Source: Lytechinus pictus
Lineage: Eukaryota
Length of the DNA stretch: 64,000 nt
Assembly (NCBI RefSeq): GCF_037042905.1
Contig: NC_087245.1
Coordinates: 26,786,001-26,850,000, forward strand
Reading direction: 5' to 3'
Below, piece after piece: positions 1 to 64,000 of this stretch. Below the pieces are notes generated by a model. It was not told where the DNA came from. It made no database searches and saw only the letters and a program-made list of their open reading frames with translations. The translations under genes and the position numbers were made by a program. Within the stretch, counting starts at the first letter, position 1; every line of letters starts with the position of its first letter.

Positions 1-567
1 TTGTAATAAAATAATCAACTCACAACATCAATAATGTTCAGCAATACATTCACACACACCACATCAGTAAACACAGTCAAACGCAATAAAAAAATCATCA
101 CAGTAAATCACACTTGGTGGCCCGGAAAAAAATAATTATCCAACGAGGGAAGATTTAAATATTATTACTCAAACAAGATATGTGGATATTTACCCTAAAT
201 AATAGAACGGATATTGCTTGTCCCAATTGCAAATCCGATTAGCTCCTTCAGAGCTAGCCACTGAATTGCATTCAGGGCTTGCAGCAGTGCCGATCGGTAA
301 AAAGTAAAGTAAATTCACGGAACTAAATGTCAGAGAAAATTCACCAAAAAATAAAATCTCAAACTAAAATAATATGTTATTTGATATTTAATTTAAGATT
401 TTGAAAGAAACAGAGTCAAACAGCTCAAATTAATATAAAGAAACTAAAATTTTCAAGATGGCGGCGGCTTTTTATATTCTGCCACGGCCAACGCAGATTC
501 TGCAATCGGCGTTGCTATGGCGAAGTACAGAAAATGTTTTGCCGAAAAAAAATAAAAATCACTTTAA

Positions 568-805
568 TCTTCGTCGCCAGTATTGCGAGGGGCCGATAAC
601 ATAAACAGTCATACACTCACATACACCGGGAAAAGGTCCTACCTTATAACTTGTTAAGCACAGCTCACTCGTATATTATAGGTCTGCTACGTCCGGGGGC
701 TGAGTATGGAATGGCGTTTCTGTGATTCCGTGTGCAGTACCGGTGTGTGTATATGGTTGGTTTGTGTGTTGTGCGCAAGTTTTCCCGCCCGTGGGTCAGG
801 TGACA
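568..805 (-). mobile_element. Probable 5' LTR (~581-805) plus primer-binding site of an LTR retrotransposon whose internal region runs off the left edge
   Basis: Minus strand reads TGTCACC...CCCCTCGCAATAC followed by TGGCGACGAAGAT, a near-match to the complement of the tRNA-Ser(GCT) 3' end and to the PBS of the Gypsy at 15388. The partner LTR is not in the window. Confidence 0.45.
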
Positions 806-1254
806 TGATGTGTATAAACTGTCTTCTGCTTAAATACTACAATGATTCAACCCCCCTATCACTATAGCTAATATGGCCCAACTTTTTTGCTTGTCAAATT
901 TTACACACGAAAATGTGCCCTCCCCTTTAAAAAATCCTGGATCCATTCCTGATGTAATCTTATAATAACCTGGGAAATGAAGGTTTATTTAAAATGTTTA
1001 TGTAAATCTTTAAAAAAAAAAAAAAATTTATTGAGATCATTAGTTGGTTGATTTCGATACTATATGATTAATTTTTATTCATGGCTATGAAGGAACCCTG
1101 TAATGTTAATTTCATATTCTGATTATATCTCTTGTTGTATAAATAAAAAATCAGACTAAAACTTTTGAAAAAAAATTAATTCATTTTGTCTACTATTCAT
1201 GGAAAAATTTCTATTCAGTGGGTGTGGATGCAAGAGATGTGTGCGTATATATTA

Positions 1255-1548
1255 GGGACGCATCATGCATCATTAGATATGGGGGGGGGGGCTAGAAGTT
1301 TTTCCAAAAAAAAATTGACTTGCTATATGTCATATGAGCAAAAAAGAAAAAACTTGACTCAGCATCAGAGTAAAAAAAACTTGGTCCACTGAAAAATCAT
1401 CTGAAACTTAACATTTAACAAAGGTGAAAAAAAAACTTTTCTCAATGAAGGAAAAAAACTAACTAAAGACTTTGTCAAAGAAAGGGAAAAAATTGCATCA
1501 ACCCAAACTTCCAGCCCCCCCCCCCCTGGGTATCTAATGGTGCATCCC
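1255..1548. mobile_element. PIF/Harbinger-type MITE
   Basis: Imperfect TIRs GGGACGCATCAT..TAGATA-polyG-CTAGAAGTTT / AAACTTCCAG-polyC..TATCTAATGGTGCATCCC; TTA on both sides (1252-1254, 1549-1551). Confidence 0.7.
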
Positions 1549-1758
1549 TTAGTGATGCTCAGATTGGATTTCAAGATGAGTTGGATGTGGGTGGCTGGGT
1601 ACTGGTTAACCCAGGGAACTCCCGCCCGCACGGCGGGCGGGAGCCCAGGGGCTTACCGTGTATTTGACCATACTCACGGGACTAGCGTGATTTATGGTCT
1701 AAATATTTCTCCAAATGAATTGTGAAAACAGAAATTATTCACTTACCACGATTATATG

Positions 1759-2083
1759 GATGAAGGTCTAACGAGTGGCAGTTTCCTGACATCGAGGCAC
1801 AGACTGGAACTTCAAAAAAACGAAAAGTTCTCTCCTTCTACCCCAGTCTCGATCGGCCATTTTGTTACGATTCATAACAAAAATGGCCGATCGAGACTGG
1901 GTCTGGGGTAGAAGGAAAAGTTCTCTCCTTCTACCCCAGTCTCGATCGGCCATTTTGTTACGATTCATAACAAAAATGGCCGATCGAGACTGGGTCTGGG
2001 GTAGAAGGAGAGAACTTTTCGTTTTTTTGAAGTTCCAGTCTGTGCCTCGATGTCAGGAAACTGTCACTCGTTAGACCTTCATC
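1759..2083. mobile_element. Palindromic MITE with tandemly duplicated central hairpin
   Basis: GATGAAGGTCTAACGAGTG...CACTCGTTAGACCTTCATC near-perfect arms; central hairpin present twice with a 93-bp period; flanked by TG/TA. Confidence 0.75.
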
Positions 2084-2392
2084 TAGGTATGTGCGAATAT
2101 GGGCGCATCGCGAGCCCTGGTTTTGGCTGCACGGTTTTCGCACGGGTTTTGCTGCAAGTGGCATCGCCTCTGTCTGGGGGGCTCATCGAAAATGGGGTTT
2201 CATGTGCATGCGCACATAGTTAATGCAATCTCGTGCCTTTATACAGACAGTTGAAAATGTGCTCTTTCTGTACATATAAGTTTCAATGTGGATACTCGCC
2301 TGTAAAGTGTGGATATCGGAGCTTGAAAGTTCATCAAATTTTTGGATGCGCAAATGATTGAAAATTTTTCATGGTAAGTAAAAGTACGATCC

Positions 2393-3138
2393 AATTCTCG
2401 CTACCCCAAATAGGAAAAAAAATCTCATAATGCGCGAGACGAGATAATTTTCACTCCGTCGGGTCGTCATCACCACTTCCGGTTCAGAGTCACGCTCGCG
2501 CGAGGTTCGCGATACTGAGTTTTCCACCACGCTGAAATCGATGCCAATCAGCGTGATATGTACAGATTATATTACTTTTTATTTAATTTGGTCAGTTTTG
2601 ATTCCATTTGAATTATAAATAATAAAAAAATATATATTTCACGTGAAAATAATTCTTATTCATGATTTTATTTGGTTATAAAAAAAGAAAACAAAAAATG
2701 AATATCTTAAAATTTTGCATTTAGCGACCGGCCTGACATCACGATCATATTCGACTAGACGCTAAATATATACAGCATTCATTCCGTTCAATTTTTCGTC
2801 GACCACAAAATGGATTTTAAAAATCAGTTTCGGAACTTACAAAAATCTTAACTGACAAAGGAATACCGTGCAATGGAAAGCCTCGGGCAGAATTAGTGAC
2901 TTAAGCAGAAAAGGCCGTTAAACTGTATCGTGAAAGAGAGGGTTGTGATCACGAACTTTCCGAGCGAAAGCGACGTTGTGTTGTTTTGCGTGACGGCACT
3001 GTTGATCTGAATGGCAAAACAGTGCATTGGACTTCCGAACAGGAAGTTGTAATACCGAAAAGCTATCCCATAATGCAATGCGCGTTACAGGGATTTTCCC
3101 GGATCTCGGCGAAATCGCTATTTGGGGTAGCGAGAATT
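2393..3138. mobile_element. TIR element of unknown superfamily nested in the piggyBac-like element
   Basis: Perfect 21-bp inverted repeat AATTCTCGCTACCCCAAATAG (2393-2413) / CTATTTGGGGTAGCGAGAATT (3118-3138). Confidence 0.55.
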
Positions 3139-3539
3139 ATGTATATGAATTGTTATAGAATATATTCAAATCGACAAAAAAAGTAAAATTAAAAGATTCT
3201 CTCATGGAGCAGTCCAGATATAAGAGGAGCGAGCTACCCTTGTCACAGCTGGTCTCTCGGCAATCGAGCTGCCCGATGCGGTGGGCTCCCGTCGGTCTTT
3301 CGGCAGTCGAGCTACCGGTACCCGATGCGGAGGGCTTGGTGATGGGAGCGGTCGATAGTGAGTCGTTCATGCTGGATTGAACTGGATCTAAATTGTTTAC
3401 TTGATAATATTGTGCCTTTTTCTGAAAATGTCTGTCATTATACCGTAGATTGTTATTCTGATATTGATTTAAATATATATACATTTTGTCACAAAAACAT
3501 TCTTTCCTCCTAAGGTTATAGAGTCAACATGTTTTACTT

Positions 3540-3935
3540 TGATTGTTCAATCATGTTTTATCATTTGGAAACGGGATTCTTTTGGAAGTGGAATATTAAT
3601 GTTGACTTATTAAATTAAAATGCAAAATCCATAGTGTTTCTTTTTTTTCTTTTGTAGAAAAAAAATATATTTTGAAACTTTTCAATCATGTGTCATTATT
3701 TTGAGACTGGATTTGCTTTTGAAAGGGGAATATCATAAATGTTGACTTTTTAATTAAAATGCAAAAATTATGTTTATTTTTTAGTTTCTTTTTTTATATA
3801 TTTTTTAAAGTTTCTTTTTTGAATTATTGTATTGTTTATTTTTTCATTTTTTTGTCATATTTCATTATTTGGAGACTGGATTTGCTTTTGAAAGGAGAAT
3901 ATCTTAAATGTTGATTTTTTTTTATTAAAATGCAC
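3540..3935. repeat. Three degenerate direct repeats
   Basis: Recurrent TCATT..TGGAGACTGGATTTGCTTTTGAAAG..GAATAT..AATGTTGAC..ATTAAAATGCA block. Confidence 0.55.
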
Positions 3936-5366
3936 GAACTAGATGTTGTTTATTTTTTTGTTGTTGTAATTTTTTTCACTCTTGTAAGAAAATACATGAA
4001 AACTCAGAGGAAAGAATATTTCATTTCCAGATGGATCTAAGTCCTGTATTTATGTTTTCTTTATTATTTATTGTACTATTTATTTTTTTATTCACTTTTC
4101 TTTTTTTTAGGGGTGCAGGTGGGGGTTGTGTTTTGAATTGGAAAATGGGGATGGGATTGGTACAAGTTTTTGTGTCACTTTTGTTTCTCGTTTTTAGTGC
4201 TTGTTTGGAGCTTTGATAGTTTGATGTCTGTTTTGTTGTTGTTTAGAGCTTTGTTATATATTTTTCCTGGTTGTTTTTTGTTTTGTTTTGAAAGAAATAG
4301 ACCACTCTTCCTTTTCTTTTGGCTTTGACTAATAATTTGAATTTATTTATTTTTCTTTAAAAAGAGAGCTCAAACAGGGCCTTTGTAATACAATGTATGT
4401 ACCGGTATACAAATATAAGAAATTGACAACTGATAGAATATATTAAAACTTAATTTTCGTCCTTCTTGATACTTGAAATAAATTGCATACAATTCTACAT
4501 ACATATTTTACACTCAGCTGCTCATTCCTTCTAAAAAAATGTAATCACATGTCCATTGTCTCTCAAATCAAAAGTTACATATTATACATGTATAACAAAT
4601 TGTTGAAACAATAGAATACATAAGGAATTGGTGAAACAATCAAATACATCAGAAAAAAGCACACATATTATTATTTTTATTTGGTCATACAAAGTACAAA
4701 AGAAATTTTTTAATGTAAAAAAGGACCCCGTACATACACATATACAAAATTACAATACTAAGTTGAAAAAGAGCTTGTAATTTATATCAGAAAAACAAAG
4801 AAATACATTAGAAATTACAAAAACAATACTTTAGACAAATTTATTTAGGAAATTATCTACATGATGCTGTTTTGATGCCAACTAAATTATATGAATTATC
4901 TATCATAATCACCTTCATTTGGCAAAAAAAGAGGCGAGTAATTGTGATTTTGTGTTATTTGCATAATTAATTAGAATTAATTAGAAGAAATTATTTTACA
5001 TATAAGAAAAATTACAAGATGAATTGATACACATCAATTGAGCCTTCTCTCACCTTTCCATTGATACCTAAATTACTTCATAGGGCTAAAAAACAAAGAA
5101 GTTAGAGCCTGTTGAAGACTTGGGTTCAAAATGGTCACAAAATGGTCACAAAAATCGGTTCTGTACTCCATTGACTTTACATTAAGACAATGACCACAAA
5201 TTTGGATGAATATGCGCAACTTAAACTGGAATAACTTTATAATTTCTTGATGAAAATTTAAGTTCTTGGTATCATTTTAAAGGTCTTTTTAAGAGCTTTC
5301 AAGTGATACCAAATTTATTCATATTTGATGATTTTCATTTTTTTTGTCACATACCTACTTCATTAT

Positions 5367-6921
5367 GTTGTTGTTGTTGTTGTTCGTTTTGGGCCTGTTT
5401 CACGCCCTAGTAGTCTCCTCGGTAGACACTTAGTGTTGATAACTCAAAGGTAGAAAAACTGCTAGGTAATTGTTTTGTTGGCTAGTTTGGCTAGATGTTA
5501 GCGCTGGTGGATGAGACAAATGCTACCACCGATGCTCTAATAATAGATTGCATTTGCTTGGTCATTGCAGGGTTGAAGCCCAGGAGGGTGACCACCGAGA
5601 TCTCTCTGAGATGGTATGGAGTGTTAGTTTTGCTGTATCCTATCACTATGGTCTGTATCATCTTCAGTCTACTGGGCTCATAGAGTGAACAGTGGAGAAG
5701 GACATGCTCTATAGTTTCCCTGTCTCTGTTGCAACTGCAGTTAGGTGAAGGGTGGTTGTGAGGGAAAATTCTGTGCATATTGTCATTGAGTTTGGTATGT
5801 CCTGTGAGCATCCTATTCAGCTTCACTTCTGTGGATCTTGGGAGAGAGCTGTGTGCATTCTTCCTGGCAACTGTGGGCTGGAGTTGGTATGTCCATCTTC
5901 CTTTTGTAGATCTGTCCCATCGTCGTTGCCACAGCTTCTCAGTGTTCTTACGGATAATCTTGGCACTTTCCTTGTGCAGAGTAATTTCAGAAGCTAATGA
6001 TGATGAGCTTGCAGCTTCCAAAGCAGCATCCTTGGCTAGTTGGTCAGCAAGTTCATTTCCCATGATATTTGCATGCCCAGCGATCCATGTGATGGTGACA
6101 GTAGTGCCTCTACTTCTTAGAAGAGTGATGTTTTTATTAGTGCGAGATACAACCTCTGGGAACGATGAAGAGTGGAGAGAACTGGTCATGGCCATGACAG
6201 CACTTTGACAGTCAGTGAGAATGTGCACTACCTGATCGACTAGGGCTGGTTTCTTCAGGGTGACATGTTCCACAGCTGTTTCTATGGCGACCATTTCAGC
6301 ATGAAAGCTACTCGAATTTCTAGCAACAGGCTTGCCGATGCAGGTTGGTATGCAGTTCAGTCCTGTCCAGTAGATGACAATGCCTGCTCCGCAAGGACCT
6401 GGGTTCGACAATGCAGACCCATCTGTGAAGATGATAGTATCGGTATTGAGACTTAGAATGAAATCAGTCGCCAACTTCAGAGCCTGGTCCTTCTGCTCAC
6501 TACTTCTGTCTCTACTATTTCCAAGGTTTCTCCACTCAATGCGAACCTCTTCCATTCTGCACGAGAGGATGTCAGACATATCTTCGATAGGTTGGGAGCC
6601 AGGATCGTTTACCTGTAGGCTGACATTCAGATCTTTAAGGGCCCTGGTCATCAAGCAGAGAGGGGTGCTTCTGGGTCCACGTGAGAATGCTGGATCACCC
6701 AAGAGACTTTGGACTAATACCCTGAAGTTATCTGTTTCTTCCTTACTAAGAATGTACTGGCACAAGGTTCTCGCAAGTATTTCACGTAGTCTTATGTCAA
6801 GAGGAAGAGTGTGAGACATTACTTCCACAGCATCAGAAGAGCAGTGAACAAAGGTCCCTGTGGCCATTCGAAGCGCAAGATTTTGAACTCTTTCCAGCGC
6901 CGAGATGGACCTGACTGTTAG
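5367..6921 (-). mobile_element. 5'-truncated RNase H-containing non-LTR retrotransposon (I-group-like LINE)
   Basis: 8-bp TSD TTCATTAT (5359-5366, 6922-6929); (AAC)n tail at 5367-5384; ORF covers the RT thumb, RNase H and a C-terminal CCHC finger. Confidence 0.85.
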
Positions 6922-6942
6922 TTCATTATAATCGTGGTACAT
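5491..6942 (-). CDS. LINE ORF2 C-terminal fragment: RNase H plus zinc finger (483 aa; start codon supplied by flanking TIR)
   Basis: RNase H motifs FTDGS, AEMVAI, LTDCQS, WIAGH..GNELAD; C-terminal CSC...ETIEHVLLHC; no internal stops. Confidence 0.7.
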   Translation of the reverse strand: MYHDYNELTVRSISALERVQNLALRMATGTFVHCSSDAVEVMSHTLPLDIRLREILARTLCQYILSKEETDNFRVLVQSLLGDPAFSRGPRSTPLCLMTRALKDLNVSLQVNDPGSQPIEDMSDILSCRMEEVRIEWRNLGNSRDRSSEQKDQALKLATDFILSLNTDTIIFTDGSALSNPGPCGAGIVIYWTGLNCIPTCIGKPVARNSSSFHAEMVAIETAVEHVTLKKPALVDQVVHILTDCQSAVMAMTSSLHSSSFPEVVSRTNKNITLLRSRGTTVTITWIAGHANIMGNELADQLAKDAALEAASSSSLASEITLHKESAKIIRKNTEKLWQRRWDRSTKGRWTYQLQPTVARKNAHSSLPRSTEVKLNRMLTGHTKLNDNMHRIFPHNHPSPNCSCNRDRETIEHVLLHCSLYEPSRLKMIQTIVIGYSKTNTPYHLREISVVTLLGFNPAMTKQMQSIIRASVVAFVSSTSANI

Positions 6943-7330
6943 GTAAGTGCATAATTTCTGTTTTCACAATTCATTTGGAGAAATATTTAGACCATAAATC
7001 ACGCTAATCCCGGGCCGTGAGTATGGTCAAATACACGGTAAGCCCCTGGGCTCCGGCCCGCTGCGCGGGCTGGAGCTCCTTGGGTTAGGTGCCGGTGTGA
7101 AACTGGATTAGCTCCGCTCTGAGAGTCTATGAAATTAGCCCCCCCCCCTCCCCCTCATTAAATTCCAAACACAGACTTACATGTGTGGGGCTGACATCAC
7201 TGAGCTGAGCCGAGTCTGACCGAAGATGCACCATGCAATTCAAGGCAAAATTTACGATGACAAGTCAGTAGAAGAATACTAATCACACCATTCCTTTGTG
7301 GCCAAGAACATAAACCACTCAAAATCTCAC

Positions 7331-7349
7331 CGCTGTCATCACGTTCCAT
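7331..7349 (-). CDS. Possible short first coding exon (MERDDS-G) of an unidentified gene divergent from METTL21A
   Basis: AACAACATGG start context, then 19 nt and a GTGAGA donor, next to a CpG-containing promoter-like patch. No downstream exon identified. Confidence 0.2.
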
Positions 7350-8044
7350 GTTGTTAATTAGGGTTTTAAGTGGTTTTCCAGTTGACCCGTAGAAGTTAGT
7401 TCAAGATATTTTTCAAGTAGCGCGCGGGTACGTTTGCGCTAGTGCGCCCTCTAGCTAGAGATTCATTATAGGTCTAATAATCAGTTACCGGTAGTTGAAC
7501 TGGATCAGCAATTTTTTTTAAAAACTTTCATGGTGATTTAAACCACAAATTCTGGGCCCTGGGAACGAGTTTTGGACTGGGGGTGCTGATGTCAATTTGA
7601 CAAGCAAAAAAAAAGTTTCACTACAAAATGGAGGTCATTTTCGTCCCGCGCAATTTCACAAGCAAAAGAAAAAGAAAAAAACTTTAAGGTTTCTGTAAAA
7701 AATGAAGGTCATTTTTGTTACATTTCTCAATTTTGTATCATCTTCAAGAATTCCTGGTGGTACTGCTGCCTATGCAATACACACAGCACCCCTAAAGAAA
7801 ATCTTGGGGTGTTTCATTACCCATGCTTCCCAATTAAAGACATTCTTTAATAATTCAACATGATCACAAGATAAACAAATACTCAAATTACATCATAGAG
7901 AATAGAAATAGTCTCCATGATCTGCACAATAGCTGAAATTCTTGAACAAATGCTGGTCATCAGTTCCCAGTGGGAGGTGTTCACGCCGGGTGTTCAGTGA
8001 CTTTTCCGCAGTGGAAATATGAGCTAACGCAGAGGGTTAATTAA

Positions 8045-8810
8045 AGTCAAGTCTACCCTAGAAAAATGTTGATTTGAATCAAATACAAACTAGAAAGAGA
8101 GAAAAAAGTATATATAACGCTAAAAATTTCATGAAAATCAGATGCAAAATAAGAAAATTATGACAATTTAAAATGTTGCTTAGTTTTCACTAAGCAGTCA
8201 TGATCTGCACAACCCAGATATATGCAAATGATATTAGGCCAAGTCGATAATGTCAATCACTCACTATTTCTCTAGTTTTGTTTTTTATTGTTTGAATTAT
8301 ACCGTAACTTCAAAATTTTGACAGATATGAAAATAATGACTAACTTGATTGAACCACAAAATGTTTTTTGAAGTGATAAGTCCACATTTTTAGGGATGAA
8401 TACAACTTTTTTTCACATGACAATGAGGAGGAAATTAAACGTTTCATATTTCATATACAAAAAATAGTTAGAAGGGGATATCATCAGTCCCCTTATTTGC
8501 ATACTGAGCAGGGCCGGGGCGTTTCATCAACAACAAGTCATTGTCAGGTCTGGCAACTTTTCTTGATTATCGATTGACTGAGAGGCACTGTTAACATAGT
8601 AAAGCAATGTTATTATCGGATAAACGTCTGGCAACTCACCCGGCAACTCATGAAATAATTCATGAAACGCTTCCCAGGATCATCGTGCACGTAAAACTGC
8701 TCTGTGAAATTAAGCGCCAACTTTAAAATGTCATAACTATGTTTTATTTTACAGAGTCCGATTTTGATGAAATTTTTAGTAATCACATGCTTGTTGGATA
8801 CAACGTTTGC
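8045..8810. mobile_element. Kolobok-type MITE, degenerate copy of the family at 51930 and 63622
   Basis: Starts after TTAA; shares AAAATTTCAT.AAAATC.GATG.AAAATAAGAAA arms with the intact copy; interrupted at 8512-8674. Confidence 0.6.
8512..8674. mobile_element. Harbinger-type MITE nested in the Kolobok MITE
   Basis: GGGGCGTTTCAT / ATGAAACGCTTCC inverted ends with CAG on both sides. Confidence 0.55.
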
Positions 8811-9214
8811 CTTGTCAGTTAAGAAATCAACTCTGGAGACATATGTAAACAAAAACATTTTAGTGAAAACTGCATGTGTAGCACATAACGATACTTAATC
8901 CAATAAAATATAAGTTTTTAGCGGCCGGTCTGGCATGGTTACCAAATTTCATTTTCATTTAAATATATAACATTCATTAAGATCGAATGATTTGAATTAA
9001 ACATGCATATGGGTTGCATTGGTTCATGCAGTGATTAGTGGATTAATGGTAACAAAAAAAATCAAATGCTCTCTCTTTTTTTACATCCATATAGGCCTAC
9101 TGTATTCAGCCCACTGAGAGCCCCCATGCAAGTTAGTAAGGGAGTCGGTCCCTGAAATTTTAGCACTTTTTTTTTTAAACAAAGTAACAAGTGCACACCT
9201 AGTTACCAATAATG

Positions 9215-9367
9215 CATATAGCATTTTCATTTATTTGAAAGCAGGATAAAAGAGCATTGTAGATTAAATGCCTTGCTCACGGGCATAGGTGCCGCGGCCG
9301 GAGATCGAACCCCGGACTTTCCATGTATAGCCACGGGCGCCTTAGACCACTCGGCCACGGCACCTCC
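9215..9367 (-). mobile_element. tRNA-derived SINE just upstream of METTL21A
   Basis: Minus strand GGTGCCGTGGCCGAGTGGTCTAAGG (A box)...GGTTCGATCTCC (B box), followed by the SINE body GCCCGTGAGCAAGGCATTT; no CCA or T-run terminator. Confidence 0.7.
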
Positions 9368-9816
9368 ACTTGCGGTGAAAGGCTTGTGTGTTGCTGCCCT
9401 CTACGTTCGTTGGGTATTCCCCTCGGCCTTTTATTTACGTTTGATCTCACACGTCTCAGTCATCATGCAGTCACATGTGTCTCTCTCATTGATGAGGATC
9501 CGCGACTCCGAGGCCTTAAAATGTCTTTATTTTAACATTTATAGCCAAATAATATCCTGAGTGATTACAGATGAGACGACAATCCACTTTTTCCAGTACA
9601 TGGTCGTGGTTTGAGTATTTATACGTGCTCTTTCAGGTAACATGGCTGATTAAATTTTCAAGCAGCCAAAGTCTTCACGATTCAAGGGCAGTGCCTCGCC
9701 CGGTGCTTCCCGGTAGCAGCGACATCACCTCTACCCCTGCTGGCTCTGTCGCGGAAACAGACTCGAGTTGCTCTTCTCTTTCCAGTCCATGGAATAATTT
9801 AGTGAAAAAACGGACC

Positions 9817-9999
9817 ATGGCAGAGGAAACTAATGAATGTTCTTCGGTACCTTCTACTGAAAATGCATTAGTACTGTATAGTCCACCGATTCTTGAGAGA
9901 TTTCATCGGTCTGAAAGGACATTTCATCTAGCTAACAGGAATTTCTCAATCAAACAGAATTGGGCAGATTTTGGAGTTGCTGCTGTGGTCTGGGATGCG
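9817..9999 (+). CDS. METTL21A: METTL21A exon 1
   Basis: ACCATGG start; MAEE...GVAAVVWDA; donor GTAACT at 10000. Confidence 0.88.
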
Positions 10000-10017
10000 G
10001 TAACTAACTTAAATTGT

Positions 10018-10057
<40 letters not shown>

Positions 10058-13000
10058 AAAAATTTCCTTTAACTTATTTAATCAATTCCTAATTTTTCAT
10101 CATTTATTAAAGGCAAAGTCCTTTTCAACATGAACTTCATAATGATAATGATATGAATTTTAGTACTAGGACTAGGAGTCTACTACTACTAATAATAGTA
10201 GACCTAATAATAACCAAAAAATAATAGTATTGATAATAATAATATATAACCATTGGCATTGGGATAACTATTTAATGGGGAATCTGTTTGACCTACTACA
10301 TGTATTAGAACAAAAAGACATAAATTGTAAGTCCAATTAGCTCACTGTATGAAATTTAAATTGTTACACTCGTTTAATTTTCTTCTCTATTAGTATTGTA
10401 TTTGTGTGATGGATTTACATTTCACTTTGCCTCCGATATTTTCTACTTTTTTCACAATTGAGTAAACTTCCTTTGGTATTGTTGAGTAATAATAATTCAG
10501 AAAGTCAAAAAGGGGCCTAAGCTTTCGATCCTAGCAGAATCTTCGTCGGAGGCAAAATGACAAACATATAAAGTGGAACAACCATAATAATAATTCAGTT
10601 AAATCCATCCATCTTTCTTCCTTCTCTTTCTGCATTTACCCCTTCTATTAGCCCTGAAATTCATTTTTTCTGTCATGTTTGTTGACTTTATATACTAGTT
10701 TAGGAAATTGGCAAAGCCGATCTCCTAATATTTATATAAAAGTTAGGTCCTACCTTAATTCTTGCTCGCCAGATGATAAAATGGGGTCCAGCCGCTCAGA
10801 TAAATTGCACAAATCCGTGAATAGAAATATATACACTTCACAATTTCAAATACAGTAGATAAAGGGATAGATGTCACAAAATGTCTCGCGAAGTAATGAG
10901 CTCATTAAATATGCAGAGTGAATATAGACTTCGAAGGAGTGGAAGTGACGGTAAGAAGTAAGAATTGGAAAATGTAGAGAGATAAGTATAAGTCGATCCT
11001 CCACAAGATTTGAGTCGATCCTGTAGTATTTAGGAACTCAGAGACATAAAACTAGATACAATGAATTTAGAAGTTGAGATGATTTAATCTATTCCAAGAT
11101 GTCCGATCATATTGTGATCATGTGTACATAAAGGGGATTGAGCCCTCGACGTTGACTGTTAGCACAGTCTTACAAACACAACATATTTCCCTCCTTTAAA
11201 GAGATGAATAATGTTATATAACTAAGTCCAGATATGAGTTCAAAAGTTTATGAGTCCAGAAAATAAAACTTGTTTATTAACAACAAGCCTGAAATTTTAT
11301 TAGCCTAGTATATTGAGCAATTGTTTCGTATGAGTCCAAAACTTAAACGTTCCAGTTTTTTAATTTCTATGCTCAATACTTGTCGGCTCTAAGGATTTAA
11401 GATCTGTAATCTCGTAGATATCCAGGTCGTCTCCTTAGACGCTGAGAACGACGAACAGTTCGCGGTTCTGCTCGCTGTTGCTCTTGATCTTCAGTGCTTG
11501 TAGGGAATGGAAAGGTGTCTTCCCAATCGCTTTCATTCATGTTGCCTGGCTTGCTCGCGATAAGGCGTCTGGTGTTCCATCGCGTTCCGTCATCTAGTAC
11601 AAATGCATTCGAGCCGAGCTTCTTCACGATCTGTTTGGGTTTCGATACCCCCGAAGCTAGCTTGTGCTTGCGATTTGGACGCTTTACACGAACCCAGTCA
11701 CCGATAGCGAATTTCGGTGTGATTGCTCGTCTGCGTTTGTCAGTGTACGCTTTCATGCTTTGCTGTTTCCTCTCAATCTCTCTCGCTTCAGCCTGTGTGC
11801 TTGCAGGCTCTGAAACCGGTGGTTTCAGGATGTTGAATGGCATACAGAGGTTCCGTCCCAACATCAACTCTGCTGGAGTCTTTCCGGTTAGCGAATGAGG
11901 TGTTGAGCGATACGTGCGTAGTAGGGTCTGGATGGCCTTATCGAAGGTCATTCCATCTGCGAGATTCGCTTTCAAGCTCTCCTTGATTACCCGGTTGAAA
12001 CGCTCTACGCCGCCATTGCTTTGAGGGTTGTAGCGAGTTGTGAGGCGATGTTGAATTCCATTAACGGCTAGGAATTCTTCGAACTGTTCAGACGTGAACT
12101 GTGGTCCATTGTCCGTGGTGATAGATTCTGGAAGACCCCACTTGGTAAACATCTTCTCCAAGATGCTAATGACTGATGTCGTAGTGACTGAGCTTGTTGC
12201 TGCTATCTCAGGCCACTTGCTATGGAGGTCGTGTACAACTAACAAAAATCGCTGACTTAGAGGAGCGGCTTGGACTTCCCCAAAGATGTCGACTTGAAGT
12301 TGCTGCCATGGCTTCTTCGGCCATGGGGTCGGCTGCAGTGGTGCTGGCCGCGGTTGAGTTTTCTCGCTGAGAGTACATGCTTCACAAGATCTGACGAGAT
12401 CTTCTACGCGTCGATCGATCGCTGGCCACCAGATTGCTTCGCGACATCGTTGCTTCATCTTCACCACACCTGGATGACTTTCATGTGCGGTTTGTAACAC
12501 ACGATGTTGAAGCGATTTCGGGATTACCGCTCGGGTGCCACGGGCGATACACGTGTCGTCGAAGATAGCTAGCTCATTGCGAACACGATGATATGGAACG
12601 AGGTCTTCGGAAATCTCTCTAGGCCATGCTGTTTGGAGATAATGACAGACCTTCTGTAGAGTTGCATCTGCGGCTGACTCTGTTTTCAGCTGCTCACGCG
12701 TCACAAGCTTTGCGGTCACGTGAGAGATCACCATAAGAACGTAGTCTTCGACGTCGTCTTCGATGTCGCTTCTTGCATGGCTATCGCGATTGCTATTCGC
12801 GTTCGGTGTACGGCTAAGCATATCTGCTACTCGGTTGCGTGAACCCGCGAGATATTCGACCTTGAAATCATATTGGTGCAGTCGATCTGACCATCTGTAG
12901 ATGCGGAGTGGGCGGTGTCCAGATCCTGAAGTGCTCAACAAGGTTGTTAAGGCTTGATGGTCAGTACGAAGTGTGAACTTGCGACCGTAGAGGTACATAT

Positions 13001-16000
13001 GCCAGTGTTCGCAGGCATAGATGCATGCGAGAGCTTCGCGTTCTCCTGTAGAATACTTTCGCTCTGTGTCTGACAACGCTCGAGATGCGAATGCGACCGG
13101 ACGTACACTGCCGTCGATCGTTTGCGATAACACTGCTCCGATAGCGAACGCTGACGCGTCTGTAGTCACGTACGTTTCAGCGCTTGGAGTGAAGTGAGCG
13201 AGAACTGGCGGCTCTGTGATTCTTCCTTTGAGCGTGTTGAATGCGGTCTCTTGTGCGTTGTGCCATTCCCAAAGCGCGTCCTTCCGGAGAAGCTTCTGCA
13301 GAGGTTCTGCGATTTCTGCGTATTGTGGCACGAATTTGCGGTAGAAGTTCGTTGTTCCCAAGAATGAGGCTAGCTCCTTCACATTCGTTGGGGCTGGGAG
13401 TGTTCGGATAGCTGCAACGTTGTCGAGTGTAGGCGTCAGACCACTTGCAGTGACATGATATCCCAGAAAATCAATGTCCGAAGCAGCGAACGTGCACTTG
13501 GCCTCGTTGAGCGTCAAGTTATGCTTGGCGAGGCGCGCCATGACTTCTGCTAATCGTTGATCGTGCTGAGCCTTGTCCTCTCCGAAGACTACCACATCAT
13601 CAAGGAGATTCAACGTGCCCTCGATTCCAGCTAGAACTGAAGAAACGATTTTCTGGAACGCGCTAGGTGCTGAATTCAGTCCATAGGGCATACGGCGATA
13701 CTGAAACATGCCTATGTGTGTGTTGAATGCAGTGAGATGGCGGCTCTGCTCTGCTAGCGGAACCTGGAGATAGCTACGTCTCATGTCTAGTTTAGAGAAA
13801 ACTTTAGCTCCGTGGAATGAAGCTGAAAGTTCATTCATAGTAGGAAGTGGATACTTATCCGGAATGATTGCCTTGTTGACTGCCCTCAAATCTACACAAA
13901 GTCTAAGGTCTCCATTCTTACGGCGTGCGATGACCAGATTAGACACCCACGGGGATGAATCGATGCGCTCGATGATGCCATCGGATTCAAGCCTATGAAG
14001 TTCCTTCGAGACTTCATCCCTGACAGCTAACGGAAGTCGACGGAGACTCTGTGCAGTAGGTGGGACTGAGGAATCCACCCTTGGTGCATGGCAATATCCT
14101 TTGCATTTACCAAACTCGTTGAAAAGTGCAGCATAGCGTTCTCTATACGCATTGTCTATGAGCCGAATGCGTTCACCAGTGTGGTCGTTCATCTGAAATC
14201 CTAGGGCGTCGAACAGATTGACTCCCATAAGGCTCTCGCCCTTCGCTATGTAGAACGTAAAGCTGTCGAGATGTACATCCTTGTACCCGACAGGAAGCTC
14301 AACCGTGCCCAGAACGGAAATCAGTGTAGGTGGTTCACCATATGCTATGAGCTTGCTCGATGTCGATGACAGGCTACAATGTGAGAAATGTCGATGATAC
14401 AGTTTATCACTAAGAATTGACACTTTGGCCCCCACATCAATCATCAAAGAGAGGTTAGTACCAGCAATCTGCACTTCACATTCTTTGAACTGACCTGAAT
14501 TTGCTGAAGAAATCCGGTCTGAGAGTGTGAACACGCTGCTTGCTATGTCGCCCTCTATTGGTTCATCAACGTGTCGAACTGAAGATGCACTTTTCTTGGT
14601 AGATCTGCATACGTTAGAGAAATGGTTCATCTTCGAGCACGAATTGCAACGTTTTCCAAACGCTGGACACGCTTTCGGAGGGTGTGTCCGTCCGCAGTTC
14701 GAACACGACTTCAAGTTAGCATGGTTAGAGCGGGCTTTGTTATGATATGGTCGTTTGATGTTCTGTACTGGAGTTGCCTGATGTGCAGTATGACTATGTC
14801 CTGTACTGGCACTCACCGTCACATCGTGTTGTTTGAGGAGCTTGGCGTCCAGCATTGCGGCTTCGATCTGGATCGCTAGATCGAGCGCCTTCTTAAGTGT
14901 CAGACCGTCATCCTCCATTAACAGACGTTCTCTAATACGGGGAATAGACGTCTTTTCGATTAGTTGATCTCTAACCAGTTCATCGTTTAAGGTGCCAAAC
15001 TTGCACTTGGATGCCAGTTCGGTTATGGCTGCCACATATTGTTTTACTGGCTCCCCATGACCTTGTACTCTCTGTCGGAAACGATATCGTTCAATCATCA
15101 CACTTGTTTTTGGCCCAAAATATTTCTCAAGTTCATCAACAGCTTTATCGTACGTACCGGTAGTAGACACTTCCAGCTGTCCGAAGATCCGCTGCCCCTC
15201 TGCGCCCAAACAGTGGATCAGGATTGCGCGGCGGCGGAGGTCGGGTATCTCCGCTGTGTCCAACCCGCTTGCAGTCAAATACGTTTTGAAGCTCAAAATC
15301 CATCGTGACCAAGGCACAGGAGGTTCTCCTGGGGTTGCTAGGAATGGGTTAGGTGCTACAAGACCTATTCCAGCCATTCTCGTCGCCAGATGTAGTATTT
15401 AGGAACTCAGAGACATAAAACTAGATACAATGAATTTAGAAGTTGAGATGATTTAATCTATTCCAAGATGTCCGATCATATTGTGATCATGTGTACATAA
15501 AGGGGATTGAGCCCTCGACGTTGACTGTTAGCACAGTCTTACAAACACAACAGATCCTCACTAGCAGCTGGATGAGATGGTCAGCATGAGTGGTCAGGAC
15601 GAAGGCAGAGAGTAGAGTGATGATGTGGTAGAGAAGACAAGTTGTTTTTACCAACATCAGAAAAGATGAGACAAAGAAATAAGCGCCAAAAAAAGGGGCA
15701 AAACAAAGTTGAAAAGAACAAAGAAGAGAGAAGCAGACTGTGAGAAAAGCAAACATGCAAGCATCTCTGTAGTGATGTTGTATATACCTGCAAGTTTATT
15801 GCAATAAACAAGGGACAATGAAAGGATGTTTGCTCCAAGTCTAAGAACAAAAGAAAGGTTGTTTCTCAATATAAGAATGTGTTTGCCAAGTAGATTTGGG
15901 CAGGAAATGGTCTTGCTCTGTGAATGTACAGTATTGTAGTACATACACATGGCGTGAACAAGTGAGAATATATGAAATTGGAAATAAAAGAAAGAATTTA

Positions 16001-17644
16001 TATACATATACAGAATGTTGAAATATAAATGAAAATATATACAAGGAAAGAATACATAGATGTAGATATATAAAAAGATATAGTCAAGTCACTACACTAG
16101 GAAATTATGAATACTACATTAGTTAAATGACAATACAACATATTTATGATGGTAGAAATTACTTTGGACGACAAAATAAAGCAAGTGATGAGAGTTTGAA
16201 AGAAATGGGGGGGGGGGGGGGGTAAACATTGCAAGTATTGAGTTTAGTTAGTTTTAGTTTAGATTCAAAATTGTTTTTTATTCACTATTTAATATGGTAT
16301 CTATCGCTCTATTTTCATTTGTTTTACAGGCAATAGTTCTTTGTGAATACTTGGAAGTTGAAACCAAACTGAAACGATTGTCACTAGAAGGAAAGCGAGT
16401 AATAGAGCTGGGAGCAGGAACAGGCCTAGTAGGCATGGTTGCTTCACATTTGAAAGGTATTTGAGCATTGGCAATGATCGGGTGGAGCAGCATGTTCCTT
16501 CCTTCCATATAATGTACTTCCGGGAGGATTATTTTTCCTTGAATTTTAATATTTTCCTATTTTAATCTGCAATGACAAATGTAGAGCAATAACTTGAATA
16601 TTTCATTGGGAAAGTATCTAATTTGATTGTAAAATTGTTTTTTTCCCAACTATTTTGTGCAATTTTCAGCTTGCTTGCTTTCCCTCATATGGCACCAATC
16701 ATCTTGTTTGATCGAAAACATATTTGGGGCACTGAACTTTGGTGCTCAGCTTCACCCCTCCCCCCCATAACATACAATCTTTGCTCTTGTATTTGAGTGG
16801 TATCATTGTATAATATTCATTGATTAAAATATATTCCTATTCAGTGTTGTACAAGGCAGTCATTGCTTTTAACTGGTATGCCTCTATAAAGGTTTTAAGT
16901 CATTAATTTTTACTCACAAGAGTTGGTTAAAAGTTAATGATTTCAAATACTGAACTAAAGATGCCCAATTATATTAATATTGCAAATAAAAAAAAAGGTT
17001 GGCAACCTTTTTACAGTTCTGTCATTTGTTAGCAAAAATGTACCGGTTTATTCAGTGAATGATACCTTTGATTGATACATGCATCATATGATTAATAAAT
17101 GATAATGTTATCCAAAGCATCATTTATTTTTGTTCAATATTTTTTGTTCCCTCTATTTGCTCCAGGTCATGTCACGATAACGGATAGAGCTTCCATTTTC
17201 AAACCTCTCAGGAAAAATATTTTGTTCAATTTCCCCACATCGTCATCATCATCATCACTACCAGCTCCATCTTCGACTACCGATTCCTCTGTATCCTCAA
17301 GCTCAAATGCCAATGCTCCATCAGAAGTAAGTTCAACTTTTAAACCACGATCATATTCTCCAAAAGTGAAAGTTTTAGAATGGGGTCAGGACCTGCACAA
17401 GTTCTCCGAACCTTTTGACATCATTCTTGGAGCGGACATTGTCTACATCGAAGATACATTTCGGGAACTGCTTCAAACACTTTTGCATCTTTCAAACAAG
17501 AACACTTTGATCCTTCTTTCCTGCCGTATCAGATACAAGAGAGATAATAACTACTTGGATATGATGAAGACAAAGTTTCAAGTTGAACACGTTTTTCATG
17601 ACATTGAAAGGGGGATTGAAATTTATTCAGCCAGGAAACTTTGA
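9817..17644 (+). CDS. METTL21A: Protein N-lysine methyltransferase METTL21A (HSPA-KMT) orthologue, 3 exons: 9817-9999, 16330-16456, 17166-17644
   Basis: Spliced 789-nt CDS with GT-AG introns. Motifs GVAAVVWDA|AIVL, VIELGAGTGLVG, HVTITDR, LEWGQ, FDIILGADIVYIEDTF, LSCRIRY match vertebrate METTL21A as remembered. Confidence 0.92.
10023..10054. repeat. (TA)n microsatellite
   Basis: Direct reading. Confidence 0.95.
10501..10584 (-). mobile_element. Tiny Penelope/retrozyme-like insertion with a minimal hammerhead-like motif
   Basis: 14-bp direct repeat TAATAATAATTCAG at 10487-10500 and 10585-10598; minus strand GCCT-CCGACGA-A-GATTCT(GCT)AGGATC-GAAA-GCTT-AGGC. Confidence 0.55.
11022..15552 (-). 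mobile_element. Full-length Ty3/Gypsy LTR retrotransposon (Mag/SURL-like), 4531 bp, antisense in METTL21A intron 1
   Basis: Identical 162-bp TG..CA LTRs (11022-11183, 15391-15552); 5-bp TSD GATCC; PBS TGGCGACGAGAATGG at 15374-15388; PPT AAAGGAGGGAAA beside the 3' LTR. Confidence 0.97.
11397..15377 (-). CDS. Gag-Pol polyprotein (1326 aa): Gag with two CCHC knuckles, protease, RT, RNase H, integrase
   Basis: CSNCGRTH..C and CNSCSKMNH..C; IDVGA; RT LRLCVD/MPYGL/LLDD; RNase H TDAS, E, TDH; integrase HHCC and D..DNG..E; domain order PR-RT-RH-IN. Confidence 0.95.
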   Translation of the reverse strand: MAGIGLVAPNPFLATPGEPPVPWSRWILSFKTYLTASGLDTAEIPDLRRRAILIHCLGAEGQRIFGQLEVSTTGTYDKAVDELEKYFGPKTSVMIERYRFRQRVQGHGEPVKQYVAAITELASKCKFGTLNDELVRDQLIEKTSIPRIRERLLMEDDGLTLKKALDLAIQIEAAMLDAKLLKQHDVTVSASTGHSHTAHQATPVQNIKRPYHNKARSNHANLKSCSNCGRTHPPKACPAFGKRCNSCSKMNHFSNVCRSTKKSASSVRHVDEPIEGDIASSVFTLSDRISSANSGQFKECEVQIAGTNLSLMIDVGAKVSILSDKLYHRHFSHCSLSSTSSKLIAYGEPPTLISVLGTVELPVGYKDVHLDSFTFYIAKGESLMGVNLFDALGFQMNDHTGERIRLIDNAYRERYAALFNEFGKCKGYCHAPRVDSSVPPTAQSLRRLPLAVRDEVSKELHRLESDGIIERIDSSPWVSNLVIARRKNGDLRLCVDLRAVNKAIIPDKYPLPTMNELSASFHGAKVFSKLDMRRSYLQVPLAEQSRHLTAFNTHIGMFQYRRMPYGLNSAPSAFQKIVSSVLAGIEGTLNLLDDVVVFGEDKAQHDQRLAEVMARLAKHNLTLNEAKCTFAASDIDFLGYHVTASGLTPTLDNVAAIRTLPAPTNVKELASFLGTTNFYRKFVPQYAEIAEPLQKLLRKDALWEWHNAQETAFNTLKGRITEPPVLAHFTPSAETYVTTDASAFAIGAVLSQTIDGSVRPVAFASRALSDTERKYSTGEREALACIYACEHWHMYLYGRKFTLRTDHQALTTLLSTSGSGHRPLRIYRWSDRLHQYDFKVEYLAGSRNRVADMLSRTPNANSNRDSHARSDIEDDVEDYVLMVISHVTAKLVTREQLKTESAADATLQKVCHYLQTAWPREISEDLVPYHRVRNELAIFDDTCIARGTRAVIPKSLQHRVLQTAHESHPGVVKMKQRCREAIWWPAIDRRVEDLVRSCEACTLSEKTQPRPAPLQPTPWPKKPWQQLQVDIFGEVQAAPLSQRFLLVVHDLHSKWPEIAATSSVTTTSVISILEKMFTKWGLPESITTDNGPQFTSEQFEEFLAVNGIQHRLTTRYNPQSNGGVERFNRVIKESLKANLADGMTFDKAIQTLLRTYRSTPHSLTGKTPAELMLGRNLCMPFNILKPPVSEPASTQAEAREIERKQQSMKAYTDKRRRAITPKFAIGDWVRVKRPNRKHKLASGVSKPKQIVKKLGSNAFVLDDGTRWNTRRLIASKPGNMNESDWEDTFPFPTSTEDQEQQRAEPRTVRRSQRLRRRPGYLRDYRS
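16330..16456 (+). CDS. METTL21A: METTL21A exon 2 (SAM-binding motif I)
   Basis: TTACAG acceptor; AIVLCEYL...VIELGAGTGLVGMVASHLK; donor GTATTT. Confidence 0.92.
17166..17644 (+). CDS. METTL21A: METTL21A exon 3
   Basis: CTCCAG acceptor; HVTITDR...ILGADIVY...SARKL, stop. Confidence 0.92.
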
Positions 17645-20600
17645 CATATATGGTGTAAATCAGAATTCGACTTAGTCTATTTTACTAGAACCGATGAAAT
17701 AACTTTGTTTTATGGAAAGAAAAGAAAACGATAGGCAGAGAAGAAGGTCGGGTAAATCTTTTACTTGGGCAAAGATTAAATTCTTTTATTTTTGCAAGGT
17801 TAAGAATACTTTGTTGAACTGCCAATTAAAGCAATTGTCATATGTCATTAATATTTACTGCCACTTAAAATCATTTGTTCTACTTTCTTATATACTGAAA
17901 AGTGCAATGTATTTCACATTACAGTTATTTCTGCAGTCTTTATTGATATGATTTACACAAGTGAAGAAGTATAACATTTGAAACCCATATCTGAAAATGT
18001 TTAGAAAGGAATTAGACATAAGTTCTATAATGTAAACTCAGTAAACAAAATTTGACATTGAATTTTCAATTAACATGTGATGCTACATGTATCTAAACAG
18101 AAATAAATTGCTGTGAAAATCAATATTTGATGTTATTTTAGGCACACACTTGCTGTAATCTTCTGCCCAATTTCCGTAAATTTCAAAGCACTGGATAGTC
18201 ATCCATTCTTTGCAATTTGCTGAATACATGTAAATGTTATTTTATTTCACTTTGCATATTATGTGGAAGAATTATGATGTATACTTTACGAATTAGAAAA
18301 AGCAGAAAGAGAAAAGAAACTAAGAAAAGTGATAAACAGATTTGGGGATGGGATTTATGAATGTATAGAAAGATAGAGAGAAAGAATGAGAGATGCTTCA
18401 CGGACGAGCATAAATGACAATTGAGAGATTTTTTTAAATTTGAATAAATCACAAAGCTAACACACACAATACACAAACTGAATTAAAAACATGTTTTATT
18501 ACAAACATCTTGGATATTACAAAAGAAAGGTATAAAAATATGTATCAAAACTATACTTTAATGTTGTATATCAAAAATATACATTGTCACAATCTGAATA
18601 TTAAAAATTTGATCATAAAAATGTCAGCCAATGAATGCGACATGAATGTGTATTTCCCATCTATGTTTTTGGTAATACTGAACTGCTTGAATGTAAATAA
18701 AAATACTGTTAGTTATTTTTAGATTAATAAATAATGATTATAACACTTCTGTGTTTATAATAAATTACAAACAAATATAATCCACACAAATTTATTCACA
18801 CACATTGTGAAGTATTGTTATTCTCTACGTTTACTGCATGAATTCCTAATACTTGCCTGTTCAGCACAATATGCATTTTGATCAAAATGCACCCTAGCTT
18901 AAACTAATTCAACATTCTAAATAACACTATTTTGTACAGGAACATTTTTTAAAAACTAATGAATTCTATTTTATCAAGTTTATACATGTAATCTATTGCA
19001 CTAAACATGTCTCAATATCATTGGTTTTCATGAAGTGTCCATATAAAAAAGCAAACAATTGGCTTTAAATATAGTGAACAAGACAGTAAAATGTAGTCTC
19101 ACTCAATTCCTTAGATGTCGTACAATCACAGCTCGCCAGGCTCCGCAAAACAATACAAAAGTTGACACTTTGTGCAAATATTGCATAGTTGGATATTCGA
19201 TTACTGCCAACTGTTAAAAACATGCAATATGGCAATGAATGATGTCAAATATCATATAGTAAACAGGTAATCCGGGCTGAATATAATACAATTTGAATAG
19301 AAATAAATCGGACAAACAAAACACTAAACATGTCACCAAACCCGGACAAGGAAGTACTAAATAATGACATTTTACAGCTTTGCAATATTTTGGAGATACA
19401 GTTCTATGCATGTCTTCATGAATATGCAATGAGCAAGCTGATTATGTTATATCCTTACATATTCTTTTGTATTTGCCCCCATCCCCCTGCCCGTTCAGAA
19501 TTTTCCCCAAAATACATTTTTTTATACTTTTAAATTAATTATGCAAATAATTGTACAAAGTTATTTTTTGCTATCAAATAACTTTAAATAGCTAGTAAAG
19601 TGCTAACTTTGGGTGAAAGTATTAGGTTTGACATTTCTATTAAAAAAAAAAAAAATTATTTTATTTTTATACTATGAAATTCCTAGGTAGTTCTTTGTTT
19701 TATTAACTTGAATTTTTTTTCAATGAACTTTGTCAGGGACCCTTTTGTAAAAATAAATCCATTTCAACCAGCAAAAGTAAAAATAATTGTGCATTTATCA
19801 TTTTTATTTGAAAACAATTACTTTATACACGTAACCATGTTTTTGAGTAATATAGGGGTCTGACATGCACGTACAAACTATTGCATAATTTCAGAACTGG
19901 TACCGGAGTTATCAAATTTGGTCTCAAAAGATGCGCAACACTTGAAAATAAAAGTCACTGAGCATTGTGGTAAAAAATTTTGTGCAATGTTGTAGTCAAA
20001 GAAATGGTCGAGGGGAAGGGTGGGGGCTAATTTGACCCCCTCCCCAATTAACTAAGGGCTAATCACCTGTTGCGGAAAACGGTTGAAGGTCTAAATGAAT
20101 ACATAGCATGATTTCCCATGAAGACATTGACAATTTGACTTTCAGAAATTTACTGCTCAACCCGGATGAATATATTCCTGGTGAACTCTAATGCATCAAT
20201 AATCATACTTTACTCTCACTTCATAAATGGAATGACAGCACTGGTTTCAATGTTAATATATATAAGCCAGTTGCATTAACATGGATATCATAGATAGGTT
20301 TAGAAGAAAAATATACATTTTACAGTATACATAATAAATATTCAATAAATAAAATATCAAGGTGATACTTGCCACATTACTGCATTGATCTTTTGGAAAT
20401 GAAAACAAAATATTAGCCAAATGTGATATGCGCTATCAAAAAAGGATTATGATTTACCCTGAGATAATATGAGCATGGAAGACAGGTTTATGGATCCCGG
20501 TAATAACACTAGGAGTAGTGTATAATTTCACTTCACATGAGAAGTGTAAAAAAAATTGGCTCCTTCCACACTTCCTATAATTCTTAATGGAGTTTCTACA

Positions 20601-21451
20601 CGAACGTTTTATCCAGCGTATGCTAACGTACATATGGCAACAAGCCACTTTCTTATCAATTTTTTTTTAACATCAATAATTGCATTTTGATAATAAAACT
20701 GCCAACACAAATGATTCCTCATGTATTAAATATGAATTCATATTTTGTGTCAGCAAAATGGAATTTTTTGTATAAAGAATGAGATGCTTGAAATCAAGAA
20801 AATCTAGAAAATGCCTTGCCACATGTACAGTGCCTCAGCATACACTGGCTATAAAGATCAAGCTTTTTTTATTATGACAGAGAACATAAGTCCAGATCAA
20901 ACTTATTTTTTTAATTAAACCATGATATAGGGTCTCAGCTCCCCCAGAACATTTTAATGCCGGAACGTTTAAAAAAAAAAATTGTCACTTGTACATTTCT
21001 AGGAGATAAAAACAATTTCACAATGAAAATTGGTGAAACTGGTAACCATTACTGCATTTGTCTTTGGAAATGCAGAGACAGAAGTCAAATAGTGTGAAAT
21101 GTGGAATTAAGAAAGGTACTGTATATTCCATAATTTCATGACCTGATGATAGTCATACAGATTGGTTGTGATTTCATAACATACATTCTATTTTGCAGAG
21201 AAAACATATTTTCTCAAAATGGCATAACGGCAGATTACGATTGGCAGTATATAAATTATCAATGATTATATTATTTTGCATTTTAATCAACAAACACCAA
21301 CTAGTTGTACGTAACTTACAAACAGCTTCTTGAAACAACTCCAAAATCTTCACATGCTGTGTTACCTCGTACTAGCGTGTAACTTGAGTATCGTTGACCC
21401 AGCGCTGGAATACCTTATGGACAATCAACCCCAATATCTCTACATGCTGTG

Positions 21452-21730
21452 CTACCTTGCATTAGCATGTAACTGGGCAGCCATCTTGAGTATCGTTGAC
21501 CCAGCGCTGGAAGACCTCCTTGACAATGGCTTGCTCCCAAACCCTTCTAATTCTTTGATTTCATTGGCACGTTTGTACAGTACTGCTGCTTCTTGGAAGT
21601 CTCCCTGCTCGTAACGTAGAACAGCAAGGTTGCGGAGCGTTTCGGCCACACGTGGATGCGTCGGGCCAAAATGTTCCTCGTATATCTTGAGAGCTCCTTC
21701 GTAAAGAGGCGATGCTTCATCATGGTTACC
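21452..21730 (-). CDS. NPHP3: NPHP3 exon 22 (last, TPR)
   Basis: [14 protein letters not shown]...[14 protein letters not shown]...stop. Confidence 0.9.
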
Positions 21731-24700
21731 CTGTTAATAATAGTAATAATCTGGTTATATATAAGGTGCTTACGACATAGGCACTTACATATTTACTATT
21801 ACCACCGTTATTGGATTCAATCAGTCACTGTTAGAATATCATACATTAAAGAATGTTACATTACAAAATTTGATCATAAATGAGATACATATATACATCA
21901 ATCCTTGAAGAAAAAAATACATATCCATGATTTGAGTGGTATTCAAGGACATATTTGTTACAAAAGTGTTTTTCTCATTTTAAAAGCATCAACAAACAAT
22001 TACTGGTAATGGGAATGGTAGAAAATGGAAGAGTCACCATGAACTGATTTGTACCTTTGTAATTAAAGTGATAACTGGAATACAAGTATATCCAATGAAG
22101 GTTTGATAAACATAAAGCCTTAAATAAGGAATAGTGATGTTGAGAAAAGAGATGTTCAGCCATTTTCTATCGAGTAAATCTATTGAGATGTGATGAAATT
22201 AAGGCTTTATGGTTTTCAGAATCTGAAAGTGCAACCAATTTTTTTTGCAATAAAATCTTGTGATATTTGACTCTTGAAACTCCTAAGTGATTCAAATGTC
22301 AGACTGGTGATTACTTTTCAGTCTTACCTGTTGACATCTTAAAACAGCCAGGTTGACCAGAGCTGTGGCCAGACTGGGATGATTTCCCAGTTTCCTTTGC
22401 TTTGATTCAACTGCTTGAAGGTATAGAGGTTCAGCTTTGTTATACTGGCCCTACGAGATAATGAAAAGAAAAAACCTTATTACAATCATAGGTAAACTCA
22501 TACAGCAATAAAAGATGTCACAACTGTGTACTAAAAGATATAACAAGTGGAACGCCTCTGGCAGTCTCGCCTGCATTATGCAATTTAATATAGCAGCAGA
22601 GCTAACTTTGAAAACTACTATAAAATAATCATTCACAAAAACACCATTCATATGGTCAAATACACCCATGTCCACATTTCATTCACTCTATCCATAAACT
22701 TTCAAAGTTATGATGGCAATTCAACAATTACCCCAACATGGCCTAAGTTTATTGACCTTAACTGACCTTTGACCTTGGTTTTGTGACCTGAAACTCACAG
22801 GGGATGTTTAGTGATACTTGATTACTCTTATATCCCAAGTTTTATGAAATAGATCCATAAACTTCAGAGTTAGGATGGTAATTCAACAAATACCCCCAAC
22901 ACGGCAAAAGTTCATTGACCTTAAATGACCTTTGACCATGGTCATGTGACCTGAAACTCGTACAAGATGTTCAGTGATACTCGATTACTCTTATGTCCAA
23001 GTTTTATGAACTAGATCCATAAACCTTCAGAGTTAGGATGGTAATTTAACAAAGACTCCCAACACGGCTAAAGTTCATTGACCTTAAATGACCATTGACC
23101 ATGGTCATGTGACCTGAAACTTGCACAGGATATTCAGTGGTACTTGATTAACCTAATGTCCAAGTTTCATGAACTAGATCCATAAATTTTCAAAGTTATG
23201 AAGGTAATTCAACAAATACCCCCAACTTGGCCAAAGTTCATTGACCCTAAATGACCTTTGACCTTGGCCATGGGACCTGAAACTCAGGCAGGATGTTCAC
23301 TAATACTTGATTAATAGGTGAGCGGCCAGAAGCCAAAAAGTGCCTTATTTCTTGACTTTAATCCCCCCGGCTGGATCAAAGCAAAATCATACATCAAATT
23401 AAAGGAAATTTTCAGAATTTTTCGGAATTGGGCATTAAAAATGCCGTAATGTGTAGCATCACCATGGAAACCAGCCTTGAATAAGCCAAGCCCATTTTAA
23501 ATACTTATTGAATATTTATCGTGAATTCTGATTTTTTACTCATTAATTTAAATTATCAGGTATTTTTTCTTACTTTCAAAGGATAGATCCACTATATACG
23601 GTAAGAAGAATTACTGAAAAACAACTTAGCATGAATTTTATGAACATTTTCTCAGAAATTGTTGCCTAGCAACATAACTTTCCTTAGCAACCATTTAGCT
23701 CCTTAAGTAAACCACTTATTTTTCCATTTCAAACCTAACTTTTAACTTTTTAACTAGGTTAAATTAAACTAAATAAGTTACACCAATGAAATAATATAAA
23801 ATATTATTGAAAAATAATAAAAAGAACTGAAAACCCCCATTTTAACTATTGCGAACCTCAAATAAATTTGCTAAGCTATACCTGACATAGCCCTCCACAT
23901 CGTACAAATTGCCATATTACCGGGTATTGTTCATTTTGACTACATTGATACACGCACGTACAAGTCACATACTTTATACTATTTTGTGGTGAAAAAGTTG
24001 ATTTGAGTTCATAATACCTGATCAATTAACATGCAGTATCTTGTCTTCAATAGAACAACAACGAATGACCATTTCATATTACCCATGGATACCAATTTGT
24101 TGCCTAGCAACAACTATTTTCCATAGCAATGACTATGTTAACACTTTTTTCCCTGGACAAATCTGTGGAAAATAGTCCATTATGAGCAATAATACTGACA
24201 CAATTATCATATAGATGCCTACAATTTCGTTTTCAATAATCATTCAACAAGCTGACTATTTCATAGCTTCCATGGAGACAAATGTGTTGCCTAGAAACAA
24301 TATTCCCTAGCAACGGCTATGTTAACACTCTTCATCTCGGCCAAATGTGAGCGAGGAAGTTGTGCCTTAGAGTAAAAATATTGAGAAAATTAACATATGA
24401 TAGTTTGTTATCGATAGGCAAACATCATTCCGGAGTTGTACCATTATCTACTGACAAAATTTCATTGCCTAGCAACACTATTTACCTGAGCAACGATATA
24501 TTTTCCCCTTAACAAATCTTGAGGAAATAATCCACTTTTAAGTGTACATTTGTTCAATATTATACATACATGCATACTGGCAATGGTAACCACTTCATTT
24601 CTCTTATTTCTAAAAAAATAATTTATCCTTGTTTGTATATTGCCTACCAATTTACGATGAGCATGGTATTTAAACTTTATCATACAAAAAAGAGAAATTT

Positions 24701-27700
24701 AAATGTTGCAGATAAAACGAGAATAATATGGTTTGGATGATTCATAGCTTAGTACGCAACATTTTTAAATAAAATAGAATGGACAACACTACTCTTCAGG
24801 TACAGTCCCTTATTAAAACTTTGATCATAAAGTGGGTCTTCACCTAAGGCTTGTACAGATAATTTTCTTTTTTCAATTTCACGGACTTCTTATACTCAAT
24901 TAAGTCATTGGCAGAGGCTTTTTACTGCATATTCAGATCACTTTCGTTGAGTGAATATGGAATGGTTAAAAAATGGATCTGTCTTGTCAAATAATACCTA
25001 ATCCCCCATGCATGTCCAACTTCCAAGGATGTGTCTGTGTGGAGGCTGTAGCCCAAAGATGCCAAAGCTGTGAGTTCGACAAGTTCCTGTTGAATCGTTA
25101 ATACTATTAATAAGGGTCAGAAGTTGAATCACAGGGAACTTATGATGTCACTTTCAATCTGATAACTGTCAAGAAATCAGAGGGATGAAAGCATGGAAAC
25201 TTGGGATCTTAAGCCTTAATATGATTGTTGTTTACCCAATTGCTAAGAAAGCATGAATACTTGTAAGCAAACAACCAGAGGACCGACAGCTTGATGTCCT
25301 CTCCAAAACCTGGTAACATGGTAATGAGGATGCGCCTTACAAAAGAGCACTAATGCACCAAGTGGGAATCAAATCCAGGTCAGCGGAATCCGAAACCCCC
25401 TCTCTACCGACTGAGCTATCTATCATTCCTGATTAGGCCAAGAAAAGGACAAGAAAACCATAAAGGATAGAAAGGCTTACTAAATTGGGAGATGTTTTCT
25501 ATGTCTAAGTGTCATCATGTAATATGTCATGAGGTTTGCACTCTTCTGCTGAATAGAGACAACAAGGGAGGGGCATACAATAAAAGTCCCTGAATATGGA
25601 GAGGAGGCATATCAGCTTAAGTAGTCTTTGATGTTGTCCTTCAGGTATTTTCGGCTACAGCGATAGTGTCAGTGACTCCGGCTGTTAAAAACTGATGCCT
25701 TAAATACTCAGTTTAAGAAAAGATGTCTGAAAGAAAAGACAAGGATTTCTCTCAACATGCATACATATGTAAAGGACATTGACAAAGGTAAAGCTTCGGA
25801 AAACAGGTACACATGCCACTATCTGACTATTGCAGGGCTTACACTAACGCTACTGTTTGTTCCATGGAGATTTAGATCAATGTACATCTTTAAAGACATC
25901 CGTATATGTCTGAGAAAATATCTAAAACTGATGTTATTGGGATGATACCCCTACAGTATTGGTAAAACATACTACTCTGTATTTGTAATGATGATTTGTT
26001 CAAATAATAAGGCTGGAACATCTAAAGGCATAATTCTGTATCACTGCTTAAATGGAGTGGAAAAACATAGAATTGTGCAATAATCTCTAAAGTAATAATC
26101 ACTCCTCAGTGCGCCAAAACGGACTAAGTGATGATCTGGCAAGTCTAACTCCTTACTGTGCTATAAATCATCTCTGTGCTGATCCAGAAAGATCCCAACG
26201 TAGTGTATTCTACCTCAAGAACAGAGAGCAAATAAAAAACTGAGGGTCAGATGGTAACAAGCCAACCTACCTTGGCGTCATTCTAGACCGTTCTTTTTCA
26301 TAGAAAGAACATGCTGCCAAAACAAATGCAAAATTTGGAGCAAGGAATGTCATTCGGAAGGAGCTGGGAAACAGATGGGGAACTGACATATACCAATTCT
26401 ATCTGTACCACAGCTCTTGCTCTATGCTTCCCCACTGCTGAGTACTAGCCCTTGGTGCTAAGTATTGACCCTGAGTCTTGAATGGAGCATGCAGAGCCAT
26501 CACTGGCTGATTGCGACTAACAGATGTGAGTAATCTTTACCTACTCTGTTTTATTGCCCCACCATACGTCAGAAGAGAAGTCATCAGCACAGATGAAAGG
26601 AAAAAAAAAACAATCTAGAAGATAATGTTCCACTCGTCAACCATGAACCTGCCAAGAGACTCAAATCTAGACACAGTTTCCTCCGCTCAACATAATCCCT
26701 TGACGACTCTGCACGCATGAAAGCGTCACCCTCTGGTCTAACAATCTCCAGTCTGTGATGCACAATCTCACCTATGGACTTAGTACATCACTCTCCAGGT
26801 CCAAGTTAAAAATGGACTACCTGATCTTGTTTGAATCGCCTATGGGTCTACAATAGGAATGAAGAAACTACCTGCAACTGCGAGGATGATCATAGTATAC
26901 AACACTTTTGTGTCTGCCCCCTCCTACCAGAGCTATGAACTGCCACTGCACTAGAGTCTTTTCACATGAAAGCTACATGTAGATTTTGTACCATTAACAT
27001 GACATGCCATCTTTAATGACATAAGAAGAAGTGTGTCATTGATTATCTGACTGGTAGAAGACACCTATTTACGGTAATCTGACATTTGGGGAAAAAATGA
27101 TTATTTGCTCATGGGTTGTTGGATGGGGGAGGGGGCAGGGACTTAATTGGTTCCTGATGGGGTTGCCGTGGGGTTGTCGGTTAGGTTAAAACTTTGCTGA
27201 AAACGGTGCCTATATTCTGATTGTTAGTGTTTTAAGGTGAAAATTACAATTTGCCAGTGGAAGAGCAAAGATATTCGATGCTAACAATCTTACCCCATAT
27301 CTACATACCCCCCCCCCCCTTAAAAAGCCACCTTTTGGAAAGACTGTGTAGTAGAGGGTTCAAGCAAGATCTGGCTTTTGGGTTGAACGACTCCAGATCT
27401 TTGGCAGCGCAAGGCTCTGGTAGGACGGAGGGGGGGGGGGGGCAGACCAAAAGGTGATGCATTGTCTGATCCTCCCCTCAGTCGTAGATAGTGTCTGCAT
27501 CCCTGCTGTAGCCCCGAACTGCATAATAGGACTTTACACCTTCCTGTTCCAGACCATAGGCGATTAAGATCATTGTGATTTACATATTTTAGTAGGTACC
27601 CTATACAGTATAGCTTTTGAGTTCACAATCACTACAGTTAGGAATTATATTTGCCATACTGATAAATATTTTCGTTTCCCATTTCAGACACTTTAAGACT

Positions 27701-30700
27701 TATTGGTTGGTCTTAGATATGTATTACCCTTCCAAAAATGTTACATGTATATGATAAAATGTTCCAAATAACAAACTAAATGATATTGTTAATAATACCA
27801 TTTCCGTACGCAGCGAAAAGTTACATTTTAAAACTGAAAATTTTCACAAAATTCACCAAAAGTGTGCATGATATCCTTCAATTTACTATGAAAAAGCGCC
27901 CCTTGCCAAACTCAGTAGCTTCGCCCCCTTGCTTTGTTTCTTGGAGATTTTTTAGTCGTCTTGCCACCCCAAGGACAAATTTTCTTCATACAGCCATGCC
28001 CTCTCTCAATATGCCGACTGCCTGGCCAGATGGCTGAAATTAATTGTCATCACCACGATAAATGCTTAGAATAGTATAAGATGCATTTTGAGGACCAAAA
28101 TAGGGAATTTTTGGGAGGTTACAGGCTTGAAATATCGCCCAAAAGTGATGGTTGCTAGGGAAAATGCTATTGCTAGGCAACATAATGGTTTCCATAGGTA
28201 ACAGAAAAATCTATTAATACTCAATTATTTAGATTAGAACAGATAACATGACACAGCAGGGTATCTAAGGAAGATTTATAGCAATATTATAAAATCCATA
28301 ATAGACCATACTGTTGCGTATAGTCGTAAATACACACAAACATGGTGATATCCGTCACATGCAGGGTTAATCAAACATGGCAATAATGTAATTTTCATGA
28401 TCATAAATGCATTATACATCATAGTCTTCCTCTTTTATTCATTTTTTCATCAAAATTCACCTTCTTCATTAGTTTTTACAAATTAAAAACTTTTAAAAAA
28501 TGATAAAATGAATTAATCTGATAAAAAAGAGAGAATATTGAAAAGTTAATATGGTTGCTAGGGAAAATAATGTTGCTAGGCAGCAGTTTTGAAATCAAAT
28601 ATGTATAAAATATGTATTTGGTTGCTAGGCGTTATCATATCATTCAATCTGTAGTGATTTTATCCTTGTAAAATCTATATTTATAAATAAATTAGTGTAA
28701 TTCATTAACAAATATAAATAATAAGTTACTGCTTTGCATTTATCACAAAAATGGGCGTGGCCTATTCAAGGCTGGTTTCCATGGTGAAGCTACACTCTGC
28801 GACACTTTTAATTCCCAGTTCTAAAAAATTCAGAAAATTTCCTTCAAAATGATGCATGTTTTTGCTTTGATCCAGTCGGGGGGATTAAAGTCCCAAATTT
28901 TGGCCTCTCGCCGCTCGCCTATAACCTTATGTCCAAGTTTCATGAACTAGATCCATAAATTTTCAAAGTTATGATAGTAATTCAACAAATACCCCCAACT
29001 TGACCAAAGTTCATTGACCCTAAATGACCTTTGACCTTGGTCATGTGACCTGAAACTCAAGCAGGATGTTCACTAATACTTGATTAACCTTATGCCCAAG
29101 TTTCATGAACTAGGTCCATATACTTTCTAAGTTATGATGTCAATTCAAAAACTTAACCTTCGGTTAAGATTTTGAAAATAATTCTCCCAACATGGTCTAA
29201 GTTCATTGACCCTAAATGACCTTTGACCTTAGTCATGTGACCTGAAACTCAAGCAGGATGTTCAGTAATACTTGATTAACCTTATGTCCAAGTTTCATGA
29301 ACTAGGTCCATATACTTTCTAAGTTATGATGTCATTTCAAAAACTTAACCTTAGGTTAAGATTTGATGTTGACGCCGCCGCCGCCGCCGTCGGAAAAGCG
29401 GCGCCTATAGTCTCGCTCTGCTATGCAGGCGAGACAAAAATCAAGATTCTGTGTGACTCAAATACACAAATCATCAAGTTAATTACCTGCTTAAACACAA
29501 AATTGCCCCAAAACATGATTTCATTAAGGTTTTCATGTTGGTTTCAGATGGGGAGGAGTGGATCGGACACCTGCTATGCGGAAAGACTTCAAGAGATATT
29601 CTATTCATTTCTATTGAAAGAGGGGAGCCATGAGGAAGGTAGCGGAGAGGCTGCTATGACCTCTCTTCACCAGGAACGGGTACCCCAACAACACACCTGT
29701 TTCCTGTACAATACAGCCAGACTGCGTGCAGTAGCGAGCACCAATGGATGATCCTGAGGCATGTTGGAGCTCCTGATGGCTAGTGCCCTCTCGTAGAGTT
29801 CTTCAGCCTGGTTGGTCTGGTCTCTATCATTGTGAAGAGTAGCTAGACTATGAAGACTCTGGGCTACGTCTACGTGGTGAGGACCAAGAACTGACTCACG
29901 CATGTCCAGGGCTCTCTGGAAATAACTCTCTGCAGACCTAGAGATTGAGCATAACATAAATAATAATGATTTACGAGAACAGACTGATATTTTGCACAAA
30001 CCAACTAGAAATCAGAAGGGTCCTTATTGTCATTTATTTTCAGGGGCACTATAAGCATTTGTCCACGAAACCAATGAAATTCAATAATCATGAAGCGCTT
30101 AATGACCAGATCCCTTGGAAATGCATCAAAAGGAAGTACCACCTATTTGCTGACATTATATTTTCACTTAATCAGGGGAAAACTAAATTCTCTCTACAGG
30201 ACCTATTTTTCGTTCTAAATTGATTCAAAATTAGATTTTCTTTCTAGCACCAAAAACCTCTTCATGATGAATATTTTGCAAACTACATGTACATACAAAA
30301 AAGATCTCTGGCAATCATCCTTTAGTGGCCAATTCTTTATTCTGCTGCACCTGTTTAAAGAATAGCCTTACTTTGTACCCAGAAAAGAAAATGGTTTATT
30401 GGCCATATTAATCATAATATACCTCTTATCGACCACATAATTTTTCTAGCATCATATCTGTAAAAATATTTATCAGTTTACCTAGTTTTCGTCTCATTTG
30501 TGAAGAAAATTGAGCAGATCACAATCCCATGTTTAGGCCGACGACTCAGATTCTATGTGCGCAATACTCCATATATATCAGAGACTAACTAAACGACAAT
30601 ATCAAAGTTGCTCATTTGCACCCTTATGTTAGGACTGACCACCTGCTATACACTAATTTGCGGCAGATTCTTGTCACTAAATATTTTGACTCTTCCAAAT

Positions 30701-33700
30701 AGTTCTATGATGTCACCATGCTAAATGATTGTCTCACTACTTCTAATTCGAGCTTTGGTACATGATTCGACGATTGACAACGGATATCTGTTCTAAAGCT
30801 ATATCCTATCAGATTTCTTGGTGTTGCAGCGGGGTTCGGGTTTGGTCAATACAATTTTGACAAGTTCTACAAAAATTTTACCGTTTTATCCTTCTTTTTC
30901 TTTCGTGAAATGGATTCTCATCCTTCCTATGGACACTGCGCCTACTCTCCCGCGCATAGTGTTTCGTAATACACAATAATCTGAATGCATGCAAGGTGGT
31001 CTGTTTAAAAAGAGGTGGTCAATATGATGTGGTGGACTCACTATACTTTCAAAAATATAAGTTTTATTTAGAATATTCTGCATTCATAAAAATGATTCAA
31101 ATTATAAACCTTAAGCCTAACAATTCAGAGATTAAAAGCATGATATGATTGACTAGAAAGAAAAGAGCTTTCATACTGATAATTCTTCTGTAGATAATAG
31201 AGCATTCCAAGTTCATTAAGGGTCCGTGCCAGATCAGCCGATTCTGCTCCTTGCGTCAGCTGCTCCATTTGAAGAGTGCGTCGCCGTAGGGCAGACAGCG
31301 CCCTCACTTGGTGAGCTGATAGCTGAGTTTGGGCTTGCTTGCGGATCATGTGAGCCCTCTTCTGGAGAGGATCTGCCAAATTATGTCTGATGGAAATAAA
31401 AATTTTCATTAAAATAAAAACAAGTTAGAAACTGCGGCAAAGCTCCCTGGAGTAATATATTAATGTAATCTTTAATTTTTTTTGGAATTACCACACAAGT
31501 CATTGTTTGAGTAAGGATTCTCAACATAAAGTGCCATTTGAAGAATTATCATACACTTAAAAGGACCCTGTGTATTGATGATACAATATTTTGATTTATG
31601 ACTTTCAATGATTTGTGTAACAGATAAGTACATTATTTTGTATGGAAAAAGATCAAACATTTTAATTGGATTCCACACTTATTTGGCTGATTCCTCAGCA
31701 ATTACACGATTCCTTCCAGAATCCTTTGGCACCAATGTTTAATTCATACACTTGCATGGTCATTTTATTGGATTCTGTGCAAACTCATTTATTAAGGTGC
31801 TTGCAAGGGGCCGAGCCCTATTTGTGACTGACTGGATAGTCCTGGTTAATATTTACAATAATTCGTACAACATACTTGTTCTGCTTCCGGTAGATGACCA
31901 CTAGTGAGTCCAGAACCTTGGCCACATCCACGTGGCTATTCCCCAGGGCATTCTCACTGATCATCAAAGCCTGTTGGTAGTATGCTTCAGCCGAACCAAA
32001 CTTGCCACCTTGTCCATGGATGGCACCCAACAGATGAAAGCACTGGGCGACACTCAGGTGGTCAGGATCAATGGATTCCCGGATCTCAAGGGATCTCTGC
32101 ACTGACCAGATTGCCTGCATTTGGAGAAGGAAAAAAAGTACATTGACCACAAGCAACATTATTTCCTGGGATGCTTTCATCAACATTTTTGTCCGACAAG
32201 TGGTCGGATCTCACAGCTTCCCTCGATTTCGATAAGCTGAGAAGCAATGCTACTTTCTTAACTGTCAGATAAAATATTTGACAGGTCCACTCATGAAACC
32301 ACATTTTAGGGGGCCTGTCTGTTATCATAAATGGCAGACATCCATATGAGGAGTTATAGTGGTGTTCTCCTTTGAAGAGCATGAAGCCATCAATTCAATG
32401 GTTTGCTTCAATACATTAAAGCATGAAATGCTTTATAGGCAACTTGTCAACAGCTGTATCTTTCAGCAGGAATCCTGTAATAAAGGTGCTATGCGTCTTT
32501 TCATAGTGGCATTCCCGCACTTTCCATCATTTTGTCTATGACAAAATTTGAGTTTGGCAGGATTCTTCCGGGAAAGACATAGCTATGACTTTTGACAGGG
32601 GGTCGTAAGCAGTAGGCCAAAATAAATAACTTTAAAGGTAATAGAAAGTAGTTGGAGCAAATAATTCTTTTATGAGTAAGTCCTTTAAATCAAGGTTACA
32701 ATGTAATTGTCACCATTTCATCATAAATCTAAAACTGGTACATTAATGTAAACTCGTCTTTGTGAAATCATGAAATCTTAGCTGAAAACCTATAATTCTG
32801 ATGATCAATGACACAGAAAACCATGTGGGACAGTGTACCAACATTGCTTGGAAAATACCCAACATTTGATGGAATTCTCTCAGCAATTACATATTTTCTT
32901 CCAGACCCATTAGGCACATATTTGTTAATTTATACATATAAACACTTGCGTGATAATTTTATTGGATTCTGTTCGAACTCATTCCGGTATCGTTACCCCA
33001 CCTGGCATTTATCTTTAACCTACATTTCTTCATGCTCACTGCTCCATTACAGCATTTACACTTGTTATACAATGACACTTAATTCTGCATAAGTCAACCT
33101 TCCATAATTAAAATAATCACCCGAGTCAAAAAAAAAATCTGATCAGAATATGCAAAATGTGTTATTTACTCATTGTAGTTGAATCTTTCCTTAATTGAAG
33201 AAATTTCTTAGTCCAAAGATATTTCACTAGGGCAGATTTACCAGTACTAGTACCAAGTCATTAACATAAATGCAACATATAAAAAATGCAGTCAGAGCAG
33301 AAATGATCTTACATTATATACAGAGTACAAAGACATGCATCATCCTACCTGATTTAGTAGTCCAAGATCCTTAACAAATCTTGCCAGCATCTCGTACAAA
33401 TCAGCTATCCTAGGCAAGGGGATCTGTCCATTTTGATCTACATGTACAGTAGAACACACACAAAAAACAGTATTCAGCTAAATCTTCTCAAGTGACAAAA
33501 AAAAATTTCTTCAAATATTCTTTTAAAAATCTCATAGTAATTCTTAATAGGTTTTAAATATTTAATTTTTTAAATATATCTTCATGGCAAGTGTCCAGCC
33601 AGCATATTGACATCTTTAACCAGGACCTCAGCACCCATAACACAAAGAATTGCAATCAAGTACAAAGTGATAATGGTATAACAATCAATTGTGCATGTTG

Positions 33701-36700
33701 TTCAAAATTCACAATCAACCAATCAAACATTTGCAATTGATTGCAAATCTTTGTGTTACAGGGCCAAGAAGAGCTCTTGCAGAGTTGCCTGATCTACATG
33801 GTTGTCAGGATAAAAATTATCCATTTTAGCTTCTTAAAGACCACTTTTTTGTAACAGTTTCAAAATTCATTCACTATTCACCTCAACTGGATGGTACAGG
33901 TATATACTAGTAATAAAGAATGACCTCATTCAAGTTCGTAAATTAGGAAACAGCTCTCTATAATTTCAATGAAGAACAGTCCCTTCCCCATCCCCTTTAT
34001 GCCCCCCCCCCCCAGTAAAAACTTACTTTCTTCAACTTTCTTGATGGTAGTGAAGTAGATGTTAGCCATGGCCTGTCGGTCCACCCCGAGTGTTTGCCAG
34101 TACGTCAGCAGATCCGAACAGCGCCCTCTGGAGTACATGATCCTGAAGACGCATAAATTGCTGACAGTCTCCTGGAGCTTGGAGCTGCTCCCTGAGACCT
34201 GGATCAGGTACGGGAGCTCCTCGGTCAGTCTGGAGGTCGTGGAGCCAGGCCTACAGAAAATATACGGAAAGAAATAAAAAACTTACTAGTTGGCTTGTGA
34301 TATACTGCATTTCTCTTGTGGAACAAAAGTGGTTTGAGATATTGAGAAGGAAAGACAATGAATCTGTGAAAAGAACATGGGATCTCAAAGTGGATGGCAT
34401 ATAAGGAAAAGGAAGACCTGAGATGATATGGATAGATATGGTGAAGGAAAAAAAGCAAAAAGAAGAACAAAGAGGATACTCAAGCAAGAAAGAAGTGAAA
34501 GGTGGGAGTGTCATCCCGGTGTGGAGTCAGTAGCTCGTTGTGATGGTAAAAAGTGACTGAAGTAAATGATGACAATGATATGTTTACATGTATTATGGTA
34601 AAAAAATAAGACATAGAGAAAAATATATGCCATAATGTAAACAAACATAAGATATCATGTTTATAACTTCGTTAACAGTTAACATGAGAGTAAGATAACT
34701 CCCCCAGGGCATTTGAGGGATACTTGAGCCTACTTCCCTTCATACTTTTATCTTTAAGCACTTATTTACAAACACAACTTTTGTGGAACACAGCTACCTG
34801 TATACTTCTACTTTATATTCATTGAAATAGATAATAGGTCCACAATTACATAACTCTTTTATAACTGTAACTATCAAGGACATCTTGGGTTTCATGCAAT
34901 TGACGAAGAAAAAAATTACAATAAATGCACTTACTTGAGAAGCTTTTTGAAGTAGTGGACAAGTCTACTGATGACAGCCTGCAGTTCTCTCTCACCATGA
35001 GGTTCAGTGCAGTGGCTCAGTCTGACTGCATCACAAGCCTGTCAAAAAGAGGAATACATGTAGTAATGACAGAGTGCAATCCGTTAGCGTTATAATTCAA
35101 TGGTCTGTAGTCCAGTTTAACCCAGGTCATGGTCTAACTCTGTGATAAAATTATGGGGAGCCCAAAAATTTCAAAACTGCATTAGTGTCTATCTTTAATT
35201 TGCTCTCTCCGCCTGTTTAAATAATTAAGAGCACTATTTCTGTAATTATTCCCAAGTCAGTAAAGAATGATTTGAGCATCAAATGAGCTTGAAAACTGAA
35301 CTTGTATTGTTACAGATACCTGTCACAACTGGCTATCCATAGTTAAACCACAACTTAAGACCAGAGTTTAATTCAAACCCGAGTTTAGGATACAGGCCTA
35401 TGTATTTACACCTCTGTTCTTAATGTATGGAGAGTATAGAGAGAGGGAAAATTCTAACCTGTGTATGTGCAAAGGTCACGACCCCTGCCTTAAAGGTCAT
35501 GACATGTCTGTTGATGAGGTCATGGCAGAGGGGAGCCCAGTGATTCCAAGTAAGATCAGGAATCAGATCAAACAATTCCAGCTCAGAAATACCATTCCTT
35601 GAGGCATACACCAACAAACACACCTAAAAAAGGGCAATTCAGAAAATAAATGAAAAAAGTATAGTGTAATTAATGAATTAAGACATAATGAAATGTATTT
35701 AGCGTTCATATACATGATGCATATTCTAGCCTAGAGCTATTTTGAAAAAAAGGGGCGTATATAAAGTTCTAGAGGCATTTGGGGTAAAAGTTGCGGACAT
35801 GTCTATTTAATACAATTCAAATGTACGGAATCTGATAAGACCTGTTCCCAAGCTGATATCTGAGGTTTTCACAACCTAATTTGCATAAAAAGAATAGTTG
35901 TCAAATTGACAATTTTCATGCTTATTTTTATAACATTGCTTTTCGATGTTATCAGTAAGACATGGATAGCGTAAAATCTGTCATAGACAACAATAATACT
36001 GTAGACAGCATAACTATATCTTTAGAACTCATACAATTGCTTATTTTTATGTGCAATGCATTAATATATGCAAATCTATGCTTGTTTTGTAATACTATGC
36101 TACAATACAACTAATTGAGTTAAAAAATTTACAATTTTTCGTAGAAATAAACTTCACAATACCAGATTATAAAATCATAGTCAGTGCTCATGCATTCCAT
36201 GTTTTTTTTTTAATTCTTTTGTTTTCCATTGTATTTTTTCAACCATTCATTTCCTACGTGTTTAGTTTCCAGATCAGGCAAAATTGCTGATAATCAATGT
36301 GAGAAACGAATGATCCTAAAGATTAAATGATTCTTACATGAGCTTTTACTGCACATTTAAATAGATGTTACTGCACAAACACACTAAGCACACACACCCT
36401 CACACGAATTTTCATCCACACTCACATGCACGGTGGGCATGTGGTCTAGTGGTCAGAGCATTGGACTGATTATTGTGAGGTTGTCAATTTGAATACCAGC
36501 TTGGGCATTATCTCCACTTTATAAACCAAAAAGAAAAAAAAGGCCTAAGAGTAATTCTATCGTCTATAAGGTCAGTCACTATGGCTGATTGACTAAGACG
36601 TAAAATTAACCATATGTAATTGATTAATATAATTTCTGAAGGTTTCCAAGGCGACGAAGAAGAGTGTAGTGGTACATCATGTATTCTTTCGTGGGCATGT

Positions 36701-39700
36701 GTTGGTCCTTGGTCCTTTCAACCTCAAGAATGACTGTACCTGGGCATTACGATTTGATTTGCTCAACCAGAATACAGATATGGATAATTGGATACATTGA
36801 AAAAAACAAAAACAATAATAATGCTTGTGAATTTGATAGCCTAAATGCAGTTGTTAGAAGGTGCATGACAATATCCGCACATTTTGGACAGGAGTACACG
36901 GTTATTGCAGTAGATCAAGCTCTGCATTGCAGACTTATGGAACTGAAGTGGAGTGTTGATGAATACAATGAAAAGCTGATTCCTCGCCTTGGAGGTCTCC
37001 AAACTAATCAAGTTAAGAGCATATTCAACACTCAGGCAACGGGACTCCTCGCAACGAGTAATCAACCTATGGAATGATTTGCCTTCTGAGGTTGTAAATA
37101 GTAACAGTATAAATTCATTCAAATCAAATCTAGAGAAGGCCTGGAAAACCAAGTTTAATCGTTTCGATCCCGACACAAAATTTTCACAACTTGTCCAAAC
37201 CCACACATACATTGTAAAATTGTTGCGTTCAACAGAGGACAAGTTCAAAGAAGATGCAGAGGGGCAAATAAGTCTTCTATACTTTATGCCCAACATCAAG
37301 GTAAATCAAGGTAAATCACACCTCAATGAATTTCCTCAAGACTACTGGAGATCACATGGCTACTTCTGGTCTAACTGAACTGTGGTTAGAAAGTGGACTG
37401 CTTGGAGAGGGTGCTGTGCAGCTTGCCATGTCAGGGAAGTCATATAACAAGGCCATGAGAGCACATGAAATTACTACTGGAGAGCACATGAAATTACTAC
37501 TGGAGATCACATTGCTACTTCTGGTCTAACTGAACTGTGGTTAGAAAGTGGACTGCTTGGAGAGGGTGCTATGCAGCTTGCCATGTCGGGGAAGTCATAT
37601 AACAAGGCCATGAGAGCACATGAAATTACTTTGCAGGCCTTGTGGAGTGTTTTGTACCCTGAATTCATCTTGTTTGTGGAAACGAAGGAGCCACAATGTG
37701 CTCACTGAGATAAAAACTGTGAAGAACCCAGAGCAGATTGCACAACTGATCACGTATGTGATGCAAGAACAGTTTAACAAAGTTGGCAAAAACTTTGTCG
37801 AAAGTACAAGTAAAGCTGATTATGTGAACTTCAAGTTCTGGTGGAATTACATGGAAACGGTATCAATTCTACTTCAGTTTACTCGAGCAATGCGTGAAGG
37901 AAACTGGAATCTCCATCTCAAATCATTCAGCCAGATGTTGCCCTTCTTCATGAGATATGACCATCTCAATTATGCCAAATGGGGTCCAGTGTACCTAGCG
38001 GAGATGCACCAACTTCCACAATCAGTGCAGTCAGAATTTCGAGAGGGAAACTTTTTTGTCAAACGATCCCTTCATACGTTCAACCAAGTAGGCCCAGATC
38101 ATGCTATGGAATGGCTTCATGACACCAGGAAGAAAGCAGTTGGTATTTATTGGAATAACTTTGTTTTTTTGTATTTAATATTGTCCAAGAAAATAAATCT
38201 GAATCCTGATGTTTTAAATTTTTGTATATCTCTACAAACTGAGCCAACACACCGGAAGATATGAACAATATGTAGTATATGTACAATATCTTACCTTCTT
38301 GACAAGACCTCTACATGTAGCATCTTCATGGTCAGTCTCCAGAGATTCCAGGATATACCGATACAGCTCCACGGAATCCCCATGGTCCAGACATCCCGCA
38401 GCAAGCTTCTCACTGATGGGCACCGAACGATCGCTGTACGCCAGCTCATCCACCATCAACGTGATGAAGAGAGGGGTACGGGTGGCAGGGGTGCGGCAGT
38501 GGGCCAGGGAGAGGGCTTCGTGCTCCGGGGAGACCTGGAGACCGCGGGACTGGCCCAGGGCGTGGATGAGATCCTTGGAGTGGGATGGAGACAGGGGGTC
38601 CAGGTGGAGGGTGGGCCAGGATCTGGAAGGAGATGGAATTGGAGATTGGATTTAGGTCTTTGTAATGATCTAACGGGAAATACCAGGATGATAGTTTATC
38701 AATGACAGCAATGAATAAGAGTAATATGATAAAAATTACAATGAAGTCGAATTATGATGATGATGAAGATGGAGACAATGGATATGATGAAGATAGAGAA
38801 GATGATAGGATGATGATGGTGGTGGAAATGGTGATGGTGGTGGTGATGTTGATGATAGTAAATAATGATGATGATGATAATGATGATGATGATGAAGATC
38901 ATCATCATGATGATGATGTTGTTGATGACAAAGATAGTGATAACAATTATGATGCCATAATGAAAAAGATGCTTATGATAATGATCATAATTTAATCTCA
39001 ACAGTTGATTTTAATTCTTTGTAAATTGCTACAAACATTATAGCTTAAAATGAAAACTCAAGTAATCATGTTATTTGAATATTAATAATATCAACAACCC
39101 TCATTAAAAGAGGCCATCTTCCATTTCCTAAAATAGCTTGATCTAGACGGTAATGTTTGTGGAAATATCAAACTAAATTACTATTACATTCAGAGGATTA
39201 CTTACTTCCATGCAGGTAGGCAGTTTTCTGGATTGGCTGAAGCAATCACTCTGGTATCAACTGGAAGAGGGTCTAATAACCATCCAAGGTGAGAGTCTCG
39301 ATTCTGAGAAGGAAAAAAAAGATGGCCACCTATGTTTTTGCCTTGAATTGTACAACCATACTCTGGGGGCAGGGGGTCACTGCCATTCAACAGTGGACAA
39401 CATCCATGACTTCCAGGAAAACGCGGATAAAGGGGTGTTTTTCACAGGTAGATGCAGAACGAAAATAGAGTGTAAACAAGTAGAACGCCTCTGGCAGTCT
39501 CGCCTGCATTACGTGATTTAATATAGCAGCAGTGCTAACTTTGAAAACTGCTATAAAATAATCATTCAGAAAAACACCATTCATATGATGGCATAATACC
39601 ACGTTCATTGACCATAAATGACATTTGAACGGAGACTTAAGACTGTCAACTACACCCATGTCCACATTTCATTCACTCTATCCATAAACTTACAAAGTTA

Positions 39701-41426
39701 TGATGGCAATTCAACAATTGACCCAACATGGCCTAAGTTTATTGACCTTAACTGACCTTTGACTTGGTTTTGTGACCTGAAACTCACAGGGGATGTTCAA
39801 TGATGCTTGATTACTCTTATATCCCAAGATTTATGAACTAGATCCATAAACTTTCAGAGTTAGGATGGTAATTCAACAAATACCCCCAACACGGCCAAAG
39901 TTCATTGACCTTTAATGACCTTTGACCATGGTCATGTGACCTGAAACTCGTACAGGATGTTCAGTGATACTTGATTACTCTTATGTCCAAGTTTTATGAA
40001 CTAGATCCATAAACTTTCAGAGTTAGGATGGTAATTTAACAAATACCCCCAACACGGCCAAAGTTCATTAACATTAAATGACCATTGACCATGGTCATGT
40101 GACCTGAAACTCGCACAGGATAATCAGTGGTACTTGATTAACCTAATGTCCAAGTTTCATGAACTAGATCCATAAATTTTCAAAGTTATGATGGTAATTC
40201 AACAAATACCCACAACTTGGCCAAAGTTCATTGACCCTAAATGACCTTTGACCTTGGTCATGTGACCTGAAACTCAGGCAGGATGTTTACTAATACTTGA
40301 TTGACCTTATGTTTAAGTTTCATGGACTAGGTCCATATACTTTCTAAATTATGATGTCATTTCAAAAACTTAACCTTTGGTTAAGATTTTGAAAATAATT
40401 TTCCCAACATGGTCTAAGTTCATTGACCCTAAATGACCTTTGACCTTGGTCATGTGACCTGAAACTCAGGCAGGATGTTCAGTAATACTTGATTAACCTT
40501 ATGTCCAAGTTTCATGCACTAGGTCCATATACTTTCTAAGTTATGATGTCATTTCAAAAACTTAACCTTAGGTTAAGATTTGATGTTGATGCCGCCGCCG
40601 CCCCCGCCTTCGGAAAAGCGGCGCCTATAGTCTCGCTCTGCTATGCAGGCGAGACAAAAAAACCTAAAATGAGAAGAAAGCCCCCAGATCCTGATGGCCT
40701 AATAGAGTATGTAATTTGCACCGAATTCAACAGCAAGCCCATCTGGGCTCAAATCCCCCAATATCAACTGTACCAAACACAGGAAAATATCAAAACACAG
40801 TGTATGTTTAGTGCTTGCAGCAGTTGCCCCCAGTCGTTGCTCCCAAGTCCTGTCATTGAATAAGAGTGAGGCCCCCGGGCACACAAAAAAACTTGTTATC
40901 TGATGAAAATGTTGACTTAATTCGCTGAGAGCTTCATCGCATGTTGATTCCTGCATTGACCGTGTTTTTCCTTTTTTTACGCATTAGGCGTCGTTTTAAA
41001 ATAATTTTATAATGAAATCTGTTTAGAGTGTGCAAATCTGCGACATCTGCACAAAATATGTATTTAGAGAGTCCTTACAGCCTGCCCTTGAATCCTCATT
41101 TAGAGTACTTATTTAGGACAATATTTGTGGATGTTGTACACTCTTCAATGGCAGTGACCACCCCCCCCCCCGGGACAGTACTAGAAAATTTCACCATCGT
41201 CATAAAAATCATGATTCTCAACATCAGAATTATAAAAAATATGATCAACATATAATGATATGATATCAACAACATCATCATCATCATAATCATCTTCATC
41301 ATCATCATCATCAGCATCATCATCATCAGCATCATCATCATCACCATCATCATCATCACCATCATAATCATCAACATCATAGTCATCATCATCACCATCA
41401 TCAGCATCATCAGCATCATCATCATC

Positions 41427-41458
<32 letters not shown>

Positions 41459-44400
41459 CATCATCTGCAATATCTAACCTGGAGATTATCCAAGGAATCA
41501 ATGATGATGGTGATACCACCAGCCACCCTCAATGAAACTTTCTCCAACCATTTAGGGAACTCTTCTACCAATCTTGACGGCTCGCAAGACAGAGCAGGAG
41601 GAGAAGAAACATGCTGCATCAACTGAAAGAGATAAAGTTTCAATATATAAAATATATGAGGAATTCATTGAGAGAACAACTTAAGATGACTTGAATGATA
41701 GATGTTTAATTGGAAAAGATATTATCACAATGCATGGATTCGATATATCATTAATTGTGAATACTGTTCTTTTTTGCAGTTTTCAAGGCTATGATTGATT
41801 GGAATAAACTTCCATAAATAGTATGTTACGTTGGATTTGAGTCCTTCATAACTTGTGGCAGTTATGCAAGGCTTGTAATATTGTTGGCTACATGTCATTG
41901 TACAGGTATGTGAATGTAAAACACACCCAGAGATGCACCCTATACCATACACAAAATATTTGAATTATATTAATTGGAATTCTAAGTAAAAAATGTACAA
42001 TAAACTTATAATTGATTGCAAGATTATTTGTATCCTTAGGTTATAGACAAAGGACTGATAACTCAAGTTCTAAGACTTATGGGGTATTGCAAGAAATTTG
42101 CAATTCATCACAAGTATACTTTGGGTCGAAATATTGATCATAAGTATTGCAATTTAAAATTTGCACTTGATTACTGGTATCATCCTTGCAACAAGCATTA
42201 AAAATCTACTTGCTTTAGTTACAATTGATATATCAACTGTAAATCTTCAATTTATTGCAAACATTTAAAGCAACATCCCCCTTCGCAATTTAAATATTTC
42301 AGAGCCATTCACCTGTGCAGTCATTCTCCTGATCATGGTGACAGCGTTGGCACTGGACGAGTTTGGTGACCCGGTGAAGTGATAAAGAACCAAGCCTGGT
42401 GGGGCATCTTTCTGTTTCAGCTGAACCCATTTAGCGAGCAGCAAGGACTTTCCGCTTCCAGGGACACCACTCACCAGGAGAGGAGGTAAGGGACCGGCCG
42501 CTGCTACGTGTTCACTGATGCTCTCATAGTGCTGATAGAAAGACAACACAATTCCATGACATTTGCTCAGATGGCAACTGCTCCACTCTCTATTCCAAAC
42601 ACTAATCAAATGACCAACTTAATCCCTGGATTTATTAGTATATACTACCCTACCGAACCCTAACCATATATTCTACACAAAATAAAGGTGCAAATGCAGA
42701 CCTGCCAACCTCTGGGAATGAAAAACTGCATCTGTGATTAAAAAAATGTATTTTTCCTCCAAAAAGTGTATTTCATAATAAATGCTTGGCGCACTCGCTC
42801 ATCGCGGCGCTCAAGCTGCATGCAAGCTAAAATGCGCACTGCTCTTGCAGATGAAAAAAAAACATTGAAACATGTGTATTTCTTCACCCTGGTTTTAACA
42901 AAATGATTGAAAAAAAAACAAGTTACCTGAAATTACATTGATCTAATAACCATATTTGTGTACAATTAATGAAATAGAGACATATACAGATGATTTTTCT
43001 CAAATTACGATTTTGTAAAAAAAGTATTTTTTAAAGAAAAAACGTACTGCCGTATTTTGGTTGAAAAAACGTACTAAATACGCCTAAAACGTACTGGTTG
43101 ACAGGTCTGCAAATGTAGTGTCAACGATGATACAGTGTATTTCATCTGATTATTTGATGATGATGGCAAAGATAAAATGCTGTTCTAGTATATTGCACAT
43201 GCACATTAGAATTATCATCGACTTCCTAAGAACTTCATCAATATATGAATAAATGATAAAATAAAATCCTTGGAAGATTATAAAACTTGAATACGCATAT
43301 GAATACAATGGCAAGCCATGAAATGCTAATTAATCAGTTCATGGACGGCAATCTTTCAAAATTGCAATGTTTTAATATGTCATGAACAGAATGCTGTATC
43401 ACAAATTCCATTGGCCTCGTGGATTCATTCTCAATTCAAGCAGTCAGCGTAAAAGACACATAACACATCTGATGCATCAAAATATGTTGTGATTGTCATA
43501 ACAATAGTCCCTTATACAGAATAAGATGCATATAATTATAAAGACCACTCATGAGAGACCAGAAAAGTGGTCTTTATGGGCAGATGGTCATTCTGGACAG
43601 GTTCCTTTCATACCGGTTTAAATTTGGAAACCCTTTCAAGGAAAATCTTAATTGTTGTAAAAGTCAGGGGTCTGTTTCATACAACTTGTTATAATAACAA
43701 ATTTACAATAACAGTTAAAAGCTACTGAAATCCTTAAATCTGATTTGGCTGATAGTAAATTTGTTATAAAAATTGTGTATTTATTACAAGTCTTTGTGAA
43801 ATGGGACCCATGTGGTCCTCCTAGATGGTCACTGAGGCAGGTTGGACTGTATAAACAACATCTGGTGGATTACCTTTTCAAAAGTGAGCTCACATGTGGC
43901 TTCCTTAGCGATGTTAGCTAGTATTTCCTGTTGTTCTCCATCTCCATGGATGTCCCATTGCAGTCCACCACATCTCTCTTCTGTACTCTCATCCAGCTCG
44001 CTCTGGAACTCTGATGACATCTCAGAGGTCACTGCAGATTCAATACCAAGCTCCTGAACAAGAGAAGAAATGTCAGAGGTCATAATCAAACACAGCGTAC
44101 TAGATGATATCAATATCATTAACCCTTTTCTGTGCCAAAGACCTTTGACATTACAAGGTTTCAATACAATTACTATGACAATTCCTACATAAATTAATAA
44201 AATTTTATTTTGATATTGTAGGCTTATTTAGAAATAATTACACTTGCTTTAATATATCCTAACACTACACCATATAAGGGTCTCACATCAGAACACCAAC
44301 AGTAAATACTGTAAAAAATTAAGTATCCTATGACAAGTATATGCTCTCAATATTGAATCTTTCTCAATGTACAACTTAGATTAAGCATATTAATCTATAA

Positions 44401-47400
44401 AGTATTTCTGCATGAAGAGTAGCTTCAAAGCATGGTTTCAGAAACACTGAATCATTGAAACGCTGCAAATCTGAATCAGTGTGACTGGTTGTACCAAGTT
44501 CAGTTGAACACAGTAACTGAAATATAATTTACAATGCAAAAATGTGTAATAACTCACCAGTTTGATGATTTTCTCAAGTTCTTGATAGACAGCATCTACT
44601 CTCTCCCTGGTATTCTCTAATCCTTCTAAAATCTTTGCATTTCCACTGTTCTTGATCTGAGTCTTCAGAACTTCAGAACTATTCTCTTCTGGCTCAACAG
44701 ATCTACACAAAGACAAAGAAGTATTATCAAGTTTTAGAAGACAGCATCCACTCTCTCCCTTGTTGTGTAAACCTTCCAAGATTTTCGCGTTTCCACTGTG
44801 CTTGATCTGAGCCTTCAGAACTATTCTCTTCTGGCCCAACAGATCAACACAAAGACAAATATCAGATTTTGAAAGACATCATCTACTCTCTGCCTAGTGG
44901 TGTCTAAACCTCCCATGATTGTAGCAGTCCCACTGTTCTTGATTTGAGTCTTTAGACCTTAAAAACTATTCTCTGTTAACTCAACAGATGTACAATAAAG
45001 AAACATCATTCAGGTTTGGAAAGACAGTTTTTACTTTCGCATACGATCACTGATAGTAATATGATGTTCCCAGAGTGTAACTTACATTATCACTGTCAAT
45101 AAGCTTACCTATCATTGGTAAAACAGAATATGGCTGGCTTGGTCCCAGGATCATGAAGATGGCCAAGTTCAACTTCCTCCAAGGTAAACCTGGATAAAAT
45201 CAATCAATTACAATACATCCAAACTTGTCACTTGTGAAGTGCCATTATAGCTCCTATGATCACATAAGCCAAACTTTATCACCTTTAACAATCCTCTAAC
45301 ACTGCTTCTGTCTCAACCCCGAGAATACTGAGTTATTTCAAAGGTATTAAGAACAAATTAGAAGAAAAGCTCATCTTCCAATGACTTTGCACACATGTGG
45401 CATCACTATGCTTCATCCTCATGTTAATTTGTTCTCCAATACTTGCACAAGATTTTAAAGGGGAAAAAACATCATAAATATTGCAGCTATATTTCTGTGA
45501 GATGAGCTTCGAAAAAAATTGAAACATTGAGGGGGAGCACCATGCCCCCAGTCCTAGGGTTAGATTCTTTGAAGACATGGTTAGGGTCAGGGTTAAATAA
45601 AGTTATGGGCTCAGAACAATTTGAGGATTAGCATAAAAGTTTGGATTATATTTACGGTGACTGTAAGGGATTTGAGATCATGTTTGTGTTTTAGTTTAAT
45701 TTTTGCAGATTTTCTATCATGCCAACTGGCACTCTCGACAAACATGTAGATGACTATTTCTAAATACACTTTGCAATGTAAGCTGATAGATCAGATCCAG
45801 CTCAAGCCATTAAAGAATGAGGCTAAACAGAACTGTCTTAATCTACCATGCTTTCACTAGAGTTTACCATATACATTTTAAAATACCCTTCCTCCCCTTC
45901 AAAAAAAGTATAAAAACCCATGAATGATGCATACATGTACATTGTTTTTTAAATGAGAGAGTGCAATTAAAAACCAAACAGCAACAAAAACTCACCTATC
46001 AACAAGCTCGCCTAAGAAACTGACAAAGATGGTGCAGAACTCAACTTCCCTCTGTCTCACCGAGTGAAGTCTAAGTAGATCCTCATCCAAGAGAGAGGTA
46101 TTTGCACTTTCAGGGTCAAAGGTCAAATGAACAAGAAGCACAAAGCGACCTTCACCATCACCCAAGGAGCGAAGCTTGCTGCCGTAGTCCTGTGTTGTTT
46201 TGTGAAAAAAAAAGCAATAAATGTAAAAGTGAGATATTCAATGCATCCTAAATGATAATTGCAGTTTACATAATGAAACATACAAAGCAAATTTCATGGA
46301 ATTTACTGGAACATAAATAAATTACCAATAAATTATTTTCATACAAAAATCAAGCAAACTTCCACCATATATTTAATTATGATGACCAATCTATATGCAA
46401 TACATAGTTCACCAAGTAATAATTCCACTTCATAAAGAAAATGCATCAGCATGAAACTAGAATACAAGACTAGATGGAAACTAGGCTCATTATGAACACA
46501 CTAACCAATATGGTGACCATTACATTTACATTTTTAGCAGAATATAGGTCTATTTCAATCAGTAAATACTTTTGATATCACATATTATTTACAGATACAT
46601 ACATAAGATTACTCCATCGTTAGATTCTGGCTTATTCACACACAATGCACACCCTTTCTCCACTCCCTGGGGAGTATTCCAACCACAGTTTCCAAACTCA
46701 ATTGCCAGGTACATGTATACTACAGGAGCTTTCATGTCCTACCAGGGGGCCGTTTCATAAAGCTTTTCGTAAGTTAAGAGCGACTTTAAGAACGACTGGT
46801 GATCCTTTCTTACGCGCTAAACCATCGCCAATGAATAAACCATTTACCACAAGAAAGGATCACCAGTCGTTCCTAAAGTCGCTCTTAACTTACGAACAGC
46901 TTTAGGAAACACCCACCAGGTACCTATTTAACACCTGGGTGGAGAGTAGCAAAGTGTGCAAAGGTATCTTGCCAAAGGACGCTCTAGAGGCAATGGTGGG
47001 ATTTGAACACATGACCCACTGATCACAAGGCGTACGTCAGAACCACTATACCACAATGCATCCTTTTCCACTTAATCTGCATTACTTTCAGCCATAAGTA
47101 ATTACAAACCTTCTGTAATAAGGACGCCTCTTCATGCATGTCATGAGGTGCGCATATGTAGACTCTAATCACATTGAACAAGGCAGGACTGGAGAGGCTA
47201 CTCAACATTTGATTGAGTGCAGAGGCTGCAATACCGCTTATCTCTCCTGAATATATTTATAAACAAAAATTAAAAAAAAAGTGATAGTAAACTTCATACT
47301 GTGATTACAGTAAAGTACATGTATATATTAGTCAACATTCCATACATTAAATAATAGCCAAAACAATTTTACAGACATTGTTATGAAAATTGTGTTATTT

Positions 47401-50305
47401 ACTTATTCTACAAAAAATTCAAACAAGTTTCTGTGGTCCCAAGAGATTTAACTTGAGTAGAATCATCTTTATTTCCTTTATTCCTGCAAATATTAATTAC
47501 GAAAACCTCCAATACACATAACTAACATAACTTCTGCAGAGCTATACAGCCCAAGAAGAAACTTCATTTACCTTTACCATCACTGCTAGAGTTGCCATCT
47601 ATATCAAATACATTAGTGTCCCTGAGAGGCTGGAGTTGTGACATGCTGCCAAGAGAGGGCTCACTCTCTAATACTGTCCACCAATCTCCTGGGTTACCAC
47701 CTGTCAAAAAAAAATTTAACCTGAACATTATATTTCACAGGTAACAGATCTACAGGTGATGATAAACACTCTCTGCGATCTGTTGTTCACTAAAGTGGCA
47801 CTTACTCTCGCCTTTATTTTGCCTCCCCCTTAAAATTTATTCTCTTTGCAAATATCAAAGTCAAGTTGAACTAAATAAAACAAGTACCCAGTACATTTCA
47901 GAGACAATCAATGACCGAAAGGGGTGGGGGGAGGGGCAAGGGAGAATGGCAGAAGTAGGGGAAAGAAATGCAAAAGATAGAGCAAAGGAAATGAAGGAAG
48001 GAACAGGGGGGGGGGAGACTAAGGGTTTTGTTTTGTTACAACATTTATTTATACCAAAAAAAGTTACTTATTTCATGAATACCATTAAAAAAAATTCTGA
48101 TAAATCAAGAATTTAATGAGTTGCTCCCAAGGTATTTATCAAAATGTTTGCATGAAAAGATAATGAATTCACCTTGTGGTTCCTGGATGTTAGAGTCTTG
48201 AGGTTGACCATCAACTGGTTTAGCCCAATGAAGTGTTTCTTCCAGGTCCTGTCTAACTCTCAACAGATCACGAATCTCACTCTCTTTGCTCTCTCGAAAA
48301 AGCTATCAGGATAAATGTGTGTACAGTAGTCAAAATGAGAGAATAAAAATGTAATAAATAACAACAATGCATAAAGTCTAAGGCAAAGATGTGATGAAAT
48401 AGTTCACCTACATGGACGGTTATAGCAGTAGGCCTACCTCTGAATAACAATTGCCCAAGCTGGCCTTGGCATCAGCTTAAGCAACATCACTTTAATTCAG
48501 CGGCCTAGTTACTCTTAATTTCTGGTTTTGACTATATCAATGCAGATGAACATTTTCTTCTGTTCTCTCCATACACAGCGCACCATGAAATAGGTATGAT
48601 ATGGATATCAATTGACATCAGTTTCCTCTTTAGATTGTATGTGATTTAAGTACATGATGTTAATACATCAATGGAGTATTCTACTTTACTGTACATAAAT
48701 GAGTGTGATGACAACCTATGAAGATTACACAAACAATCTGGCAATTAAACAAAAGTCAGAACATCTAAGAAATTATGGACTTTAGTCAATTTTGGAATTA
48801 CAGGTGCTTAGTAGCAAGTCACAAGTAATGACAATCTAGTCACCTAAAGAGGGGGTATTACATTCAAGAAACACTATCAACTAAGCATTTACATTTCTGC
48901 ACAATACATCTATTGTTCAAGTACTATTACCTAGTCCAAGTCCAATGCCCAGTTTTTTGGTGACACGGAAAATGGAACAAATTTACAGAATTCAGAAAGA
49001 ACACAGAATTCCCAGAATTTCACACGAAACACAATTTTTCAGGCCCCCAAAATTTGAATTACATGTATGTACTTCAAAGCAATATCTAAAAGAGCAAACC
49101 TGTGAGTAAGTAAAAAATCAGCCTGTTTGTGTGTTTGCTAAGCTTTATCTGCATGGAAACTTTAGTTCATATAAGATTATCATTAAATTTCTTTACATTT
49201 TTATTTTTACATGTCCCAGAAGAATACTGAATGTGACGATTTAAAACACTGATTCACACGTAGCATTTTTGAAAATGGAAAAACAGGGGACTCTAGGAAT
49301 ACGAAACACACAGAATCATGTTCACACTATACTGACCTTGAATTGTCTCTGAACTTTGTTCCTATCATGTTCAAAGGTTGCTGCTCTTTCAAGAGCTTGG
49401 TATTCAGCATCCAGTGCCATGTCTCTCTCAAGTCTTAGTTTATTGCACGTTTTCTGTAAAGCCTGTAGATGAAAGGGTATAAACAGAGCATAATGGTTCA
49501 TATTATCAAGTATAGTAGAAGTTGGGCCAAGGTCTAGATCTAGTGCTTAAACTTATGGGAAGCCAACAATTTTGTTTACACTGTATGTTTCTTCGTACAT
49601 GAACGTTGTTTTCAACACATGTTTTAATGGAAGACTAGGTAGTTACTATTCATAAATGGTTATGAAAGAATTAAGCACCAATATGTTGACTAGTTGAAAA
49701 TCTAGTATTGTTAGAGATTTGAGTCACAACTGGCTGTCCATATTAACTTACACCACAACCTTAGACCAGAGTTTAAACTGAATCTAAATCTAAATTCACC
49801 CCTCCCAACACACACATACATGTGCTTTTCATTAAAAAAAAAGTTCACAGGTATAGAAACCAATTGTGAAATGAGTATAATTTGAATATAAAATGGAAAA
49901 TCCTAATTTTATGAAGGGGAATCCACTGAAAAAAAAAACAATCAGGGGGTGGGGGTGGTTTATATGGAAAATAAAATAAAGAGAAAGCACCTGTAACTCT
50001 GCTCTCAAACGTCTATTCTCCGACTCCAGTTTTTTCTCCTTCTTCAGCAGGTCACTCATCTCATTCTGTTTTGCAATTTTGAACATCTCAAAATCCCTCC
50101 TCAGCTTCTCCACCTCTGTGCTTTCCAATTCCACAGACAATGAAGACCGAAGACTCATGCCCTTGGGTCTACGTCCAAAAGACCCCACCGAGCGCAGAGC
50201 ACTGCCCAGTGTCCGTCTCGGTTTCATCTCAATCGGGATACGTTTGATGACCCCGGGCTGGTCATCATCATCCCCATCATTGGGGAAGGAGCTTCCTGTT
50301 CCCAT
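21452..50305 (-). CDS. NPHP3: Nephrocystin-3 (NPHP3) orthologue, 22 coding exons, ~3900-nt CDS
   Basis: N-terminal MGTGSS myristoylation motif; coiled coil [15 protein letters not shown]...[11 protein letters not shown]-loop [16 protein letters not shown]-terminal TPRs ending SRRSSS. All introns are GT-AG and phases join into one frame. Confidence 0.95.
22328..22450 (-). CDS. NPHP3: NPHP3 exon 21 (TPR)
   Basis: [10 protein letters not shown]...[21 protein letters not shown]. Confidence 0.9.
23315..28921. mobile_element. Academ-type DNA transposon (5.6 kb, decayed)
   Basis: TAGGTGAGCGGC...GCCGCTCGCCTA termini (TAG..CTA); 3-bp TSD TAA (23312-23314, 28922-28924); ~180-bp strongly matching TIRs with longer imperfect arms. 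Confidence 0.75.
25240..25420 (-). mobile_element. tRNA-derived SINE inside the Academ element
   Basis: Minus strand GATAGCTCAGTCGGTAGAG (A box), GATTTGATTCCC (degenerate B box), body GGAGAGGACATCAAGCTGTCGGTCC. Confidence 0.6.
29697..29937 (-). CDS. NPHP3: NPHP3 exon 20 (TPR)
   Basis: [21 protein letters not shown]...LAVLYRKQ. Confidence 0.9.
31177..31386 (-). CDS. NPHP3: NPHP3 exon 19
   Basis: [11 protein letters not shown]...[15 protein letters not shown]. Confidence 0.9.
31876..32114 (-). CDS. NPHP3: NPHP3 exon 18 (TPR)
   Basis: [19 protein letters not shown]...YRKQNK. Confidence 0.9.
33349..33437 (-). CDS. NPHP3: NPHP3 exon 17
   Basis: [27 protein letters not shown]. Confidence 0.88.
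34027..34250 (-). CDS. NPHP3: NPHP3 exon 16
   Basis: RLTEELPYL...[12 protein letters not shown]. Confidence 0.9.
34935..35038 (-). CDS. NPHP3: NPHP3 exon 15
   Basis: ACDAVRL...[17 protein letters not shown]. Confidence 0.85.
35459..35623 (-). CDS. NPHP3: NPHP3 exon 14
   Basis: [20 protein letters not shown]...FAHTQ. Confidence 0.9.
36790..38150 (+). pseudogene. Disrupted Academ-type transposase fragment in NPHP3 intron 13
   Basis: Motifs [57 protein letters not shown]; broken by a LINE insertion, a ~150-bp duplication and frameshifts. Confidence 0.7.
37002..37318 (+). mobile_element. 3' fragment of a CR1/L2-group LINE
   Basis: [29 protein letters not shown]-terminal signature; tandem tail (ATCAAGGTAA)x2; removing it restores GGLHTSMNF in the transposase. 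Confidence 0.75.
38295..38622 (-). CDS. NPHP3: NPHP3 exon 13
   Basis: [11 protein letters not shown]...CRGLVKK; AG/GTAAG. Confidence 0.9.
38700..38992. repeat. Degenerate (GAT)n microsatellite
   Basis: Direct reading. Confidence 0.9.
39206..39303 (-). CDS. NPHP3: NPHP3 exon 12
   Basis: [18 protein letters not shown]...CLPAW. Confidence 0.9.
39475..40662 (-). mobile_element. Intact HINE/Helentron-like element with ~163-bp tandem core
   Basis: Same termini and core as 22542-29440, without the Academ insertion. Confidence 0.75.
41264..41465. repeat. (CAT)n microsatellite
   Basis: Direct reading. Confidence 0.95.
41479..41622 (-). CDS. NPHP3: NPHP3 exon 11 (Walker B-like IIIDSLD)
   Basis: [13 protein letters not shown]...[10 protein letters not shown]. 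Confidence 0.9.
42313..42531 (-). CDS. NPHP3: NPHP3 exon 10 (P-loop)
   Basis: [20 protein letters not shown]. Confidence 0.92.
42697..43109. mobile_element. MITE (hAT-like termini)
   Basis: CAGACCTGCCAACC / GGTTGACAGGTCTG TIRs; CAAATG duplicated on both sides (6 bp, not the usual 8). Confidence 0.65.
43874..44053 (-). CDS. NPHP3: NPHP3 exon 9
   Basis: ELGIES...[11 protein letters not shown]...CELTFEK. Confidence 0.88.
44558..44702 (-). CDS. NPHP3: NPHP3 exon 8
   Basis: SVEPEE...AKILEG...LEKIIKL; AG/GTGAGT. Confidence 0.85.
44735..45040 (-). repeat. Two decayed tandem copies of the 5' part of NPHP3 exon 8 and its acceptor
   Basis: Blocks ~44735-44860 and ~44872-45000 align to ~44587-44717. 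Confidence 0.8.
45109..45189 (-). CDS. NPHP3: NPHP3 exon 7
   Basis: [21 protein letters not shown]; phase 2/2. Confidence 0.82.
45996..46189 (-). CDS. NPHP3: NPHP3 exon 6
   Basis: DYGSKLR...VRQREVE..IFVSF. Confidence 0.82.
46640..47054 (-). mobile_element. tRNA-derived SINE interrupted by a MITE
   Basis: Minus strand GTGGTATAGTGG..GTTCAAATCCC head; body CTCTCCACCCAGGTG..AATAGGTACC|GTAGGAC resumes beyond the MITE; related to 52932-53163. Confidence 0.6.
46746..46916. mobile_element. Palindromic Harbinger-type MITE
   Basis: GGGGCCGTTTCATAAAGC..AAGTTAAGAGCGACTTTA arm and its reverse complement; CAG on both sides. Confidence 0.75.
47110..47246 (-). CDS. NPHP3: NPHP3 exon 5
   Basis: [24 protein letters not shown]. 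Confidence 0.82.
47572..47700 (-). CDS. NPHP3: NPHP3 exon 4 (alternative in-frame end at 47578 possible)
   Basis: [18 protein letters not shown] matches the conserved SEPSIGSM motif. Confidence 0.82.
48173..48302 (-). CDS. NPHP3: NPHP3 exon 3
   Basis: [21 protein letters not shown]. Confidence 0.88.
49337..49462 (-). CDS. NPHP3: NPHP3 exon 2
   Basis: ALQKT...[18 protein letters not shown]. Confidence 0.92.
49991..50305 (-). CDS. NPHP3: NPHP3 first coding exon
   Basis: MGTGSS...IPIEMKP...[10 protein letters not shown]. Confidence 0.92.
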
Positions 50306-50762
50306 GACGATACTTGTACTTTACATCATTCAATTGAAAAAAGTCATTGCATGGTCTACTCAATGTAAATCTGATGCACACCAGTACAAGTTCTCTTCCA
50401 TTTCTCCATGCCCGTTTCCTTCTCTGAATGGAGGCATATTTAGCTCATCTCAGACCTGAAAAAGGAAGATATGTACATTGCAAATGAATTAGCTTGGTGA
50501 TGATAGGAGATTTAACCTTTTCATGTCATTGCACATCAGCTATAAAATGACAGGTTACAGTACATCAGTTTTATAGCAAGATTGCTTTTCTTTAACTTCA
50601 CATTAAATGACAGAGTGCCTCTCTAGTCTTCTGTGCATGCTCAATCTGAATTGAGGTGAATGCTGTCACTGCCACTGGTGGTAGATGTATCAATGTCAGT
50701 GAGTGGTGTGGTAACTTATTTTCAGGATGATTGTACAGTCACACTTAATCTGAGGCAAATTA

Positions 50763-51160
50763 AGGCCACCGCACACCTTACGACCTGACTGGTTTGCGAC
50801 TGAGTGAGGGGAGATGTGACGTCACTGATCTTGTCGGCTTGAGCGTCGCAGACCGGTCAGAGACAAGTCGCAAGGAAAATTGTAAGGATTTGACATGTCG
50901 AATCCTTATGACTGGATCGCAAGCTCTATCCAACTTCCAGCCAATCAGACAGCAGGGTTGCATGACGCGTATATGATAAACAACGCGCATACGCAGTAGT
51001 AAGCACACTTTCTTAGTTGCAAAGGCAAAAAGCAAAAAGCGCATGCATGAGTCGCAGATCGGATCGCAAGGTGTGCTGAGTCGAGGCTTATGACTACCTT
51101 GCGATTCATCTCCCCTCACTCAGTCGCAGACCAGTCGGGTCGTAAGGTGTGCAGTGGCCT
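50763..51160. mobile_element. PIF/Harbinger (Tourist-like) MITE
   Basis: ~55-bp TIRs AGGCCACCGCACACCTTACGACC / GGTCGTAAGGTGTGCAGTGGCCT; TTA on both sides. Confidence 0.8.
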
Positions 51161-51929
51161 TTATTAACTCACTCAACAGATTTGAAGTAAACCCATTATT
51201 TCTTAAACTGATCAATTTCAAAGGCATTTTCAATATTTCATAAAATTCCTGTTTCATTCCTGTGATTCAATAATGTCCCTTTTTTTTACATCTTCTTCTC
51301 ATGTGCATTTACAATGGGCAATTAAAAGTTTTACAGATTTTTTTACTAAGAATTTTTTTTCTTTCTTGCAAACTCCAGTAAGATTGTTTGCAGGGTTGGC
51401 ACGTTTTAAACGGTGTGTTTTAAAACATGTTATAAAACGCGTTTTAAAACACCTCATAGACTTGTGTGTTATAAATATGCATGGATGTGATTTTACATGA
51501 ATATATTTTTTATACTTTTTTTCTTAAGTGGTATATTATTTTCTTCTAACTAAATCTCTTTCTCACCACCACTCTTTTTCTCCTCTCTCTTTCCCCCCTT
51601 ATTCTCCCCTTTTCCATTGCTTTGTCATGTTCCTTTCCTCCTGTTCAATTATGAAGATCAATCTATATATTCTCATTTTAACAAGCATTTGAGTGTTGTG
51701 CTCACTTTTAGACAGGGAAAGAAACACTATTTGAAATAAGCTCAAATATGTAATAGTAGTACTTGAATGAAATGGAAGTGTTGCACAAGCACAATAATAT
51801 TTTGCGAATAGACAGTATAACTGACATTGTAACCTTGAGGTACACACGAAAGTAGGTGAAACTTGCGCTTTGTAAAGATGGAGAAAAGTAGTTTAATTCA
51901 GAATAAGATAATCAGCTAGCAAACCTTAA

Positions 51930-52474
51930 AGGACAAGTCCACCCCAAGAAAAAGGTATTATGCTGAAAATTTCATCAAAATCGGATGTAAAATAATAAAG
52001 TGATGACATTTTAAAGTTTCACTTAATTTCGCAAAACAGTTATATGCGCATCCTGGTTGGTATGCAAATGAGGGGACTGATGACATCACTCACTATTTAT
52101 TTTGTATGTCGTTATTTTCTCATTGTCATGTGAAATATATTTTTTTTCCTCCCTGAACATGAGTGGAACTACAGTACCACTGTTTTAACATTTTTTGGTT
52201 CAGTTAAGTTGGTCATTATTATCAAATCTGTATAAATTGAAATATTTTATTGTTCAAACAATTAAAAAAACAAAAGAAATAGTGAGGGACATCATCAACT
52301 CCCTCATTTGCACATCACTGAGTTGTTATAAATGTTTTGTGAAAAATAAGCGAAACTTTAAAATGTCATAACTTTCTTATTTTACATCCGATTTCGATGA
52401 AATTTTCAGCATTATGCTTGTTTGAATTTTCTCTACTGATTCAAATCAGCATTTTTCTGGGGTGGATTTGACCT
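51930..52474. mobile_element. Kolobok-type MITE (intact)
   Basis: TTAA on both sides; AGGACAAGTCCACCCC / GGGGTGGATTTGACCT termini and long inverted arms. Confidence 0.8.
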
Positions 52475-52931
52475 TTAACCCTAACAATCCCAGGGGACTG
52501 TAATGGCCCCCTTAAAAATTTCTATGATAAATCCATAAGAACTGCAGGGCCACGCCATATTGTTCAAGACTATTTTTTGGATACATGCATGGATATGCGG
52601 TTATGATATTACCATGGAGCTATCAACACATTGATAGCTCCATGATATTACACAAGTAAAGCCAATGCAAATTTTTCGCCAACATTTTATCTGTATCAAT
52701 ATTTGTACTTTTTGTTAATGATTGGAAAATTATTGCCAATAATTTCCATTAAAAAACGATAAAAAAAACCCAAAAGTAACCACAAAACTGTACATAAGAA
52801 ATTTAAAAAAAAAACAGTTAAAACAAACATTGAAAAAAACAATTTGATTAAAATTCCTCAATTAAAGAAATAAGCAGTTCAAGGGCCTAATATTTATAGA
52901 TTTAAACCCAAACTTATATTTCATGCACTTG

Positions 52932-53163
52932 TGGGTACCCGGTAGGACGTGAAAGTCATTGTAGCTTGTCCAGTACTGTGTGCGCCTCACTAGCAACTGA
53001 CTGGAATAATACTCAGGGAGTGGAGGATGTGCATACATTGTGTGCGGGAATGACTGATTGAATCCGATGACTGGGTTAATAATATATCTGTAAAGCGCTT
53101 AGACACGTCGTTCCAATGTATTAAGCGCTATATAAAAGCGGACTATTATTATCATTATTATTA
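52932..53163 (+). mobile_element. 3' half of a SINE with an L2-like tail
   Basis: GGGTACCCGGTAGGAC...GTAAAGCGCTT...AAGCGCTATATAAA followed by (TTA)n. Confidence 0.6.
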
Positions 53164-55335
53164 CTTAAAATTTGTATAATTGATACAAATGAAATAAAGC
53201 ATATTGAGTAAATGAAATTAAGCTTTGAAAGCCTATAGTCTATAGATTATGTTGATTTCTTACATAGTGCAACTTCTTCTCACCCCTATAGATTGATAAG
53301 ACTAAAAAAAACCTGAGACTACATGTATGAGGAATAAACTTATAAAATGTCAACTTAATTTTTTGGCATTCAATTTCCTTGATTTAGTAATTTTGGGAAA
53401 AATATGAACTTTTTTGTTGAAAATTCAGTAACAAAAATTGTAGTCATCTCTTAATACTCCAAAAATGTAATTAAAACATCATGAGCTTAAATCATATTGT
53501 ATTAATTGTATAATTTAATTGATTTACAGGAAAATTACATCGTTCGTTGGAAAAAAACGTTTTAAAACGATTTAAAACGTTTTAAAACAATAAAAAACGT
53601 TTTATTTGTTTTTTTTAATAAAAAACGTTTTTTATTACAACCCTGATTGCTTGTGTATGCTGTAGATCCAGTCATTATCATTATGAAATTTTTCGCAGAT
53701 TACTGTGAGTGGGAACAGTGGAAGTTTCTGACCGTATTTTAATGAGTTTAAGCATGAAATATGAGTCAGGTCGGCAGAAGAAAACACCATAAGTAGGCTT
53801 GGCAATGAGCGCTAGATGGCACTGCCGGGGATGTGCTCAAAATTTGTGTGTGTGCGTTGGCCCAATTTTCAATTCCCTGCTGCCGATATCGCTTCCGTGA
53901 TGCAGTACATGTATGACAGGGAGGAAGAATACTTTTTTTCCCCTCCTTGATTGCACTCCTGTGTGGTAAATGCAGCGGCATTGTAACCGGCTGGATTTAA
54001 GCTGGATTCTGATACCAAATTTAGCTTCAAAATCCAACGTAATCCACTCAAAATGAGCCCATATCTGTCAATAAATCAAAGATTTTGATCTACGCTATTT
54101 TCAAGTTTTGCCACATTCTTTTCTCATTTTAAGGGGTTAAGGTGGGATGACAAACCAATTTATTGATCATTTTCGCAACTTGAATTGTTGAAGTTTCCGT
54201 GTGTGGCCGTGAAATGCAAGCCTAGTGCAGCACACCATGCATACTGGAGCCATGTTGATATAGGCTTGCATTATTAATTTCATGGATTTACGCTAGCGTG
54301 CTGAGACGTTTTCACACAAGATGAGTATGCGTCCGACATAAAGCTGAGCGAGAACCAATTTCGTCTATGTATTTTTTGACACATAAACATGTGAGCTATT
54401 TTGCTACAGAAATATGACATTTCTGTAACTTTTAAGTACATGTAAGTTTCATTAAGTTTTTGGTGTTGAGGATTATGTTGGTGTATTTTTTATGACAAAT
54501 AAAGAGCTTTCTAAAATCCTACCTACCAAAATAAACAATGTTTTACTTACACATGTATAATATTACATGCGCACCTGCACTTCAAAAACAAGAGCTTTTA
54601 ATAATAAATAATTGTATGTGATAAGTTCCCCTCTTAGGTTCTACACACAAAACCAGTACGTTTATCTTCATCATCTTGAAGCATGGACAGGTATAACCGT
54701 CGTTTCTGGGGATTTCTTGAACCATTTCTGACATTTCACTGTCAATCTCCATTCACCATCAGTAGTACGTTAGTGCGAGCCTGCAGGTGTAATCATATCA
54801 CCCAATTCGGGCCTGTAGTGTATTGTCTAGATTTTTTTTTTTTTTTTTTTTGGGGGGGGGGTCTAAATGACAGAAAATCAGCTTTAACGATGGCCCACAT
54901 TTTTCTTTAGATTCTAAGCTTTCTCTTGATACTATTAATTTTCAAATAAAATACAAAAAATATACTGATTATTTATTTCTTACTTGTTAAAAATTTTCAC
55001 TGGAGATGCAATTTGGCAGCCGTGTGTAGCCGCCCTCTTCTTCTTCTTTTTCTGTCTTGTGGTGTGTTGGCAACCAGTCAAAAAATTACTATTTTTGCCA
55101 CTGCTTTAATTTGGAGCCTTCTTTGAGAGGATGAAAAGCATCTTTCCTTTCATCCTTTCTTTTTTTTTTTTTACTTTCCTATTTTCCTTCTCATTTTCCC
55201 CCATTTTTTCTCCTTCTGTTTTCTTTTCTGTTCATCTTTCTTTTTTTCTTTTTTCTTTTCTTTTTCTTCTTTTTTTCTACCTCTTTTTTTTTTTTCCTTT
55301 TCTTTTTTTCTGTTCGTTCTACGTTCGTTAAGTTA

Positions 55336-58300
55336 GGCTTTTATCAAAGCTTTCCAATTAGAATTTTTGATATCCTGGGCAAATCAATGCAAGCGACAAG
55401 TTCCAAACGCACGCATCCACAATTAGCAATATGAAGACAAGCACAGTGGCACAAATCGCAATATATATGTATGGCGACTGGTAAAGACGTCTGTAAGGAT
55501 GATAACAAGGTGGCAAATTACGATGACCAACAAAAGGATCGAGGATGACTATGTTTTCATCATCTTTGGAAAGGAATTAGCAGTAACTGCGGTCTAAGGT
55601 ACAAAATTTCTTAATTTTCTTTATGTTTTCTTGTCAAGTTGGATGTAATTTCTTTTTTAAATCCTGATATTTCATGTACAAACTAGCACATTAAAGATGT
55701 GGAGTTCATCCGGCATCTCGCAAGTAATTAAACAAAATTTTCAATTTCAGCCCAGTTGACACTGTAGGGAATTACATTGGTGACATAAATTGAGGAAACA
55801 AAATTGAAATTAGTGAAATGATAGAGAAGAAGCATTTTTTGTGATTTATGAATAAATTTCATATAGATTTATAAGCATAAATAATTTTCTAGTCAAAATT
55901 TCGAAAATTCTGTCTAGAATCTTGGTGAACGTCATAGCTCTCAGATGGAACAAAAAAAAATCAAAATCGGTCAACAAATAAATAAGAATTTATTTGAGAT
56001 TATGAATAAAATTTGCATAAATTAGCATAAGTAATTTTTTAGTAAAAATATTCTGTGTACAAGTTTGGTGAACCTCATGCAGCTCTACCAGATGGAACAA
56101 AAAAATCAAAATTGGTCAATAACATAAAGAAGGGCATTTTCTGTGAATCATTATTAGCATAAATGTAGCTCTCAGATGGAACAAAAAAATCAAAATCGGT
56201 CAACAAATAAATAAGAATTTATTTGTGATTATGAATAAAAAAACATTGTTTCTGGGGATTTATTCAACAATTTCTGACATTTTACTATAATCCCCATTCA
56301 CCGACGGTAGTGTGTTAGTGCGAGCCTGCATGTGAAATCTGGTCAGCAATTCGGAGGACCGGTTTTGTCCAGATTTTAATTTCTTTTAGATTCTAAATGA
56401 CATTATATTATCTTGAACACGAAGGCCCACTATTTTCTTTAGACTCTAATATTTCTTTTGATACAATGTAAGTTCTATAAAATATCGAAAATATACGTTA
56501 TCGATGAGTTATTCCCCAGGTTATTCCTTATTTTTTTAATTTTCTGCCGGAGAGGAAAAAATGGCAGCCCTCAACGAGTTGTGCTTTTATCAAGGCTTTC
56601 CGATTAAATTTTTGATATCCTGGGCAAATCAATGCAAGCGACAAGTTCCAAACGCACGCATCCACAATTAGCAATATGAAGACAAGCACAGTGGCACAAA
56701 TCGCAATATATATGTATGGCGACTGGTAAAGACGTCTGTAAGGATGATAACAAGGTGGCAAATTACGATGACCAACAAAAGGATCGAGGATGACTATGTT
56801 TTCATCATCTTTGGAAAGGAATTAGCAGTAACTGCGGTCTAAGGTACAAAATTTCTTAATTTTCTTAATGTTTTCTTGTCAAGTTGGATGTAATTTCTTT
56901 TTTTAAATCCTGATATTTCATGTACAAACTAGCACATTAAAGATGTGGAGTTCATCCGGCATCTCGCAAGTAATTAAACAAAATTTTCAATTTCAGCCCA
57001 GTTGACACTGTAGGGAATTACATTGGTGACATAAATTGAGGAAACAAAATTGAAATTAGTGAAATGATAGAGAAGAAGCATTTTTTGTGATTTATGAATA
57101 AATTTCATATAGATTTATAAGCATAAATAATTTTCTAGTCAAAATTTCGAAAATTCTGTCTAGAATCTTGGTGAACGTCATAGCTCTCAGATGGAACAAA
57201 AAAAATCAAAATCGGTCAACAAATAAATAAGAATTTATTTGAGATTATGAATAAAATTTGCATAAATTAGCATAAGTAATTTTTTAGTAAAAATATTCTG
57301 TGTACAAGTTTGGTGAACCTCATGCAGCTCTACCAGATGGAACAAAAAAATCCAAATTGGTAAATAAAATAAAGAAGGGCATTTTCTGTGAATCATTATT
57401 AGCATAAATGTAGCTCTCAGATGGAACAAAAAAATCAAAATCGGTCAACAAATAAATAAGAATTTATTTGTGATTATGAATAAAAAAACATTGTTTCTGG
57501 GGATTTATTCAACAATTTCTGACATTTTACTATAATCCCCATTCACCGACGGTAGTGTGTTAGTGCGAGCCTGCATGTGAAATCTGGTCAGCAATTCGGA
57601 GAACCGGTTTTGTCCAGATTTTAATTTCTTTTAGATTCTAAATGACATTATATTATCTTGAACACGAAGGCCTACTATTTTCGTTAGACTCTAATATTTC
57701 TTTTGATACAATATAAGTTCTATAAAATATCGAAAATATACGTTATCGATGAGTTATTCCCCGGGTTATTCCTTATTTTTTTAATTTTCTGCCGGAGAGG
57801 AAAAAATGGCAGCCCTCAACGAGTTGTGCTTTTATCAAGGCTTTCCGATTAAATTTTTGATATCCTGGGCAAATCAATGCAAGCGACAAGTTCCAAACGC
57901 ACGCATCCACAATTAGCAATATGAAGACAAGCACAGTGGCACAAATCGCAATATATATGTATGGCGACTGGTAAAGACGTCTGTAAGGATGATAACAAGG
58001 TGGCAAATTACGATGACCAACAAAAGGATCGAGGATGACTATGTTTTCATCATCTTTGGAAAGGAATTAGCAGTAACTGCGGTCTAAGGTACAAAATTTC
58101 TTAATTTTCTTTATGTTTTCTTGTCAAGTTGGATGTAATTTCTTTTTTTAAATCCTGATATTTCATGTACAAACTAGCACATTAAAGATGTGGAGTTCAT
58201 CCGGCATCTCGCAAGTAATTAAACAAAATTTTCAATTTCAGCCCAGTTGACACTGTAGGGAATTACATTGGTGACATAAATTGAGGAAACAAAATTGAAA

Positions 58301-59560
58301 TTAGTGAAATGATAGAGAAGAAGCATTTTTTGTGATTTATGAATAAATTTCATATAGATTTATAAGCATAAATAATTTTCTAGTCAAAATTTCGAAAATT
58401 CTGTCTAGAATCTTGTTGAATGTCATAGCTCGCAGATGGAACAAAAAAAATCAAAATCGGTCAACAAATAAATAAGAATTTATTTGAGATTATGAATAAA
58501 ATTTGCATAAATTAGCATAAGTAATTTTTTAGTAAAAATATTCTGTGTACAAGTTTGGTGAACCTCATGCAGCTCTACCAGATGGAACAAAAAAAATCCA
58601 AATTGGTCAATAACATAAAGAAGGGCATTTTCTGTGAATCATTATTAGCATAAATGTAGCTCTCAGATGGAACAAAAAAATCAAAATCGGTCAACAAATA
58701 AATAAGAATTTATTTGTGATTATGAATAAAAAAACATTGTTTCTGGGGATTTATTCAACAATTTCTGACATTTTACTATAATCCCCATTCACCGACGGTA
58801 GTGTGTTAGTGCGAGCCTGCATGTGAAATCTGGTCAGCAATTCGGAGGACCGGTTTTGTCCAGATTTTAATTTCTTTTAGATTCTAAATGACATTATATT
58901 ATCTTGAACACGAAGGCCCACTATTTTCGTTAGACTCTAATCTTTCTTTTGATACAATGTAAGTTCTATAAAATATCGAAAATATACGTTATCGATGAGT
59001 TATTCCCCGGGTTATTCCTTATTTTTTTAATTTTCTGCCGGAGAGGAAAAAATGGCGTGTGTGTGTGTGTGTGTATTTGAGTTTTGTCAGACGTGTATCA
59101 ATCAGATATGATTATTTACGTCTGGGACCGACCTTTAACGTCACCATCCGAAAGACGTGACCAGGGCTCGAACCTCTGCATCAATTTGTAACTTCCCCGC
59201 ATAGCTTGGATTACAGGCGCACGCCACAACGCCCAGCCCTCAACGAGTTGTGCTTTTATCAAGGCTTTCCGATTAAATTTTCGATATCCTGGCCAATCAA
59301 TGCGAGTTCCGAACGCACGCACATCTACAAGCGCAAAGCAGCAGCACAAATCGCGATATATAGCGACTGGTAAATACGTCTGTAAGGATGATGACGTCAT
59401 CAAAGGTGGCAACTTACAGACCAACGAAAGGATCGAAGATGACGATGTTTCGATCATCATTTGAAAGGAATTAGCGGTAACTGCGGTCTAAGGTACGATA
59501 TTTCTGAATTTTAAACATTTTTTCTTAAATATGGATGTGATTTCTTTTTCATAATGTGAC
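55336..59560. repeat. Tandem array, 1245-bp unit, ~3.3 copies, plus a diverged partial copy at ~54700-55020
   Basis: Identical ORFs at 56528 and 57773 give the period; units are near-identical; the last partial unit is more diverged. Confidence 0.92.
59057..59237 (-). mobile_element. Candidate 7SL (Alu-domain)-derived SINE with (CA)n tail
   Basis: Minus strand GCTGGGCGTTGTGGCGTGCGCCTGTAATCCAAGCTATGCGGG; B box GGTTCGAGCC; absent from the other array units. Confidence 0.7.
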
Positions 59561-60174
59561 ATTTTATGTACAAAAAAATGATCGGAAAATCAGTTTTCCG
59601 CCGAATGTTAGATCTAACGTTACTGCTAGTAATAGTATAGTATTGCTAATACGTTATACGTACGGGCCTCCAAGCTCTATGTATTGGTGAGTAAGCCAAC
59701 GCAGTTCAGCGGAACAACCAAAATACAGAGACTGAAGCTTTTGGTCTACACTTATTAATAATAATATTATCTGTCTCTGGAAGAATAAGACAGCACACAC
59801 AGAAAATAGCACAAGGGACTAGGAGTAGGACCATGCTAAGTAACATAACAACCTACCAAAACATCCAGAGATAGATGTCTATACTAATTTGCTTACATAC
59901 TGACTTGCCAGCAAGAACTCATTCTTACCTCGACATGTAGCTGCAATTGTTTAAACGTTGACACGACGAGATTTCTTTTCAGCTTTCCATTCATTCATCT
60001 GCCTTTTTCTTGACTCCGATCCCGAGGCCGAGTGACGGGTCCGATCAGCAACAAACATTAACTTTCTGAAAAAAACTACCGCATGTCACAAGAGGGCAGT
60101 ATACCCCCAGCGCAATAGTGTCCCTGTATAGAACACTACAGCGCAAGGCCCTATATAAATGGTATGAACAGGCG

Positions 60175-60760
60175 CATGGGTGTCGATCAGGGGGTGGGGG
60201 ATATATCCCCCCAATATTTCAAGTGGGGGGGGGGGGGGATGGCCTGTATTATCATCCCCTTCAATAATTTAGGGTAGAAAAATTATAATAATGATGATGA
60301 AAAAATGAAAAGTTTGATCATGATGATTATAGTGATGATCATGATGATTAAAGTATGCCATCAATCAGTTTGTTTCCCTCGCAATTTGTGTATATTGTTA
60401 TTAAGTAAAAACATTCTTTTCCAGGACTTTTAAACAGATGGGTGGAGGTTCAAGATGAAAAGAAATTTACTTCTCCAACATCCCAGGAAAAGATCATTCA
60501 AATCATTGCACACAAAGTATAGGCCGAGAAGTTGTTAAGAACATTGGAGAGCATGGCATATATGGAAACATGATTGATGGCACACAGGATGTTTCAGGAA
60601 TGGAGCAGGAAGCAATTTGCTTCAGACACATTGACACAAACTTTGATGTTCAAGAGAGTTTTGTGGGTTTGTACAACATCCCTGATACCTGCAGCGAAAC
60701 CATTGCAAACATGATATTTGATGTCATGACGCGTCTTCAGTTGAACCCCCGAAATCTCAG
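60175..60760 (+). pseudogene. hAT (ZMYM1/DUF4371-like) transposase relic with putative left end
   Basis: FTSPTSQEKII..., MIDGTQDVSGMEQ..CFRHID..ESFVGLY..NLRG; stop/frameshift near 60520; CATGGG terminus-like start at 60175; truncated by the Harbinger insertion. Confidence 0.7.
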
Positions 60761-60825
60761 GGGCGGTATTCTGAAAGCTCAATTAGCGCTCAATTAGCAT
60801 TTTGGTATTCTGAAGAGTCACTTAA

Positions 60826-61760
60826 GGACGTTCCACAGTTAAAGTGAAATCCATGTCATTTTCACCAAACTTTGCACATAAATACTTTAGAACCTTAATA
60901 TTCGAAATATGCAAAAATTAACATAGGTCCATGTGCTTGATTTTTTGCTATAGAGCTTCAAAGTTCACCCACATTGATGTTCTTAAGAATTGCGCTTTCA
61001 AAAGAATTTGGCATTTTTAGACCGCCCAAGATTACTACAATGAGTTTAAACCTCCATTACTCAGTCAAAATACATGAAAAAGTCATCAAATTTCGCAAGA
61101 GAGTTAATAATTGTATCGTTAGAATGGAGAATTTATTAATAGTGCTATTTGTTTGCAATATTAAGTTTAACAGCACTGTCAGTTCTTAAAAATGGCGTAA
61201 AAGTTAACAAAATCCCAATCTAAAAAATGTAAAATTTCAGTAACAAACTACAAACGTACAATAAATGCTGCACTTTATTCAAAATCCATGTCATTTTCAC
61301 CAAAATTTGCAGAGTTGTAGAGGAAGGTATACCTAAGAGGTACAAACATTAAAAAATAGGGGTTCATGTGCTTGTTTTTAAACTATCAGCATTTTTATTA
61401 GAGCAAATGTGCTTTTTAAAACACAAAAAATGGGCCGAATGCTTAGTATCTATGTGAAGAAAATATCAAAACCACTCTACCATTTATTCAAACTCGGGGT
61501 AATATATGTGATTCTTGGCAGCACTGCAGAGTAAAGTATTTTGAAATTGTAGATAATATTTTTTTGAATGGTCCATGAAATAATTCATTTTTTAGCTTCA
61601 TGAAATAACGCATCGGATCTGCAATTAAAGTGCAGAAGATGAGAAAAATCAGCTCATACCCGCAGCTAATTAATCACCTGTTCATCCATTGTGACGTCAG
61701 CGCGCAGCGTGTAAACTATGCGCAGATCATAATGCGCACAAATATAACTGTGGAACGTCC
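60826..61760. mobile_element. Kolobok-type TTAA MITE nested in the Harbinger
   Basis: TTAA-GGACGTTCCACAGTTA ... TAACTGTGGAACGTCC-TTAA. Confidence 0.8.
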
Positions 61761-61963
61761 TTAAGTGCCCCTTTCCTTATTTGGCAGGGTTGCGTTGCGC
61801 GCACTTGCAATAGTACGCGTTATGACCGCGCGAAGACTTAATTGAGTAGTTCAGAGACTTTTGGTATTCTGAAAAGTCTCATAGCGCTCAATTAACTATA
61901 TTTTCATTGGAAGGAGATAATTGTGCTTTAAGGTCTTTTAAATTGAAATCATCAAAAATCAAA

Positions 61964-62632
61964 ATGGCTGTTTTTCTCTTTGACCTCAATGACCACAGCA
62001 TGGCATACCGGAATCGCTATCATAATGTAGACAGATATTGCCTGGAGAAATGAATCGTTCTGATTTTCGAAAGAATTATAGGCTGAATTATGAAGAATAT
62101 GAGTGGTTGTGTGACTACATCCGTAATGACGAAGTATTTGAACGTAGACAGGAAAATGGAAGAGTGCTGTCAGTAGAACTAAAGGTGGCAGCAGCGCTGC
62201 GTTTTTTCGCTAGTGGCAGTTTTCAAAACGTTGTAGGGGACGTTGCTGGGATCAGTCAGCCTTCCCAAAGTAGGGCTGTTGCGGCTGTTACCGATGCAAT
62301 CACCCGCAAGGCTTCTGATTTCATCAATTTTACTTTAGAACCAACCGCAACAAGCAAATCAAACTTTGCAGCAATTGCTGGAATGCCCAATACAATTGGA
62401 TGTATTGATTGTACACATGTTTACATTCGTGCACCTCGAGAGAACGAGAACATATACGTCAACCGCAAGAATCGTCATTCAATTAATGTCCAAGGAATCG
62501 TGGATTCTAAAATGAGATTTGTTAACGTTGTGGCAAAATGGCCAGGGTCTTCTCATGATTCCTACATATGGGAAACAAGCAATGTTCTGAATGATTTCAG
62601 GATGGGAAGGATGCCACCAGGATGGTTATTGG
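61964..62632 (+). CDS. Harbinger (HARBI1-like) DDE transposase, first exon, apparent 1-nt frameshift near 62048
   Basis: ALRFFASGSFQ..VGD..GISQPS, GCIDCTH, YVNRK..HSINVQ, KWPGSSHDS, GWLLG, then a GT donor at 62633 where DSGY is expected. ATG 61964 is out of frame with the main ORF. Confidence 0.8.
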
Positions 62633-63621
62633 GTACGGATATATTTTTTTTCCCGATCATTTTAAGCATATTTCTCTGAAACTAAGAAAAGGTATTCCGG
62701 GCATATAGGCCTATACATTCAAACAAACGAAACGGACTACCGTATAAATAATAATTAAAAAAAGTGTAGGATATGGGAGGGGGCGGATGTCCGGACACTT
62801 TATATTTTTGAAGCCTTCTTTTTTTGTCTTTGGATTACACTAAAAATGTTAATTCAATAGTTGTAATCATCTTCTTTTTTTGTTATCGATAATATTTCCT
62901 AACATTTTGTACTAAAAACTTGATGAAACTTCAATTCGCTTGTAAATATTTCCAAATGACTTTCTAAAATTGATCGTCCGGATACAATAACTGGGTATAT
63001 ATGATTTTTGTAAATACTTTTTATCATCATTATTATTTGATCATGTTTGATTGCGTGATGGGTGCGTTTGTTAATCAATTCCATATAAAGCTCACTATCT
63101 CACAACGATCCATATTGGAAAGATGTACAAAATATACAAAATGTATAGAGCTTTCTAGGATAGCACACAGGGTGGGCATTAACCCGAATTTTACTATGGT
63201 CTCAACTTTATGCCATATCAAAATATTCCCCCAAAATCAATGAAACTGTCTTCACACTAAGTAATATTTTTGTTTCTCCCTTTATTTTTTTTATTTCTTT
63301 GTTTCTTTTTTACTTCGTACCTTTTTGAATTGATTTATTCACTTACTTCATGCAATCTATATATCCTTCCATCTCTTTGTTTTTGTGGCTTCTTCAACCC
63401 TTTCTCTTTCATTCAATTCCTTCTTTCAACACTCCCTTCCTTTGCATTCTTCCTTTCATCTTTCTGTCTTCATTCATTCCTCCCTTGCCTAATTAAAAAT
63501 TATTGGAAACAAAACGATACTCTTGGCAAGTATTCCCTTAAATGAACCACTTAACAAGTACAGCAATATTTTATTGTTATGTCACGGGTCGTCGGTTTTA
63601 CCATTACACATCATTTGGTTA

Positions 63622-64000
63622 AAGGACAAGTCTATCCCAACAAAAAGTTGATTTGAAAAAAGGAGAAAAATCCAACAAGCAAAACACTGAAAATTTCATC
63701 AAAATCGGATCTAAAATAAGAAAGTTATGATATTTTAAAGTTTTGCTTAATTTCACAAAACAGTTATATGCACATACTGGCTAGTATGCAGACGAGGAGA
63801 CTGATGACGTCACCCATTCACTATTTCTTTTGCATTTTATTACATGAAATATGAAATATTCTCATTTTCTCCTCCTTGTCAAGTGAAAGAGAGTTTTATT
63901 TCCCCCTGAACATGTGGAATTACCATTATTTTAATAGTTTATGGTCAAGTGAGGTTGGTCCTTAATTGTCAAATCTGTAAAAATTGAAATATTGTATTAT
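63622..64000. mobile_element. Kolobok-type MITE (runs off the window)
   Basis: TTAA-AGGACAAGTC.. start, same family as 51930-52474. Confidence 0.75.

Follow-up and report, generated by a model that had tools for sequence, protein, structure and literature searches.

We consider it quite likely that the element inserted at 59057-59236 of the window (the whole 64-kb stretch of Lytechinus pictus DNA analysed here) belongs to a young chimeric SINE family of about 1,300 or more copies, which is probably still active and whose origin was independent of that of Alu. Judged from the alignments, its head is nt 1 to ~45 of the host's own 7SL RNA, and this is followed by a linker, a Pol III B box, the beginning of an Inv/Deu-like body and the 3' end of a LINE. 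The copy is composed as follows.

59057..59236, minus strand: full-length SINE copy with the +1 base of the family lost (comparison with family copies and empty sites)
59191..59236, minus strand: 7SL-derived head, the whole 5' Alu domain (closing helix, helix 3 with the A box, U-turn, helix 4), element nt 2-47 (host 7SL alignment, RF00017)
59175..59190, minus strand: linker, the first bases of which are predicted to pair with the U-turn region (fold prediction; weak match to 7SL nt ~133-165)
59165..59174, minus strand: putative Pol III B box, element nt 64-73 (consensus match in 37/40 full copies)
59124..59157, minus strand: Inv-like body, the 5' end of the Nin/Deu conserved domain, including a small hairpin (host Deu domain alignment)
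59075..59123, minus strand: LINE-derived 3' end, a two-tier stem-loop (59089-59123) and an A-rich stretch (LINE alignment, fold)
59057..59074, minus strand: (AC)9 tail (sequence)

The B box, the small hairpin, the 3' stem and the CA-type tail, here (AC)9, all lie where the initial annotation of this DNA had placed them.

The 7SL-derived head and its possible Alu fold

The host genome contains 7 full 7SL genes among 25 scored Rfam matches. The head aligns to one of them, L007, with 41 identities, 2 mismatches and 4 gap columns, the match running across 30 consecutive bases, and to the other six with 39 identities, 4 mismatches and 3 gap columns. The start of the element coincides with 7SL +1, and the two-sided closing-helix variant of L007 is also present in the element. 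The 7SL/Alu-domain head put forward in the initial annotation is therefore borne out by the host's own gene, and the Rfam model Metazoa_SRP (RF00017), the check suggested there, gave the best of 6 matches on 58500-59800 (E 6.9e-5), although its 27.4 bits are below the gathering score of 70. A head derived from tRNA or 5S RNA, the competing outcome named in that annotation, was rejected: neither the Rfam search of 58500-59800, with Metazoa_SRP as its best match, nor ARAGORN on the window reported a tRNA or 5S match for the head, and ARAGORN found 0 tRNA genes in the 64 kb. The homology to 7SL extends well beyond the A box and stops where the 5' Alu domain closes; the 3' strand of 7SL (nt 240-299), which was also sought in the element, gave no match (p 0.73-0.81).

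The analysis of the Alu domain reveals that 12/14 tested pairs are canonical, a number equal to that of host 7SL, and that the U-turn positions show 0 variants in 32 copies. The differences between subfamilies cluster in the helix-4 loop (variation of 0.116 vs 0-0.036 elsewhere in the head), the GC dinucleotide of which is kept at least partly in 31/32 copies and intact in 30. In ViennaRNA, whose fold model contains neither loop-loop tertiary pairs nor protein, the Alu fold is less stable than the optimum by a median of 6.0 kcal/mol in 33 copies and by 2.1-2.2 in the 7SL genes, and is not favoured for real 7SL either. The median probability of the U-turn being unpaired is 0.02 in the SINE copies vs 0.67-0.72 in the 7SL genes, the predicted pairing partner being the linker just downstream. 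Shuffled sequences fold as stably as the whole window copy (z 0.14), so that claims on the fold rest on homology and not on energy. At the level of sequence, the elements of the Alu domain noted initially are intact.

Moldovan et al. (PMC11760393) showed that SRP9/14 is bound by a 46-nt 5' domain and that this domain is enough for a single round of retrotransposition, and G24/G25 of the U-turn are described in a review (PMC11581171) as critical for SRP9/14 binding. By analogy with Alu, the chances are about even that the retained 5' Alu domain would bind SRP9/14 and dock the RNA on ribosomes making ORF2p; the predicted competing helix over the U-turn and the missing 3' Alu strand speak against it. 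We tentatively propose, at a probability only just short of one half, a natural 'minimal Alu' and the first 7SL-derived SINE of an invertebrate, in which the SRP9/14-binding 46 nt would be joined to a foreign B box and an I-group LINE stem-loop, combining ribosome docking with stringent 3' recognition, and which would still be jumping in an animal amenable to experiments.

It is also possible, at a probability somewhat below one half, that the 7SL head provides only the Pol III start site and the A box, the Alu fold being unformed or unused, and that the LINE stem-loop alone recruits the RT as in a stringent-type SINE. Such a head would agree with the competing helix predicted over the U-turn in most copies, with the absence of the 3' Alu strand and with the statement in Kojima 2020 (PMC7245038) that the SINEs of non-L1 LINEs are generally recognised via 3' structure. 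It explains less readily that the 7SL homology ends exactly where the 5' domain closes and not at the A box, and that the subfamily differences concentrate in the helix-4 loop while its GC is largely kept; furthermore, the energy model argues little in its favour, since real 7SL is likewise not favoured in the Alu fold.

Linker, body and candidate partner LINE

Both internal promoter boxes of Pol III are present in the sequence, the A box region being identical to that of host 7SL. Six of the seven host 7SL genes (L001-L006) have an extragenic B box 19-43 nt downstream and none in the 5' half, against a background of 0.09 per kb, from which we infer that a 7SL fragment needed to acquire a B box. 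The gene closest to the SINE head, L007, has no B box within 400 bp. With high confidence, Pol III would transcribe the SINE from the 7SL A box together with the acquired internal B box.

A tRNA-headed SINE of the host has a Deu domain with which element nt 81-114 agree in 26/34 columns (p=0.001 against shuffles), and the remainder of that domain, beyond the 34-nt match to its 5' end, is absent from the element. By eye, the body resembles the Deu 5' end shown in Suppl. Fig. S4 of Kojima 2020 (PMC7245038); the Inv domain, described as the 5' part of Nin/Deu, is listed for echinoderms (PMC5804259). The tRNA-headed Deu-domain SINE of the host (L063-L075) is ~400 bp long with an (AAT)n tail, and gave 1,906 first-look candidates with copies 93-95% identical to the query.

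We regard as fairly probable, and with moderate confidence in the step itself, a birth by head replacement, in which a 7SL 5' fragment would have taken the place of the front part in a tRNA-headed Inv/Deu SINE already provided with a LINE tail. Head replacement is known in the Inv/Nin/Deu superfamily, where 5S heads are reported (PMC5804259, PMC4824008, PMC4758252). A direct tRNA-headed parent with the exact body and tail was not found among 30 body-anchored loci or in genome motif searches. The search by means of a one-base-shorter Deu motif gave 3 matches, as did its control; two are decayed copies of the family and the third led to a DeuSINE with a tRNA head, which differs in spacer and tail and is not the direct parent. 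A tRNA-Cys-like origin of the linker was rejected, since a degenerate pattern of this kind had 0 matches in the genome, a weak negative given the strictness of the pattern.

Element nt 48-80 may represent either the T-arm of a tRNA-SINE or 7SL nt ~133-165. We think it unlikely that the linker and the B box both come from 7SL, either from the helix-6 region (nt ~133-165) or colinearly from nt 46-100, with the B box having evolved in place, in which case the element up to nt 80 would be a two-piece deletion product of 7SL and not a 7SL/tRNA-SINE chimera. Element nt 46-80 do match host 7SL nt ~133-165 weakly, in 24/36 columns (dinucleotide-shuffle p 0.005-0.007, about 0.006), the colinear alignment reaches p 0.03-0.07, and the missing tRNA parent points in the same direction. 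However, the first match is post hoc among about ten tests and contains three gaps, and a longer form of the alignment ran into sequence now attributed to the Deu domain and the LINE; moreover, tRNA-headed SINEs have their Inv/Deu body immediately after the B box, as is the case here.

The candidate partner LINE is an addition beyond the initial annotation. An HMM of the SINE tail matched a different repeat at L128 (E 1e-5), and a search from this repeat gave 342 first-look candidates, which turned out to be 3' ends of a LINE 6.1 kb long. Full-length copies are found at L169 and L170 (96.8% identical); L170 and L172 have an additional LINE 3' end upstream. ORF1 shows two CCHC knuckles and ORF2 matches the Pfam families Exo_endo_phos, RVT_1 and RNase_H, the last one below the cut-off because in L169 the reading frame breaks inside the domain; the C-terminal CCHC of ORF2 is in another frame in L169. 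This copy (L169:1722-7830, 6.1 kb) is a near-intact young I-group LINE with an open ORF2 stretch of 1,125 aa and the frame break in the RNase H region. Its APE, RT, RNase H and CCHC knuckles place the candidate partner, at the level of its predicted domains, in the I superfamily.

The 3' 47 nt of the SINE are 79-83% identical to six of seven long LINE copies, and the seventh aligns over 35 nt. The predicted stem-loop is identical in both elements (12 pairs), with two compensatory, two-sided changes and a one-sided one. In the comparison of the SINE tail with the LINE, the best of 304 LINE windows scored 53 against a shuffled maximum of 42. Of 26 LINE 3' flanks, 13 match one of 75 SINE 3' flanks, compared with 0-2 for each of 20 random sets, these matches being non-independent since one repeat family dominates. 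The 5' flanks agree at L012/L144, the SINE sits immediately behind the LINE at L128/L138 and L144, and the target duplications of the LINE are mostly short, as in the SINE. It is very likely that the SINE is mobilised by this LINE lineage through the stem-loop. Of a LINE with a common 3' stem and a (CA)n tail, as looked for in the initial annotation, the stem-loop was recovered, whereas the LINE ends in (AAC)n and the SINE in (AC)n. Given this difference and an identity of no more than ~80% to the LINE tail, the SINE may actually be driven by a sister family. In the mechanism that we propose with high confidence, the ORF2 protein of the I-group LINE (APE endonuclease, RT, RNase H) would bind the common 3' stem-loop and, by target-primed reverse transcription, would insert the SINE at the LINE's own target sites.

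Two further candidates were discarded. The search for a LINE with the exact SINE stem gave 2 matches and its control 4, one of the two being a SINE copy with an internal deletion. At window 5400-6963 (minus strand) lies the 3' part of a different RNase H-bearing I-group LINE, which ends in (AAC)n and has an unrelated 3' UTR. Nimb LINEs have been reported in sea urchins; Nimb/I LINEs are described as partners of SINEs in molluscs (PMC11481361).

Insertion locus and family of copies

The insertion lies beside a tandem array, the features of which are the following.

55331..59056, plus strand: three ~1245-bp tandem units, ~99.2% identical (unit alignment)
56558..56572, plus strand: empty site 1, junction 56565/56566 (unit comparison)
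57803..57817, plus strand: empty site 2, junction 57810/57811 (unit comparison)
59239..59574, plus strand: 78%-identical paralog of the first 359 bp of the tandem unit, the crossover partner explaining the array

The units are spaced by 1245 and 1246 bp and show 7-10 mismatches per ~1190 bp between them, and the SINE is inserted at the end of the third one. Measured against the empty sites the insert comprises 59057-59234, and both its length of 178 bp and the two empty sites had been correctly recognised in the initial annotation. The sequence at 59239-59574 was ruled out as a fourth unit, being the 78%-identical paralog. The 46 bp following each empty junction match this paralog and not the start of the first unit, which indicates that the array arose via unequal crossover between two old paralogs flanking the insertion site, and that the empty junctions are true pre-insertion copies. 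The SINE arrived after the formation of the array, or on another allele; of the earlier suggestion that it postdates or escapes array homogenisation, a recent insertion is supported, and postdating the triplication fits better than escaping homogenisation. The window copy has lost the +1 base of the element, has 2 nt in common with the target instead of the 3 nt reported before, and shows no target-site duplication. The base formerly taken as the first of the element is host DNA, the family starting with A in 34/39 full copies.

A genome search with the SINE gave 1,618 first-look candidates; among the 39 best copies besides the one in the window, 21 have an identity of 100% and 18 of 99%. The head pattern has 1,347 matches in the genome at no more than 2 mismatches (7SL genes included), a number that disposes of a single-copy sequence, and the body and tail patterns have 807 and 1,086 exact matches, the reversed control giving 0 in each case. 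The 21 fully identical copies and the two empty sister sites indicate that the family is young. When 30 tail-anchored copies are compared with a single reference copy, their median identity is 98.4%. A few copies are found near 80% identity, and the lineage predates its last burst; in these old copies (~80%) the decay is similar in head and body, with no head-specific signal of selection. An older subfamily around L062 showed no close sister among 40 scored matches.

The copies are dispersed, multiple, uniform in structure, non-coding and within the 100-600 bp of SINEs. They bear the marks of retrotransposition, namely 5' truncation, a variable tail (6-30 nt across 39 copies), an empty site and short target duplications, mostly of 0-6 bp. 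Duplications of at least 3 nt occur in 19/33 copies vs a shuffle mean of 9.4 (maximum 14), and of at least 4 nt in 8/33 vs 1.9 (maximum 6), tandem copies and copies beside the 7SL genes on C10 having been left out of the count. At 30 body-anchored loci the head is full in 24, partial in 2 and of tRNA type in 0, while 4 are truncated further down.

As far as its sequence goes, the element corresponds to the definition of a SINE1, having a 7SL-derived 5' head and not being a full-length 7SL retrocopy. Kojima 2020 (PMC7245038) warns that full-length 7SL retrocopies mimic SINE1; nevertheless, retropseudogenes of 7SL or one-off template-switch chimeras which do not propagate themselves are a very improbable explanation for a uniform chimera with one fixed junction in 32/41 sampled copies reaching the 5' end, with subfamily variants common to copies, and with a body and tail that are not 7SL. 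Contamination with human Alu or an assembly artefact, suggested only by the Alu-like head, is more improbable still, because the head follows host 7SL over 30 bases, more than 1,300 copies lie within host flanks on many contigs, and 14 sequencing runs (two organisms, six studies) contain at least half of the sampled words. Fewer than 5 of these words occur in the runs labelled sea urchin, echinoderm, marine, estuary and fish metagenome, which therefore provide no evidence.

Three 7SL genes (L001, L005, L006) are arranged in tandem at C10:7.91-7.92 Mb. Upstream of each, in the same orientation and ending ~33 bp before the gene start, there is a ~86%-diverged SINE copy, L001 having two; these copies are a single old insertion amplified along with the gene cluster. 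Head-to-tail SINE dimers with common flanks are found at several loci (L009, L057, L010 and paired matches on C2, C4, C7 and C18), L010 having a monomer at the same site. The dimers look like a second insertion into one hot-spot followed by spread within a carrier repeat, and not like a retroposed dimer. A 163/192-bp tandem repeat family, present in the window at 22690-23313, 29007-29364 and 39658-40581, also flanks SINE insertions at L019, L024, L031 and L042.

Comparison with known SINEs

The hagfish SINE1-1_EBu, as described in PMC7245038, is likewise a young chimera of an independent 7SL head with an older SINE, ending in a LINE tail plus a microsatellite, and has about 2,400 copies vs about 1,300 in the sea urchin. 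It contains 7SL nt 1-96 and the 3' strand, i.e. the full Alu domain with the B box taken from 7SL, whereas the sea urchin SINE has nt 1 to ~45 only; it depends on an RTE LINE with ~17-bp TSDs, in contrast to the I-group LINE tail and short duplications found here, and the Inv/Deu-like body and the invertebrate host are on the sea urchin side.

Alu, FLAM, B1, Tu and the shrew-mole Urop (Kosushkin et al. 2026, PMC13023118) have in common with the sea urchin SINE the extreme 5' Alu domain with the U-turn and the A box. In that account they consist of 5' and 3' pieces of 7SL around a ~183-nt deletion, carry poly(A) and are mobilised by L1, unlike the sea urchin SINE, which is devoid of a 3' 7SL piece and of poly(A) and has a LINE stem-loop of stringent type. 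The joining of 7SL 5' and 3' parts across a central deletion, as in Alu, B1, Urop and Ebu1-1, was not recovered here in view of the p values given above for nt 240-299. Nor does the element fall within the Alu/B1 lineage, which goes back to the Euarchontoglires ancestor, given its (AC)n tail, its I-group LINE tail and a head closest to the host's own 7SL. Thus, in the proposal of an independently evolved Alu/B1-like family the independent origin is supported, but the build is not Alu/B1-like, with the 5' domain only and a stem-loop plus (AC)n instead of poly(A).

The extent of 7SL sequence is equal to that of the engineered minimal Alu domain SA46/AY46 (46 nt; Moldovan et al., PMC11760393), an artificial construct provided with a CMV promoter and poly(A), whereas the sea urchin SINE is natural and has its B box downstream. 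In the same work a 46-nt fragment without a B box is said to be unable to repeat the cycle unless a promoter is gained. The body matches the 5' end of Nin/Deu in Inv/Nin/Deu SINEs such as SINE2-3_SP and AmnSINE1; the heads reported for these in PMC5804259, PMC4824008 and PMC4758252 are tRNA-, 5S- and LINE-derived, in contrast to the 7SL head found here.

The 7SL-derived SINEs given in PMC7245038 and PMC13023118 are those of supraprimates, shrew mole and hagfish only, and the birth of a SINE from 7SL is presented in PMC13023118 as an exceptional event that always involves about the same central deletion. In the literature, searched by title and abstract, no 7SL-derived SINE was reported from echinoderms or from any other invertebrate, Repbase, Dfam, SINEBase and subscription journals being outside this search. 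Besides an invertebrate origin, the present family would bring to the 7SL SINEs a new build restricted to the 5' domain and, after L1 and RTE, a third type of LINE, the I group. It makes testable whether SRP9/14 docking is a general advantage of SINEs or a special trick for the poly(A)-binding L1, and the youth of both the SINE and the near-intact candidate LINE renders binding and retrotransposition assays feasible. Young copies are also potential insertion markers.

Other elements and genes were observed in the window. A 1,333-aa open frame at 11397-15398 (minus strand) looks by eye like an intact gag-pol of a Gypsy-type LTR retrotransposon, and an exon of a Harbinger-type DDE_Tnp_4 transposase lies at 62026-62679 (plus strand). 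Exons of a Methyltransf_16 lysine methyltransferase are located at 17099-17644 (plus strand). The exons of nephrocystin-3 extend over 31818-50320 (minus strand), and the SINE lies ~9 kb beyond the N-terminal one. An exon of this gene shows identities of 97-99% with three proteins of sea urchins, 75-77% with those of sea stars and 47-53% with those of vertebrates, which marks the host as a sea urchin.
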